From Calditrichia bacterium (lineage in GTDB: Bacteria; Calditrichota; Calditrichia; RBG-13-44-9; J075): 64,000 nt of DNA. Below, one piece after another: positions 1 to 64,000 of this stretch. The position numbers and the translations under genes are program-made. The stretch covers positions 297,808 to 361,807 of the forward strand of contig JACKAQ010000001.1 of the NCBI GenBank assembly GCA_020634975.1. The letters run 5' to 3'. Numbering within the stretch: position 1 is the first letter of the stretch; every line of letters begins with the position of its first letter. The notes below the pieces were generated by a model. The model saw only the letters and a list, made by a program, of their open reading frames with translations. It was not told the DNA's origin and did not search any database.

Positions 1-2172
1 AATGCTGCGCCAGTGGCGCTCGATGATGCATTCACCATTTTGGAAGATCACCCATCGCTGCTGAATGTTTTGGCGAACGACAGCGACCCGGATAACGACC
101 CGTTGAGCGTTTCCGTGGTAACCTCCCCGGCGCATGGCACTGTCAGCGTCGTCGCCGATACATCATTTTTATATACGCCTGCGGCAAATTTTTTTGGCGC
201 GGATTCGTTCGATTACGAAGTGAGCGATCCGGATAACGCAACAAATATCGCAACCGTTTACATCACGGTTCAACCAGCAAACGATCCGCCGGTGATTACA
301 ACACTACCCGACATAACTTTTGATGAAACAGAAACTTACACCATCGATTTGGATGATTTTGTGAGCGACGCCGATCACGGCGACAACGAGCTGAGCTGGT
401 CTGCAACTGTTCTCACAGCCCAAAAACAGGACGGGAAGCCAGTAACAAAATCGGAAGCGATGGAACCGGAAGTTGCAACCATTGAATTGGTGAATGTCGA
501 TACATCGGATTTGCAAATCAGCATCGATCCGGCAACACATATCGCCAGTTTTACGGGCAGTTCTGTAGGGCTGAACGTATTTACTGTTAGATTCGCAGTA
601 TCCGATCCGGTCGGGTTCAGCGATACGGACACCATTTCTGTGACGGTCACCGGTACGCTGTCGCCGCCGGTGCTGGTCAATCCCATCAGCGACGCGGTAT
701 TTAACGAAGACAGCGGACCGGTTGTGGTTGCTAACGATTTGAACACGGTGTTCAGCAACCCGGAAACGACGCCGCTCGTTTTCAGCGCGGTGTCATTAAA
801 CAGCAATATTCAGACAATTTTGCAGGGCGATCAGCTGTCGGTAGTGGCATCGCAAAATTACAATGGCAACGGCACTGTTATCGTTTCCGCCAATAACACG
901 ATCAGCACATCGGATACTTTTTTGGTGACTGTTTTATCGGTGAACGATCGTCCGGTGGTCAATTTGCCAAATGTCGCGTTTCCGGCGGATGATATTTACC
1001 AACTCGATCTCGACAATTTTGTGATTGATGTAGATAATCCGGACGCAGTGCTGCTTTGGACAGCGCAAGTACTCACCTCGACCACCGGAAATCCCAACGA
1101 TCTCACGATATCAATCGATCCGGTTTCACACGTTGCGGCATTTTCTGTAACATCAGGTAATTTTGGCACTTACAGCGCCAGATTTAACGTAATGGATCCC
1201 GGCGGTTTGAGCGCTGCGGATACTATCACTGTCAGCGTCACAGAATTTTTTGTGAACACTGCGCCGATGGTTGTCAACCCGGTTCCCGATGCGCAATTCC
1301 CGGAAGATGCATCGCCAAAACGGCTGCCGGCAAAACTGAGCGACGTATTTTTTGATCCCGATATCAACCAGACACTGACATTTTCGGTGAGTTCGAACCG
1401 TTCGGATATTGTGGCAATTGTGCTGGGCGACAGCGTGCAAATCAGCTATCCGCCCGATTTCAACGGGAGCGGCTCGGTGTTTATCACTGCAACGGACGAC
1501 AGCAGCGCTACCGCCAGCGATACGGTGCAGGTAACAATTCTGCCGGTCAACGATCCACCGCAAATTAGCGGATTGGCACAGCAACTCACTTTCCCGGCAA
1601 ACGCATTTGTGACGATCAATTTGTGGATCGCAGTGTCTGATCCCGAAACAGCAGATTCGCTTTTAAGCTATTCCTTTTCTTCAACGAATGATTCAGTGCT
1701 GTTCAGCTTTAACGCAGCAAATGGCGATTTAACACTTTCTGCACACCCGGCATTCGGCGGAACCGCGAATTTGTTCGTAACCGTTAGCGATTCGCAAAAC
1801 GCCTCCGCCAGCGATACGATCAGCGTTACGGTTCAACCGGTTTCGGGCATCGATGATGTTGTATCGATTCCTCAAAGTATTGCGTTACATCAAAATTATC
1901 CCAATCCATTTAACCCGGAAACTACCATAAAATTTCAGTTACCGGTAGCGACAACTGTTCGGTTGGTCATTTACAATATGCTCGGTCAGCAAGTTCGCGA
2001 ATTGCTGAATACGGCGTTGGCAGCCGGTTACCACAGTGCTCGCTGGAATGGATTTGATGATCGCGGCAATCCCGTAACCAGCGGCATTTATTTTTACCGG
2101 ATGGAAATCGCGGGGCTTAACGAAACTGTTACAGGTCAACACCTCATCCGTAAGATGATCCTGATGAAATAA
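1..2172 (+). CDS. T9SS-sorted adhesin with cadherin/Ig-like tandem repeats (C-terminal part; 5' end lies outside the window)
   Basis: The ORF is open from the window edge. It carries repeated ~95-aa modules of the VLANDSDPDNDPLSV...YTP..NFFGADSF.Y.V.D and VNDPP/VNDRP type. The C-terminus is NYPNPFNPETTIKFQLP...IYNMLGQQV...GYHSARWNG...GIYFYRM, a T9SS type-A C-terminal sorting domain. Confidence 0.8.
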   Translation, partial: NAAPVALDDAFTILEDHPSLLNVLANDSDPDNDPLSVSVVTSPAHGTVSVVADTSFLYTPAANFFGADSFDYEVSDPDNATNIATVYITVQPANDPPVITTLPDITFDETETYTIDLDDFVSDADHGDNELSWSATVLTAQKQDGKPVTKSEAMEPEVATIELVNVDTSDLQISIDPATHIASFTGSSVGLNVFTVRFAVSDPVGFSDTDTISVTVTGTLSPPVLVNPISDAVFNEDSGPVVVANDLNTVFSNPETTPLVFSAVSLNSNIQTILQGDQLSVVASQNYNGNGTVIVSANNTISTSDTFLVTVLSVNDRPVVNLPNVAFPADDIYQLDLDNFVIDVDNPDAVLLWTAQVLTSTTGNPNDLTISIDPVSHVAAFSVTSGNFGTYSARFNVMDPGGLSAADTITVSVTEFFVNTAPMVVNPVPDAQFPEDASPKRLPAKLSDVFFDPDINQTLTFSVSSNRSDIVAIVLGDSVQISYPPDFNGSGSVFITATDDSSATASDTVQVTILPVNDPPQISGLAQQLTFPANAFVTINLWIAVSDPETADSLLSYSFSSTNDSVLFSFNAANGDLTLSAHPAFGGTANLFVTVSDSQNASASDTISVTVQPVSGIDDVVSIPQSIALHQNYPNPFNPETTIKFQLPVATTVRLVIYNMLGQQVRELLNTALAAGYHSARWNGFDDRGNPVTSGIYFYRMEIAGLNETVTGQHLIRKMILMK

Positions 2173-2765
2173 ATTGAACCGACAAATTTCTGAGCCGGTG
2201 GTTTTAACAATCGCCGGCTTTTTATTCGGTTTGTTTGTGAAATTATGTTTATCGATGCGTTGCCAAATCACACATTTTGCACATTTTTTATTCACCTTCA
2301 ATCGCCCCAACAGAATTCATTTTCTCAAATTAAGAGTTTGTGCTGTCTGTCATTCCACCCCTAACCTCAATACCTACATTGTTGTAGATTAATATTTACA
2401 AAAACATAGTGGTTATTCTACTTAGATCGTGCAAATTCAACAATCGGGATATTTGGCAGGTTAAAAGGCATTAAACCGGAATTGGTTTACGATATCAACA
2501 GGCGTGTTGATTTGGAGTGGGTTTTTTGGTGAATTGTATGGGCAATAATCACATCACTACCATTACTACTAAAACTTTTCCGGTAACGCCGATTCAACAG
2601 TATTTGCAAAGGTGTTACAGTTTAACTAAAGATTCAAAAAAATGAATTTTCAGTCAATTTTTAAAATATTTGTCCGATAGATGAAATGATCGATAAAACC
2701 AGAGATTTCAAATGTTATTTAAAACTACAACCTATCTCATAAGATTAATCAACTGAAAGGACGCA

Positions 2766-5700
2766 ATGATGCAACGAGACAAAGGATTCGGTGTGATTCT
2801 CACGCTGTTTTTCCTGTTGCTAGTCGGGATGACTGCTGCTGCACAAACCACATATACGTGGAATGTGTTAGACGGCACATGGGATACCGCTACGAACTGG
2901 TCGCCCAACGGTATTCCCGGCACAACGGATAATGTCATCATTTCCAATGGTATTCTCCGGATGAACGGTGTTGATCGTACGATAAACAACATCAACATCT
3001 CGCAAGTATCCGGAGGGGATACGCGTATCGAAATGACCGGTAATTTGACGATCAACGGTACGATGACCTGGGATAATGGTTACATTTTAGGTGATACATT
3101 AACCACAGGCATCGACGATACGCTGACAATTGCAGTCGGTGCTGCGTTGGAAATGAACACCGGCAGCAAAAAGAATGCAGACAATATTGCCATTGTCAAC
3201 AACGGCGCCTTCAACTGGACAGCCGGAAACTTCGATTTAACCTACCTAACCTCAACCCGAGAAAGCTATTTCCTGAATAACAGCATCGTTAATATTACGA
3301 TGACCACAGACAGGAACTTGCTCGGCGGCGAATTCACAATTTTTGAGAACCTGGGCACAATCAATTTCTCAAATACGGCGGCATCGCCGATTACGCAGTT
3401 CAGCCTGTTTTTTAACGATCAGGGGACTGTTAATGTGAATGCAGGTACATTAGATGTTCGCGTTGGCGGGGTATTCACAAAAGCCACCCATAATCTTGCC
3501 AGTGGTGCAGTCATCTGGATCCGGCGTGCCGGTTTCACAGTGGACAGCCTTGTAACCAGCGGCTCCGGTGTTTCCTTAATCGAAGACGCAACAATTACAT
3601 TAAACAACGATTTGGTTACGCAAAGTGGGGCAACCACCTATTTGCAGTCATCCGAAATAACCGGCGCAGCCAATGTGGTTGTTGACGGTACGTTTCAATT
3701 TGACAGAACCCGGATCGGCGGTACCGGCGAAGTTTTGATTAACCCGGGCGGTTCGTTCGGTCTCGTTTCGCCGCAACCAAAAAATATCGCACGGTTGATT
3801 CGCAACAAAGGCACAATCACCTGGGATGACAGCTCGATAGTTGACCTCGAAGCCGGCGGCGATATCATCAACGATACAACCGGCACAATGCTGATTACCG
3901 GTGCCGGAACGTTTTCACTGGTTGGCGGAACAGGATTGTTCACCAACTACGGCACCGTCGTTAAAAACGGTGGCGGCAAAACGAACTGGAATGTTCCCTT
4001 TGTCAACAATGGTGAAATTTCATTATTAAGTGACTCTTTGAGATTTACCAAATCACTGACCAACAACGACAGCGGCGCCGTTTCCGGTGTCGGATTTCTG
4101 GATGTATCTGCCGGTGCAGGCTTCACCAATCGTGGCGCTTTCCATCCCGGCGATACGCTCGGTGCTTTAAATTTTGTGGGCAATTATGTAAACACAACAT
4201 CCACAACTGATCTGGATATCCAGATTGGCGGCAACACGCCGGGCGCATACGACCAATTGTTGGTCAACGGCAGCGCCCAACTGGGCGGCGTTCTGTCTCT
4301 GTCGCGGGTGAACGGGTTTCATCCCGTCCCGACGGATACGTTCCACGTTGTTAAATACGGCAGCCGTACCGGAACATTCAGCTCAGTTGATTTTCCCGGT
4401 CACACCTACAATCTGGCTTACACGGACAGCAGTGTGATGTTGACCGAAATCCAGCGCGACAACTTTGCACCGGTTGCTGTAGTAGACAGCATCACCACCG
4501 ATGAAGAAGTTGCCGCCAGCGTTAACGTGCTCGCCAACGACAGCGATGGCGATGCCGATCCGATGACCATCGCCAGCTTCACGCAGCCGACCGGCGGCGT
4601 TGTTGCCCAACTTGGCGATAGCTCATTTACCTACACGCCAAATGCAAATTTCTTCGGCGCAGACAGCTTTACCTACACAGTAGCTGACGGTTTCAACGGA
4701 AGCACCGTTGGTACGGTTCGCGTTACTGTAAACAGCATCAACGATAATCCGGTTATCACCGGTCTACCCGATCTTGTTTTTGACAACGATAGCACAGAAG
4801 TGCTGAATTTGGGAACCTACACCAACGATGTCGATCACGACAAAAATACGTTGGTCTGGGCAGCAACGGTGATTGACGCACAGCCGTTACCCACTTCAAA
4901 AGTGAGCAATCCGGCATTGTTAGTTGATGTTTCTCAACTGAATGTTGCGATTACGGATTCGATTGCAACCTTTACAGCCAATGCAGATAGCGGTGGCATT
5001 TACACGGTAGTGTTCTCCGTAACCGACCCGTTGACCGGCAGCGATACCGATACAATGGTGGTAACGCTGAACATCGGCAACTTCCCGCCAGTGGTTTCCG
5101 CACCTATTCCGGATTTCAATTTTGATGAAGATTCCGGTCCGGTGGTTGTCGAATCTGACCTGAACAATGTGTTCAGTGATGGCGACATCGGCACCATTTT
5201 CACATTTACCGCGGTATCCGAAAACCCGGATATCCAGGTTTCCGTGAATGGCAACGAGCTTTCAGTAACATCGACCGCAGATTTTGTCGGCTCCGGCAAC
5301 GTAATCGTCACCGCAGATGACGATGCGGATACCGTCAGCGATACATTTTTGGTCACTATCGATCCGGTCAATGATGCACCGGTTGCGGCAAATGTACCGG
5401 ATGTCAATTTCAACGAAGATGCATCCACAACATTAAATCTGAAACCGTATGGCAGCGACATCGACAACCTGGTTGGCGAACTGAGCTGGACCGCAACGGT
5501 TATCGCTGCACAGGCGCCGCCGAGCAAACGCGGCAGCAGCTACCAGATTACACCTGCGGATCTGACTGTAAACGTCACCGGCGACACGCTGGCGAATTTC
5601 TCCGCTACGGCAGACAGCGGCGGCGTGTTCACCGTTGTGTTTACCGTCAGCGATCCGGGCGCACTCAGCAGCAACGATACGGTTACCGTTACGGTTAACC

Positions 5701-8700
5701 AAACGGCTGATGCACCGTATGTCGCTTCCGCAATTGCAGATTTGGTGTATAATGAAGATGATGTTCCGGCGACCGCTTCGGCAAATCTGAACAACAATTT
5801 TGCCGATCCCGATCCGGGAACAACCCTCAATTTCTCGGCTGTTTCTGATAACGCGGACATCTCCGCAACCGTCAGCAACGACAGCCTGCTCATCAGCTCC
5901 ACACTCAATTATAGCGGCTCGGGAACCGTGGTCGTTACGGCATCCGATGGCGGATTGTCCGTCACCGATACGTTTGCCGTAACCATCAACGCCGTTAACG
6001 ATGCGCCGGTAATTGCCACCATTCCGGATGTGAATTTCACCGAAGATGGCAGCACCACCGTTGCGCTCAACGATTATGTTGCAGATGTGGACAACCTCGA
6101 TTCCGAAATTTCGTGGGCAGCCGAAGTGCTTTCCGCTTCCGGCACCGTCACCAAAAACGGCGTAACCCGCGAAGTGACCCCGGCGGATCTGACCGTCACC
6201 ATCGACGGCAGCAACGTGGCAACTTTCGCCGCGACCGCGGATTCCAACGGTGTGTTCACCGTGAAGTTTACCGCAACCGATCCGGGTTTGCTCAGCGATA
6301 CGGATACTGTTTCCGTCACCGTCAGCTCGGTGAACGACGCACCGTTCCGCACAGCAACCATCGCCGATGTTGCATTCAACGAAGATGCTGGTCCGGTAAC
6401 GGCTTCGGCAAATCTGAACAGCAATTTCAGCGATCCCGATCCGGGAACAACGCTGGTTTTCTCGGCGGTTTCGGATAATGCAAATATCACGGCAACCGTA
6501 TCCGGTAGCCAATTGACCGTCAACGCCGCAGCCGATTTCTTCGGCACCGGAAATGTTGTCGTCACCGCTTCGGACGGTTCGCTTGCCGCAACCGATACAT
6601 TCGCCGTTACCGTAAACGCGGTAAACGATGCGCCGGTAGTTGCCGGCATTCCGGATGTCGGTTTCTCCGAAAACGGTTCGCAAACGGTTTCTCTCGATGA
6701 TTATGTAACCGATGTGGACAACCTGCCAGCAGATATGAGCTGGGCTGCTGAAGTGCTCAGCGCTTCCGGCACTGTCACCAAAGGCGGCGTTTCCCGCGAA
6801 GTGACCCCGGCGGATCTGACCGTCACCATCGACGGCAGCAACGTGGCGACCTTCTCCGCGACCGCGGATTCCAACGGTGTGTTCACCGTGAAATTTACCG
6901 CAACCGACCCCGGCACACTCGCCGATACCGACACCATTACGGTAACGGTTACGCCGGTAAACAACGCGCCGGTTATTTCCGCCATTCCGGATGCTTCCTT
7001 CCCCGAAGATGGCAGCGAAACCGTTGCACTGAACGATTATGTTTCTGATGTGGACAACAGCGACTCAGAAATTACATGGGTTGCAGAAGTGCTCACCGCT
7101 TCCGGAACGGTAACCAAAAACGGATTTGTCCGTCAAGTGACCCCGGCAGATTTGAGCGTTACTATCGACGGTAACAATGTTGCGACATATTCCGCAACTG
7201 CGGATTCCAACGGTGTGTTCACCGTGAAATTTACCGCAACCGATCCGGGTCTGCTCAGCGATACGGACACCGTTACCGTAACCATCAGTTCGGTGAACGA
7301 TGCGCCGTTTGTTGTAACGCCGATCTCCGATGTAACCTTCAACGAAGATGAAGGTCCGGTAACCGCAACAACCACACTGAGCTCAAACTTCAGCGATCCC
7401 GATCCGGGCACAACTCTGATTTTCTCAGCAAGTTCAGACAACGTAAATATTACCGCCACCGTCAATGGCAATGCGCTGGACGTTAACGCCGCCGCAAATT
7501 TCTCCGGCACGGGCAACGTTTTGGTGACTGCTTCCGACGGTTCGCTGACGGTTACTGATACTGTGGCTGTCACTGTTAACGCTGTGAACGATGCGCCGGT
7601 GGTTGCCAATATTCCGGATGTCACTTTCTCCGAAGATGGCAGCACAACCGTTGCGCTGAACGATTACGTTACAGACGTAGATAATCTCGACTCCGAAATT
7701 TCGTGGGCAGCCGAAGTGCTTTCCGCTTCCGGCACCGTCACCAAAGGCGGCGTCACCCGCGAAGTTACGCCCGCAGATCTGACCGTCTCCATCGACGGTA
7801 ACAATGTGGCGACCCTTTCCGCGACCGCGGATTCCAACGGTGTGTTCACCGTGAAATTTACCGCAACCGATCCGGGTCTGCTCAGCGATACCGATACCAT
7901 CACTGTAACGGTTAATTCGGTGAACGATGCGCCATTTGTGGCATCTGCTATCGCCGATGTATCGTTTAACGAAGATGGTGGTCCGGTAACCGCAGCCGCA
8001 AACCTGAACAGCAACTTTGCTGATCCCGATCCGGGCACAACCCTGCTCTTCTCGGCAAGTTCGGATAACGCGAACATCTCTGCGTCGCTCTCCGGCAGCC
8101 AATTGAGCGTCAACGCCGCAGCCAACTTTTTTGGCGCCGGCAATGTGATTGTCACTGCTTCCGATGGTTCGCTTTCCGTGACCGATACATTTGCCGTCAC
8201 CGTTAGCGCAGTGAACGACGCACCGGTCGTTGCCAATATTCCGGATGTTTCATTTACGGAAGATGGCAGCACAACCGTTGCGCTGAACAATTATGTGAAC
8301 GACGTGGACAACCTCGATTCCGAAATTTCGTGGGCGGCTGAAGTGCTTTCCGCTTCCGGCACCGTCACCAAAAACGGCAGAACCCGGGCGATCACACCCG
8401 CAGACCTGACTGTTTCGATCGACGGCAGCAACGTGGCGACCTTCTCCGCGACCGCGGATTCCAACGGTGTGTTCACCGTGAAATTTACCGCAACCGACCC
8501 CGGGCTGCTCAGCGATACTGACACGATGACCGTGACCATCAGCTCGGTGAACGATGCACCGTTTGTGGCAGTTGCCATTCCCGATCTCGCGTTTAACGAA
8601 GATGAAGGCCCGGCAATTGCATCAGCAAACCTGAACAACAATTTCAGCGATCCCGATCCGGGAACGACCCTGTTGTATTCGGTCAGCTCGGATAACGCGA

Positions 8701-11700
8701 ACATCACCGCGGCGCTTTCCGGCAGTCAGTTGAACGTTAATGCTTCAACCGACTTCTCCGGCAGCGGCAACGTGATTGTCATCGCCTCAGACGGTTCGCT
8801 GACCGTTAGCGACACCTTTGCCGTCACCGTTAACGCGGTGAACGATGCACCGGTGGTTGCAACCATCCCGGATGTTTCCTTTTCCGAAGATGGCAGCACA
8901 ACCGTCGCACTGAACAATTATGTGAGTGACGTGGACAACCTCGATAGCGAAATTTCGTGGGCGGCTGAAGTGCTTTCCGCTTCCGGTACCGTCACCAAAG
9001 GCGGCGTTACCCGCGAAGTTACGCCCGCAGACCTGACCGTTTCGATAGACGGCGGCAACGTGGCAACCCTCTCTGCGACTGCGGATTCCAACGGTGTATT
9101 CACCGTGAAATTTACCGCAACCGATCCGGGTCTGCTCAGCGATACCGATACCGTCACTGTTACCGTCAGTTCGGTGAACGATGCGCCGTTTGTTGTAACG
9201 CCGATCTCCGATGTAACCTTCAACGAAGATGAAGGTCCGGTAACCGCAACAACCACACTGAGCTCAAACTTCAGCGATCCCGATCCGGGCACAACCCTGA
9301 ATTACACAGCAAGTTCGGATAACGCAAACATCACTGCCACCGTCACCGGCAGCCAGTTGACCGTCAACGCTTCCGCCAATTATTTCGGCACCGGAAACGT
9401 AGTCGTCACCGCCAGCGACGGCGCACTGAGCGTCACCGATACGTTTGCTGTCACCGTAAATGCAATCAACGATGCACCGGTAATTGCCACCATCCCGGAT
9501 GTTTCTTTCCCCGAAGATGGCAGCTCCACCGTTGCGCTCAACGATTATGTTGCAGACGTGGATAACCTCGATTCCGAAATCGGGTGGGTTGCTGAAGTGC
9601 TTTCCGCTTCCGGCACAGTCACCAAAAACGGCAGAACCCGGGCAATCACACCCGCAGACCTGACCGTAGGAATCGATGGCAACAACGTCGCGACTTTCTC
9701 CGCCTCTGCGGATTCCAACGGTGTGTTCACCGTTAAATTGACCGCAACTGATCCGGGTGACCTGTCAGATACGGACACCGTTACCGTGACCATCAGTTCG
9801 GTCAACGATGCGCCGTTTGTGACATCGGCTATCGGTGATGTATCTTTTGTTGAAGATTTGGGTCCGGTGGTTGCATCGGCGGATCTGAACAGCAACTTTG
9901 CCGATCCCGATCCGGGCACAACGTTGATCTTTACCGCAACCGCGGATGCCGGCATTCTGCCGAGCATCAGCAACGGTCAACTGACTGTAAACACGCAACT
10001 TAACTACACAGGTACCGGCAACGTGGTGGTTCGCGCCAGCGATGGCAGCGCATCCGTTACCGATACGTTCAGCGTAACCGTCAGCCCGGTCAACGATCCG
10101 CCGGCAATTGCTCCGGCAATGCCCGACATCTCCTTCCCAGAGGGTGAATCCACCACGCTGGCACTTAACGATTACGGCACCGACCCGGACAACCTGGACA
10201 GCGAACTGAGCTGGACAGCAACGGTGCTCTCCGCAACTTCCGGAACATTGACTGTTGATATCGACGGCAGCAACGTTGCCACCTTCTCCGCATCCGGTGC
10301 GGACAGCGGCGGCGTGTTCACCGTTAAATTCGACGTCAGCGACCCGAGCGCGCTCAGCGATACGGACACGATCACCGTGACCATCGCCAACGTGAACGAT
10401 GCACCGGTGATTGCCCCGGCGATCCCGGATATCAGCTTCCCGGAAGATGGCTCCACAACGCTCGGTCTGAACGAATATGTCAACGACATCGATAACCTCG
10501 ACAGCGAACTGAGCTGGACAGCCGAAGTGCTCTCAGCTGCCGGTACGGTTACCAAAAACGGCGTTACCCGCGAGATTACACCGTCGGATCTCACCGTTTC
10601 AATTGATGGAAACAACGTCGCATCGTTCGCCGCATCGGCGGATTCCAACGGCGTGTTCACCGTCAAATTTACCGTGACCGACCCGGGCGCACTCAGCGAT
10701 ACGGACACCATTCTGGTGACAGCAAACAGCGTCAACGACGCACCGGTGATTGCTCCGGCAATTCCGGATATCAGCTTCCCGGAAAACGGTTCGTCCACCC
10801 TTTCGCTGAACGATTACGTCACCGATATCGATCACAATGACAGCGAACTGAACTGGACAGCCGAAGTGCTCACCGGCAATGTTAACCAGTTGACCATCGC
10901 GATCGATGCCAATAATTCGGCGACTTTCTCCTCCTCGGCAGACAGCGGCGGCGTGTTCACTGTGAAGCTGACCGTAACCGACCCGGGCGATCTGTCCGAT
11001 ACGGACACGATTTCCGTGACCATCGCGGATGTGAACGACGCACCGGTGATTGCCCCGGCGATGCCGGATGTCAGCTTCCCCGAAGATGGCAGCACAACGG
11101 TCGCGCTGAATGATTATGTGAATGACATCGATAACCTCGACAGCGAACTGAGCTGGACAGCCGAAGTGCTCACTGCATCGGGAACGTTCACCAAAGACGG
11201 ACGCACCCGCGAAGTGACCCCGGCAGACCTCTCGGTCGCCATCGATGCGAACAATGTCGCAACCATCTCCGCAACCGCGGATTCCAACGGCGTGTTCACC
11301 GTGAAATTCACCGTAACCGATCCGGGCAACTTGTCCGATACGGATACGATCGCAGTGACCATCGCCAGCATCAACGATGCACCGGTGATCGCTCCGGCAA
11401 TCCCGGATGTCAGCTTCCCCGAAGATGGCAGCACCACCGTGGCGCTCAACGATTATGTTAGCGATGCGGATCACAGCGACGCTCAACTGACCTGGACAGC
11501 ACAGGTGCTCACCGCTACGGGCGGCAGCACAGCCGTGCAGATCGATCCGTCCGACCTGAGCGTAGCGATCGACGGAAACAACGTTGCCACCTTCTCCGCA
11601 ACAGCGGACAGCGGCGGCGTGTTCACCGTGAAATTCACCGTATCCGATCCGGGTAATTTGACCGATACGGATACCATCACCGTAACCGTGGAAAGTGTGA

Positions 11701-13523
11701 ACGACGCGCCGGTGGTTGTCAACCCGATTGCCAATGTTGCCTTCAACGAAGATGCAGCGCCGGTAACCGCGACAGCTAACCTCAGCGCTGTGTTCAGCGA
11801 TGCTGACCCGGGAACAACACTGGAAATTACCGCCACAACCAGCGATGCAAACGTGACTGCAACGATCTCGAACGATAGTTTGATCGTCGGCGCAGCTGCG
11901 AACTACTTCGGAAACGCACAGGTTTTTGTATCCGCAAGTGACGGCATTGCCAGCGTTACAGACACAGTAGGCGTAACCGTGGTTGGCGTGAACGACGCAC
12001 CGGAAATCACCCCGGCGATGCCGGATGTGGCATTCGGTGAAGACGAAAGCACAACGCTGAACCTCGATGATTACGTTGCCGACGTGGACAACGCAGCCAG
12101 CGCAATGCTCTGGACCGCTGAAGTGCTCACAGCAACCGGCGTTACCCGCGGCGTTTCTGTTGACCCGACCGATCTGGATGTGACGATCGATCCGGCAACC
12201 CGCGTGGCAACCTTCAGCGCAACTTCGGATACCAGCGGTATCTTCACCGTGAAGTTCACCGTCAGCGATCCGGGCAACCTCACCGATACGGATACAATTA
12301 CCGTAACCATCTCCGGTGAAAACGATCCGCCGGCAGTTGCCAATGCCATCGCCGATGTAACCTTCGACGAAGACAGCGGACCGGTTGTCGCAGCCGGAAA
12401 CCTGAATACAGTATTCAGCGATCCCGATCCGGGTACCGTGCTGACCTTCTTTGCAGCATCAAATGATCCGGATATTCAGGTATCGATTTCCAACGACAGC
12501 CTGTATGTTACCTCCTCGCTGAACTACTTCGGCGCTATCAGCGTGGTTGTAAGCGCAGACGACGGCACCTTTGCCGTGGATGATACGTTTGATGTCACCA
12601 TCAATCCGGTGAACGACGCACCGGTGCTGGTCAATCTGCCCGCAGCTATCGAGTTTGCGGAAGATGACAGCATCACATTCTTCCTCGATACGCTGGTCAC
12701 GGATGTGGACAACACGATTCAGGAAATTGTGTTCAGTCTCGCACCGTCTGATCCGGTTATTTCGGATAATGTGGATCTGGTTCTGGATCCGGTTGCCCGC
12801 ACCATCACACTGGTTCCGAATGAAAACTTCAACTACCTCGGTGGTCAGGTATATGTTACCGCAACAGATATCGGCGGATTGAGCGACAGCGACACGCTGG
12901 ACTTCAACATCCTGCCGGTAAACGATGCGCCCTACTTCCTGGTTGAATTTGAATCGGACACTGTCAAACAGGATTCCACCATCGGTGGCAATATCTGGGA
13001 AATCGTCGAAGATCCGGAAACAGAGGATGCACTTCTGACCTATACCTTCAGCGGCAATCCCGATTCGTTGCTCGTCACTTACGACGAAAATACCGGTGAT
13101 GTAACCATCACGCCGGTATCCGGATTTACCGGAACGGTTGCGCTGGAATTCACCGTCAGCGACGGCGAACTGAGTGCATCTCAAACACTTACGGTAGTTG
13201 TTGAACCGACGGTAGGTATTTTCGACGACCCGACGGCGCTGCCGACATCGTTCGACATCACCCAAAACTATCCGAACCCGTTCAACCCGAGCACCTCGCT
13301 CAAATTCCAGTTGCCGACCGCAACGGATGTGCGACTGGTGATTTATAACGTGCTCGGTCAGAAAGTCCGCACGCTGGCTAACCAGCAATTCCAGGCGGGC
13401 TATCACGAAGTGAAATGGGACGGTATGAACGATTACGGTGTGCGCGCTGCAACCGGCGTTTACATCTATCGCTTCGAAGCCGGCAAGTTCGTGAAAGTGA
13501 TGAAGATGACCTTGATGAAGTAA
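2766..13523 (+). CDS. Giant (3585 aa) T9SS-sorted repetitive adhesin with an N-terminal signal peptide and ~30 alternating A/B cadherin-like modules
   Basis: The start follows an AAAGGA ribosome-binding site. The signal peptide is MMQRDKGFGVILTLFFLLLVGMTAAAQ. About 560 aa of non-repetitive N-terminal region is followed by VNDAPV.. (module A, ~112 aa) and VNDAPF.. (module B, ~97 aa) repeats. It ends in the same T9SS CTD (NYPNPFNPSTSLKFQLP...GVYIYRFEAG). Confidence 0.85.
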   Translation: MMQRDKGFGVILTLFFLLLVGMTAAAQTTYTWNVLDGTWDTATNWSPNGIPGTTDNVIISNGILRMNGVDRTINNINISQVSGGDTRIEMTGNLTINGTMTWDNGYILGDTLTTGIDDTLTIAVGAALEMNTGSKKNADNIAIVNNGAFNWTAGNFDLTYLTSTRESYFLNNSIVNITMTTDRNLLGGEFTIFENLGTINFSNTAASPITQFSLFFNDQGTVNVNAGTLDVRVGGVFTKATHNLASGAVIWIRRAGFTVDSLVTSGSGVSLIEDATITLNNDLVTQSGATTYLQSSEITGAANVVVDGTFQFDRTRIGGTGEVLINPGGSFGLVSPQPKNIARLIRNKGTITWDDSSIVDLEAGGDIINDTTGTMLITGAGTFSLVGGTGLFTNYGTVVKNGGGKTNWNVPFVNNGEISLLSDSLRFTKSLTNNDSGAVSGVGFLDVSAGAGFTNRGAFHPGDTLGALNFVGNYVNTTSTTDLDIQIGGNTPGAYDQLLVNGSAQLGGVLSLSRVNGFHPVPTDTFHVVKYGSRTGTFSSVDFPGHTYNLAYTDSSVMLTEIQRDNFAPVAVVDSITTDEEVAASVNVLANDSDGDADPMTIASFTQPTGGVVAQLGDSSFTYTPNANFFGADSFTYTVADGFNGSTVGTVRVTVNSINDNPVITGLPDLVFDNDSTEVLNLGTYTNDVDHDKNTLVWAATVIDAQPLPTSKVSNPALLVDVSQLNVAITDSIATFTANADSGGIYTVVFSVTDPLTGSDTDTMVVTLNIGNFPPVVSAPIPDFNFDEDSGPVVVESDLNNVFSDGDIGTIFTFTAVSENPDIQVSVNGNELSVTSTADFVGSGNVIVTADDDADTVSDTFLVTIDPVNDAPVAANVPDVNFNEDASTTLNLKPYGSDIDNLVGELSWTATVIAAQAPPSKRGSSYQITPADLTVNVTGDTLANFSATADSGGVFTVVFTVSDPGALSSNDTVTVTVNQTADAPYVASAIADLVYNEDDVPATASANLNNNFADPDPGTTLNFSAVSDNADISATVSNDSLLISSTLNYSGSGTVVVTASDGGLSVTDTFAVTINAVNDAPVIATIPDVNFTEDGSTTVALNDYVADVDNLDSEISWAAEVLSASGTVTKNGVTREVTPADLTVTIDGSNVATFAATADSNGVFTVKFTATDPGLLSDTDTVSVTVSSVNDAPFRTATIADVAFNEDAGPVTASANLNSNFSDPDPGTTLVFSAVSDNANITATVSGSQLTVNAAADFFGTGNVVVTASDGSLAATDTFAVTVNAVNDAPVVAGIPDVGFSENGSQTVSLDDYVTDVDNLPADMSWAAEVLSASGTVTKGGVSREVTPADLTVTIDGSNVATFSATADSNGVFTVKFTATDPGTLADTDTITVTVTPVNNAPVISAIPDASFPEDGSETVALNDYVSDVDNSDSEITWVAEVLTASGTVTKNGFVRQVTPADLSVTIDGNNVATYSATADSNGVFTVKFTATDPGLLSDTDTVTVTISSVNDAPFVVTPISDVTFNEDEGPVTATTTLSSNFSDPDPGTTLIFSASSDNVNITATVNGNALDVNAAANFSGTGNVLVTASDGSLTVTDTVAVTVNAVNDAPVVANIPDVTFSEDGSTTVALNDYVTDVDNLDSEISWAAEVLSASGTVTKGGVTREVTPADLTVSIDGNNVATLSATADSNGVFTVKFTATDPGLLSDTDTITVTVNSVNDAPFVASAIADVSFNEDGGPVTAAANLNSNFADPDPGTTLLFSASSDNANISASLSGSQLSVNAAANFFGAGNVIVTASDGSLSVTDTFAVTVSAVNDAPVVANIPDVSFTEDGSTTVALNNYVNDVDNLDSEISWAAEVLSASGTVTKNGRTRAITPADLTVSIDGSNVATFSATADSNGVFTVKFTATDPGLLSDTDTMTVTISSVNDAPFVAVAIPDLAFNEDEGPAIASANLNNNFSDPDPGTTLLYSVSSDNANITAALSGSQLNVNASTDFSGSGNVIVIASDGSLTVSDTFAVTVNAVNDAPVVATIPDVSFSEDGSTTVALNNYVSDVDNLDSEISWAAEVLSASGTVTKGGVTREVTPADLTVSIDGGNVATLSATADSNGVFTVKFTATDPGLLSDTDTVTVTVSSVNDAPFVVTPISDVTFNEDEGPVTATTTLSSNFSDPDPGTTLNYTASSDNANITATVTGSQLTVNASANYFGTGNVVVTASDGALSVTDTFAVTVNAINDAPVIATIPDVSFPEDGSSTVALNDYVADVDNLDSEIGWVAEVLSASGTVTKNGRTRAITPADLTVGIDGNNVATFSASADSNGVFTVKLTATDPGDLSDTDTVTVTISSVNDAPFVTSAIGDVSFVEDLGPVVASADLNSNFADPDPGTTLIFTATADAGILPSISNGQLTVNTQLNYTGTGNVVVRASDGSASVTDTFSVTVSPVNDPPAIAPAMPDISFPEGESTTLALNDYGTDPDNLDSELSWTATVLSATSGTLTVDIDGSNVATFSASGADSGGVFTVKFDVSDPSALSDTDTITVTIANVNDAPVIAPAIPDISFPEDGSTTLGLNEYVNDIDNLDSELSWTAEVLSAAGTVTKNGVTREITPSDLTVSIDGNNVASFAASADSNGVFTVKFTVTDPGALSDTDTILVTANSVNDAPVIAPAIPDISFPENGSSTLSLNDYVTDIDHNDSELNWTAEVLTGNVNQLTIAIDANNSATFSSSADSGGVFTVKLTVTDPGDLSDTDTISVTIADVNDAPVIAPAMPDVSFPEDGSTTVALNDYVNDIDNLDSELSWTAEVLTASGTFTKDGRTREVTPADLSVAIDANNVATISATADSNGVFTVKFTVTDPGNLSDTDTIAVTIASINDAPVIAPAIPDVSFPEDGSTTVALNDYVSDADHSDAQLTWTAQVLTATGGSTAVQIDPSDLSVAIDGNNVATFSATADSGGVFTVKFTVSDPGNLTDTDTITVTVESVNDAPVVVNPIANVAFNEDAAPVTATANLSAVFSDADPGTTLEITATTSDANVTATISNDSLIVGAAANYFGNAQVFVSASDGIASVTDTVGVTVVGVNDAPEITPAMPDVAFGEDESTTLNLDDYVADVDNAASAMLWTAEVLTATGVTRGVSVDPTDLDVTIDPATRVATFSATSDTSGIFTVKFTVSDPGNLTDTDTITVTISGENDPPAVANAIADVTFDEDSGPVVAAGNLNTVFSDPDPGTVLTFFAASNDPDIQVSISNDSLYVTSSLNYFGAISVVVSADDGTFAVDDTFDVTINPVNDAPVLVNLPAAIEFAEDDSITFFLDTLVTDVDNTIQEIVFSLAPSDPVISDNVDLVLDPVARTITLVPNENFNYLGGQVYVTATDIGGLSDSDTLDFNILPVNDAPYFLVEFESDTVKQDSTIGGNIWEIVEDPETEDALLTYTFSGNPDSLLVTYDENTGDVTITPVSGFTGTVALEFTVSDGELSASQTLTVVVEPTVGIFDDPTALPTSFDITQNYPNPFNPSTSLKFQLPTATDVRLVIYNVLGQKVRTLANQQFQAGYHEVKWDGMNDYGVRAATGVYIYRFEAGKFVKVMKMTLMK
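4735..12930 (+). repeat. Intragenic tandem repeat array with a ~627-bp A+B unit; many copies are identical over more than 100 nt
   Basis: One example is the ~125-nt stretch ttcggtgaacgatgcgccgtttgttgtaacgccgatctccgatgtaacc..., which is exact at ~7289 and again at ~9166. The motif gattccgaaatttcgtgggc recurs at 6100, 7689, 8317 and 8940. Confidence 0.8.
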
Positions 13524-13595
13524 CTGATTTTATGGAACTTGCAGAATTAAAACACTGCAAGTTCTGTGATTGCAACATCTGAGTTTTTACAAAAA

Positions 13596-13631
13596 GCCCT
13601 GCAAATTTAACCATTTGCAGGGCTTTTTTTG
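13596..13631 (+). terminator. Rho-independent terminator after the giant adhesin gene
   Basis: A GCCCTGCAAAT-loop-ATTTGCAGGGC hairpin is followed by TTTTTTT. A second hairpin (GAACTTGCAG...CTGCAAGTTC) sits at 13534-13565. Confidence 0.6.
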
Positions 13632-13703
13632 TGTCAATTTCCAAATCGGTTGACCGGGAATCGTTTATGCGGTATTTTCTGCAAAAAATATGAGGAGAAG
13701 ATA

Positions 13704-14051
13704 ATGCCATTAGAATTTTACAAATTTTTGCATATCATCAGCGCGATTTTAGTGTTGATGGCGTTGGGCTCTGCCGCTGCCAATAGCGCCGTAAAAGCTG
13801 CCGGTCAAAAGCTCTACGGGATGTTGCACGGTATTGGCATTTTGATAATGCTGGTCGCAGGATTTGGCGCGCTCGCCAAATTGGGAATGAATTTTTCCGG
13901 GTGGGTGATCACCAAAATTGTGCTGTGGGTGGTTCTCGGCGGAATGCTGACGCTCATCAAAAAGATGCCGGATAAAGCGATGTTGCTCTGGTACGCATCA
14001 TTCGCAGTTGCTGCGATTGCCGCATTTATGGCAATTTATAAACCGTTTTAG
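13704..14051 (+). CDS. Small 4-TM integral membrane protein (SirB2-like, hypothetical)
   Basis: A GAGGAG ribosome-binding site lies 6 nt before the ATG. The 116-aa product has four hydrophobic helices. Confidence 0.55.
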   Translation: MPLEFYKFLHIISAILVLMALGSAAANSAVKAAGQKLYGMLHGIGILIMLVAGFGALAKLGMNFSGWVITKIVLWVVLGGMLTLIKKMPDKAMLLWYASFAVAAIAAFMAIYKPF

Positions 14052-14078
14052 ACATCAGTATCGGATTCAATATTTTAA

Positions 14079-14108
14079 GGGACATGGCATGCCGTGTCCC
14101 TTTTTTTT
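14079..14108. terminator. Bidirectional rho-independent terminator between convergent genes
   Basis: A GGGACATGGCATGCCGTGTCCC perfect hairpin is followed by T8. Confidence 0.6.
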
Positions 14109-14165
14109 ATGTTTGTTATCAGGCAAGGATAAAGGATAAAGGATAAAGCATAAAATATTACGAAA

Positions 14166-15518
14166 TCATTTCGTTTTCTGCGTTCCAGGAACGAAATCGA
14201 AAACCGCGGTTTGGATGGCGGTTGTTTCCTCGCCGGTGAATACCGCAAAAATGGCTGCCACTCGTCCGCCAAACGCATCCACATTCAGATAATCCCCGAA
14301 AAACACCTCTTTATTACACTGGAAAGGCTTGATTTTACTGAGCTTATGATTTGTGAACGTTTGCCCGCCGTCGAGGCTGCGGGCGAGATAAATTTCGGTG
14401 GTTGTATCGTTGGAGTTGCGGCGATCGTAATACGCGATATTAACCGAGCCATCCACCGGATCAACCGCCATCCACGTAAAAAACTGCGCTTTGCCGTTGA
14501 AAATCGGGTCGTCGTTCACGCGAATGTGTTTTGACCAGGTTTCGCCGCCATCGCGGGAATATTTGAGGAACACGTCCGGATCGCCGTTGCGCTCGTCGAT
14601 CCAGTTGACGTAAACGCTGCCGCGATGCGGCCCGTCGCTCAAATCCGTTTTGGTCACCGGGAATCCGTTGCAGCGGGAAATCCCTTCGATGTCAATATTC
14701 CAGCCGCCAACCAGTTCAGTGAGCACTTTTTCTTTGGTGAAAGTGACGCCCGCATCCAACGATTTTTTGAACACCAGCCCGCGCGGACCACTCCAGGCGA
14801 TATACACTTCCCCATTCGGACCGGTTGCCGGAACCGCGCCTTCCACGGTGTAATCGTCATCTTTGCAGTCGCCGCCGATGTCCGAAATGCGATACGGCGA
14901 ATCAAATGTTTTCCCGCCGTCGGTGGATCGCGAAAAGAAAATCTGGGTGGAATCGTACGGCGTTGCGCCGTAATAGGCATCAAATCGCGTCCACGCGATG
15001 TACACATTCCCTTTGTTTGGCGATGTCGCGGCGTTGTCCGTAATCATCCACGGTTTGTCCTCGTGCGGCCGCAGCGAATTATCGTGATCCACCACTTTCA
15101 CCGGACCGTTCCAATTTTCGGTATTTTTGTCAGAATAGGTCACCCAAATACCGCTGGCTTTGCGCAGATTGGTGCGCAATCCGCGAAACGCGATAAAGCA
15201 GTGATAGGCAATCCCATCCGCGTTGAAGGTCATCACATCGTCGCCCTGAACGCGCTGTTCCGGGTTCATTTCGGTGATAATTTTCCAGGTTTTGCCGCCG
15301 TCGCTGGAGTGATAGCGCATGTTCACTACCCGGGTTTCGCCCGCGTCTGTGTCGCCATAGCGGATGGACGCGCCAATAATATTATCCGGATTGGTCGGGT
15401 TGATGGCGATGGACGGCTCCACCGGACGTTTGAACCAATCCTCAGAAAGCGTTGCGATGTGATAATTCTGCGCAACAACCGACAGGCTGAGCAACATAAC
15501 AAAAAACAGATGTTTCAT
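14166..15518 (-). CDS. Secreted BNR/Asp-box repeat glycoside hydrolase (sialidase-like beta-propeller)
   Basis: It has a signal peptide (MKHLFFVMLLSLSVVAQ). Five Asp-boxes are present: SSDGGKTW, SRSTDGGKTF, SLDAGVTF, SRDGGETW and SLDGGQTF. Confidence 0.75.
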   Translation of the reverse strand: MKHLFFVMLLSLSVVAQNYHIATLSEDWFKRPVEPSIAINPTNPDNIIGASIRYGDTDAGETRVVNMRYHSSDGGKTWKIITEMNPEQRVQGDDVMTFNADGIAYHCFIAFRGLRTNLRKASGIWVTYSDKNTENWNGPVKVVDHDNSLRPHEDKPWMITDNAATSPNKGNVYIAWTRFDAYYGATPYDSTQIFFSRSTDGGKTFDSPYRISDIGGDCKDDDYTVEGAVPATGPNGEVYIAWSGPRGLVFKKSLDAGVTFTKEKVLTELVGGWNIDIEGISRCNGFPVTKTDLSDGPHRGSVYVNWIDERNGDPDVFLKYSRDGGETWSKHIRVNDDPIFNGKAQFFTWMAVDPVDGSVNIAYYDRRNSNDTTTEIYLARSLDGGQTFTNHKLSKIKPFQCNKEVFFGDYLNVDAFGGRVAAIFAVFTGEETTAIQTAVFDFVPGTQKTK

Positions 15519-15617
15519 TGGGATTCTCCGACTGTTATTAATTTTCGGCGATTTGTGATTTTTTGGCGATTTGTGAATTACGGCATTTCGTGAATTACGG
15601 CGATTCGTGAATTGCCA

Positions 15618-18440
15618 CTACGGATTTTTTATCCGAACCATCGCATAATTTGCGGTTTCCCGGACAATCGGGTCGGAACTGGTGAGCAGCGCTTCCACCT
15701 GTTCGTGAAAACGCGTTTCGTTCAATTCCGCGATCAGATACAGCGTGCAGGCCTTCAGCCACTCATCGGGTGATGCGAGCATTTTCTCGAAACACTCATC
15801 TTCGGTAAGTTCGCTGATGGCAAATTCGCGGCGGCTCATTTCGATCAGTGCGTCCAGCGAATTATTTTCGACAATCGGGATAATCAGCCGTTTTAGCGAG
15901 GTATCCAGCACATTGTCCAGAAATTCAACCGCGTTCGCGCGAATATCCTGCCGATTGCTGACCACACCCAAATAGGCGTTATACATATCGCGCGGGCGAT
16001 AGCGCAGCCCCAGCAGCCGGAAAATACGTTCCAGATTTGCGTCCAGTTTTTCCTCCAGCGCTTTGATGAGCAGCCGCCGCGCCTGCAACACCCGCGAGGC
16101 TGCAACGCTCTGTTCGCCATCGGCGATGGCGCTGTGCTGCTGCACATTCAGCACGGAAAGCGTATCCATGTAATCGTGCGTTTCGTTCAAAATAATCGAT
16201 TCGATGGTTTTTTCCGGGAATTTCAGCATCGGGAAATCGCGACGCATTTTATTGAGCGCCCGCAGCACTTCGTAGCGCATCAGCTGCTTATCGTGATCGA
16301 GCTGGTTCACCAGAATTTCCACTGATTCCTGCACACCAATCATGCTGATCACCCGTGGCAAATTCATCCGGATGCTCCGTTTTGTTTCGGGATGCGTCAG
16401 CCGCGCGCTCAATTCCGGCAACACCTGTTCGCCGAATTCCGCCAGCGCTTCGCGGGCAAATTTCCGGACAGATTTATCGCCGATGAGATCGATCAGTTTG
16501 GGAACAAACGCCTTTTCGTGCAAAATGCCGATACTGGTTGCCGCCATCTGGATCACTTCGACATGTTGATCCGCAATCAACTGCCGCAAAAACGGTTGCA
16601 GTGCCGGCAATCGCGCTTCACCAATTGCTTTGGCAACGCTCACGCGGATGTATGATTTCGCTTCGGGATCTGCCAGCGTTTCCGTTCCGGACAACATTTT
16701 TTCGATCAATTTCGGCAAATCAAACGCTTCGCGAATATCCGGATTTTCGCCGTATTCCCGAGCCGCAAACATCAGCGCTGCGGCGTTTACGCGGTATTCA
16801 TCCGACTGTAAAAAATTTTGCAGAACAGCAACTTTTTGTTTCCCCACAGCTTTTTGCACCAGATAACCAACCGCCTCCAAACGGACACTCTGGCTTTCAT
16901 CAGAAAGCAGTTGGTTTGCCGCTTCGGAAATATCGACCGTTTCGTATTTGCTCAACAAACGCAACGCCTGTTCCCGAATTTCTGCAGAATGGTGATCCAG
17001 CAATCGTTTCAAATGTTCGACAAATTGTTGATTTTTAACGTTTTCCAGCAATTTCAACGCATACAAAATTTGCCGCGAATTATCACCTTCGAGAATTTTC
17101 AACAGACTGTCGAACAGCGCCGCTTCTTCCGGGTTCACTGAAAAATCCTCCAAATCGATGGTTCGTTTTTCAATCGCCAGCCGGAACGCATTGATGTATT
17201 CGCGGCGTACCTGCCAAATCAGCGCACCCCAAATAACAATCAATCCGATGATCAGCAAACTGACCTGTCCGGTGGAAAATCCCAACCACACGTTAAAAAT
17301 AATGAGCATAACGCCGCCAACGCCGGTCGCCAGACTATCCACAAAAACATCGATAAACGATTTTGCCTGCGTTTTAACCGACGACGGCACCGGCAAATAC
17401 AGCAACTCGAAACTGGCTTTATTGATCGATTGTTTGAAACTGCCATCCGCTACTTTGATGAGCACCGCCGCCCACAATTCCGGGAAAATGAGGATGGAAA
17501 CCGCACCCACAAAAATCCCGAGCGGCAGCAACAGCAGCGAAGCGACCACACCCAATTTGCTCAACATTCGCCGGGTGAGAAACAGTTGGATGCCCAGCGA
17601 AACGATACTCAAATTAGAGAGCCAAACCCCGAAAAATGCCGTTCGTCCATCTTTGCTGCCGATGCTCGCTTCCACAACTGCGTTAAATTGGTAATCCACC
17701 AAATTCGCCACAATTACGCTGACACCGACAATCGATGCCAACACCGTTAAGTGGTTGGAATTTTTGAAGATAGTGAGCGGGTTTCCGGCAGACTTTTGCT
17801 GAAATTGCCGTTGCTGATAATTTTTTTCAACCCGTTGATCGGTGGGGCGTTCCCGCCAGACAATGCGCAAAATGAACAAACAAATGCTCACGAATCCGAA
17901 ACAAATCAGCAGCAGGTTTTCCGTGCCGATCACCAGCGCAAGGTTGGTTAAATATCCCCCGAAAATCCCACCGGAAATGGCACCCGCGCCGATGAAACTG
18001 AACAATCGCCGCGCCTCGCGAGCGTTAAAAACGTAGTTCGCCATCACCCAAAATTGCGATGTGGTGATCGCCCCGAAAATCGCCACCCACACATAAAACA
18101 CATACACAAACCAGCTTTGCTGAACATCAAATTTGAGCAACGCCCAAAACGCCAGCAAACAAACCAGCACGATAACCAGCGTGCCGCGAATCAATTTATT
18201 CAACCGCAACTGGTTCGAAAAACGGGTGTAATAAGTCGAGACAACCGCCGCCGCAATCGCCACCAGAATAAAAACATACGGCAACTGGCTGGCGTTGAAC
18301 CGGTCCAGAAACAGCGAGTTGCGCACCGGTTTGAGCATCAGCAACGATGAGATGATCAAGAAAACGTATGCAAACATCAGTAATGCACGTTTTAACTCAC
18401 CATCGCGAATATCGAACAATTTTTGGAACAGCGTTTTCAT
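15618..18440 (-). CDS. TLC/MFS-type (ATP/ADP-translocase-like) polytopic transporter domain fused to a C-terminal HEAT/PBS-lyase-like repeat domain
   Basis: About 12 TM helices are followed by ~500 aa of alpha-helical repeats (LRLLSKYE..., VRLEAVGYL...). The start is placed at MKTLFQKLF; the six-frame ORF extends to 18572. Confidence 0.65.
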   Translation of the reverse strand: MKTLFQKLFDIRDGELKRALLMFAYVFLIISSLLMLKPVRNSLFLDRFNASQLPYVFILVAIAAAVVSTYYTRFSNQLRLNKLIRGTLVIVLVCLLAFWALLKFDVQQSWFVYVFYVWVAIFGAITTSQFWVMANYVFNAREARRLFSFIGAGAISGGIFGGYLTNLALVIGTENLLLICFGFVSICLFILRIVWRERPTDQRVEKNYQQRQFQQKSAGNPLTIFKNSNHLTVLASIVGVSVIVANLVDYQFNAVVEASIGSKDGRTAFFGVWLSNLSIVSLGIQLFLTRRMLSKLGVVASLLLLPLGIFVGAVSILIFPELWAAVLIKVADGSFKQSINKASFELLYLPVPSSVKTQAKSFIDVFVDSLATGVGGVMLIIFNVWLGFSTGQVSLLIIGLIVIWGALIWQVRREYINAFRLAIEKRTIDLEDFSVNPEEAALFDSLLKILEGDNSRQILYALKLLENVKNQQFVEHLKRLLDHHSAEIREQALRLLSKYETVDISEAANQLLSDESQSVRLEAVGYLVQKAVGKQKVAVLQNFLQSDEYRVNAAALMFAAREYGENPDIREAFDLPKLIEKMLSGTETLADPEAKSYIRVSVAKAIGEARLPALQPFLRQLIADQHVEVIQMAATSIGILHEKAFVPKLIDLIGDKSVRKFAREALAEFGEQVLPELSARLTHPETKRSIRMNLPRVISMIGVQESVEILVNQLDHDKQLMRYEVLRALNKMRRDFPMLKFPEKTIESIILNETHDYMDTLSVLNVQQHSAIADGEQSVAASRVLQARRLLIKALEEKLDANLERIFRLLGLRYRPRDMYNAYLGVVSNRQDIRANAVEFLDNVLDTSLKRLIIPIVENNSLDALIEMSRREFAISELTEDECFEKMLASPDEWLKACTLYLIAELNETRFHEQVEALLTSSDPIVRETANYAMVRIKNP

Positions 18441-18677
18441 TTGATGCGCGATTTCCCGCTCTGTGGTCTGTTTTGGTGACTGACAAACATACGAAGCGCC
18501 ATTGAATATTGCAAGATGGATGAAGAAAGGATAAAAGATGAAAAATCCGGAATCCCGGATTACATCCTTCAATGCGCCTCTTTAAAACAGCTCAGGATGC
18601 AACGACTGGCAACACCGGCACTTTTTAAAAAAAATAAATTTGAATAATTCATCCGGGCACGGGTAATATTAGATGTC

Positions 18678-19271
18678 ATGGAAACAAAACCAACAGACAT
18701 CGCAGAACGCGAGCTCATTTTACTCAGCCAACAAGGCGATGAGCTGGCTTTTTCGCAATTGGTGCAGTTGCACTACCAACAGGCAATTTCACTGGCAACT
18801 TACTGGACGGGCAACAGCGATGCGGCAATGGATATTTCGCAGGATGCATTTGTACGTATCTTTCGCAATATTGCCACTTTTGACATTGAAAAATCGTTCG
18901 CCGCGTGGCTGTACACGATTGTGAAACATTTGAGCTGGAACCACAATTCCCGAAAGAAAAGCCGCTGGCTGGTGTTCACGGATTTTTTGGTGAACAGAAA
19001 CAGCACATTTGTGGAAAATTTTGGCGGCAGCGATACGAATTCCGGCGAAGCCGATTTGGAAATCGACGAGCAAAAAGCCCAGATTCGCCGGGCGATGCAA
19101 CAGCTTTCTGAACCGGACCGCGAAATTATTTTGCTAAAAGATGTGCAGGATTACACATACAAAGACATCAGCGAAATGCTTAATATTCCTGCCGGATCGG
19201 TGATGTCCCGTCTGTTTTATGCCCGCAAAAAGCTGGCAAAATTGGTGGAAAAGGAGGTAAAGGATGAATAG
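18678..19271 (+). CDS. RNA polymerase ECF-type sigma-70 factor
   Basis: Sigma region 2 (FSQLVQLHYQQAISLATYW, DISQDAFVRIF) and region 4 (REIILLKDVQDYTYKDISEMLNIPAGSVMSRLFYARKKL) are both present. Confidence 0.85.
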   Translation: METKPTDIAERELILLSQQGDELAFSQLVQLHYQQAISLATYWTGNSDAAMDISQDAFVRIFRNIATFDIEKSFAAWLYTIVKHLSWNHNSRKKSRWLVFTDFLVNRNSTFVENFGGSDTNSGEADLEIDEQKAQIRRAMQQLSEPDREIILLKDVQDYTYKDISEMLNIPAGSVMSRLFYARKKLAKLVEKEVKDE

Positions 19272-19716
19272 ATCGATCGATCGCCACAAAGAATTGATGA
19301 TGAAACAGATCGACGGAGAAATTTCACCCGGCGAAGCACAGGAACTGGCTGAAATATTGTCGGAAAATCCGGAGCTGCAATCGGAATACAACATGCTAAA
19401 AACGGCAAAAGAGAAAGCACAAACTATGAAATCGCATCACTTGCCGGAGCTGGTGTGGGAAGATTATTGGGGAAAATTATACAACCGGATGGAACGCGGC
19501 ATCGCCTGGATTCTCGTTTCCATCGGTGCAATTCTTGTTTTGGGCTATGCACTGTGGGAATTTTTGTCGCAACTTATGGCAGATTCAACAATGCCTGTTG
19601 CGCTCCGATTTGGCATTTTCGCCCTGTTTTTTGGCGCACTTATTCTGATTTTCTCGGTTTTCCGCGAGAAAATTTTGCTGCGAAAACACGATAAATATAA
19701 GGAGATTCAACGATGA
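19264..19716 (+). CDS. Putative membrane-anchored anti-sigma factor
   Basis: It overlaps the sigma gene by 8 nt. It has a cytoplasmic N-terminal helix and a single TM segment (WILVSIGAILVLGYALW), a typical ECF partner. Confidence 0.5.
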   Translation: MNRSIDRHKELMMKQIDGEISPGEAQELAEILSENPELQSEYNMLKTAKEKAQTMKSHHLPELVWEDYWGKLYNRMERGIAWILVSIGAILVLGYALWEFLSQLMADSTMPVALRFGIFALFFGALILIFSVFREKILLRKHDKYKEIQR

Positions 19717-20030
19717 TCGAGCTAAGTTCAATGGATAACATTCCCGGAAAAACCATTACAAAATCTTTGGGCATTGCCAAAGGCAACACGATCCGGGCGC
19801 GGCATATCGGCAAAGATATTCTGGCAGGATTGAAAACAATTATCGGCGGTGAAATTGAGGAATACACCAAACTCATTGCGGAAGCACGGGAGCAAGCACT
19901 TGACCGGATGATCGAAGATGCCCGTTCACTCGGCGCAAATGCAATTGTAAATGTCAGATTTTCAACATCTTACGTAATGGGTTCTGCGTCGGAAATTTTG
20001 GCGTACGGTACCGCCGTTTTTGTCGAATAA
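19713..20030 (+). CDS. ybjQ: YbjQ/UPF0145 (DUF74) family protein
   Basis: It overlaps the anti-sigma gene with ATGA. The sequence is MIELSS...IGGEIEEYTKLIAEAREQALDRMIEDARSLGANAIVNVRF, characteristic of the family. Confidence 0.8.
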   Translation: MIELSSMDNIPGKTITKSLGIAKGNTIRARHIGKDILAGLKTIIGGEIEEYTKLIAEAREQALDRMIEDARSLGANAIVNVRFSTSYVMGSASEILAYGTAVFVE

Positions 20031-20101
20031 TCATTGCGGAACGGCTGCGATCGTTCCCGGCAATACGCAACACACAACTTTTTTACGCTTCGGAGAAAAA
20101 A

Positions 20102-21550
20102 ATGAAACCGTTAATCACAACCTTGCTGGCAATCGGAATTCTCGCCGGCGTGATTGCCTGCGGCACAAACGGCAACGCGCAGGATGTGCCGGACGCCGTT
20201 TTAGGCAACTGGGAAGGCAAATTGAAAGTGCAGGCGATGGAGCTGCGGCTGGTGTTCCGTTTCGCGAAAACCGCCGAAAAAGTGACTGCCGAAATGGACA
20301 GCCCGGATCAGGGGACAACCGGCATTCCGGTGAGCAATGTGAGTGTGAATGGCGATCAATTGGCTATCGAAGTATCAACAATTAATGGCACTTACAGCGG
20401 CACACTATCGCCGGACGGCAACACAGTGGACGGCAAATGGAAGCAGAGCGGGATGGAATTTCCGTTGGAAATGAAGCGAGTGAGCGAACTAACCAAACTC
20501 AACCGGCCGCAGGAACCGCAGCCACCATTTCCCTACCAAACGGAAGATGTGACATTCAAAAATGATCCAGCGAAAATCGAACTTGCCGGAACGCTGTGCA
20601 TTCCCACCGGCGACGGCCCTTTTCCGGCGGCAGTGCTCATTTCCGGCTCCGGCCCGCAAGATCGCGATGAATTTTTGCTCGGGCACAAACCGTTTTGGGT
20701 GATTGCCGATGATTTGGTACGGCGCGGCATTGCTGTTTTGCGATATGACGATCGCGGTGTCGGCAAATCCACCGGCGATTTTGGCGCAGCAACCAGCCAA
20801 GATTTTGCAACGGATGCCTTTGCCGCGGTGAAATTTTTGCAATCGCGCGGGGAAATTGATCGCGGGAAAATCGGGCTGATCGGGCATAGCGAAGGCGGAT
20901 TGATCGCGCCGATTGTCGCAGTCGATCATCCGGACGCAATCGCGTTTATCGTAATGCTGGCCGGTCCGGGGCTGCCCGGCGACCAGATTTTGGAAATGCA
21001 ATATCAACTTATTGGAAAACAATCAGGGCTCAGTGAAGAATTATTGACGTTTACCAAAGAAAATAGCCATAAAACCTATGAAATTATCAAGACCGAGCCG
21101 GACAATCAAAAAGCAGCCCAAAAACTGCGCGATTTGTTCGATGAAAATTGGGAAAAAATGAGCGATTCTTTAAAAGCTGAAGCGCAAAAATCCGGTGATC
21201 CCAAACAGCAGCTCGAGCAAAACATTCAAATTTTGACCAATCCCTGGTTTCGCTTTTTTTTGAGTTACGATCCGCGACCGACGCTTGCAAAAGTACAGTG
21301 CCCGGTTTTGGCAATTAACGGAGAGCTGGATTTGCAAGTGCCACCAAAGGAAAATCTGGCAGCAATAGAAACCGCGCTTAAATCCGGTAAAAACAGCGAT
21401 GTAACCGTAAAAGAATTTCTAAAACTCAACCACCTTTTTCAGACATCGACCACCGGCGGACCGGATGAATATGGCAATATCGAGGAAACATTTGCCCCGG
21501 TTGCACTGGATTTTATGGGAGAATGGATCGTCGAACGGTTTGTGAAATAG
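20102..21550 (+). CDS. Lipoprotein alpha/beta-hydrolase
   Basis: It has a lipobox (LAGVIAC), a GHSEGG nucleophile elbow and an a/b-hydrolase core. Confidence 0.7.
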   Translation: MKPLITTLLAIGILAGVIACGTNGNAQDVPDAVLGNWEGKLKVQAMELRLVFRFAKTAEKVTAEMDSPDQGTTGIPVSNVSVNGDQLAIEVSTINGTYSGTLSPDGNTVDGKWKQSGMEFPLEMKRVSELTKLNRPQEPQPPFPYQTEDVTFKNDPAKIELAGTLCIPTGDGPFPAAVLISGSGPQDRDEFLLGHKPFWVIADDLVRRGIAVLRYDDRGVGKSTGDFGAATSQDFATDAFAAVKFLQSRGEIDRGKIGLIGHSEGGLIAPIVAVDHPDAIAFIVMLAGPGLPGDQILEMQYQLIGKQSGLSEELLTFTKENSHKTYEIIKTEPDNQKAAQKLRDLFDENWEKMSDSLKAEAQKSGDPKQQLEQNIQILTNPWFRFFLSYDPRPTLAKVQCPVLAINGELDLQVPPKENLAAIETALKSGKNSDVTVKEFLKLNHLFQTSTTGGPDEYGNIEETFAPVALDFMGEWIVERFVK

Positions 21551-21583
21551 ATTCTTTTGGCAGGATAAAATGAATGTTTACAA

Positions 21584-21611
21584 AAAAGCGTGCAGTTTTG
21601 CACGCTTTTTT
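21584..21611. terminator. Bidirectional terminator hairpin
   Basis: AAAAGCGTGCAGTTTTGCACGCTTTTTT lies between convergent genes. Confidence 0.55.
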
Positions 21612-21617
21612 GTTGAA

Positions 21618-22364
21618 CTAAACCACATCAATTTCACCGGCGGAGGCAAAAATATGGTGCGGACGCCATGCAACTGTGTCGATATCTTCGCGGGTGCTGA
21701 CACCGGTGAGCACCAGAATCGTCTCCAGTCCGGCTTGAATGCCTGCCAGAATGTCTGTCTGCAAATTGTCCCCGACAATCACGGTGTTTTCCGAATGCGC
21801 ATCAATATTATTGAGCGCCGCTCGCATAATCCATGCGCTCGGTTTGCCCATATACAGCGGTTTTTTGCCGGTGATTCGCTCAATCGGCGCACATAACGCG
21901 CCGCAAGCCGGATAGCCTTTCGGTCCGGCAACGTCCGGATTGGTGCCGATAAACCGTGCACCTTCCATAATATGGTAAGATGCCTTCCGGATCATTTCCC
22001 AATTGTATGATCGCGTTTCCCCGACAATTACAAAATCAGGATCGATATCCGTAATCGTAAAACCGATTTTATACAATTCATGCGTTAAAGCGCCCTCACC
22101 GATAACATATGCTTTTCTCCCGTCCTGTTTTTCCAGAAAATCCGCAGTTGCCATTGCCGATGTGTATAAATTTTCCGCCGGAACTTTGATGCCCGCAGAC
22201 GCCAGCCGGTTTTGCAAATCCTGTTGCGTTTGCGACGGATAATTGGTCAAAATCACCAATGGGTTGCCCTGTTTCAACAGTCGTGCAATAAATTTATCCG
22301 CACCGGGAATCAGTGCGTTGTTGTGCAGTAACACCCCGTCAATGTCGCAGATGACGTTTTTCAT
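21618..22364 (-). CDS. nagD: HAD-superfamily subfamily IIA phosphatase (NagD/UmpH-like)
   Basis: The sequence is DIDGVL...GKPSAWIMRAA...VGDNLQTDILAG, with HAD motifs I to IV. Confidence 0.85.
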   Translation of the reverse strand: MKNVICDIDGVLLHNNALIPGADKFIARLLKQGNPLVILTNYPSQTQQDLQNRLASAGIKVPAENLYTSAMATADFLEKQDGRKAYVIGEGALTHELYKIGFTITDIDPDFVIVGETRSYNWEMIRKASYHIMEGARFIGTNPDVAGPKGYPACGALCAPIERITGKKPLYMGKPSAWIMRAALNNIDAHSENTVIVGDNLQTDILAGIQAGLETILVLTGVSTREDIDTVAWRPHHIFASAGEIDVV

Positions 22365-22457
22365 TTTGCTCCCAGATCAATATTGCAATTGTTCGTTTCA
22401 ATCGTTAAACTTACAAATAGATGTTTGCATTCTACAACTCAATAATAATCTGTTCAC

Positions 22458-25154
22458 ATGAGACTTATCATGGATTGTTTTCCAAAAAGCATCCAGTTCC
22501 GGCATCCGTGGCGCAATTACCAGCAACGGGTTTTGGATGAACTCGCATCTCATCTTAATGATCGAAAATTGCATGTGATTGCTCCACCGGGTTCGGGAAA
22601 AACCGTTTTGGGGATCGAGGCTATGTTGCGCATTGGCCGTCCAACGCTGATTCTTTCTCCAACAATCACGATACGCAATCAATGGATCGAACGGCTGATG
22701 ACAGATTTTTTGCAAACAAACAACCGCCCGGACTGGATTTCGCACTCTATTCACAATCCCAAATTTGTAACTGTTTCTACTTATCAGGGCTTGCACGCAG
22801 TGATGTCCGGAATGAAAAAGGATCCGGCACCCATTGAATCTGATCATAACCCGCCTATTTCCGGATCAAACAAAACAAAAACGTTTTTAACCGCAATCGA
22901 GAAATTAGGGATTTCAACAATCATTGTCGATGAAGCGCATCACCTCAAAAATGAGTGGTGGAAAAGTCTGATGAGTTTTGTCGAACATATTCCCCAACCA
23001 CATATTGTTGCCTTAACCGCAACACCGCCATACGATGTTTCTTATGCGGAATGGCAACGCTATCAAGACCTTTGCGGCGAGGTTGATGCTGAAATTTCTG
23101 TGCCGGAACTAATGATATCCGGTGATTTATCACCACATCAGGATTTCATATATTTCTCGACTCCCAGCGAGGCAGAGACACAAACTATCCGGGAATTTCA
23201 GAACGCAGTCATGCAAATTCAGGAAGAGATTGAGCTGTCGCCGGAATTAAGTGACCTCGTTTTGGCTCATCCATGGATTCAATTTCCGTTCAAAAATATC
23301 GAAGCCATTCTGGATAAACCGGATTATTATTCCAGTATGCTGATTTATCTGAAACATACCGGGCATCTCATAAATCAAGAGAACATAGATATTTATCAAT
23401 TTGAAATTTCAGATATTCCCAAGCTGGACCTCGAATGGCTGGAAATTTTTCTAACGCATATTTTTTACAACGATCATGAGCATTATCAACCCGTTGATGC
23501 TGTGTTGAGCAAATGGCAAAAGCTTCTTAAACAAGCTGGTGCAATTTATCGACGCAAAGTGACATTGCAGGATTCTGAGATAATTCAGAAAGCGTTAAAC
23601 AGCAGCGTGAGCAAACTGGACAGCATTGTATCAATTTTTCGAGAGGAATATAAGGTGTTGCGCCAGCGGCTGCGGTTGGTAATTTTAACGGATTTTATCC
23701 GAAAATCGGATATGCCAACTTTTGAATTCCCTGATATTGGAATGAAGCGTTTGGGTGTTGTACCAATTTTTGAACAGTTACGGCGGGAATTTATAGACGA
23801 TATTCAGATTTGCGCCCTCAGTGGTTCGTTGGTGATCATCCCGGAAACCGTTTTCGGCGAATTTGAAATTGCAGCCATTGAATTTGGAATCGCTAGAAAC
23901 GATTTCCGCACTTTCCCGCTCGCACACGATCCGGGATTTTTGCGGATTGAATCGTTTTCCGGCAAACAACAGCACATCGTCCGAATCATCACTCACCTTT
24001 TCGCAACTGGTCAACTAAACATTATTGTCGGAACGAAATCGTTACTCGGAGAAGGGTGGGATGCACCGGCAATCAACACACTTATTTTAGCAACCACCGT
24101 TGGATCATTCGTGCTCTCCAACCAAATGCGTGGCAGGGCAATACGCATATTAAAAAATGATCCGGAAAAAGTTGCAAATATCTGGCATTTGGTGTGCGCG
24201 GAAAAAGAATTGAGCAACGGCGGCAGCGATTTTATGATACTCAAACGTCGGTTTAAGGCGTTTGTGGGAATTTCAAATAATGATCCGGAAATTGCCAACG
24301 GTATTCAACGAATGGGTGAATTAAACCTAAATGAAAATACAGTTGCAAAAATCAATCAACAGATGCTCGCGATAGCAACGCAGCGGCACCAAATTCGCAA
24401 GAAATGGACTGCCGCACTCGCAACCGGTAACATGAAAGCCAATATGGTCGAAGAAATTAACGCCCCAAAACAGTCTGTAAGGAGCGGTGTTGGTATACGC
24501 TATTTGCGAAAAAAAGCAATGCTGGCGGGTATCACAGCGGGCAGTTTTTTGACAACTTTTCTTGCTTACCTGGCTTTGGGAGGCACATCCGCTGAAGGGC
24601 TAAGTGTAGTATTTTTAATGGGATCGGGATTGGCAAACATCTACCTTTTGCCGATAACAGCCCGGCAAATTTGGCATTATTTTACATCCGGACCAGAACC
24701 CAAAAGTGTTGAGTTGATAGCAAATATTTTATTAAAATCGCTATTTGATAGCGGTTTCATCCGTACGCCATTGGAGCAACTAAAAATCGTTATAAAATAC
24801 ATAAACTCAGAAGAAATAACCTGTTATCTGATTGGTGGAAATTCCCACGAAAAAGCTACATTTCTGGATGCTGTTCACGAGATGCTTTCTCCTGTTGATA
24901 ACCCGCGATATTTGATTGCGTTGTTAAATGACAGAAAACCACGCAATAATGAATTTTACACCGTCCCAAAAATATTGGCAAAACACAAATCATCTGCAGA
25001 AAATTTGATTGCTTATTGGGAAAAGGAAATTGGCAAAGCCAGGTTGATTTTTACAAGAACAATTGAGGGTCGCCAATATTTATTGCAGGCAAGAATTCAA
25101 TCGTTGAAAATGTTACGCCAGAAAAAGATAGACCGGCAACGGATTTGGAAATAA
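22458..25154 (+). CDS. SF2 DEAD/DEAH-box (ResIII-like) helicase with a large insertion and a C-terminal predicted membrane-anchored region
   Basis: Motifs present are Q (RNYQQ), Walker A (PPGSGKT), DEAH (VDEAHH), motif III (TATP) and motif VI (QMRGRAIR). TM-like segments lie at ~aa 690-740 (AGITAGSFLTTFLAYLALGG, VVFLMGSGLANIYLLPI). Confidence 0.7.
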   Translation: MRLIMDCFPKSIQFRHPWRNYQQRVLDELASHLNDRKLHVIAPPGSGKTVLGIEAMLRIGRPTLILSPTITIRNQWIERLMTDFLQTNNRPDWISHSIHNPKFVTVSTYQGLHAVMSGMKKDPAPIESDHNPPISGSNKTKTFLTAIEKLGISTIIVDEAHHLKNEWWKSLMSFVEHIPQPHIVALTATPPYDVSYAEWQRYQDLCGEVDAEISVPELMISGDLSPHQDFIYFSTPSEAETQTIREFQNAVMQIQEEIELSPELSDLVLAHPWIQFPFKNIEAILDKPDYYSSMLIYLKHTGHLINQENIDIYQFEISDIPKLDLEWLEIFLTHIFYNDHEHYQPVDAVLSKWQKLLKQAGAIYRRKVTLQDSEIIQKALNSSVSKLDSIVSIFREEYKVLRQRLRLVILTDFIRKSDMPTFEFPDIGMKRLGVVPIFEQLRREFIDDIQICALSGSLVIIPETVFGEFEIAAIEFGIARNDFRTFPLAHDPGFLRIESFSGKQQHIVRIITHLFATGQLNIIVGTKSLLGEGWDAPAINTLILATTVGSFVLSNQMRGRAIRILKNDPEKVANIWHLVCAEKELSNGGSDFMILKRRFKAFVGISNNDPEIANGIQRMGELNLNENTVAKINQQMLAIATQRHQIRKKWTAALATGNMKANMVEEINAPKQSVRSGVGIRYLRKKAMLAGITAGSFLTTFLAYLALGGTSAEGLSVVFLMGSGLANIYLLPITARQIWHYFTSGPEPKSVELIANILLKSLFDSGFIRTPLEQLKIVIKYINSEEITCYLIGGNSHEKATFLDAVHEMLSPVDNPRYLIALLNDRKPRNNEFYTVPKILAKHKSSAENLIAYWEKEIGKARLIFTRTIEGRQYLLQARIQSLKMLRQKKIDRQRIWK

Positions 25155-25176
25155 AACATTGCCGGTTGTTCATCAA

Positions 25177-26217
25177 TCATGAAACCCGAACCGTATCCAA
25201 TCCCCACTGAATCACTTTCAATTGAAAGCGCACCGCATTTTGAAAATCCAGCGGTTTCAGCCCGAACTCTTTGATCTCTTTTGCAATGGATTCGCCATTT
25301 GCCAATTTGAGGCGCAACGCCGGCAATTTTTCTTTGAAAGCAAGATATCGCTCCGGCGTACCGGTATATTTCAGCGAAGGATTTTCTACAATAAACAACG
25401 GCAGTTCGGTTACCAAACACAGCAGATCGCCACCGAGCGAGCGGATAAATTCCATCGAGCTAAGGTGAAATTTTTCAGCAGTTTGCGGATCGTTTTGCGA
25501 CAGAAAATACGCTTGCATCGCCCGGCCTTCCGGTGTGGTGGTAAATCCCGGAGCGATATAATCAAACCCTTTCTCCCCGCCCCTGTCGTGATCGTGTCGC
25601 CGCAATCCGAGTTCGTTGGCGAGCAGCACAAATTTTTGCTGAATGCGTTCCGTTCGCTCAATCCAGTTGCGGTCGATGAGCAACATTGCGCCTTCCGAAA
25701 ACGCCATTCCGTGCAGACTGATGTGCAAATCAAACGGCCCAAATTCCCGCCAGATTTCCGTTGCCAACCGGTTTTCCGACCGCATTTCCGGATAGCCGAA
25801 CTCGATATCCTGTCCGGGCTGTTCCCGAAAAACGTGGTGAATAAATTCAGAAACATCCGGCCATTTGCGAATCCAAGATTGATTTTTTGCCTCGCCATCC
25901 GGGTTGATATGCGGAAAAATTACAAACCGGAAATCCGCCAGAATATCGGCGAACGCTTCGCGATGGCGCAGTATTTCGCAAATAAACATGCGCAGCGTTT
26001 CCGGCCCAACCGGCTCATCGGAATGCGATCCGGCAATCAGGCTGACGGTTTTGGCGCCGTTGCCCAAAATTACCGCGTCAACCGGACGACCGCCCTCGCT
26101 CTTTCCGGCAACGCGATATTCGGCAATATCGCTATTTGCAGCGCACGACTGTTTGATTTCATCGCGAACGGCATCGCTTTCGCGAAAATTTTCCGGTAAT
26201 TTGAAACGTTTTAGCAT
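25177..26217 (-). CDS. M14-like zinc carboxypeptidase / succinylglutamate desuccinylase-aspartoacylase family protein
   Basis: It has the Zn ligand-like HSDEP, PHINPDGE and DLHISLHGM motifs. Confidence 0.45.
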   Translation of the reverse strand: MLKRFKLPENFRESDAVRDEIKQSCAANSDIAEYRVAGKSEGGRPVDAVILGNGAKTVSLIAGSHSDEPVGPETLRMFICEILRHREAFADILADFRFVIFPHINPDGEAKNQSWIRKWPDVSEFIHHVFREQPGQDIEFGYPEMRSENRLATEIWREFGPFDLHISLHGMAFSEGAMLLIDRNWIERTERIQQKFVLLANELGLRRHDHDRGGEKGFDYIAPGFTTTPEGRAMQAYFLSQNDPQTAEKFHLSSMEFIRSLGGDLLCLVTELPLFIVENPSLKYTGTPERYLAFKEKLPALRLKLANGESIAKEIKEFGLKPLDFQNAVRFQLKVIQWGLDTVRVS

Positions 26218-26267
26218 TGAATCACCTTGTGATAGACCGTTTATTGGTTTCCGATTTTTGTAAAAAA

Positions 26268-26945
26268 TTATCCGCCGAACAACGCAAAACCGCGTCTCGC
26301 TTCGCGGACAAATGTTGCCACCTTTTCAGCAGATTTCCGACCGTCCTCAGCCTCGACGCCGGTGTGCACATCCACCGCAGCCGGACGAACGATGCGAATC
26401 GCATCGAACACGTTTTCGGGTGTCAGTCCGCCGGCGAGCATCAGCGGTTTTGGGGAAATCTCCACGAGTTTCCGGCTGATTTGCCAATCGTGGGTTTTCC
26501 CGGTGGCACCATCCGCGCCCGTTGCCGGATCGTGCGTATCCGTAATAAAACCATCGACCAACGGCGCGAGTGTTTGGGTCATGTTTTCCAACTCGCTCAA
26601 ATTATCCCCGCGAACGATGAGGCTTTTTAAAATAAACACATCCGGCGCGGATTTCCGCAATTGTTGCAATTCTGCAAGTTCAATATTTCCATGAATTTGC
26701 ACGGTTTTGGCGTGCAGCATTTTGCACAATTCCAAAATTTCCGCCGCCGTGTTGAGATAGGTAATCAACACGCCAGAACGATTTTCCGGTAGATTGGCGA
26801 TAATCGCCGCTGCATCTGCATCGTTGATATCTTCCGCATTTACGGTCAATCGCAGCGGAAAGCCGAGCCAATCCACGCCCGAATCGAGCAGCAGTTGCGC
26901 TTCCGCAGCATCAATGATGCCGGCAATTTGAATGATATGTTTCAT
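26268..26945 (-). CDS. trpF: N-(5'-phosphoribosyl)anthranilate isomerase
   Basis: MKHIIQIAGI...KLVEISPKPLMLAGGLTPENV is a TIM-barrel TrpF signature. The six-frame ORF runs further upstream to 27563 only because there is no in-frame stop. Confidence 0.75.
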   Translation of the reverse strand: MKHIIQIAGIIDAAEAQLLLDSGVDWLGFPLRLTVNAEDINDADAAAIIANLPENRSGVLITYLNTAAEILELCKMLHAKTVQIHGNIELAELQQLRKSAPDVFILKSLIVRGDNLSELENMTQTLAPLVDGFITDTHDPATGADGATGKTHDWQISRKLVEISPKPLMLAGGLTPENVFDAIRIVRPAAVDVHTGVEAEDGRKSAEKVATFVREARRGFALFGG

Positions 26946-27083
26946 TTCGCAAGATAAACCATTGCGGCAGAAAATACAACCGGGATTCCGCATTCGCATG
27001 CGGCAACCGTTTGCTTTTTTGCTAACGCTTAAGTAACATTTATCTTTAAATTTATTACGATAAAACAAACTGCAGCGAAGAAA

Positions 27084-28049
27084 ATGAGAACAATCTCCGA
27101 AACACAACTGGACGAAATATTTGGCATCGGCAGCGCCGTCACATTTAAACAAGTGATTGAAGAAGCGCGAATGCTGGCAAAAATTCCCCGCCCGATCATG
27201 ATTCAGGGCGAACGCGGAACGGGCAAGGAATTGCTGGCGCGCGCCATTCATTTGGAAAGCGACCGGAAAAAACAACCGTATGTTGTGGTCAATTGTGCTG
27301 CGTTTCAGGAAGATTTGTTTGCTGCGGAAATGTTTGGCCGGGAAAAAGGCGCGTACACCGGCGCTGTTGATTCGCGTCCCGGCAGACTGGAACTGGCCGA
27401 CGGCGGCACGCTGTTTTTGGACGAAGTGGCGAATATGAGCCGTGCGGTTCAGGAAAAATTGCTTCGCGTGATCGAATATCAACAATTTGAACGGCTCGGC
27501 GGCAGCAAACCGATTTCGGTGGATGTGCGGATTATTGCCGCAACCAACGCCAATCTCGATCAACTCATGGAAAAATCAGAATTTTTGCCGGATTTGTATG
27601 ACCGGTTATCGTTTGCGGTGCTCACTTTGCCACCGCTGCGAAAACGACGGGAAGATATCCCATCGCTGATCGAACACTTCATTTGTCAACTCCACAAAGA
27701 AATTCCCAACCTCGAACACAAATCGTTTACGCCTTCCGCGATTCAGGAACTCCAGAATTACCATTGGCCGGGGAACATCCGGCAGCTCAAAAACATCATC
27801 GAGCGCATTTATATTTCCGACGAAGACGGTACCATCAACGCATCGGAACTGCCGATCGAAATTACATCTGTGGAACCGATCCGCGGTAATTTCTACGAAA
27901 AAGTGCGCGCGTACGAAATCAACCTGTTGCTCAACTCGCTGAAAGATTTTGATGGCAACCAGCGCGCCGCAGCCGAAAATCTTGGGATGTCTTACGACCA
28001 GTTCCGCCACTTCTACAAAAAATACAAGTTGGAAGATTATCTGGTGTAA
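27084..28049 (+). CDS. pspF: Sigma-54-dependent transcriptional activator, AAA+ domain plus C-terminal HTH only (PspF-like, no receiver or sensor domain)
   Basis: It has Walker A (GERGTGKE), a GAYTGA loop (GAFTGA variant), Walker B (LFLDEV), an arginine finger region and a C-terminal Fis-type HTH. Confidence 0.85.
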   Translation: MRTISETQLDEIFGIGSAVTFKQVIEEARMLAKIPRPIMIQGERGTGKELLARAIHLESDRKKQPYVVVNCAAFQEDLFAAEMFGREKGAYTGAVDSRPGRLELADGGTLFLDEVANMSRAVQEKLLRVIEYQQFERLGGSKPISVDVRIIAATNANLDQLMEKSEFLPDLYDRLSFAVLTLPPLRKRREDIPSLIEHFICQLHKEIPNLEHKSFTPSAIQELQNYHWPGNIRQLKNIIERIYISDEDGTINASELPIEITSVEPIRGNFYEKVRAYEINLLLNSLKDFDGNQRAAAENLGMSYDQFRHFYKKYKLEDYLV

Positions 28050-28118
28050 AACACCGACACCGTTGGCGCAATACACCAACCCGATTTCATAAGTTCAATA
28101 AAAACAATAGATTTATTT

Positions 28119-28134
28119 TGGCATTCAGATTGCA
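28119..28134 (+). promoter_or_regulatory. Sigma-54 (-24/-12) promoter
   Basis: TGGCAT-TCAGA-TTGCA has exact consensus spacing (GG at -24, GC at -12). It lies 70 nt downstream of the activator gene and ~180 nt upstream of the next ORF. Confidence 0.55.
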
Positions 28135-28312
28135 ATATTATGGCATGAAGCCTGTGAAGGGGCTGTTAAATGACCAAAATAAATGACAATATGAAACAGA
28201 TTTCCAGAAATTGTCGGGCAGATTTTCTCACCGGAAGATTTCCGGTTTATCCGCGGCAATTGCTGAGAAATATCTTTTTCAACGAACAAGCTTGAGTTTT
28301 TTGGGGTGTGTT

Positions 28313-28732
28313 ATGGTGCAGCAAGACCGTTTTCAATATGAAATGAAGAACATTCTGGAAGCAAAAACATTGCTGGTTGTGCGGGCTGCAAAGCGCGTTC
28401 ACTACCGGTTGGGCAATGTTTCCGATCAAAAAAATTATCTGGATGCATTACAACGCGAATTTGAAGCGGATCATATTCGCTTCAAGAAAGAAGAACCGCA
28501 GCCGGAAGAAGACCTGCCCTCGCGAAGGCTAAAAAAGGATTATCTCTGCTTTGGCAACATGCTGGTGCGAACTATTAATGGTAATGTGATTCCCGAAAAC
28601 GATATTTTAAATTTTCGTAAAGAGCTGAAAAGATTAAACTTGCAATGCGGACTGATCGTAGGATTTTCGGATGACGGCATTGTCGTTGAACGGGTGACGG
28701 TTACAGAATCAAATAAACACAATTTATCCTGA
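28313..28732 (+). CDS. Hypothetical protein, first gene after the sigma-54 promoter
   Basis: It is a 139-aa ORF co-directional with the cluster. I recognise no domain. Confidence 0.4.
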   Translation: MVQQDRFQYEMKNILEAKTLLVVRAAKRVHYRLGNVSDQKNYLDALQREFEADHIRFKKEEPQPEEDLPSRRLKKDYLCFGNMLVRTINGNVIPENDILNFRKELKRLNLQCGLIVGFSDDGIVVERVTVTESNKHNLS

Positions 28733-28748
28733 GCAAACGGAGCACATC

Positions 28749-29282
28749 ATGAAAACAGTACCGCTATTTGAAGAAGAGCAGCAATTTCGCCAACCCTGGC
28801 TGATGGCGCTGCTCGGCATTACGGTGGCGCCGATTACACTGTTTTTGATTTATGTGATGATTTCGCAACTGGTTTTCGGAATTCCGGTTGGCAGCAAACC
28901 GATGCCGAACGCGATGGCCATCTGGTTCATGCCGTTGATGGTGTTGATTTGCAGCGGCATTATTTGGTTGTTTTGGAAAAGCAAATTAATCGTTCGCATC
29001 GATTCGGAAATGCTGCTTATCCGTTTTTTCCCATTCACGAAACGGGAAATACCGCTCTCGAAAATCCGGGAATTTGAAGCGCGGAAATACAATCCGCTCG
29101 GCGAATACGGTGGTTGGGGCGTACGATTGGGCTGGAAAGGCGGCAAAGCCTACACGGTCAGCGGAAATCACGGTGTTCAATTTGTGTTTCGTAATGGCGA
29201 AAAATTGTTGATCGGCTCGCAAAAAGCGACAGAATTTGAAGCTGCACTGCGGAGCGCTCTCGCTGAAAAAATAGACAAATAA
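28749..29282 (+). CDS. Membrane protein with 2 TM helices plus a C-terminal bacterial-PH-like domain (hypothetical)
   Basis: It has two N-terminal TM segments followed by a ~90-aa beta-rich domain. Confidence 0.5.
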   Translation: MKTVPLFEEEQQFRQPWLMALLGITVAPITLFLIYVMISQLVFGIPVGSKPMPNAMAIWFMPLMVLICSGIIWLFWKSKLIVRIDSEMLLIRFFPFTKREIPLSKIREFEARKYNPLGEYGGWGVRLGWKGGKAYTVSGNHGVQFVFRNGEKLLIGSQKATEFEAALRSALAEKIDK

Positions 29283-29332
29283 ATGTTTAATAATATTACA
29301 CTTACAACACTCATTTTTCGGAGGATTTTATC

Positions 29333-30055
29333 ATGAATATTTTTCAAAGAATCACAAAATTGGTCGAAGCCAACGTCAATTCGATGCTGGATAAAGCCGA
29401 AGACCCGGAAGTGATGGTTCGCCAAATCATTCGTGAAATGGAAGAAAGCATCATCGAATTGCGCCGCGAAACCGTAAAAGCCGTTGGCGCCCGCAAATTG
29501 CTGGAAAAGAAAATGCAGCTGCTCAATGAAAAATCCGCTGATCTCCAGCAAAAAGCCACACTCGCGCTGGAAAACGGAAACGAAGATTTAGCGCGCAAAT
29601 TGCTGGAACAAAAAATCGATGTCGAGAAAGAGAACAGCCAACTCGCAAATGAAGTAGAAACAGCAACTTATCTTGCCGAAAAAATGAAACAGGATTTGGT
29701 AAAACTGGAAGACCAGGTGCAAATTGCCCGTCGCCAAAAAGAGGAATTGATTCGCCGTAAACTCGCCGCCGAACGCAAAATGAACGCCACCGGCGCCATT
29801 CGCAAAACCCGCGATGCGTTGGAAGCGCTCACCGGTGCCACCAATAGTGCGGACGCGAATATCAACGCCATCGAAGCGCAAAAAGATAAAATTCTGCAAT
29901 TGGAAGCCGAAGCCGAGGCGATGGAAGAATTGATGGAAGGGAAATCCGCAGACGCCGAAAGCGAAAAAGAGCTGGAAAAAATGATCCAGAATAAAGCGGT
30001 GGAAGACGAATTGGCAAAGCTGAAAAAGATGCTCAGTGACGGCAAAAAAAAGTAG
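29333..30055 (+). CDS. pspA: PspA/IM30 (Vipp1/LiaH) family protein, paralog 1
   Basis: There is a GGAGG ribosome-binding site. The N-terminus MNIFQRITKLVEANVNSMLDKAEDPEVMVRQIIREMEE is followed by a long coiled coil, the typical PspA signature. Confidence 0.85.
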   Translation: MNIFQRITKLVEANVNSMLDKAEDPEVMVRQIIREMEESIIELRRETVKAVGARKLLEKKMQLLNEKSADLQQKATLALENGNEDLARKLLEQKIDVEKENSQLANEVETATYLAEKMKQDLVKLEDQVQIARRQKEELIRRKLAAERKMNATGAIRKTRDALEALTGATNSADANINAIEAQKDKILQLEAEAEAMEELMEGKSADAESEKELEKMIQNKAVEDELAKLKKMLSDGKKK

Positions 30056-30113
30056 CGAATTGAAACAGATCATAAAACCAATTTCGAGTAGCTAATTCAA
30101 TGGGAGAATCACC

Positions 30114-30734
30114 ATGTTAAAACTATACCTCGCCTGCCTATTATTTGGTGGCTTATTTATCATCATCTCCCTGTTTTTTGGCGCGGATGCTGACGCGGAA
30201 GCCGATGTGGATGTGGATGTTGACACTGACATCGACGTGGATACGGATGTGGAAATGGACGCCGACGCCGCAGAAGTCGAAGTTTCCGGCGAAGGTACTG
30301 TGGAAGCCATTAAATTTCTCAGCTTTCGCAATTTTGTGTTTTTTGTGGCCTTTTTCGGGCTCACCGGCAGCCTGCTCACCTGGATTGGCAGCAACTTTTT
30401 GTTGACGTTTGGCGCAGCCATTACGCTGGGATTTGTGGCGGCAACCGTTATGCATCGGGTGATGAAACAACTGGCGGCAACCGAAGTGGGCGAAACGCTG
30501 AATCTCGACCGGTTGGTTGGCATGCCGGCAAAAGTGACGATCAACGTTTCCCGGGATCATCGCGGCAAAGTATCGCTGGAAGCCGTCGGACAACGCATGC
30601 AGCTCCTCGCCCAAACGGCAGAAGAATCGGAACGCGATGAGTTCAGTGTTGGTGAATCGGTTTACATTTTGCACGTAAAAAACGGTATTGCATTTGTTGT
30701 GGAAGAAGCCTTTATCAACTCCGCAACCATTTGA
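30114..30734 (+). CDS. NfeD-like (YuaF-type) membrane protein with an acidic low-complexity linker and a C-terminal OB-fold
   Basis: It has an N-terminal TM segment, a DADAEADVDVDVDTDIDVDTDVEMDADAA tract, further TM segments and a C-terminal beta domain (KVTINVS...VGESVYILHVKNGIAFV). It lies directly upstream of the flotillin gene. Confidence 0.6.
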   Translation: MLKLYLACLLFGGLFIIISLFFGADADAEADVDVDVDTDIDVDTDVEMDADAAEVEVSGEGTVEAIKFLSFRNFVFFVAFFGLTGSLLTWIGSNFLLTFGAAITLGFVAATVMHRVMKQLAATEVGETLNLDRLVGMPAKVTINVSRDHRGKVSLEAVGQRMQLLAQTAEESERDEFSVGESVYILHVKNGIAFVVEEAFINSATI

Positions 30735-30784
30735 TCACCCGTTTATTTATAAATTCGCAGATGTAAAATAATGGAGGATGTCAC

Positions 30785-30982
30785 ATGATTACCAAAGATT
30801 ACCACCGCACATTATTTCTTTCGATGATTTTGATCGCCCTCGGTGTGTCGATTTCCACCACAATGGGGGATTCTTCGGGCACCATTGGCACGGTGATGAT
30901 CGCCGTTGGCGGCTTATTTTTTATCATCGGAATGACCAAAAGAAGAAAATTTGAACAAAAAAATCACCACCCAAAATCATAG
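30785..30982 (+). CDS. Small 2-TM membrane protein
   Basis: It has a GGAGG ribosome-binding site, 65 aa and two hydrophobic helices. Confidence 0.4.
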   Translation: MITKDYHRTLFLSMILIALGVSISTTMGDSSGTIGTVMIAVGGLFFIIGMTKRRKFEQKNHHPKS

Positions 30983-30993
30983 AAAGGTTAGCT

Positions 30994-31173
30994 ATGATAT
31001 ACGTTGGTTTACTGATTTTAGCTTATGTGGCGGTTTGTCTCTATCGCGGAAATTTGATTTGGGAATTGGGCGTTTCCCGCCGCAGTAACAGTCCTTATTT
31101 TTACTGGTTTGGTATCGGAACTTATTCGGTAGTCGCGCTGATGATGATTTACGCAGGCTACATAAATCTATAA
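30994..31173 (+). CDS. Small 2-TM membrane protein (59 aa), not in the ORF track
   Basis: An AAAGG ribosome-binding site precedes it. The sequence is MIYVGLLILAYVAVCLYRGNLIWELGVSRRSNSPYFYWFGIGTYSVVALMMIYAGYINL. Confidence 0.3.
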   Translation: MIYVGLLILAYVAVCLYRGNLIWELGVSRRSNSPYFYWFGIGTYSVVALMMIYAGYINL

Positions 31174-31228
31174 TAAACATTTGTTTGCAATTCAACTTAA
31201 CCAACTTAACTTTTAGGAGGGTTGTGAT

Positions 31229-32773
31229 ATGGATTTCATAAGTGCTATCATATTTATCGTTGTTATCCTCGCGGTTGTTGTGGTGATGATGGTCAGCCGC
31301 TTGCTGATTGTCTGCCATCCCAACGAAGTTGTGATACTTTCCGGACGCAAACGTAAACTGCCGGACGGATCGATTGTCGGTTACCGGCTCATTCGCGGCG
31401 GTCGCGCGGTGCGCATGCCGGTGCTGGAAAAAGCAGCCCGCATGTCGCTGGAATCGATTCCCCTGGAGCTTTCGGTGCGCAACGCGTATTCCAAAGGCGG
31501 TATTCCGTTGAATGTGGATGCCATCGCCAACATCAAAATTGATTCGACAGAACCGGCGTTCGGCAACGCGGTCGAGCGTTTTTTGATGAAACCGATGCAG
31601 GAAATTCACCAGATTGCGAAAGATACGCTGGAAGGTAACCTGCGCGGCGTGCTGGCATCGCTGACGCCGGAAGAAGTGAACGAAGACCGCCTGAAGTTTG
31701 CCCAAAGCCTTATCGAAGAAGCGGATAACGATTTGAACCAACTCGGTTTGCAACTCGATACGCTGAAAATTCAGAATGTCGCGGACGAAGCGGGATATCT
31801 CGATTCGATCGGTCGCCGCAAAACCGCCGAAGTGCTCTCAACCGCACGAATGGCAGAAGCCGCAAAAGCCGCCGAAGCGGAACAGGCAGAAGCGGAAGCA
31901 CGCCAGTTTGCGGAAATTGCCAAAGCCAAAGCAGATCAGGAAATTAAAGCGGCGCAAATTTCTGCGGATCGCGAAGTGAAGATGGCCAAAGCCCGCGCCG
32001 ATGCCGCAGCCCGTCAGGCGGAAGCGGAGCAGGAAGCCGTCGCAAAGGAAGCGGAAGCGACATCACTGCGGAAAGCTGAGGTCGCAAAAGCAATGGCTGA
32101 TCAGGAAATTCGCACATCGCAAATTAAGGCAGATCAAGAGGTTAAGGTATCTCGCGCTATTGCAGATCAACAGATCGAAACTGAGAACAACAATCTGCGT
32201 ATGAAAAAAGCGGAACTGGAACGCGAAGCCATTATCATGGAAAAAGAAGCGGAAGTTGCCGGACAAAAAGCCCAGGCAAAATACGAACAGGATATGGAAG
32301 AAGAACGCATTCTGCTGCAACAAAAACGCCTGATGGCAGACGTTATCGAACCCGCAAAAGCCAAAAAAGAAGCGATGGAGCTGGAAGCACGCGGCGAAGC
32401 TGCGCCGATTCTCGAGAAAGGTAAAGCGAACATCGAAGTGCTGGATCAGATGATCAAAACCTACCTCAGCGCCAAAGGTGAAGGCGAAAAAGTATTCATG
32501 CTGAACATGTTGCCGGATATTATCAAACAACTGTCCGACACGGTGAACAAGGTCACGATCGACAAAGTGAGTGTGATCGACAGCGGCGGAAACGGCAGCC
32601 ACGGCGTGGCAAATTTCATCAACCAGTTGCCCGCAGCAGTGGTTTCGCTGGCGGAACAGATCGAAAACGCCACCGGTGTGAACATCCTCAACCAGTTCAA
32701 ACAGAAACCGGAAATTGGTCAGATTGTCCACCACAACGGTGAGCACGACAAAGCGAAAGATGATGAGAAGTAG
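31229..32773 (+). CDS. floT: Flotillin (SPFH/Band-7 domain, FloT/YuaG-like)
   Basis: It has an N-terminal TM segment and an SPFH domain, followed by long Ala/Glu-rich EA-repeat coiled coils (AEAEQAEAEARQ...). Confidence 0.85.
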   Translation: MDFISAIIFIVVILAVVVVMMVSRLLIVCHPNEVVILSGRKRKLPDGSIVGYRLIRGGRAVRMPVLEKAARMSLESIPLELSVRNAYSKGGIPLNVDAIANIKIDSTEPAFGNAVERFLMKPMQEIHQIAKDTLEGNLRGVLASLTPEEVNEDRLKFAQSLIEEADNDLNQLGLQLDTLKIQNVADEAGYLDSIGRRKTAEVLSTARMAEAAKAAEAEQAEAEARQFAEIAKAKADQEIKAAQISADREVKMAKARADAAARQAEAEQEAVAKEAEATSLRKAEVAKAMADQEIRTSQIKADQEVKVSRAIADQQIETENNNLRMKKAELEREAIIMEKEAEVAGQKAQAKYEQDMEEERILLQQKRLMADVIEPAKAKKEAMELEARGEAAPILEKGKANIEVLDQMIKTYLSAKGEGEKVFMLNMLPDIIKQLSDTVNKVTIDKVSVIDSGGNGSHGVANFINQLPAAVVSLAEQIENATGVNILNQFKQKPEIGQIVHHNGEHDKAKDDEK

Positions 32774-32948
32774 GTTAAAAAAACCGCACCATCAGCATGA
32801 AACGCTTGTTCCGCGCTGATGGTGTGTTAAAACAAACGAAAACAAATATTTAGAAATACATCGAATTTTTCAAAAAATGAAAAAGAACAAGACTATTTCT
32901 GCCGGGTTGATGAAAGTATGAACAGAAAAAAACCTAAAACACTGAGCC

Positions 32949-33395
32949 GTGAAGATAGAGCTAAAAGGCGAAAAAGAGAGACTAATCAAACTCATTTTAT
33001 CAAAGCTATTCATCAGCCTTTTATTGGGGATGTTTAACGGTGCAGTTGTAGATAATATTAAAATAGGATTCTGGTCGGTTTTAATTTTCATAGCAACATT
33101 TACGGCTTCCTATTTTATTAGAAATTACATTCGTGTTCGACTTTATCTAACTGCTGTTCTATGGGGTTTGGTTTGGGGCGCATGTATGTCAGGTATCTTA
33201 ACACTCAATTATTACGGACGACATGGGTTCAGAGATGATACGATCGCATTAGCAATTATTATGCTTTTGGGTTATTCACTCATGTTCGTAATAGATATTT
33301 ATATTGGGAGACATGATTATATTAAACCAGATTTTCAGTCTTATGGTGAGTTTTACAAAAGCTGGTTCAATTATAAGTATCTTAAAAACAAATAA
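32949..33395 (+). CDS. Hypothetical 4-TM membrane protein in an AT-rich islet (GTG start)
   Basis: The ORF is 148 aa. The local GC (~33%) is far below the neighbours. Confidence 0.3.
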   Translation: MKIELKGEKERLIKLILSKLFISLLLGMFNGAVVDNIKIGFWSVLIFIATFTASYFIRNYIRVRLYLTAVLWGLVWGACMSGILTLNYYGRHGFRDDTIALAIIMLLGYSLMFVIDIYIGRHDYIKPDFQSYGEFYKSWFNYKYLKNK

Positions 33396-33427
33396 TTAGA
33401 CTCAAAATATTTGAAAGGAGCACAGTA

Positions 33428-33991
33428 TTGGGATTCACAAATTTTTTCAAAGGAAAAAAAGAAGGTGAAGAATTTGATCCACTACGGGACTTGACACTTT
33501 CAAAAATGAAGGTCGGGTATTTTGTTGAATTTGATCTGAAAACCTGGCAGGTTACCGCATACAATAAATACGATTTTGGCGACGGCTTATGGAGCGAGGA
33601 ATGGGAACTGACCTCCGGTCGCGAAAAAATCTGGCTGGAAAAACGCGAAGATGACGAAGTGGAATGGACCGTCAGCAAAAAGCTGCCAATCGGCGCAATT
33701 GCGGAAGATGTCCGCCAGCACGTCAAAGATTTCGACGATCCGCCGGGGCAAATTTCCGTGAAGGAAAAAACGTTTTATCTGGATGAATCCGGTTCGGTCT
33801 ATTATTATCCCGGTGGCAACACTCAACAACAGGGTCAGGGTATCATCGCATGGGAATATATTGATGATGACGATGAAAATTTTGTGAGCATCGAGCAATG
33901 GGGCGAGGATGATTTTGAAGCATCGCAAGGCTATTATGTGGAAGAATTTATGTTTAGCAACATCCTGCCGTCGGGGGACGCACAAGCTTGA
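33428..33991 (+). CDS. DUF4178-like protein (PspA-neighbourhood family)
   Basis: It has a TTG start after AAAGGAG. The sequence KVGYFVEFDLKTWQVTAYNKYDFGDGLWSEEWEL...IWLEKREDD fits the DUF4178 pattern as I recall it. It has an acidic C-terminus. Confidence 0.45.
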   Translation: MGFTNFFKGKKEGEEFDPLRDLTLSKMKVGYFVEFDLKTWQVTAYNKYDFGDGLWSEEWELTSGREKIWLEKREDDEVEWTVSKKLPIGAIAEDVRQHVKDFDDPPGQISVKEKTFYLDESGSVYYYPGGNTQQQGQGIIAWEYIDDDDENFVSIEQWGEDDFEASQGYYVEEFMFSNILPSGDAQA

Positions 33992-34102
33992 CGGAAGCAT
34001 GGATAAAGGATAAAGTAAATTTTTTGACTTTTTCAATATTAAACAATAAAAAACAACATTTCTAAATCAATAAAATACAAACACTTAAAAAAGGGGTTTG
34101 TT

Positions 34103-34819
34103 TTGAAAAAAACAATTACATTTGCACTTTTCGGAATTGTTGCGTTGCTGCTGTCGAGCTGCGGCGCATCGAATCCGGTTGAGAAAATGCAACGCGAGCT
34201 GGACGATTATCCGGAATATTCCATTATTCTGGAAGATATGAAAATGGAAGGCACTTTTTTTAAGGATTACTTTCATCAATATAAAATTATTCATGCGGAA
34301 AAAGCCGGTGATTCGCTGGCATATTTCACCAATCAAACAGAATGGATTTTGGTAGATGAAGATTTTTTCAGCAATTACCAACGGTATTTGGGAATGACAA
34401 TTGCATCCAAATCTGCTGAAGGTGATGTGAGCGACTCTCCGCAACCGCCGGGCTACCAATATGTTGGCGATGAACGCTACGGCCAATGGCGAACCGATAA
34501 CTCCGGCAACAGCTTTTGGGAATTTTACGGAAAATATGCCATGTTGCAGGCGCTGCTCGGCGGCTGGAATCGCCCGATTTATCAGGATGACTGGCGCGAT
34601 TACCGCACCTCCCGGCGCAACAATCAGCCGTATTTCGGCAAAAATCGCCAGTGGGGCACCGACGGAACCGCAACGAAAAAAACGAATCCAACATTTTTCC
34701 AACGCCGCCAAATGCGCGAGCAGGCGTCCAAACAATCCTTTACGGATAAGCTGAAACAACGCACACGCCGCAGTAATATGAGTAAATCCCGAAGCCGCAG
34801 CGGTGGTTTTGGAAAATAA
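34103..34819 (+). CDS. Lipoprotein with a basic C-terminal tail (possible DUF4247-type partner of DUF4178)
   Basis: It has a lipobox (LLSSC) and a Trp/Tyr-rich central region. The C-terminus is KLKQRTRRSNMSKSRSRSGGFGK. Confidence 0.5.
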   Translation: MKKTITFALFGIVALLLSSCGASNPVEKMQRELDDYPEYSIILEDMKMEGTFFKDYFHQYKIIHAEKAGDSLAYFTNQTEWILVDEDFFSNYQRYLGMTIASKSAEGDVSDSPQPPGYQYVGDERYGQWRTDNSGNSFWEFYGKYAMLQALLGGWNRPIYQDDWRDYRTSRRNNQPYFGKNRQWGTDGTATKKTNPTFFQRRQMREQASKQSFTDKLKQRTRRSNMSKSRSRSGGFGK

Positions 34820-34834
34820 ACAAATGAGGAAATA

Positions 34835-35017
34835 ATGAAACATAACGATCAAAATCAGGACAATAAAAAAGAAATGGGAAAATGGGTTGCCGTTGGCATC
34901 GCTATCGGAACGGCAATGGGCGTTTCGATGGATAATATCGGGCTTGGCATCTCGTTGGGTCTTGTGATCGGTCTGGCAATCGGCACAGTAAAATCCCGAA
35001 ATGATAAAACGGAGTAA
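34835..35017 (+). CDS. Glycine-zipper small membrane protein
   Basis: It has a GAGGAA ribosome-binding site. The sequence is WVAVGIAIGTAMGVSMDNIGLGISLGLVIGLAIG. Confidence 0.45.
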   Translation: MKHNDQNQDNKKEMGKWVAVGIAIGTAMGVSMDNIGLGISLGLVIGLAIGTVKSRNDKTE

Positions 35018-35020
35018 AAA

Positions 35021-35866
35021 ATGACTTTAGACCAAACCATATCCGGACTAATTTACCTTATTGCAGTGTTTATACTTTTTTGGCTGGGAAAAGTGGTTTA
35101 TGGAATAACCAATCCGCGCATCAATTTGCGCGATGAATTGGTGAAAAAAGATAATCTGGCGATGGCGCTGGCAGTGATCGGCTACTATTTCGGGCTGATT
35201 ATCGCGTTGGGTGGCGTGCTTTCCAGCGAATCCGCAGGATTGTTCATCGATCTGTTCGAAATATTTTTTTACGGCATTATTTCGATTGTCCTGATGAATT
35301 TTTCGATTAAAATCAATGACAAAATCATCCTCAGCAAATTTGACAATATCAAAGAAATTATCGATGATCAGAACGCCGGAACGGGCGTTGTGGAAGCGGC
35401 CAACCACATTGCTGTGGGCATGATTATCGCCGGCGCGATGAGCGGCGATTACGGCGGCTGGGCAACTGCGCTCACATTCTGGATTTTGGGACAAGCCGTG
35501 CTGATTGTCGCAGGCATTGTTTACGCCAAAATTCTGCCGTTCGATCTGCACGCGGAAATCGAAAAAGATAACGTTGCTGTGGGCGTTGCGTTTGCGGGTG
35601 TGCTGATCGCCATCGGCAACATCTTGCGCATCGGCTCCACCGGCGATTTTATTTCGTGGCAACAGAATCTCACCACGTTTTTCGGATTCGTCATATTCGG
35701 ACTGGTGCTGCTGCCGGTTTTGCGCTTTCTGACCGACAAAGTGTTGCTCCCCGGCGAAAAACTTACCGATGAACTGGTGAACCAGACAAATCCGAATATC
35801 GGTGCCGGTGCGGTGGAAGCGTTTGCCTATATCGGTGCGTCGTTTTTGATTGGTTGGGTTATATAG
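35021..35866 (+). CDS. Membrane protein with internally repeated DUF350-like units
   Basis: There are four repeats of N-x-A-x-A/G-x-x-x-x-G-x-x-I-A-x-G with TM helices: DNLAMALAVIGYYFGLIIALGG, NAGTGVVEAANHIAVGMIIAGA, DNVAVGVAFAGVLIAIGN and NIGAGAVEAFAYIGASFLIG. Confidence 0.5.
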   Translation: MTLDQTISGLIYLIAVFILFWLGKVVYGITNPRINLRDELVKKDNLAMALAVIGYYFGLIIALGGVLSSESAGLFIDLFEIFFYGIISIVLMNFSIKINDKIILSKFDNIKEIIDDQNAGTGVVEAANHIAVGMIIAGAMSGDYGGWATALTFWILGQAVLIVAGIVYAKILPFDLHAEIEKDNVAVGVAFAGVLIAIGNILRIGSTGDFISWQQNLTTFFGFVIFGLVLLPVLRFLTDKVLLPGEKLTDELVNQTNPNIGAGAVEAFAYIGASFLIGWVI

Positions 35867-35914
35867 CTGGTTTCTAGTTTCTGGTTTCTGGTTTCTGGAT
35901 TGAAGATTCTGGAT
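35867..35914 (+). repeat. Heptamer array TTCTGGT/TTCTGGA (x5, degenerate) immediately 5' of the four-helix-bundle gene
   Basis: The sequence is ctggtttctagtttctggtttctggtttctggattgaagattctggat. Confidence 0.6.
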
Positions 35915-35951
35915 GCTCTGAAAAATGTAAACTTAAGTGCAGAATGTGAAA

Positions 35952-36395
35952 ATGAGTTACAAAAAATTGCAGATATGGCAGCTATCTCGTGAAATTGTGA
36001 TTGATATTCACAAAATGACGCTGGAAACGTTACCAAAATTTGAGATGTTCGAAACAGGATCACAAATTCGCAGATCGAGCAAATCGACCAAATCTTTGAT
36101 TGTGGAAGGATACGGCAGGCGCTATTATAAACAGGATTTCATACGTTATTTATTGAATGCGCTCGCCTCTAACGATGAAACAATTGATCATTTAGAAACC
36201 CTTTTCGAAACAAAGTCTTTATCTGATTCAATTCTGTACGAAAACATACACGAACGGCTTATTTCTTTAGGTAAAATGCTCAACAATTTCATCAACTCGG
36301 TTCAAAAAAATCATCAGACACCATCGATTTATGTAAAGGAAGAAATGCCAGACTATCTGAATTTTCCGGAAACAAAAGATGACAAAACAGAATAA
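35952..36395 (+). CDS. Four-helix-bundle protein (TIGR02436, 23S rRNA intervening-sequence protein family)
   Basis: [59 protein letters not shown] matches the family. GC is ~33% against ~52% for the neighbours. Confidence 0.7.
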
Positions 36396-36451
36396 AATTT
36401 TTGCAAATATAGATTCGGAATCCAGAACTTGCGCTGAGCGCAGCCGAAGCG

Positions 36452-36481
36452 TCCAGAATCCAGAATCCAGAATCCAGAATC
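36452..36481 (+). repeat. Heptamer array TCCAGAA x4 (reverse complement of the upstream array) immediately 3' of the four-helix-bundle gene
   Basis: The sequence is tccagaatccagaatccagaatccagaatc. It is preceded by a further TCCAGAA copy and the near-palindrome GCGCTGAGCGC at 36421-36445. Confidence 0.6.
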
Positions 36482-36495
36482 TCTCCGGCAACTGG

Positions 36496-38013
36496 TTGCT
36501 GAAAGCCTGCATTTTCGCCACCGGGTTATCCGGAATTGTGGCGGAATACGTGATGTCCACGCTGGCGAGTTATCTGCTCGGTAACTCCGTTTTGCAATGG
36601 ACACTCACTATTTCCATCATGCTGTTTGCGATGGGCGTTGGCAGCCGTTTCAGCAAATTTGTGGATGACGCGTTGCTGGATGCCTTCGTTTTCACGGAAT
36701 TACTGCTCTCCGTTTTATGCGCGATCAGCGCTACAACTATCTATTTTTTATCGGCTTACATGAATCCGATAACACCGCTGATTTACACGCTGTCATTCGC
36801 AATCGGTTTGCTGATCGGGCTGGAAATTCCGCTGGCAACCCGTCTCAACGATTATTTTGAGGATTTGAAAATCAACATCAGTTCGGTAATGGAAAAAGAT
36901 TATTACGGCGCGTTGCTCGGCGGCTTGCTGTTTGCGTTTGTCGCCCTCCCCTACCTCGGTTTAACTTATACGCCCATTTTGCTCGGCGCAGTAAATTTTG
37001 CAGTCGCGGCGGCGCTATTTTGGCAGCATCGCGATTCGCTAAAATTTCCGAAAACACTCACTGCCGGATTTTTGATCGTGCCCGCCTTGCTCGGCGCATT
37101 GGCCGTTTCGGCGGAGCCGATTGTGCTGTATGGCGAGCAGCAAAAATATGTGGATAAAGTTGTTTATCAGGAGCAAACGCCCTATCAGCGAATTGTGATC
37201 ACTCAATTCAAAAATGATTACTGGCTGTATCTCAATGGAAATGAACAATTTAGCAGCTACGACGAACACCGCTATCACGAACCGCTGGTGCATCCGGCAA
37301 TGCTGGCGAGCGTTGCGCATAAAAATGTGCTGATTCTCGGTGGCGGCGATGGATTGGCTGCGCGGGAAATCCTCAAATATCCCGACGTCGAAAAAATTAC
37401 GTTGGTCGATCTCGATCCGGCGATGACGGAACTCGGCAAGAATTACCCGGTTTTTCGCCAACTCAACCAAAATGCGCTCAGCGATCCCCGGGTGCACATT
37501 CGCAACGAGGACGCATACACATTTTTGCAGCAAACCCGGGAAATTTTCGATGTGATTATTATCGATTTGCCCGACCCGAAAACCATCGAGCTGGCGCGAT
37601 TGTACACCCGGGAATTTTATCAATTGGCGAAACGTCAACTGTCCAAAGGCGGGATTGTGGTTACGCAAGCTGGCAGCCCGTTTTTTTCACGGGAAGCGTA
37701 TCTCTGCATATTGCAAACGATGCGAACTGCCGGATTGGCTGCGATTCCTTATCACAACCACATTCCAACACTCGGCGAATGGGGCTGGGTGCTGGCAATG
37801 AATGCGGAAATTGACGAAAATCGTTTGAAAAATCACCTGCTATCACTATCATTTGATGATTTGCAAACACGTTTTTTAAACCGGGACGCAATGGCGGCGA
37901 TGCTTCTTTTCGGCAAAAACGAACTGGCCGGTATCGATGCCATTCGCGTTAATTCTGAACTGGAACTCGCATTATTTGATTATTACAAAAATGGGTCGTG
38001 GGAATTTTATTGA
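36496..38013 (+). CDS. Spermidine/spermine-synthase-like aminopropyltransferase fused to an N-terminal polytopic (~7 TM) membrane domain
   Basis: The C-terminal domain has LILGGGDGLAAREILKYPDVEKITLVDLDP...DVIIIDLPDP, the SpeE fold motifs. The N-terminal 220 aa are hydrophobic helices. The start is uncertain: I use TTG 36496, and the open frame begins at 36379 inside the repeat. Confidence 0.7.
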   Translation: MLKACIFATGLSGIVAEYVMSTLASYLLGNSVLQWTLTISIMLFAMGVGSRFSKFVDDALLDAFVFTELLLSVLCAISATTIYFLSAYMNPITPLIYTLSFAIGLLIGLEIPLATRLNDYFEDLKINISSVMEKDYYGALLGGLLFAFVALPYLGLTYTPILLGAVNFAVAAALFWQHRDSLKFPKTLTAGFLIVPALLGALAVSAEPIVLYGEQQKYVDKVVYQEQTPYQRIVITQFKNDYWLYLNGNEQFSSYDEHRYHEPLVHPAMLASVAHKNVLILGGGDGLAAREILKYPDVEKITLVDLDPAMTELGKNYPVFRQLNQNALSDPRVHIRNEDAYTFLQQTREIFDVIIIDLPDPKTIELARLYTREFYQLAKRQLSKGGIVVTQAGSPFFSREAYLCILQTMRTAGLAAIPYHNHIPTLGEWGWVLAMNAEIDENRLKNHLLSLSFDDLQTRFLNRDAMAAMLLFGKNELAGIDAIRVNSELELALFDYYKNGSWEFY

Positions 38014-38089
38014 GAACCGATTGATAAACAACCTGATCAGCAAAATAAAATCGAATAGATAGAAGCCAAAAGCCAAGTGCCAAAAGCCA

Positions 38090-39100
38090 ATGAAAAATAT
38101 TGCCCATAACATTATCAAATTTGTCATCAAGGAAAACCTGCACCGCATTTTGCTGATCATGTTGTTGCTGATTGTTTTCGGTGCGGTGGGCATGGCGATT
38201 TTTGAGCCGAATGTCAATTGGGATAACGCATTGTGGTGGAGTATCGTCACGTTGACCACTGTCGGATATGGCGATATTGCGCCAACTACGTTCGGCGGGC
38301 GCATCGTTGGATCGATCATCATGATTTTGGGTATCGGCATTTTGGGGATGTTCACGGCAACCATCGCCAGCGTATTTGTGGAGCAAAAACTGAAAGTGAA
38401 TCGCGGAATGAGTAATTACGATTTCACCAATCACACGATTATTTGTGAATGGAATTATCGCGCCAAAGAAATTTTGAGAGAGCTGCGTTCAGACAGTCGC
38501 GTGCTGGATCAACCCATCATTTTGATCGCAGATATCGACGAAAAACCGGTGAATGACGAAAATCTCCATTTCATCAAAGGCGAAGTGGACGAAGCAAATT
38601 TGCAGCGCGCCAATATTGCGGCTGCAAAAACGGTCGTCATTCTCGGCGATGACAAATTGGATAACAACGCCCGCGATGCGCAAGTGGTGCTCGCTGCGCT
38701 GATTATCGAATCCATCAACCCGAGCGCTTACACAATTGTGGAATTGGTGAACGAACAAAACGTGGCGCATTGCCGTAAAGCGCATGTGGACGAAATTATT
38801 GTTTTAAATGAGTTTAGCAGCCGCCTAATTGCCCGCGCAGCGCTCGATCACGGTATTTCGAAAGTGATGAGCGAACTGCTCAGCGCCAGCACCGGCAACA
38901 ATTTGTATCAGGTGCCGGTGCCCCGCGAACTGGCAGATCAATCATTTCTGGTTGTGTTTTCGGAGATGAAACGCACCCGGAACAGCATTGTTCTGGCGGT
39001 GTATCGCCGGGATCAGGATATCGTAATTTCCAACCCGGATGTGGATTTGAAAGTAGCAGCGAACGACCAGTTGGTCATCGTTTCGCAAAACGAACAGTAA
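38090..39100 (+). CDS. MthK-like K+ channel (2TM pore plus RCK/TrkA-N domain)
   Basis: The selectivity filter is TLTTVGYGD, followed by an RCK Rossmann domain. Confidence 0.85.
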   Translation: MKNIAHNIIKFVIKENLHRILLIMLLLIVFGAVGMAIFEPNVNWDNALWWSIVTLTTVGYGDIAPTTFGGRIVGSIIMILGIGILGMFTATIASVFVEQKLKVNRGMSNYDFTNHTIICEWNYRAKEILRELRSDSRVLDQPIILIADIDEKPVNDENLHFIKGEVDEANLQRANIAAAKTVVILGDDKLDNNARDAQVVLAALIIESINPSAYTIVELVNEQNVAHCRKAHVDEIIVLNEFSSRLIARAALDHGISKVMSELLSASTGNNLYQVPVPRELADQSFLVVFSEMKRTRNSIVLAVYRRDQDIVISNPDVDLKVAANDQLVIVSQNEQ

Positions 39101-39114
39101 TTTGAGGTGATGAA

Positions 39115-39480
39115 ATGTCCCTTTTTTCGAGAATCGCAGGAATTATTCGCGCTAACCTGAATTTCCGGCGCGATGATGTTGACATCGACGATAGCGTTTA
39201 CGAAGAAATTCGTGATTCGCAGCGCGAATATCAACGCCAAAAACAGCAGCGCAACGATGCCAATCATCACCGGAATGACGATCCGTTGGCCAAACACTAC
39301 GCCAATCTTGAAGTGCCGTACGGCTCGGATCTGGAAACTGTCACCAAATCGTGGAAAGCGTTGCTGCGCAAATATCACCCGGATATTCATTCCGGCGATC
39401 CCGAAAAACAGAAAATTGCGAATCAACTTGTTCAGGAATTAAACCAATCTTATAATGAGTTGAAAAAAAAGTTACGCTAA
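39115..39480 (+). CDS. J-domain protein (C-terminal DnaJ domain) with a PspA-like N-terminal amphipathic helix
   Basis: The J domain is DLETVTKSWKALLRKYHPDIHSGDPEKQKIANQLVQELNQSY (HPD motif). The N-terminus MSLFSRIAGIIRANLN parallels MGIFSRIFKIF and MNIFQRITKLVEANVN of the two PspA paralogs. Confidence 0.65.
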   Translation: MSLFSRIAGIIRANLNFRRDDVDIDDSVYEEIRDSQREYQRQKQQRNDANHHRNDDPLAKHYANLEVPYGSDLETVTKSWKALLRKYHPDIHSGDPEKQKIANQLVQELNQSYNELKKKLR

Positions 39481-39556
39481 AAATTGATCATAAATAATTG
39501 TTTTCATTAGGATTAATCAACACAATTAATTCACTATTACAACAGGAGGCTAACGT

Positions 39557-39958
39557 ATGGCCATGTTTAGCAAATTCGAAATGGTTAAGGATTATTTAAT
39601 GGAACTCGGCTTTGCGATTATTCGCGAAGATGAGGATGAAGAGATCGTGGTTGTAAATGATCCCGATAATGGCATCAACAATATGGTCATCGATTGCGAA
39701 GACCCGATTGTGATTATGGAGCAATTGATTATGGAAGTGCCGGAAAAACCCGGTGATTTGTATGAAAAATTGCTGAAAATGAACCGCACACTGGTTCACG
39801 GCGCATTTGTGCTGGATGAAGAAGGCAAACGCGTTATTTATCGCGATACGCTGCAGTTGGAAAATCTCGATAAAAATGAGCTGGAAGCCTCGATTGTCGC
39901 GCTTTCCATGGGCATTGCAGAATTTGGCAGCGAGTTGCTGAAATACGCAAAACGCTAA
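39557..39958 (+). CDS. YbjN-like small acidic protein (candidate PspA-associated partner)
   Basis: It has an AGGAGG ribosome-binding site and 133 aa. It lies immediately upstream of the second pspA. Confidence 0.45.
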   Translation: MAMFSKFEMVKDYLMELGFAIIREDEDEEIVVVNDPDNGINNMVIDCEDPIVIMEQLIMEVPEKPGDLYEKLLKMNRTLVHGAFVLDEEGKRVIYRDTLQLENLDKNELEASIVALSMGIAEFGSELLKYAKR

Positions 39959-40021
39959 TTTTTTTATCGCTTAACTATTTGATAATATTTAATTTGAAAC
40001 CAAACTTCAGGAGATAAAAAG

Positions 40022-40741
40022 ATGGGTATTTTTTCGCGCATATTCAAAATTTTCCAGTCGGAGGCGCATTCAGTTGTGGATCAACTGGAAGATCCGATCA
40101 AATTGACCGAACAGGGCATTCGCGATTTGAAAAAAGATTTGGCGCAAGCCATGCGTAGCCTGGCGGAAGTGAAATCGTTGTCCATCCGCATGCGCAAAGA
40201 CGGCGAAGACCAGAAAAAGCTTGCTGCCGATTACGAACGCAAAGCCATGATGCTGCTCCAACGCGCCCAAAGCGGCGAACTGGACGCCGCAGAAGTTGAC
40301 CGTTTGGCAACCGAAGCGCTCACCAAAAAAGAAGATTCCTCACGCCGCGCACAGGAATTTATGACCAATCACGAGCAGCAGCAGAAAATGGCTGACCAGT
40401 TGCAGAACAAAGTGAACAAACTGAAATCTGCGATTTCCAAATATGAAAACGAGTTGGTCACTCTTCGCGCCCGCGCCCGCACTGCGGAATCGATGAAAAA
40501 AATCAACAAACAAATGGCGCAAGTTGATGCATCCAGCACCGTTGCGATGCTCGAAAAAATGAAAGACAAAGTGACCGAAGAAGAATCGCTGGCGGAAGCC
40601 TACGGCGAAATGGCCGACACAACCAAATCCGTTGACGAAGAAATTGACAAAGCGTTGGCGGGTGCGTCTGTGGATGCCGCAAAAGATTCGCTGGCAGCGC
40701 TAAAAGCCAAAATGGGCTTAAAAGAAGGCGATGCCAAATAG
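40022..40741 (+). CDS. pspA: PspA/IM30 family protein, paralog 2
   Basis: The N-terminus MGIFSRIFKIFQSEAHSVVDQLEDPIKLTEQGIRDLKKDL is followed by a coiled coil. Confidence 0.8.
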   Translation: MGIFSRIFKIFQSEAHSVVDQLEDPIKLTEQGIRDLKKDLAQAMRSLAEVKSLSIRMRKDGEDQKKLAADYERKAMMLLQRAQSGELDAAEVDRLATEALTKKEDSSRRAQEFMTNHEQQQKMADQLQNKVNKLKSAISKYENELVTLRARARTAESMKKINKQMAQVDASSTVAMLEKMKDKVTEEESLAEAYGEMADTTKSVDEEIDKALAGASVDAAKDSLAALKAKMGLKEGDAK

Positions 40742-40779
40742 TTGTTTTTTAATCAGTTGTAATTTTTTTAATAAAAAAA

Positions 40780-40808
40780 GGGGCGTATTTAACACACGCC
40801 CCTTTTTT
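40780..40808. terminator. Bidirectional rho-independent terminator
   Basis: A GGGGCGT...ACGCCCC hairpin is followed by T6. It lies between pspA2 and the convergent rfbC. Confidence 0.6.
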
Positions 40809-40858
40809 ATTCCAAATTGATTTTTTGCGAGCCACAAACAATCGTTTGCCAAAAATAC

Positions 40859-41419
40859 TCAGTATTCGGGCAACACATCTTTCGGCGCATTTTTCAACGC
40901 CGGGTGCAATTCGTCTTTCGGCGATAAAACCGGATTTACATCCAGTTGCCAGTCGATGCCAATTTCCGGATCGGACCATTGGATGCCGTATTCATCTTTT
41001 CCGTCGTAAAAATCCGTGCATTTATAGGTCACGTTCGCGGTTTCGCTGACCACGTAAAATCCGTGGGCGAATCCCGGCGGCACATAAATTTGCCATTTGT
41101 TGCGTTCGGAAAGCGTTACACCGACCCATTTTCCAAACGTTGGCGAGCCTTTGCGGATGTCCACTGCCACATCAAAAATTTCGCCGGAAACCGCCTGAAC
41201 CAGTTTGCCCTGCGGGCGTTTCAATTGATAATGCAATCCCCTCAAAATGCCTTTTGTGGAAAACGAGTGATTGTCCTGCACAAAATTTTCGCGAATACCG
41301 GCTTCGGCGTATTTTTCCGCATGAAATGTTTCCATAAAAAAGCCGCGCGGATCGCGGAACACCCGCGGCTTGATAACCAGAACTTCCGGAATTTCCGTTG
41401 GCTCAACCGTAATCGACAT
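40859..41419 (-). CDS. rfbC: dTDP-4-dehydrorhamnose 3,5-epimerase
   Basis: RGFFMETF...RGLHYQ...KLVQAVSGEIFDVAVDIR is a cupin RmlC signature. Confidence 0.9.
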   Translation of the reverse strand: MSITVEPTEIPEVLVIKPRVFRDPRGFFMETFHAEKYAEAGIRENFVQDNHSFSTKGILRGLHYQLKRPQGKLVQAVSGEIFDVAVDIRKGSPTFGKWVGVTLSERNKWQIYVPPGFAHGFYVVSETANVTYKCTDFYDGKDEYGIQWSDPEIGIDWQLDVNPVLSPKDELHPALKNAPKDVLPEY

Positions 41420-41422
41420 GAA

Positions 41423-42814
41423 CTAACGCCTCTTTTGTTTGGGTTTTAACGTTGGCGATCCGACCGCCAGATATGTGTATCCGTGCGCAACCAGATCTTC
41501 GTAATCGGGAATCATCCGCCGCCCGTCGATGATGAGATACGGCGGCGAAACCGTGTTCTCGATAATCGATGAAAGCCCGCGAAATTCCTCCCAATCGGTA
41601 GAAATAAACAGCGCATCACTGTCGATCAGCGCCTCCCGGACCGATTTGCTATACACAATTTTCTGATAATCCGGTGATTTTTCGGGTTCATAATATTTTT
41701 TTGCTTCCTCAATTGCCAGCGGATCGTATGCCTGAATCCGGCGAACGCCGTATCCGAGCAGCGTTTCGATAGCTTTTAGGGATGACGCATCCCGGATATC
41801 ATTTGTCTGTTTTTTGAAAGCTAACCCTAATATTGATATAACTTTACCTTCAAAATTAAAATTAGCTTCCTGAATCGCTTTTTTCACCAGATAGGTTTTC
41901 TGGAATTCGTTGATCTCGAAAGTGGATTCCAACAATCGGGTGTTCACATCGTGCTTTTTCAATTGAAAAATAAGCGACTGAATATCTTTGCCAAAACAAC
42001 TGCCGCCCGCGCCGTTGCTCATGTACGATCCCCAGGTGCTGATGCGCTCATCGGCGGTTACGCCGCGCCGCAAATCATCCACCCGGACGTTGGCAATTTT
42101 TTCCCCGATGCGTGCGCCAACACCATTCCAAAATGAAATGTAAGTGAGCAGCAACGTGTTGGAAACGTATTTGATCGCCTCGGCGGTTTCCGGCGTGGTT
42201 TCAATATATTTAATCCGCACATGATTGACAAATTGGGAATACACCCGCCGCAAAATTTTGAAATCATCTTTACTGTCGCAGCCGACCACCACCCGCGATG
42301 GTTTTCGCGCCTGCGAAACCGCCGTTCCCTCCGCCAGAAATTCCGGATTGGTGGCGATGCCCACGTTTTTTGCGCCGTGTTCGTGTAAAATGCGCTGCAA
42401 CCGGCGGATCGTGCCAATCGGCACGGTGCTTTTATCGGTGATCACCACCCGCCGGAGATCGCTGCGTTTTGCCAATAACGCGGCAATTTTATGCACGGCG
42501 CTATCATATAATTCCAGATTGCTGGAGCCATCCGCATTGGCCGGTGCCGGCAGGCACAGAAAAATAACGTCCGTGCCTTCGATAATTTCATCAATTTTAT
42601 GGGTGAAAAACAGATGTTTGCCAAGGTTATCACTAATGATATCCGCCAGTCCGGGCTCGTTGACAAACTGGTGAATCCGTTCGGGATTTCCGGTTGCGTA
42701 TGCATCAATTTTTGCTGGATTGGTATCGTATCCGTGCACCTCGTGCCCGTATTCCGAGCAGATTGCGGCGTGCACCAACCCCACATAACCTGTGCCGGCA
42801 ACAATAATTTTCAT
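41423..42814 (-). CDS. UDP-glucose/GDP-mannose-dehydrogenase-family nucleotide-sugar dehydrogenase
   Basis: It has an N-terminal GTGYVG Rossmann motif and the catalytic GGSCFGKD. Confidence 0.85.
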   Translation of the reverse strand: MKIIVAGTGYVGLVHAAICSEYGHEVHGYDTNPAKIDAYATGNPERIHQFVNEPGLADIISDNLGKHLFFTHKIDEIIEGTDVIFLCLPAPANADGSSNLELYDSAVHKIAALLAKRSDLRRVVITDKSTVPIGTIRRLQRILHEHGAKNVGIATNPEFLAEGTAVSQARKPSRVVVGCDSKDDFKILRRVYSQFVNHVRIKYIETTPETAEAIKYVSNTLLLTYISFWNGVGARIGEKIANVRVDDLRRGVTADERISTWGSYMSNGAGGSCFGKDIQSLIFQLKKHDVNTRLLESTFEINEFQKTYLVKKAIQEANFNFEGKVISILGLAFKKQTNDIRDASSLKAIETLLGYGVRRIQAYDPLAIEEAKKYYEPEKSPDYQKIVYSKSVREALIDSDALFISTDWEEFRGLSSIIENTVSPPYLIIDGRRMIPDYEDLVAHGYTYLAVGSPTLKPKQKRR

Positions 42815-43074
42815 GTCGAAGACCTCGCTGTAACATGTGGCAGAATCATTTTTCGCATTAGACTAAACCACCAAATAATGGCGCATCAATAATTTTGACA
42901 TCATACGATCAAATTGCCGGGGTGATTAATTGAGAGGCATTGCGAAAAAAAGATCATCGTACCGATAAGCATTTATTGAGCGATTTGCACAATCAATTGT
43001 CGCGAAAAGATTGTGCATCAATTTAAAGCAGTTATAAATTTTATCCAAAAAGATGAATTTAACTGAAGCTAAAA

Positions 43075-44982
43075 TTAATCATTCAGAAAACTCAATAATG
43101 TAATGTAGCGCAACATCAACCGTGGATTCAATTGTTTTTCTGTATTTTTCCGGCGAATTTGGTTGGCGATAAAATCCGGAATTCGCCGGTCGTGCCGGTC
43201 AATCGCATCTGCGGCCCAGCGTTTTACTGCCGGGTGTTGAAGGAATTTTCGCGCTTCCGCATCGGGATTTACGGCTGTTTTGCCGGTCGCCATATTTTTT
43301 CCGCCAACCAGATTTTGGCGGGTGATCATTCGTGCGGCTTCTTTAAACCGGTAAATTTGCGGCGCATCCAGCGGATTTCTGCCCCACAATTCGTTCGGTA
43401 AAATTGCGGCTTCCGGAAAATAAGTGTTCCAGTAATAATTATAGAGCCGGTCGCTGGCGCGAAGCGATTTGTCGGTATCGAGGCAGCTTTGCAGCACTTC
43501 GTAATCCAGAAACGGGCTGCTGCAGGCGGTGTGCTGCTGAACGCCGATCGCCTTCGCGACAGACAAACTGCGCGCCATTGTGAAATTGTGCAACGATTCC
43601 CGAAAATCCTCATGGGTGTGTCCGGCCAGCCGGTTGATTTCTAAAATGCCGCGCGCCGCGTTTAAAAACCAGCATTCGTAACCGAGCGTGAGAATCCCGC
43701 CAAGTTCCTCGTCCGGCAACGCATGCACATCGTTATAAAGCAACCGTTGGTAATGATTGATGCTTTTGATGGGCGTATTAAATTTATCCTCACCGCGAAT
43801 GTGGGAGATCATTCCGCGAACGTCGTTCGGCAAATCCAGAAAGCTCTGCCCGCCCATGATGCAATCGCCGCTCAATTCGTCCATAAAAAAACTGTCCGGC
43901 GAGTGCGATGCGCGATGCTGCCAATCGAAAACATCTGTGTGTTCCAGCGAGATCGCCAATCGCGTATGTCGTGCAATATTGTCCGAAAAATCGGGCAACA
44001 AATCCCAATTGACCGGCGCCGGGCGAACCGGCAGATTATAGTGTCGCGCCAGTTTCAACGCGGATTTGGATGCGCCGCGATTCCATAAATTCGGGCGAAA
44101 GCGCTGCAACCAGGTTGTCAGCAATTGGCTCGCGTAATCGTCGCGCAGCCCGATGTGATAATCCGCGTCGTCAAATCTGCTGAAATATTTGCTCAGCGCA
44201 TCGTGGACTTTTTCACCGGCGGCGGGCAATTCTTTTTCCCGGTACACCGGCGGTTTGAATTCGAAAATTGCCGGCGGCGTTTTGCCCAGTCGCTGCGATT
44301 CCAAATCCACCGTCAGGGTTTGCCCGGGCATCCGGCGCTCCACATTCTGGAACAGCGATTTCGCAAACGGTAAATAACCGTATTTCAGGAATTCCACCAC
44401 CGATTCTTCGGAAAGTTTAGCCACTTTCCGGAAAGCAAACGGGTTTCCGCTCAAAAAAAATCCGGATTCGGATTCCCAATAATACAGCGGCATAACCCCA
44501 TATTTATCGCCGGTAACCAGCAGTTTCTGGCGTTCTTTATCCACAATCACCAAATTGAACAACCCGCCGGCAATCGATTTCAGTCCTTTGGCAAGCGTGC
44601 TCACGCTGATTTTGTGAAGAAATTTCTGCAGGTTCACTTCGGCATCAATTGTGTTCACATCGTCGAGATAAAAATGGCCGTCCAGCAGCACGGCAAACGC
44701 CGGATTATCGACCACCTGCCACGAACTTTCCGAGACATCATTATTGGTCGTAATATTAATATTATCAAAGGAATAGAGCGAATTTGCAAAGGCGTGCACC
44801 TGCAAATATTGCGGCACAACTGCCAAGGTTGGCGCATTCTGGATTACGGGGTCAAAAACGGGAATAAAGCTTGCCGGAAAGCTGTGCTTCGCCGTTGGCG
44901 GCGAGGAAATCTGCCGGGTAAAAGCCCGGGAGGACTGGTTTTCAAAGCGTTTTCTATGTTCAAAATTGGATTGAAAATGCAT
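43075..44982 (-). CDS. Hypothetical protein with a degenerate asparagine-synthase(AsnB)-N-terminal-like region
   Basis: GGLFNLVIVDKERQKLLVTGDKYGVMPLYYWESESGFFLSGNPFAF resembles the AsnB Ntn region. There is no N-terminal Cys and no SGGxDS PP-loop. Confidence 0.35.
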   Translation of the reverse strand: MHFQSNFEHRKRFENQSSRAFTRQISSPPTAKHSFPASFIPVFDPVIQNAPTLAVVPQYLQVHAFANSLYSFDNINITTNNDVSESSWQVVDNPAFAVLLDGHFYLDDVNTIDAEVNLQKFLHKISVSTLAKGLKSIAGGLFNLVIVDKERQKLLVTGDKYGVMPLYYWESESGFFLSGNPFAFRKVAKLSEESVVEFLKYGYLPFAKSLFQNVERRMPGQTLTVDLESQRLGKTPPAIFEFKPPVYREKELPAAGEKVHDALSKYFSRFDDADYHIGLRDDYASQLLTTWLQRFRPNLWNRGASKSALKLARHYNLPVRPAPVNWDLLPDFSDNIARHTRLAISLEHTDVFDWQHRASHSPDSFFMDELSGDCIMGGQSFLDLPNDVRGMISHIRGEDKFNTPIKSINHYQRLLYNDVHALPDEELGGILTLGYECWFLNAARGILEINRLAGHTHEDFRESLHNFTMARSLSVAKAIGVQQHTACSSPFLDYEVLQSCLDTDKSLRASDRLYNYYWNTYFPEAAILPNELWGRNPLDAPQIYRFKEAARMITRQNLVGGKNMATGKTAVNPDAEARKFLQHPAVKRWAADAIDRHDRRIPDFIANQIRRKNTEKQLNPRLMLRYITLLSFLND

Positions 44983-45102
44983 TGGTGAATCCCTGCTTTC
45001 CGCAATTATTTAACTTCCGTGTGCGATTTTCGCACGCTCCGTTAATCGAAACTATCGGAGAAATGTGCGAAAATCATTACTTTTCAACCGGTTGGCAATT
45101 GA

Positions 45103-46161
45103 TCAGGCGTCGTTTCCGTAATGCTGCGAAATCCATTCCTGATATTGCCCGCTTTTGATTCGCGCCACCCATTCCGAATGATCGAGAAACCACTGAACGG
45201 TTTTGCGAATACCGCTCTCGAACGATTCTTCCGGCTGCCAGCCGAGTTCCGTGCGGATTTTGCTGAAATCGATGGCATATCGCCAATCGTGACCGGGACG
45301 ATCTTTCACAAAAGTGATCAGTTCGCGGCGCGATTTGCCACCGGATTCCGGCAGCAGTTCATCCACAATATCGCAAATCGTGTGCACCACATCCAGGTTG
45401 CGCATTTCGTTATCGCCGCCAATATTGTATGTTTCCCCGTGTTTGCCGGATGTCATAATTTGCCAGATCGCAGTGCAGTGATCGCGCACAAACAGCCAAT
45501 CGCGCACGTTTTGACCGTCGCCGTAAACCGGCAGTGCTTTGCCTTCGGCAGCGTTCAAAATCATCAGCGGAATCAGTTTTTCGGGAAATTGATACGGTCC
45601 GTAATTGTTCGAACAATTGGAAATCGTTACCGGAATGCCATACGTATGATTGTAGGCGCGCACCAAATGATCGGATGACGCTTTGGATGCCGAATATGGG
45701 CTTCGCGGTTGATACGGCGTGGTTTCCGTGAAAAATCCGGTTTCGCCGAGACTGCCGAACACCTCATCCGTGCTGACGTGGTGGAACAACGCCAGTTTTT
45801 CGCGGTTGTGGCGGGCTACTTCCAACAGGTTAAATGTCCCGATGACGTTGGTTTGGATAAATTCTCCCGGTCCGACAATCGAGCGATCCACATGCGATTC
45901 GGCTGCAAAATGACAAATGGTATCCACATCATGTTTGGCGAAAACGCGTTCGATGGCAGCGTAATCGCAAATATCAACTTGTTCAAAAAAATAACGTCCG
46001 GCAAATTGTTCGGCGATGTCCGACAAATTTTCCGGATTTCCGGCGTAAGTCAGTTTGTCCGCGTTTACAACGCGACCGCTAAATCCGGATTCTTCAAATA
46101 GATAGCGAATGAAATTAGCGCCGATAAAGCCACATCCGCCGGTAACTAAAATTGTTTTCAT
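45103..46161 (-). CDS. rfbB: dTDP-glucose 4,6-dehydratase
   Basis: It has [11 protein letters not shown] and the [11 protein letters not shown] catalytic YxxxK. Confidence 0.9.
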
Positions 46162-46373
46162 TGGTGCTTCCCGGTGTTGATTTTTCAGTGATTTTGTGTG
46201 CAGAAGATAACGGAAACGAACAATCGGATCAATTTAAAAATTCAAATTTCGGCGGGCAGTTCAATGATCGGGAAATTTTTCCCGCCGGGATTGGTAATCT
46301 GTGTCGCTGCAAAGGGTTTATCATCGGTAAACTGTTGCAAAATATGAGTTGATTTTCGAGAATCACGAAAGTA

Positions 46374-47213
46374 TTGTTGCATATGAAAAATACATTTATC
46401 CCTGAACTTCGTTCAATTGAACGCCCCAAAACGCCGTCGATCGGCTTTATTTTTTCGAACGGAAAAATTTTGCTCGCACCGGAAAACCCGGAAAATCCGT
46501 TACCGGATATATCGATAAACCCCTTTAATCAAACAAACTTACAGCGATTATTGAGCATCGGATTCTGGAATAATAACCCGTGCGTCGCAGCGGAATTACC
46601 AGATGACGCCGAAATTCCTGCGCCGTTCCAATGGCTGCCGTTGCGACAGTCTTTCGCTGTGTTAGGGGAAATCGCATTTTCGATTGCCGGACGCGCCCAC
46701 CACATGCAGCATTGGGATCGAACCCACCGGTTTTGCGGCAGTTGCGGCGCCCCGTTTCCGGCGGAACTGACCACAAATGTGAAAATTTGCAGCCGCTGCG
46801 ACGCCAGCCACTTCCCTACATTGTCACCGGCGGTGATTGTCGCGGTTACGCGCGGCAACGAAATTTTGCTGGCGCGATCCGCCCGCTTTCGCAACGCCAA
46901 AATGTTCAGCGTGTTGGCCGGATTTGTGGAACCCGGCGAAACGCTGGAATCCGCCGTTGCCCGCGAAGTTTATGAGGAAACACGCATCAGCGTGGAAAAC
47001 ATCCGTTATTTCGGCAGCCAGCCATGGCCGTTTCCGAATGCGCTAATGATAGGTTTTACAGCCACTTACGCCGACGGTGAAATTGATCTTGCAGATGATG
47101 AACTGGTTGAAGCCGGTTGGTTTTCCGCGAAAAATATGCCGCATTTATCGCAACCGCCGAGCATCGCCCGCAAATTGATCGATCATTTTTTGGCTGAAAA
47201 TGGAGTGGTGTGA
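46374..47213 (+). CDS. nudC: NAD+ diphosphatase (NudC, zinc ribbon plus Nudix)
   Basis: It has a CGSC...CSRC zinc ribbon and the Nudix box GFVEPGETLESAVAREVYEETRI. Confidence 0.85.
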   Translation: MLHMKNTFIPELRSIERPKTPSIGFIFSNGKILLAPENPENPLPDISINPFNQTNLQRLLSIGFWNNNPCVAAELPDDAEIPAPFQWLPLRQSFAVLGEIAFSIAGRAHHMQHWDRTHRFCGSCGAPFPAELTTNVKICSRCDASHFPTLSPAVIVAVTRGNEILLARSARFRNAKMFSVLAGFVEPGETLESAVAREVYEETRISVENIRYFGSQPWPFPNALMIGFTATYADGEIDLADDELVEAGWFSAKNMPHLSQPPSIARKLIDHFLAENGVV

Positions 47214-47228
47214 ATCGCGGAGCTGATC

Positions 47229-64000: not shown

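Follow-up and report, generated by a model that had tools for sequence, protein, structure and literature searches.

Our analysis of a 64-kb window (the whole stretch of DNA that was analyzed) reveals a small cassette at the junction of two host genes, with all features on the + strand. The upstream host gene (35021–35866) encodes a DUF350 membrane protein (PF03994, E = 6e-51), while the downstream host gene (36379–38013) encodes a SpeE-like polyamine aminopropyltransferase with a membrane N-domain (NF002956, 604 bits). The cassette comprises a 5′ arm of tandem heptamers (35867–35917); a leader that connects the arm to the next start codon and has no promoter-like site on the + strand (35918–35951); an IVP gene for a 147-aa product that matches PF05635/TIGR02436 (35952–36395, with an alternative start at 35937); an isolated TCCAGAA unit (36421–36427) proximal to a GC-rich palindrome (TTGCGC-TGA-GCGCAG, then CCGAAGCG; 36429–36451); and a 3′ arm of heptamers (36448–36489). 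A promoter/terminator scan gave no match on the + strand of the cassette, and no Rfam family matched positions 35700–36700.

The IVP product is a four-helix-bundle protein of the PF05635/TIGR02436 family, kin to S23p and Avd. The initial annotation had assigned it to the 23S-IVS family, and profile HMM scores above the cutoffs confirm the assignment (84.3 bits against PF05635, cutoff 33.8; 88.5 bits against TIGR02436, cutoff 24). The AF2 model of the monomer (pLDDT 87) contains helices at residues 7–25, 35–55, 60–86, and 93–120, followed by a disordered C-terminal tail (residues 121–147) that is absent from typical 125-aa members; 35 residues are invariant among 24 homologues. The best PDB matches of the model in Foldseek are XCC0516 (2GSC, TM-score on the target 0.91–0.94), BT_0352 (2RLD, 0.83–0.90), and Avd (4DWL, 0.84–0.86), and a PHROG search likewise matches Avd (E = 2e-4). 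The 2GSC entry contains five chains, and the title of the accompanying paper refers to five four-helix bundles. Profile searches revealed no enzymatic domain in the ORF, no transposase or recombinase is encoded, and PADLOC gave a marginal match only (E = 0.0097). The window contains one IVP gene.

The GC content of the IVP gene is 35.5%, compared with 47.8% for the DUF350 gene, 48.4% for the SpeE-like gene, and 48.7% for the whole window. The GC dip described initially is therefore real, but its values are corrected from ~33% to 35.5% for the gene and from ~52% to 47–48% for the surroundings. In a set of 81 loci of close relatives, covering no fewer than seven phyla (Calditrichia, Ignavibacteria, Bacteroidota, Desulfobacterota, Planctomycetota, Verrucomicrobiota, and Fibrobacterota), the IVP gene lies below its flanks in GC content at all 81 loci and follows the GC content of the host (r = 0.88). 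We rejected low GC as a mark of recent transfer, since a family-wide trait that tracks host GC is not evidence for recent arrival.

The cassette directly abuts the DUF350 gene. The DUF350 stop codon, TAG, occupies 35864–35866, the 5′ array starts at the next base (a distance of 0 nt), and the encoded C-terminus, ...IGWVI*, aligns with the ...GWVV* of homologues. None of the 80 related DUF350|SpeE-like loci carries an IVP gene, and the spacer is 5–92 nt in most of them. Because all 80 lack the gene and mostly have short spacers, the cassette is an insertion, as the initial annotation had proposed for the gene, and locus comparison indicates that it entered the DUF350→SpeE-like operon junction right behind the DUF350 stop codon. 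The presence/absence comparison of orthologous loci that had been suggested yields 80 empty related loci and a filled locus in a sister Calditrichia genome. In particular, Calditrichia OZ245730.1 carries the same cassette at the same site, with flanks 95% identical and the coding sequence 89% identical. Since the cassette is common to the sister genome, its insertion is old, and its inheritance at this locus appears to be vertical. The empty sites found are 62–72% identical in SpeE protein, too diverged to define boundaries or a target-site duplication, and a search for a close empty site for the L161 hairpin found none. In other lineages, the DUF350|SpeE spacer is occupied by RAYT/REP and by a MITE-like palindrome.

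The two arms consist of inverted heptamers. The 5′ arm, a variant of the family unit CTGGATR, reads CTGGTTT, CTAGTTT, CTGGTTT, CTGGTTT, CTGGATT, GAAGATT, and CTGGATG, and is scored by TRF as a period-7 array of 4.6 copies with 92% matches; the seven units span 35867–35915. The 3′ arm corresponds to the family unit YATCCAG and contains a perfect tandem of four TCCAGAA units (36452–36481) with flanking bases, in inverted orientation relative to the 5′ array. The initial description of five copies of TCCAGAA as the exact reverse complement of the upstream units holds for the presence and inversion of both arrays, but the five copies are four in tandem and one isolated, and exact complementarity is limited to TTCTGGA units, with TTCTGGT units matching at 6 of 7 positions. 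Overall, the arms are 84–88% complementary across 26–32 nt. In the window, the phased (CTNGATN)x3 pattern, with 3 mismatches at most, is matched 10 times where chance predicts 0.99, and eight of these matches fall within the two arms; other heptamer arrays also occur in the window with no IVP gene nearby. The near-palindrome reported next to the downstream array is present (GCGCTGAGCGC, 36431–36441), occurs once in the window, and folds, in the prediction, into a side hairpin on the 3′ arm. It belongs to a 45-nt stretch that is missing from the sister genome (L015), in which the isolated TCCAGAA unit is kept as GGAATCCAGAAC. Comparable small hairpins break up the arrays at L016, L039/L073, L071, L078, and L092.

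Folding predictions pair the 5′ arm with 36448–36489. Cofolding of 35866–35917 with 36448–36489 gives −64.1 kcal/mol and 37 intermolecular base pairs, compared with −35.8 ± 3.6 kcal/mol for shuffled arms. The predicted intermolecular helices are 5, 2, 6, 6, 8, and 10 bp long; the four longest (6, 6, 8, and 10 bp) lie inside the arrays, with single mismatches at the first three of their junctions. In the minimum-free-energy fold, the arm stem closes the whole cassette (z = −3.9). The arms are much shorter in the sister genome L015, which counts against an explanation based on an arm stem. Copy number varies at the strain level: among ten near-identical environmental contigs, one (L007) has one unit fewer in the 5′ array, and one (L005) has one unit fewer in the 3′ array, leaving three TCCAGAA units.

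The arrays accompany the gene family across phyla and insertion sites and are nearly absent elsewhere, supporting the initial view that they belong to the cassette. Specifically, across the 81 loci, CTNGAT occurs upstream of the IVP gene at 15.0 per kb against a background of 1.03 per kb (~15-fold), and ATCNAG occurs downstream at 14.1 per kb against 0.85 per kb (~16-fold), with no enrichment of either motif in the wrong orientation. Phased arrays in the right orientation number 43 upstream and 42 downstream, compared with 2 and 2 in the wrong orientation, and the inverted-alignment score exceeds that of every displaced control at 62 of 79 loci. A single phased array was found in 438 kb of IVP-less loci. 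TRF gives the same picture, with period-7n arrays at 2.8 per kb near IVP genes, 0.19 per kb far from them, and 0.084 per kb in IVP-less loci. The spectrum of units in one arm mirrors that in the other.

The rule reaches beyond the close relatives. Among distant members of the family (26–45% identity), 9 of 12 have inverted heptamers of other unit sequences, including an Azospirillum locus (L186) at which the IVP cassette lies wholly within LSU rRNA; the heptamers of the Azospirillum lipoferum 23S IVS are GAGGACR/YGTCCTC. Sampled cyanobacterial IVP genes are also flanked by heptamer arrays, with units such as GGGTGTR, GGGAACA, GGTGACA, and GGCAGAR. The period of 7 is constant, while the unit sequence varies between protein subfamilies and is constant within a subfamily across phyla. 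Placement follows a pattern as well. At 38 of 54 loci, no more than 5 nt in either direction separate the start of the 5′ array from the stop codon of an upstream gene on the same strand; the upstream gene is co-oriented with the IVP gene at ~80–85% of loci, the median gap from the 5′ array to the IVP ATG is 40 nt, and the median distance from the 3′ array to the downstream gene start is 33 nt. ORF-less hairpins and truncated-ORF forms of the element exist, and the arrays outlast the ORF, being still present at 5 loci with a decayed ORF. A search of viral contigs found no relatives. Cultivable carriers include Melioribacter roseus, Riemerella anatipestifer, Nostoc punctiforme, Anabaena sp. 90 (a cas6|cas4 copy), and Azospirillum lipoferum. 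Taken across loci, these sequences show that inverted heptamer arms are a hallmark of the PF05635 family, 23S rRNA copies included.

The downstream array bears on the start of the SpeE-like gene. A candidate start codon, ATG 36379, falls within the IVP gene, so that the two genes would overlap by 17 nt, and an alternative, TTG, lies at 36496. From ATG 36379, the first 39 SpeE-like codons would be encoded by the cassette, TCCAGAA array included; homologues with a placeable start begin 5–30 codons ahead of the motif (L/V)LKxxxF. In the sister genome L015, the only in-frame start is the equivalent ATG, and the 45-nt difference between the two genomes is in frame for the SpeE-like ORF. Because the sole in-frame start shared with the sister lies in the 3′ end of the IVP gene, the SpeE-like ORF probably begins at ATG 36379 and reads through the array, in line with the earlier suggestion that the insertion had remodeled this start. 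The 7-nt deletion in contig L005 breaks the frame from ATG 36379; we had considered it as proof that the array is untranslated and dropped that argument, since the L015 start codon and the in-frame 45-nt indel say the opposite. The downstream ORF runs through the 3′ array at 4 of 45 family loci.

The closest known counterparts are the intervening sequences of 23S rRNA in Leptospira, Coxiella burnetii (helix 45), and Azospirillum lipoferum, which carry an ORF of the same PF05635/S23p family and, as predicted for the cassette, have terminal inverted repeats that enclose the ORF in a stem. In Coxiella, the 23S IVS contains tandem GACAGAT heptamers of variable copy number and a 28-bp terminal stem, RNase III cleaves at the first repeat, and the encoded protein was undetected in proteomic analyses, its ORF seemingly decaying (PMC4990558). 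The cassette shares with the Coxiella IVS tandem heptamers in the stem and strain-variable copy number (L005 and L007). It differs from the 23S rRNA IVS, which sits in an rRNA helix, in lying between DUF350 and SpeE-like protein genes, in its unit (CTGGWTT/TCCAGAA), and in containing the probable start of a downstream host ORF. The heptamers and stem of the Coxiella IVS were already known; the rule found here extends to operon-junction copies in many phyla. Searchable (non-subscription) literature yielded the Coxiella note and no prior description of a general heptamer rule. The second counterpart is Avd of diversity-generating retroelements (4DWL), which has the same fold and belongs to the same superfamily as the IVP product, at a Foldseek identity of only 12–13%. 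The Avd pentamer binds structured RNA in pockets that recur between its protomers; specifically, the bases flipped out of a stem-loop RNA enter inter-protomer crevices (bioRxiv 10.1101/2023.10.23.563531). Flanking heptamer arrays, present in the IVP cassette, have not been described for diversity-generating retroelements, and, unlike these retroelements, the cassette has no reverse transcriptase (RVT domain) among the genes called up to 10 kb on either side.

The reading that we favor, and rate at slightly better than even, is that of an old IVS-type cassette whose arms pair as an RNA stem and whose 3′ end has been co-opted as the start of the SpeE-like gene. The cassette would be co-transcribed with the host operon, and its arms would join in a long stem that repeats every 7 nt, in which helices of 6–10 bp are separated mostly by single mismatches. 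Such a stem would seal off the entire insert and draw the host flanks together. By homology with the RNase III site of the rRNA copies, it may serve at this locus as a processing or neutralizing structure, and it would probably also dock the encoded protein, whose family forms pentamers and which is represented here by a monomer model. In this lineage, the 3′ end of the cassette would then have been co-opted, with the SpeE-like ORF running from the ATG within the IVP gene through the TCCAGAA array. Because this probable start lies in the loop, an RNase III cut of the stem would sever the SpeE-like mRNA from its start, which speaks against this reading. Comparison of the two arms revealed neither an excess of G·U-type over A/C-type mismatches (129 versus 108, p = 0.19) nor unit-by-unit covariation at variable positions (0.570 versus 0.587 with shuffled unit order), and arrays of a dsDNA motif would look alike; register-specific RNA pairing is therefore not demonstrated. 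A cruder comparison of duplex energies favors the sense strand at 52 loci versus 25 (p = 0.007), to which we give little weight because long flanks dominated the energies.

The same null results for G·U asymmetry and unit-level covariation are consistent with a mobile element acting at the DNA level, an explanation that we consider unlikely. The arrays would be terminal or subterminal inverted repeats of a non-autonomous DNA transposon, served by a recombinase in trans or by the IVP protein in an accessory DNA-binding role, with the ORF-less hairpins as MITE-like derivatives. The inverted arrays of the cassette do resemble the terminal inverted repeats of DNA transposons and MITEs, and their mirror-image spectra are what a single dsDNA motif would give when placed in both orientations. 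Related copies at many different sites, the ORF-less and truncated derivatives, and the use of the DUF350|SpeE spacer by other elements in other lineages point in the same direction. REP, BIME, and MITE sequences also place hairpin-forming repeats right behind stop codons in operon junctions, as the cassette and its ORF-less hairpins do. However, REPs are single palindromes mobilized by RAYT, whereas the cassette flanks a conserved non-enzymatic ORF with arrays of 7-nt units, and no multi-copy near-identical set is seen for it. The cassette lacks its own transposase or recombinase, is present as one copy only in the window, and, with the empty sites so diverged, has no definable target-site duplication, while the rRNA copies are known to be processed as RNA. 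In a comparison of pairs with at least 80% nucleotide identity, the closest pair at different sites (L036/L040) is 82% identical, and any closer pair with flanks that allow comparison sits at an orthologous site. The initial proposal of a mobile cassette accordingly stands as regards arrays and gene recurring together at many insertion sites, but not as regards recent mobility, of which there is no sign.

The constant period and the subfamily-specific units fit a binding protein and its site evolving together, and could alternatively reflect operator-like dsDNA iterons, in which IVP oligomers would coat the 7-bp repeats on either side of the IVP gene and autoregulate it or insulate its transcription within the host operon. 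There is a known parallel in the omega repressor of inc18 plasmids, a small protein that binds cooperatively to a neighboring, uninterrupted run of 7-bp repeats, both direct and inverted. The omega heptads, like those of the cassette, lie beside a small-protein gene; they are in promoters, and omega has a ribbon-helix-helix fold, whereas the IVP product is a four-helix bundle, a fold with no known sequence-specific DNA binding and with RNA binding as its sole structural precedent. The median span of the 5′ array, 35 nt or five units, agrees with a family that forms pentamers (as in the five chains of 2GSC), but is weak evidence, having been obtained with an imposed minimum of three units. Arrays that remain where the ORF has decayed also argue against such operators, and we judge this explanation quite improbable.

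Contig L005 suggests a different role for the array, as a contingency switch in which gain or loss of a unit from the four TCCAGAA repeats would shift the SpeE-like frame and cause phase variation of the full-length protein. The array lies between the start codon and the conserved SpeE-like body and is in frame with that body; of the ten near-identical contigs, one (L005) is down to three units and has lost the frame, and another (L007) lacks a unit on the 5′ side. Against this, the frame-breaking variant is a single contig that may reflect assembly collapse, four repeats are a short tract, and TTG 36496 could rescue translation; we regard the switch as very improbable at this locus. As a function for the whole element class it is excluded, because so few downstream ORFs (4 of 45, as above) cross the array. 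Finally, a recent AT-rich orphan gene beside chance simple repeats, which the real GC dip and the heptamer arrays far from any IVP gene in the window might suggest, is virtually certain to be wrong, given arrays that are ~15-fold enriched, orientation-specific, and family-wide, a low GC that is universal in the family and follows host GC, and a cassette common to the sister species.

Returning to the IVS-type reading, its extension to the whole family is more tentative. We see a real possibility, short of even, that PF05635 genes with inverted heptamer arms constitute one very large, hitherto unrecognized class of selfish intervening elements. Such elements would insert at host stop codons and into rRNA helices and would be neutralized at the RNA level by a stem with a 7-nt period, recognized by RNase III and by the encoded Avd-like pentamer, with one unit or mismatch per protomer pocket. 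If so, rRNA IVSs, the CRISPR-associated IVP genes in cas operons, and at least part of the cyanobacterial heptamer repeats would be the same element. The family rule itself also accounts for IVP genes inside cas operons (e.g., L184). Cyanobacterial STRRs are intergenic tandem heptamers of Nostocales. The classical STRR1–3 units, CCCCAGT, TTGGTCA, and CAACAGT, are not among the heptamer units of the sampled cyanobacterial IVP genes, and no reported link between STRRs and IVP genes was found in searchable (non-subscription) literature.

Since 1993, the proteins of 23S rRNA IVSs have had neither an assigned function nor a coherent biology, and standalone four-helix-bundle genes are very numerous. 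A single element type, defined by inverted 7-nt arrays, a constant period with a clade-specific unit, a 5′ array at the host stop codon, and the anatomy of an rRNA IVS, makes what was a curiosity of annotation accessible to experiment. For annotators, the SpeE-like gene is a caution that start codons and N-termini beside such cassettes may be remodeled. This subfamily alone amounts to 7,900 or more clusters at 90% identity, and ~2,700 clusters at 50% identity lie within reach of one sequence.

The IVP gene (PF05635/TIGR02436; 35952-36395, + strand; 147 aa, with an alternative GTG start at 35937) lies between a DUF350 gene and a SpeE-like gene and is enclosed by two arms, inverted heptamer arrays with which it forms the cassette. 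The 5′ arm, a period-7 array on the + strand (35867-35915; CTGGTTT, CTAGTTT, CTGGTTT, CTGGTTT, CTGGATT, GAAGATT, and CTGGATG), starts at the base immediately after the TAG stop codon of the DUF350 gene (35864-35866, + strand). Downstream of the IVP gene, the same strand has a single TCCAGAA unit (36421), a GC-rich palindrome, GCGCTGAGCGC (36431-36441), and the array of the 3′ arm, with four TCCAGAA units, all perfect (36452-36481). The arms are 84-88% complementary and close the whole cassette in the RNA fold (z = -3.9). Cofolding of the isolated arms yields -64.1 kcal/mol, vs -35.8 +/- 3.6 kcal/mol for shuffled arms, with arm-arm helices of 5, 2, 6, 6, 8, and 10 bp; the last four of these fall in the arrays and are mostly divided by single mismatches, and the palindrome is predicted to form a side hairpin. 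The inverted heptamer arrays and palindrome that the initial annotation had placed around a low-GC four-helix-bundle gene are confirmed. The palindrome is missing from L015, although this sister Calditrichia chromosome (OZ245730.1) carries the cassette. The same 11-mer recurs in the empty-site spacer of relative L135 (about 2380-2501), and the empty-site spacer of L097 (2069-2239) has a similar ...GAGCTCAGCCGAACGAAG segment, so the palindrome inside the 3′ arm could be a small repeat in its own right or a relic of the original spacer.

Judged by its sequence, the IVP protein is a bona fide PF05635 member, with profile HMM matches to PF05635 '23S_rRNA_IVP' (84.3 bits; cutoff, 33.8) and TIGR02436 'four helix bundle protein' (88.5 bits; cutoff, 24); it also weakly matches the PHROG 'Avd protein of DGR' (E = 2e-4). 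No RT was found among the called genes within +/-10 kb of the cassette, and the element is therefore not a DGR. The AlphaFold model (24 homologues; pLDDT 87) consists of four long helices, with residues 121-147 as a disordered tail, and the closest PDB structures are XCC0516 (2GSC), BT_0352 (2RLD, 'S23 ribosomal protein family'), and Bordetella phage Avd (4DWL). Typical members, of 125 aa, are without the 22-residue disordered C-terminal extension (window 36316-36395, IVP residues 122-147). Since L011 and L013, 70%-identical relatives at a different site, also carry this extension, it is older than the overlap with the SpeE-like start.

Comparison of related loci indicates that the cassette is an insertion, bearing out the proposal that the gene had been inserted into the cluster. 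In particular, a metagenome scan with the SpeE-like protein as query yielded 80 loci (52-72% identity), none of which contains an IVP gene and in most of which the DUF350-SpeE-like distance is 5-92 nt, with stop and start codons sometimes overlapping. L015, a complete chromosome, carries the cassette at the identical site (flanks 95%, IVP CDS 89% identical), so the insertion is older than the split of the two species. By exact-protein look-up, the cassette is also present, always at this one site, on nine short environmental contigs and in a Calditrichota MAG (GCA_041391305.1) that is 97.5% identical across 6.5 kb. The arrays vary by whole units, since, among these sequences, L005 has three TCCAGAA units, vs four in the window, and L007 has one upstream-array unit fewer. 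A third contig, L010 (700-1011), follows the window as far as mid-array in the TCCAGAA repeats, where it switches to GC-rich sequence of no relation; it is probably a chimera that the repeat seeded during assembly. The DUF350/SpeE-like spacer is a repeated landing site in other lineages (L101, L103, L109, L111, L117, L138, L165, and L171); its other inserts include a PsiE-like small membrane ORF, a thiolase gene, tandem repeats of ~40 nt, a REP-associated tyrosine transposase (RAYT) with flanking REP-like hairpins, and a long perfect palindrome, MITE-like.

Clustering at 90% identity yields at least 7,937 groups of IVP homologues, and identity stays at 64-76% across very different phyla. The two nearest 147-aa relatives (70% identity) occupy another site, between peptidase M13 and M16 genes, with GCTGGAT x8 upstream and ~17 ATCCAGC/ATCAAAC units downstream. 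Scanning one genome per species added 80 loci (L015-L094), and statistics were taken over 81 loci; the taxa include Calditrichia, Ignavibacteria, Bacteroidota, Desulfobacterota, an anammox planctomycete, Verrucomicrobiota, and Fibrobacterota. CTNGAT occurs at 15.0/kb in the 300 nt upstream of IVP (background, 1.03/kb) and ATCNAG at 14.1/kb in the 300 nt downstream (background, 0.85/kb); in the wrong orientation near IVP, neither is enriched (1.3-1.6/kb). At least two units of each kind are present in 63 of 79 loci. The best inverted alignment of flank against flank has a median score of 36, vs 18 for displaced controls, and exceeds every displaced control in 62 of 79 loci. Phased arrays (>=3 units) number 43 upstream and 42 downstream, with 2 + 2 in the wrong orientation; 438 kb of DUF350/SpeE-like loci without IVP contain one, an ORF-less arm-loop-arm hairpin (L161). 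TRF arrays of period 7, 14, or 21 occur at 2.8/kb near IVP, vs 0.19/kb elsewhere in the same loci, and at 0.084/kb in IVP-less loci. The arrays are therefore not widespread sequences unrelated to TIGR02436 genes, the outcome that the initial annotation had named as refuting its reading.

The typical close-subfamily locus comprises an upstream stop codon; after 0-5 nt, a 5′ array (median 35 nt); a leader of ~40 nt, in most loci with a purine-rich Shine-Dalgarno-like stretch (read by eye); an ORF, usually of 125 aa; and, ~18 nt after the ORF, a 3′ array (median 42 nt), with ~33 nt to the downstream start. A same-strand ORF (>=80 codons) ends -11 to +39 nt from the first unit in 54 of 68 loci, 38 of which have it within +/-5 nt. 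Some 80-85% of loci have an upstream gene that is co-oriented. Disrupted ORFs with arrays kept are present in 5/81 loci. L084 (2100-2215) and L161 (2130-2272) are ORF-less hairpins, and L050 (1960-2300) has an internally deleted IVP ORF (~70 aa) still between arms. Both L050 arms carry, in mirror image, an irregular interruption (AAACTGCCGAT / ATCGGCAGTTT), and L022 (2480-3000) has nested or tandem arms beside an intact copy.

The low GC content is a family trait of long-resident genes, since IVP GC is below that of the flanks in 81/81 loci (mean gap, 8.8 points) and tracks host GC (r = 0.88, slope 0.67, 81 loci); this rules it out as a sign of recent transfer. In the window, GC is 35.5% for the IVP gene, vs 47.8% for DUF350, 48.4% for the SpeE-like gene, and 48.7% overall; the dip noted initially is real, but its values (~33% vs ~52%) were somewhat exaggerated. 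Insertions at many sites show past mobility. Comparison of IVP pairs and their flanks reveals no sign of recent mobility, and no IVP relatives were found in viral contigs. Specifically, pairs with >=80% nt identity are all at orthologous sites wherever flanks are comparable, the different-site pair closest in sequence (L036/L040) is 82% identical, and the L024 and L029 copies, which share a genome, have 80% protein identity.

A tblastn search of plasmids yielded members with 26-45% identity, of which we fetched 12. In nine of them, the gene lies between inverted heptamer arrays built from different units (upstream/downstream): Geminocystis (L175; GGGAAAA/TTTTCCC), Riemerella (L176; GGTTYAA/TTRAACC), Leptolyngbya (L179; G-rich units), Nostoc punctiforme and Calothrix (L180 and L182; GGGTGTR/YACACCC), Nostoc edaphicum (L183; GGGAACA/TGTTCCC), Anabaena sp. 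90 pANA02 (L184, 689-1057, between cas6 and cas4; GGTGACA/TGTCACC), Stanieria (L185; GGCAGAR/YTCTGCC), and Azospirillum lipoferum (L186; GAGGACR/YGTCCTC). The Azospirillum copy lies wholly within a bacterial LSU rRNA gene (Rfam RF02541, model positions 572-1845), at helix 45 judged by flanking sequence. Two Nostoc PCC 7120 copies keep the downstream array alone, with transposase-related sequence just upstream, and in one Oscillatoria copy the arrays are G-rich and directly oriented. In the Coxiella burnetii 23S IVS, tandem GACAGAT heptamers number two or three depending on the strain, the terminal stem measures 28 bp, and RNase III cuts at the start of the first repeat (PMC4990558). Shared by distant members and rRNA IVSs, the period of 7 and the inverted layout are kept family-wide, and the unit sequence is specific to each protein subfamily and conserved across phyla within it. 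In the openly accessible literature, the C. burnetii case is the only description of such heptamers that was found, and none of a general heptamer rule was found; papers that record IVP genes within cas operons or CPR rRNA inserts leave the repeats unmentioned. The position of the Anabaena copy fits reports of 'CRISPR-associated' IVP genes, a label that may simply reflect insertion into cas operon junctions. The window element would work like an ORF-containing rRNA IVS but does not lie in rRNA, as such an IVS by definition does. The finding brings together rRNA IVSs and the very many cassettes at operon junctions, and it opens the function of the PF05635 family, long unknown, to experiment.

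The analysis shows that the gene belongs to the family, that the cassette is an insertion, how its arrays are built, oriented, and placed beside stop codons, and that strong pairing is predicted; an RNA stem is the working of the cassette that we favor, at somewhat better than even confidence. The + strand of the cassette has no promoter or terminator match, suggesting co-transcription with the host operon. The arms would pair in the transcript into a stem of short helices, with a break about every 7 nt. Two effects of the stem would let the host tolerate the insertion, namely RNase III processing and the approach of the upstream stop to within a few tens of nt of the downstream start; the encoded pentamer would, in addition, bind the stem. 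RNase III excises rRNA copies within the stem (PMC4990558), and the homologous Avd pentamer binds stem-loop RNA, with flipped-out bases entering equivalent pockets between protomers (bioRxiv 10.1101/2023.10.23.563531). Our confidence is held at this level because there is no excess of G.U-type mismatches between arms (129 vs 108, p = 0.19), there is no unit-by-unit covariation between them, their unit spectra are mirror images, and stem cleavage at the window locus would cut the SpeE-like ORF off from its start codon. The first three results fit a dsDNA motif in two orientations equally well. We consider it unlikely that the arrays are DNA-level transposon ends, and more unlikely still that they are dsDNA iterons.

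Alignment of the SpeE-like body to its homologues begins at the residue that TTG 36496 encodes (LLKACIF), and homologues start 5-30 codons before the equivalent motif where the start is placeable; tail length is overstated for loci in which the first in-frame start is inside the DUF350 gene. In the window, the open frame extends upstream as far as ATG 36379, a codon that sits 17 nt within the IVP gene (IVP stop, 36393-36395); the equivalent ATG is the sole in-frame start in L015, because the TTG is CTG there, and the 45-nt segment absent from L015 (palindrome plus three heptamers) is in frame. These features indicate that the array is most probably translated, within a 39-residue N-terminal tail (...RSRSVQNPESRIQNLSGNW-LLKACIF), and support the suggestion that the insertion remodelled the SpeE-like start. 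Because only 4/45 family loci have a read-through frame across the 3′ array, the read-through is a local exaptation. The missing unit in L005 disrupts the SpeE-like frame, and a phase-variation-like side effect is therefore possible; that the arrays act, as a by-product, as a local contingency switch at this start is the least probable of the readings considered here.

Further heptamer arrays are present in the window. AAGGATA x4.3 (14125-14154), right after a terminator-like hairpin (14077-14102), and GGATAAA x2 (34001-34015), in the spacer after the DUF4178 gene, have the same unit, and both stand without an inverted partner or a neighbouring IVP gene; their opposite strand reads ATCCTTT, with ATCC in common with the family unit ATCCAG. 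AAGCCAA x4 (38063-38090) runs up to the ATG of the K+ channel gene and is enclosed by a 20-nt inverted repeat, 95% complementary (38027-38046 / 38147-38166), that reaches from the SpeE-like stop into the K+ channel 5′ coding region (38027-38166). The cluster containing the cassette (window 26000-41000; gene list of L001) is conserved and of stress type, comprising a sigma-54 activator, PspA, Band_7, DUF4178, DUF350, SpeE-like, a K+ channel with an RCK domain, a DnaJ-domain protein, YbjN-like, and a second PspA.
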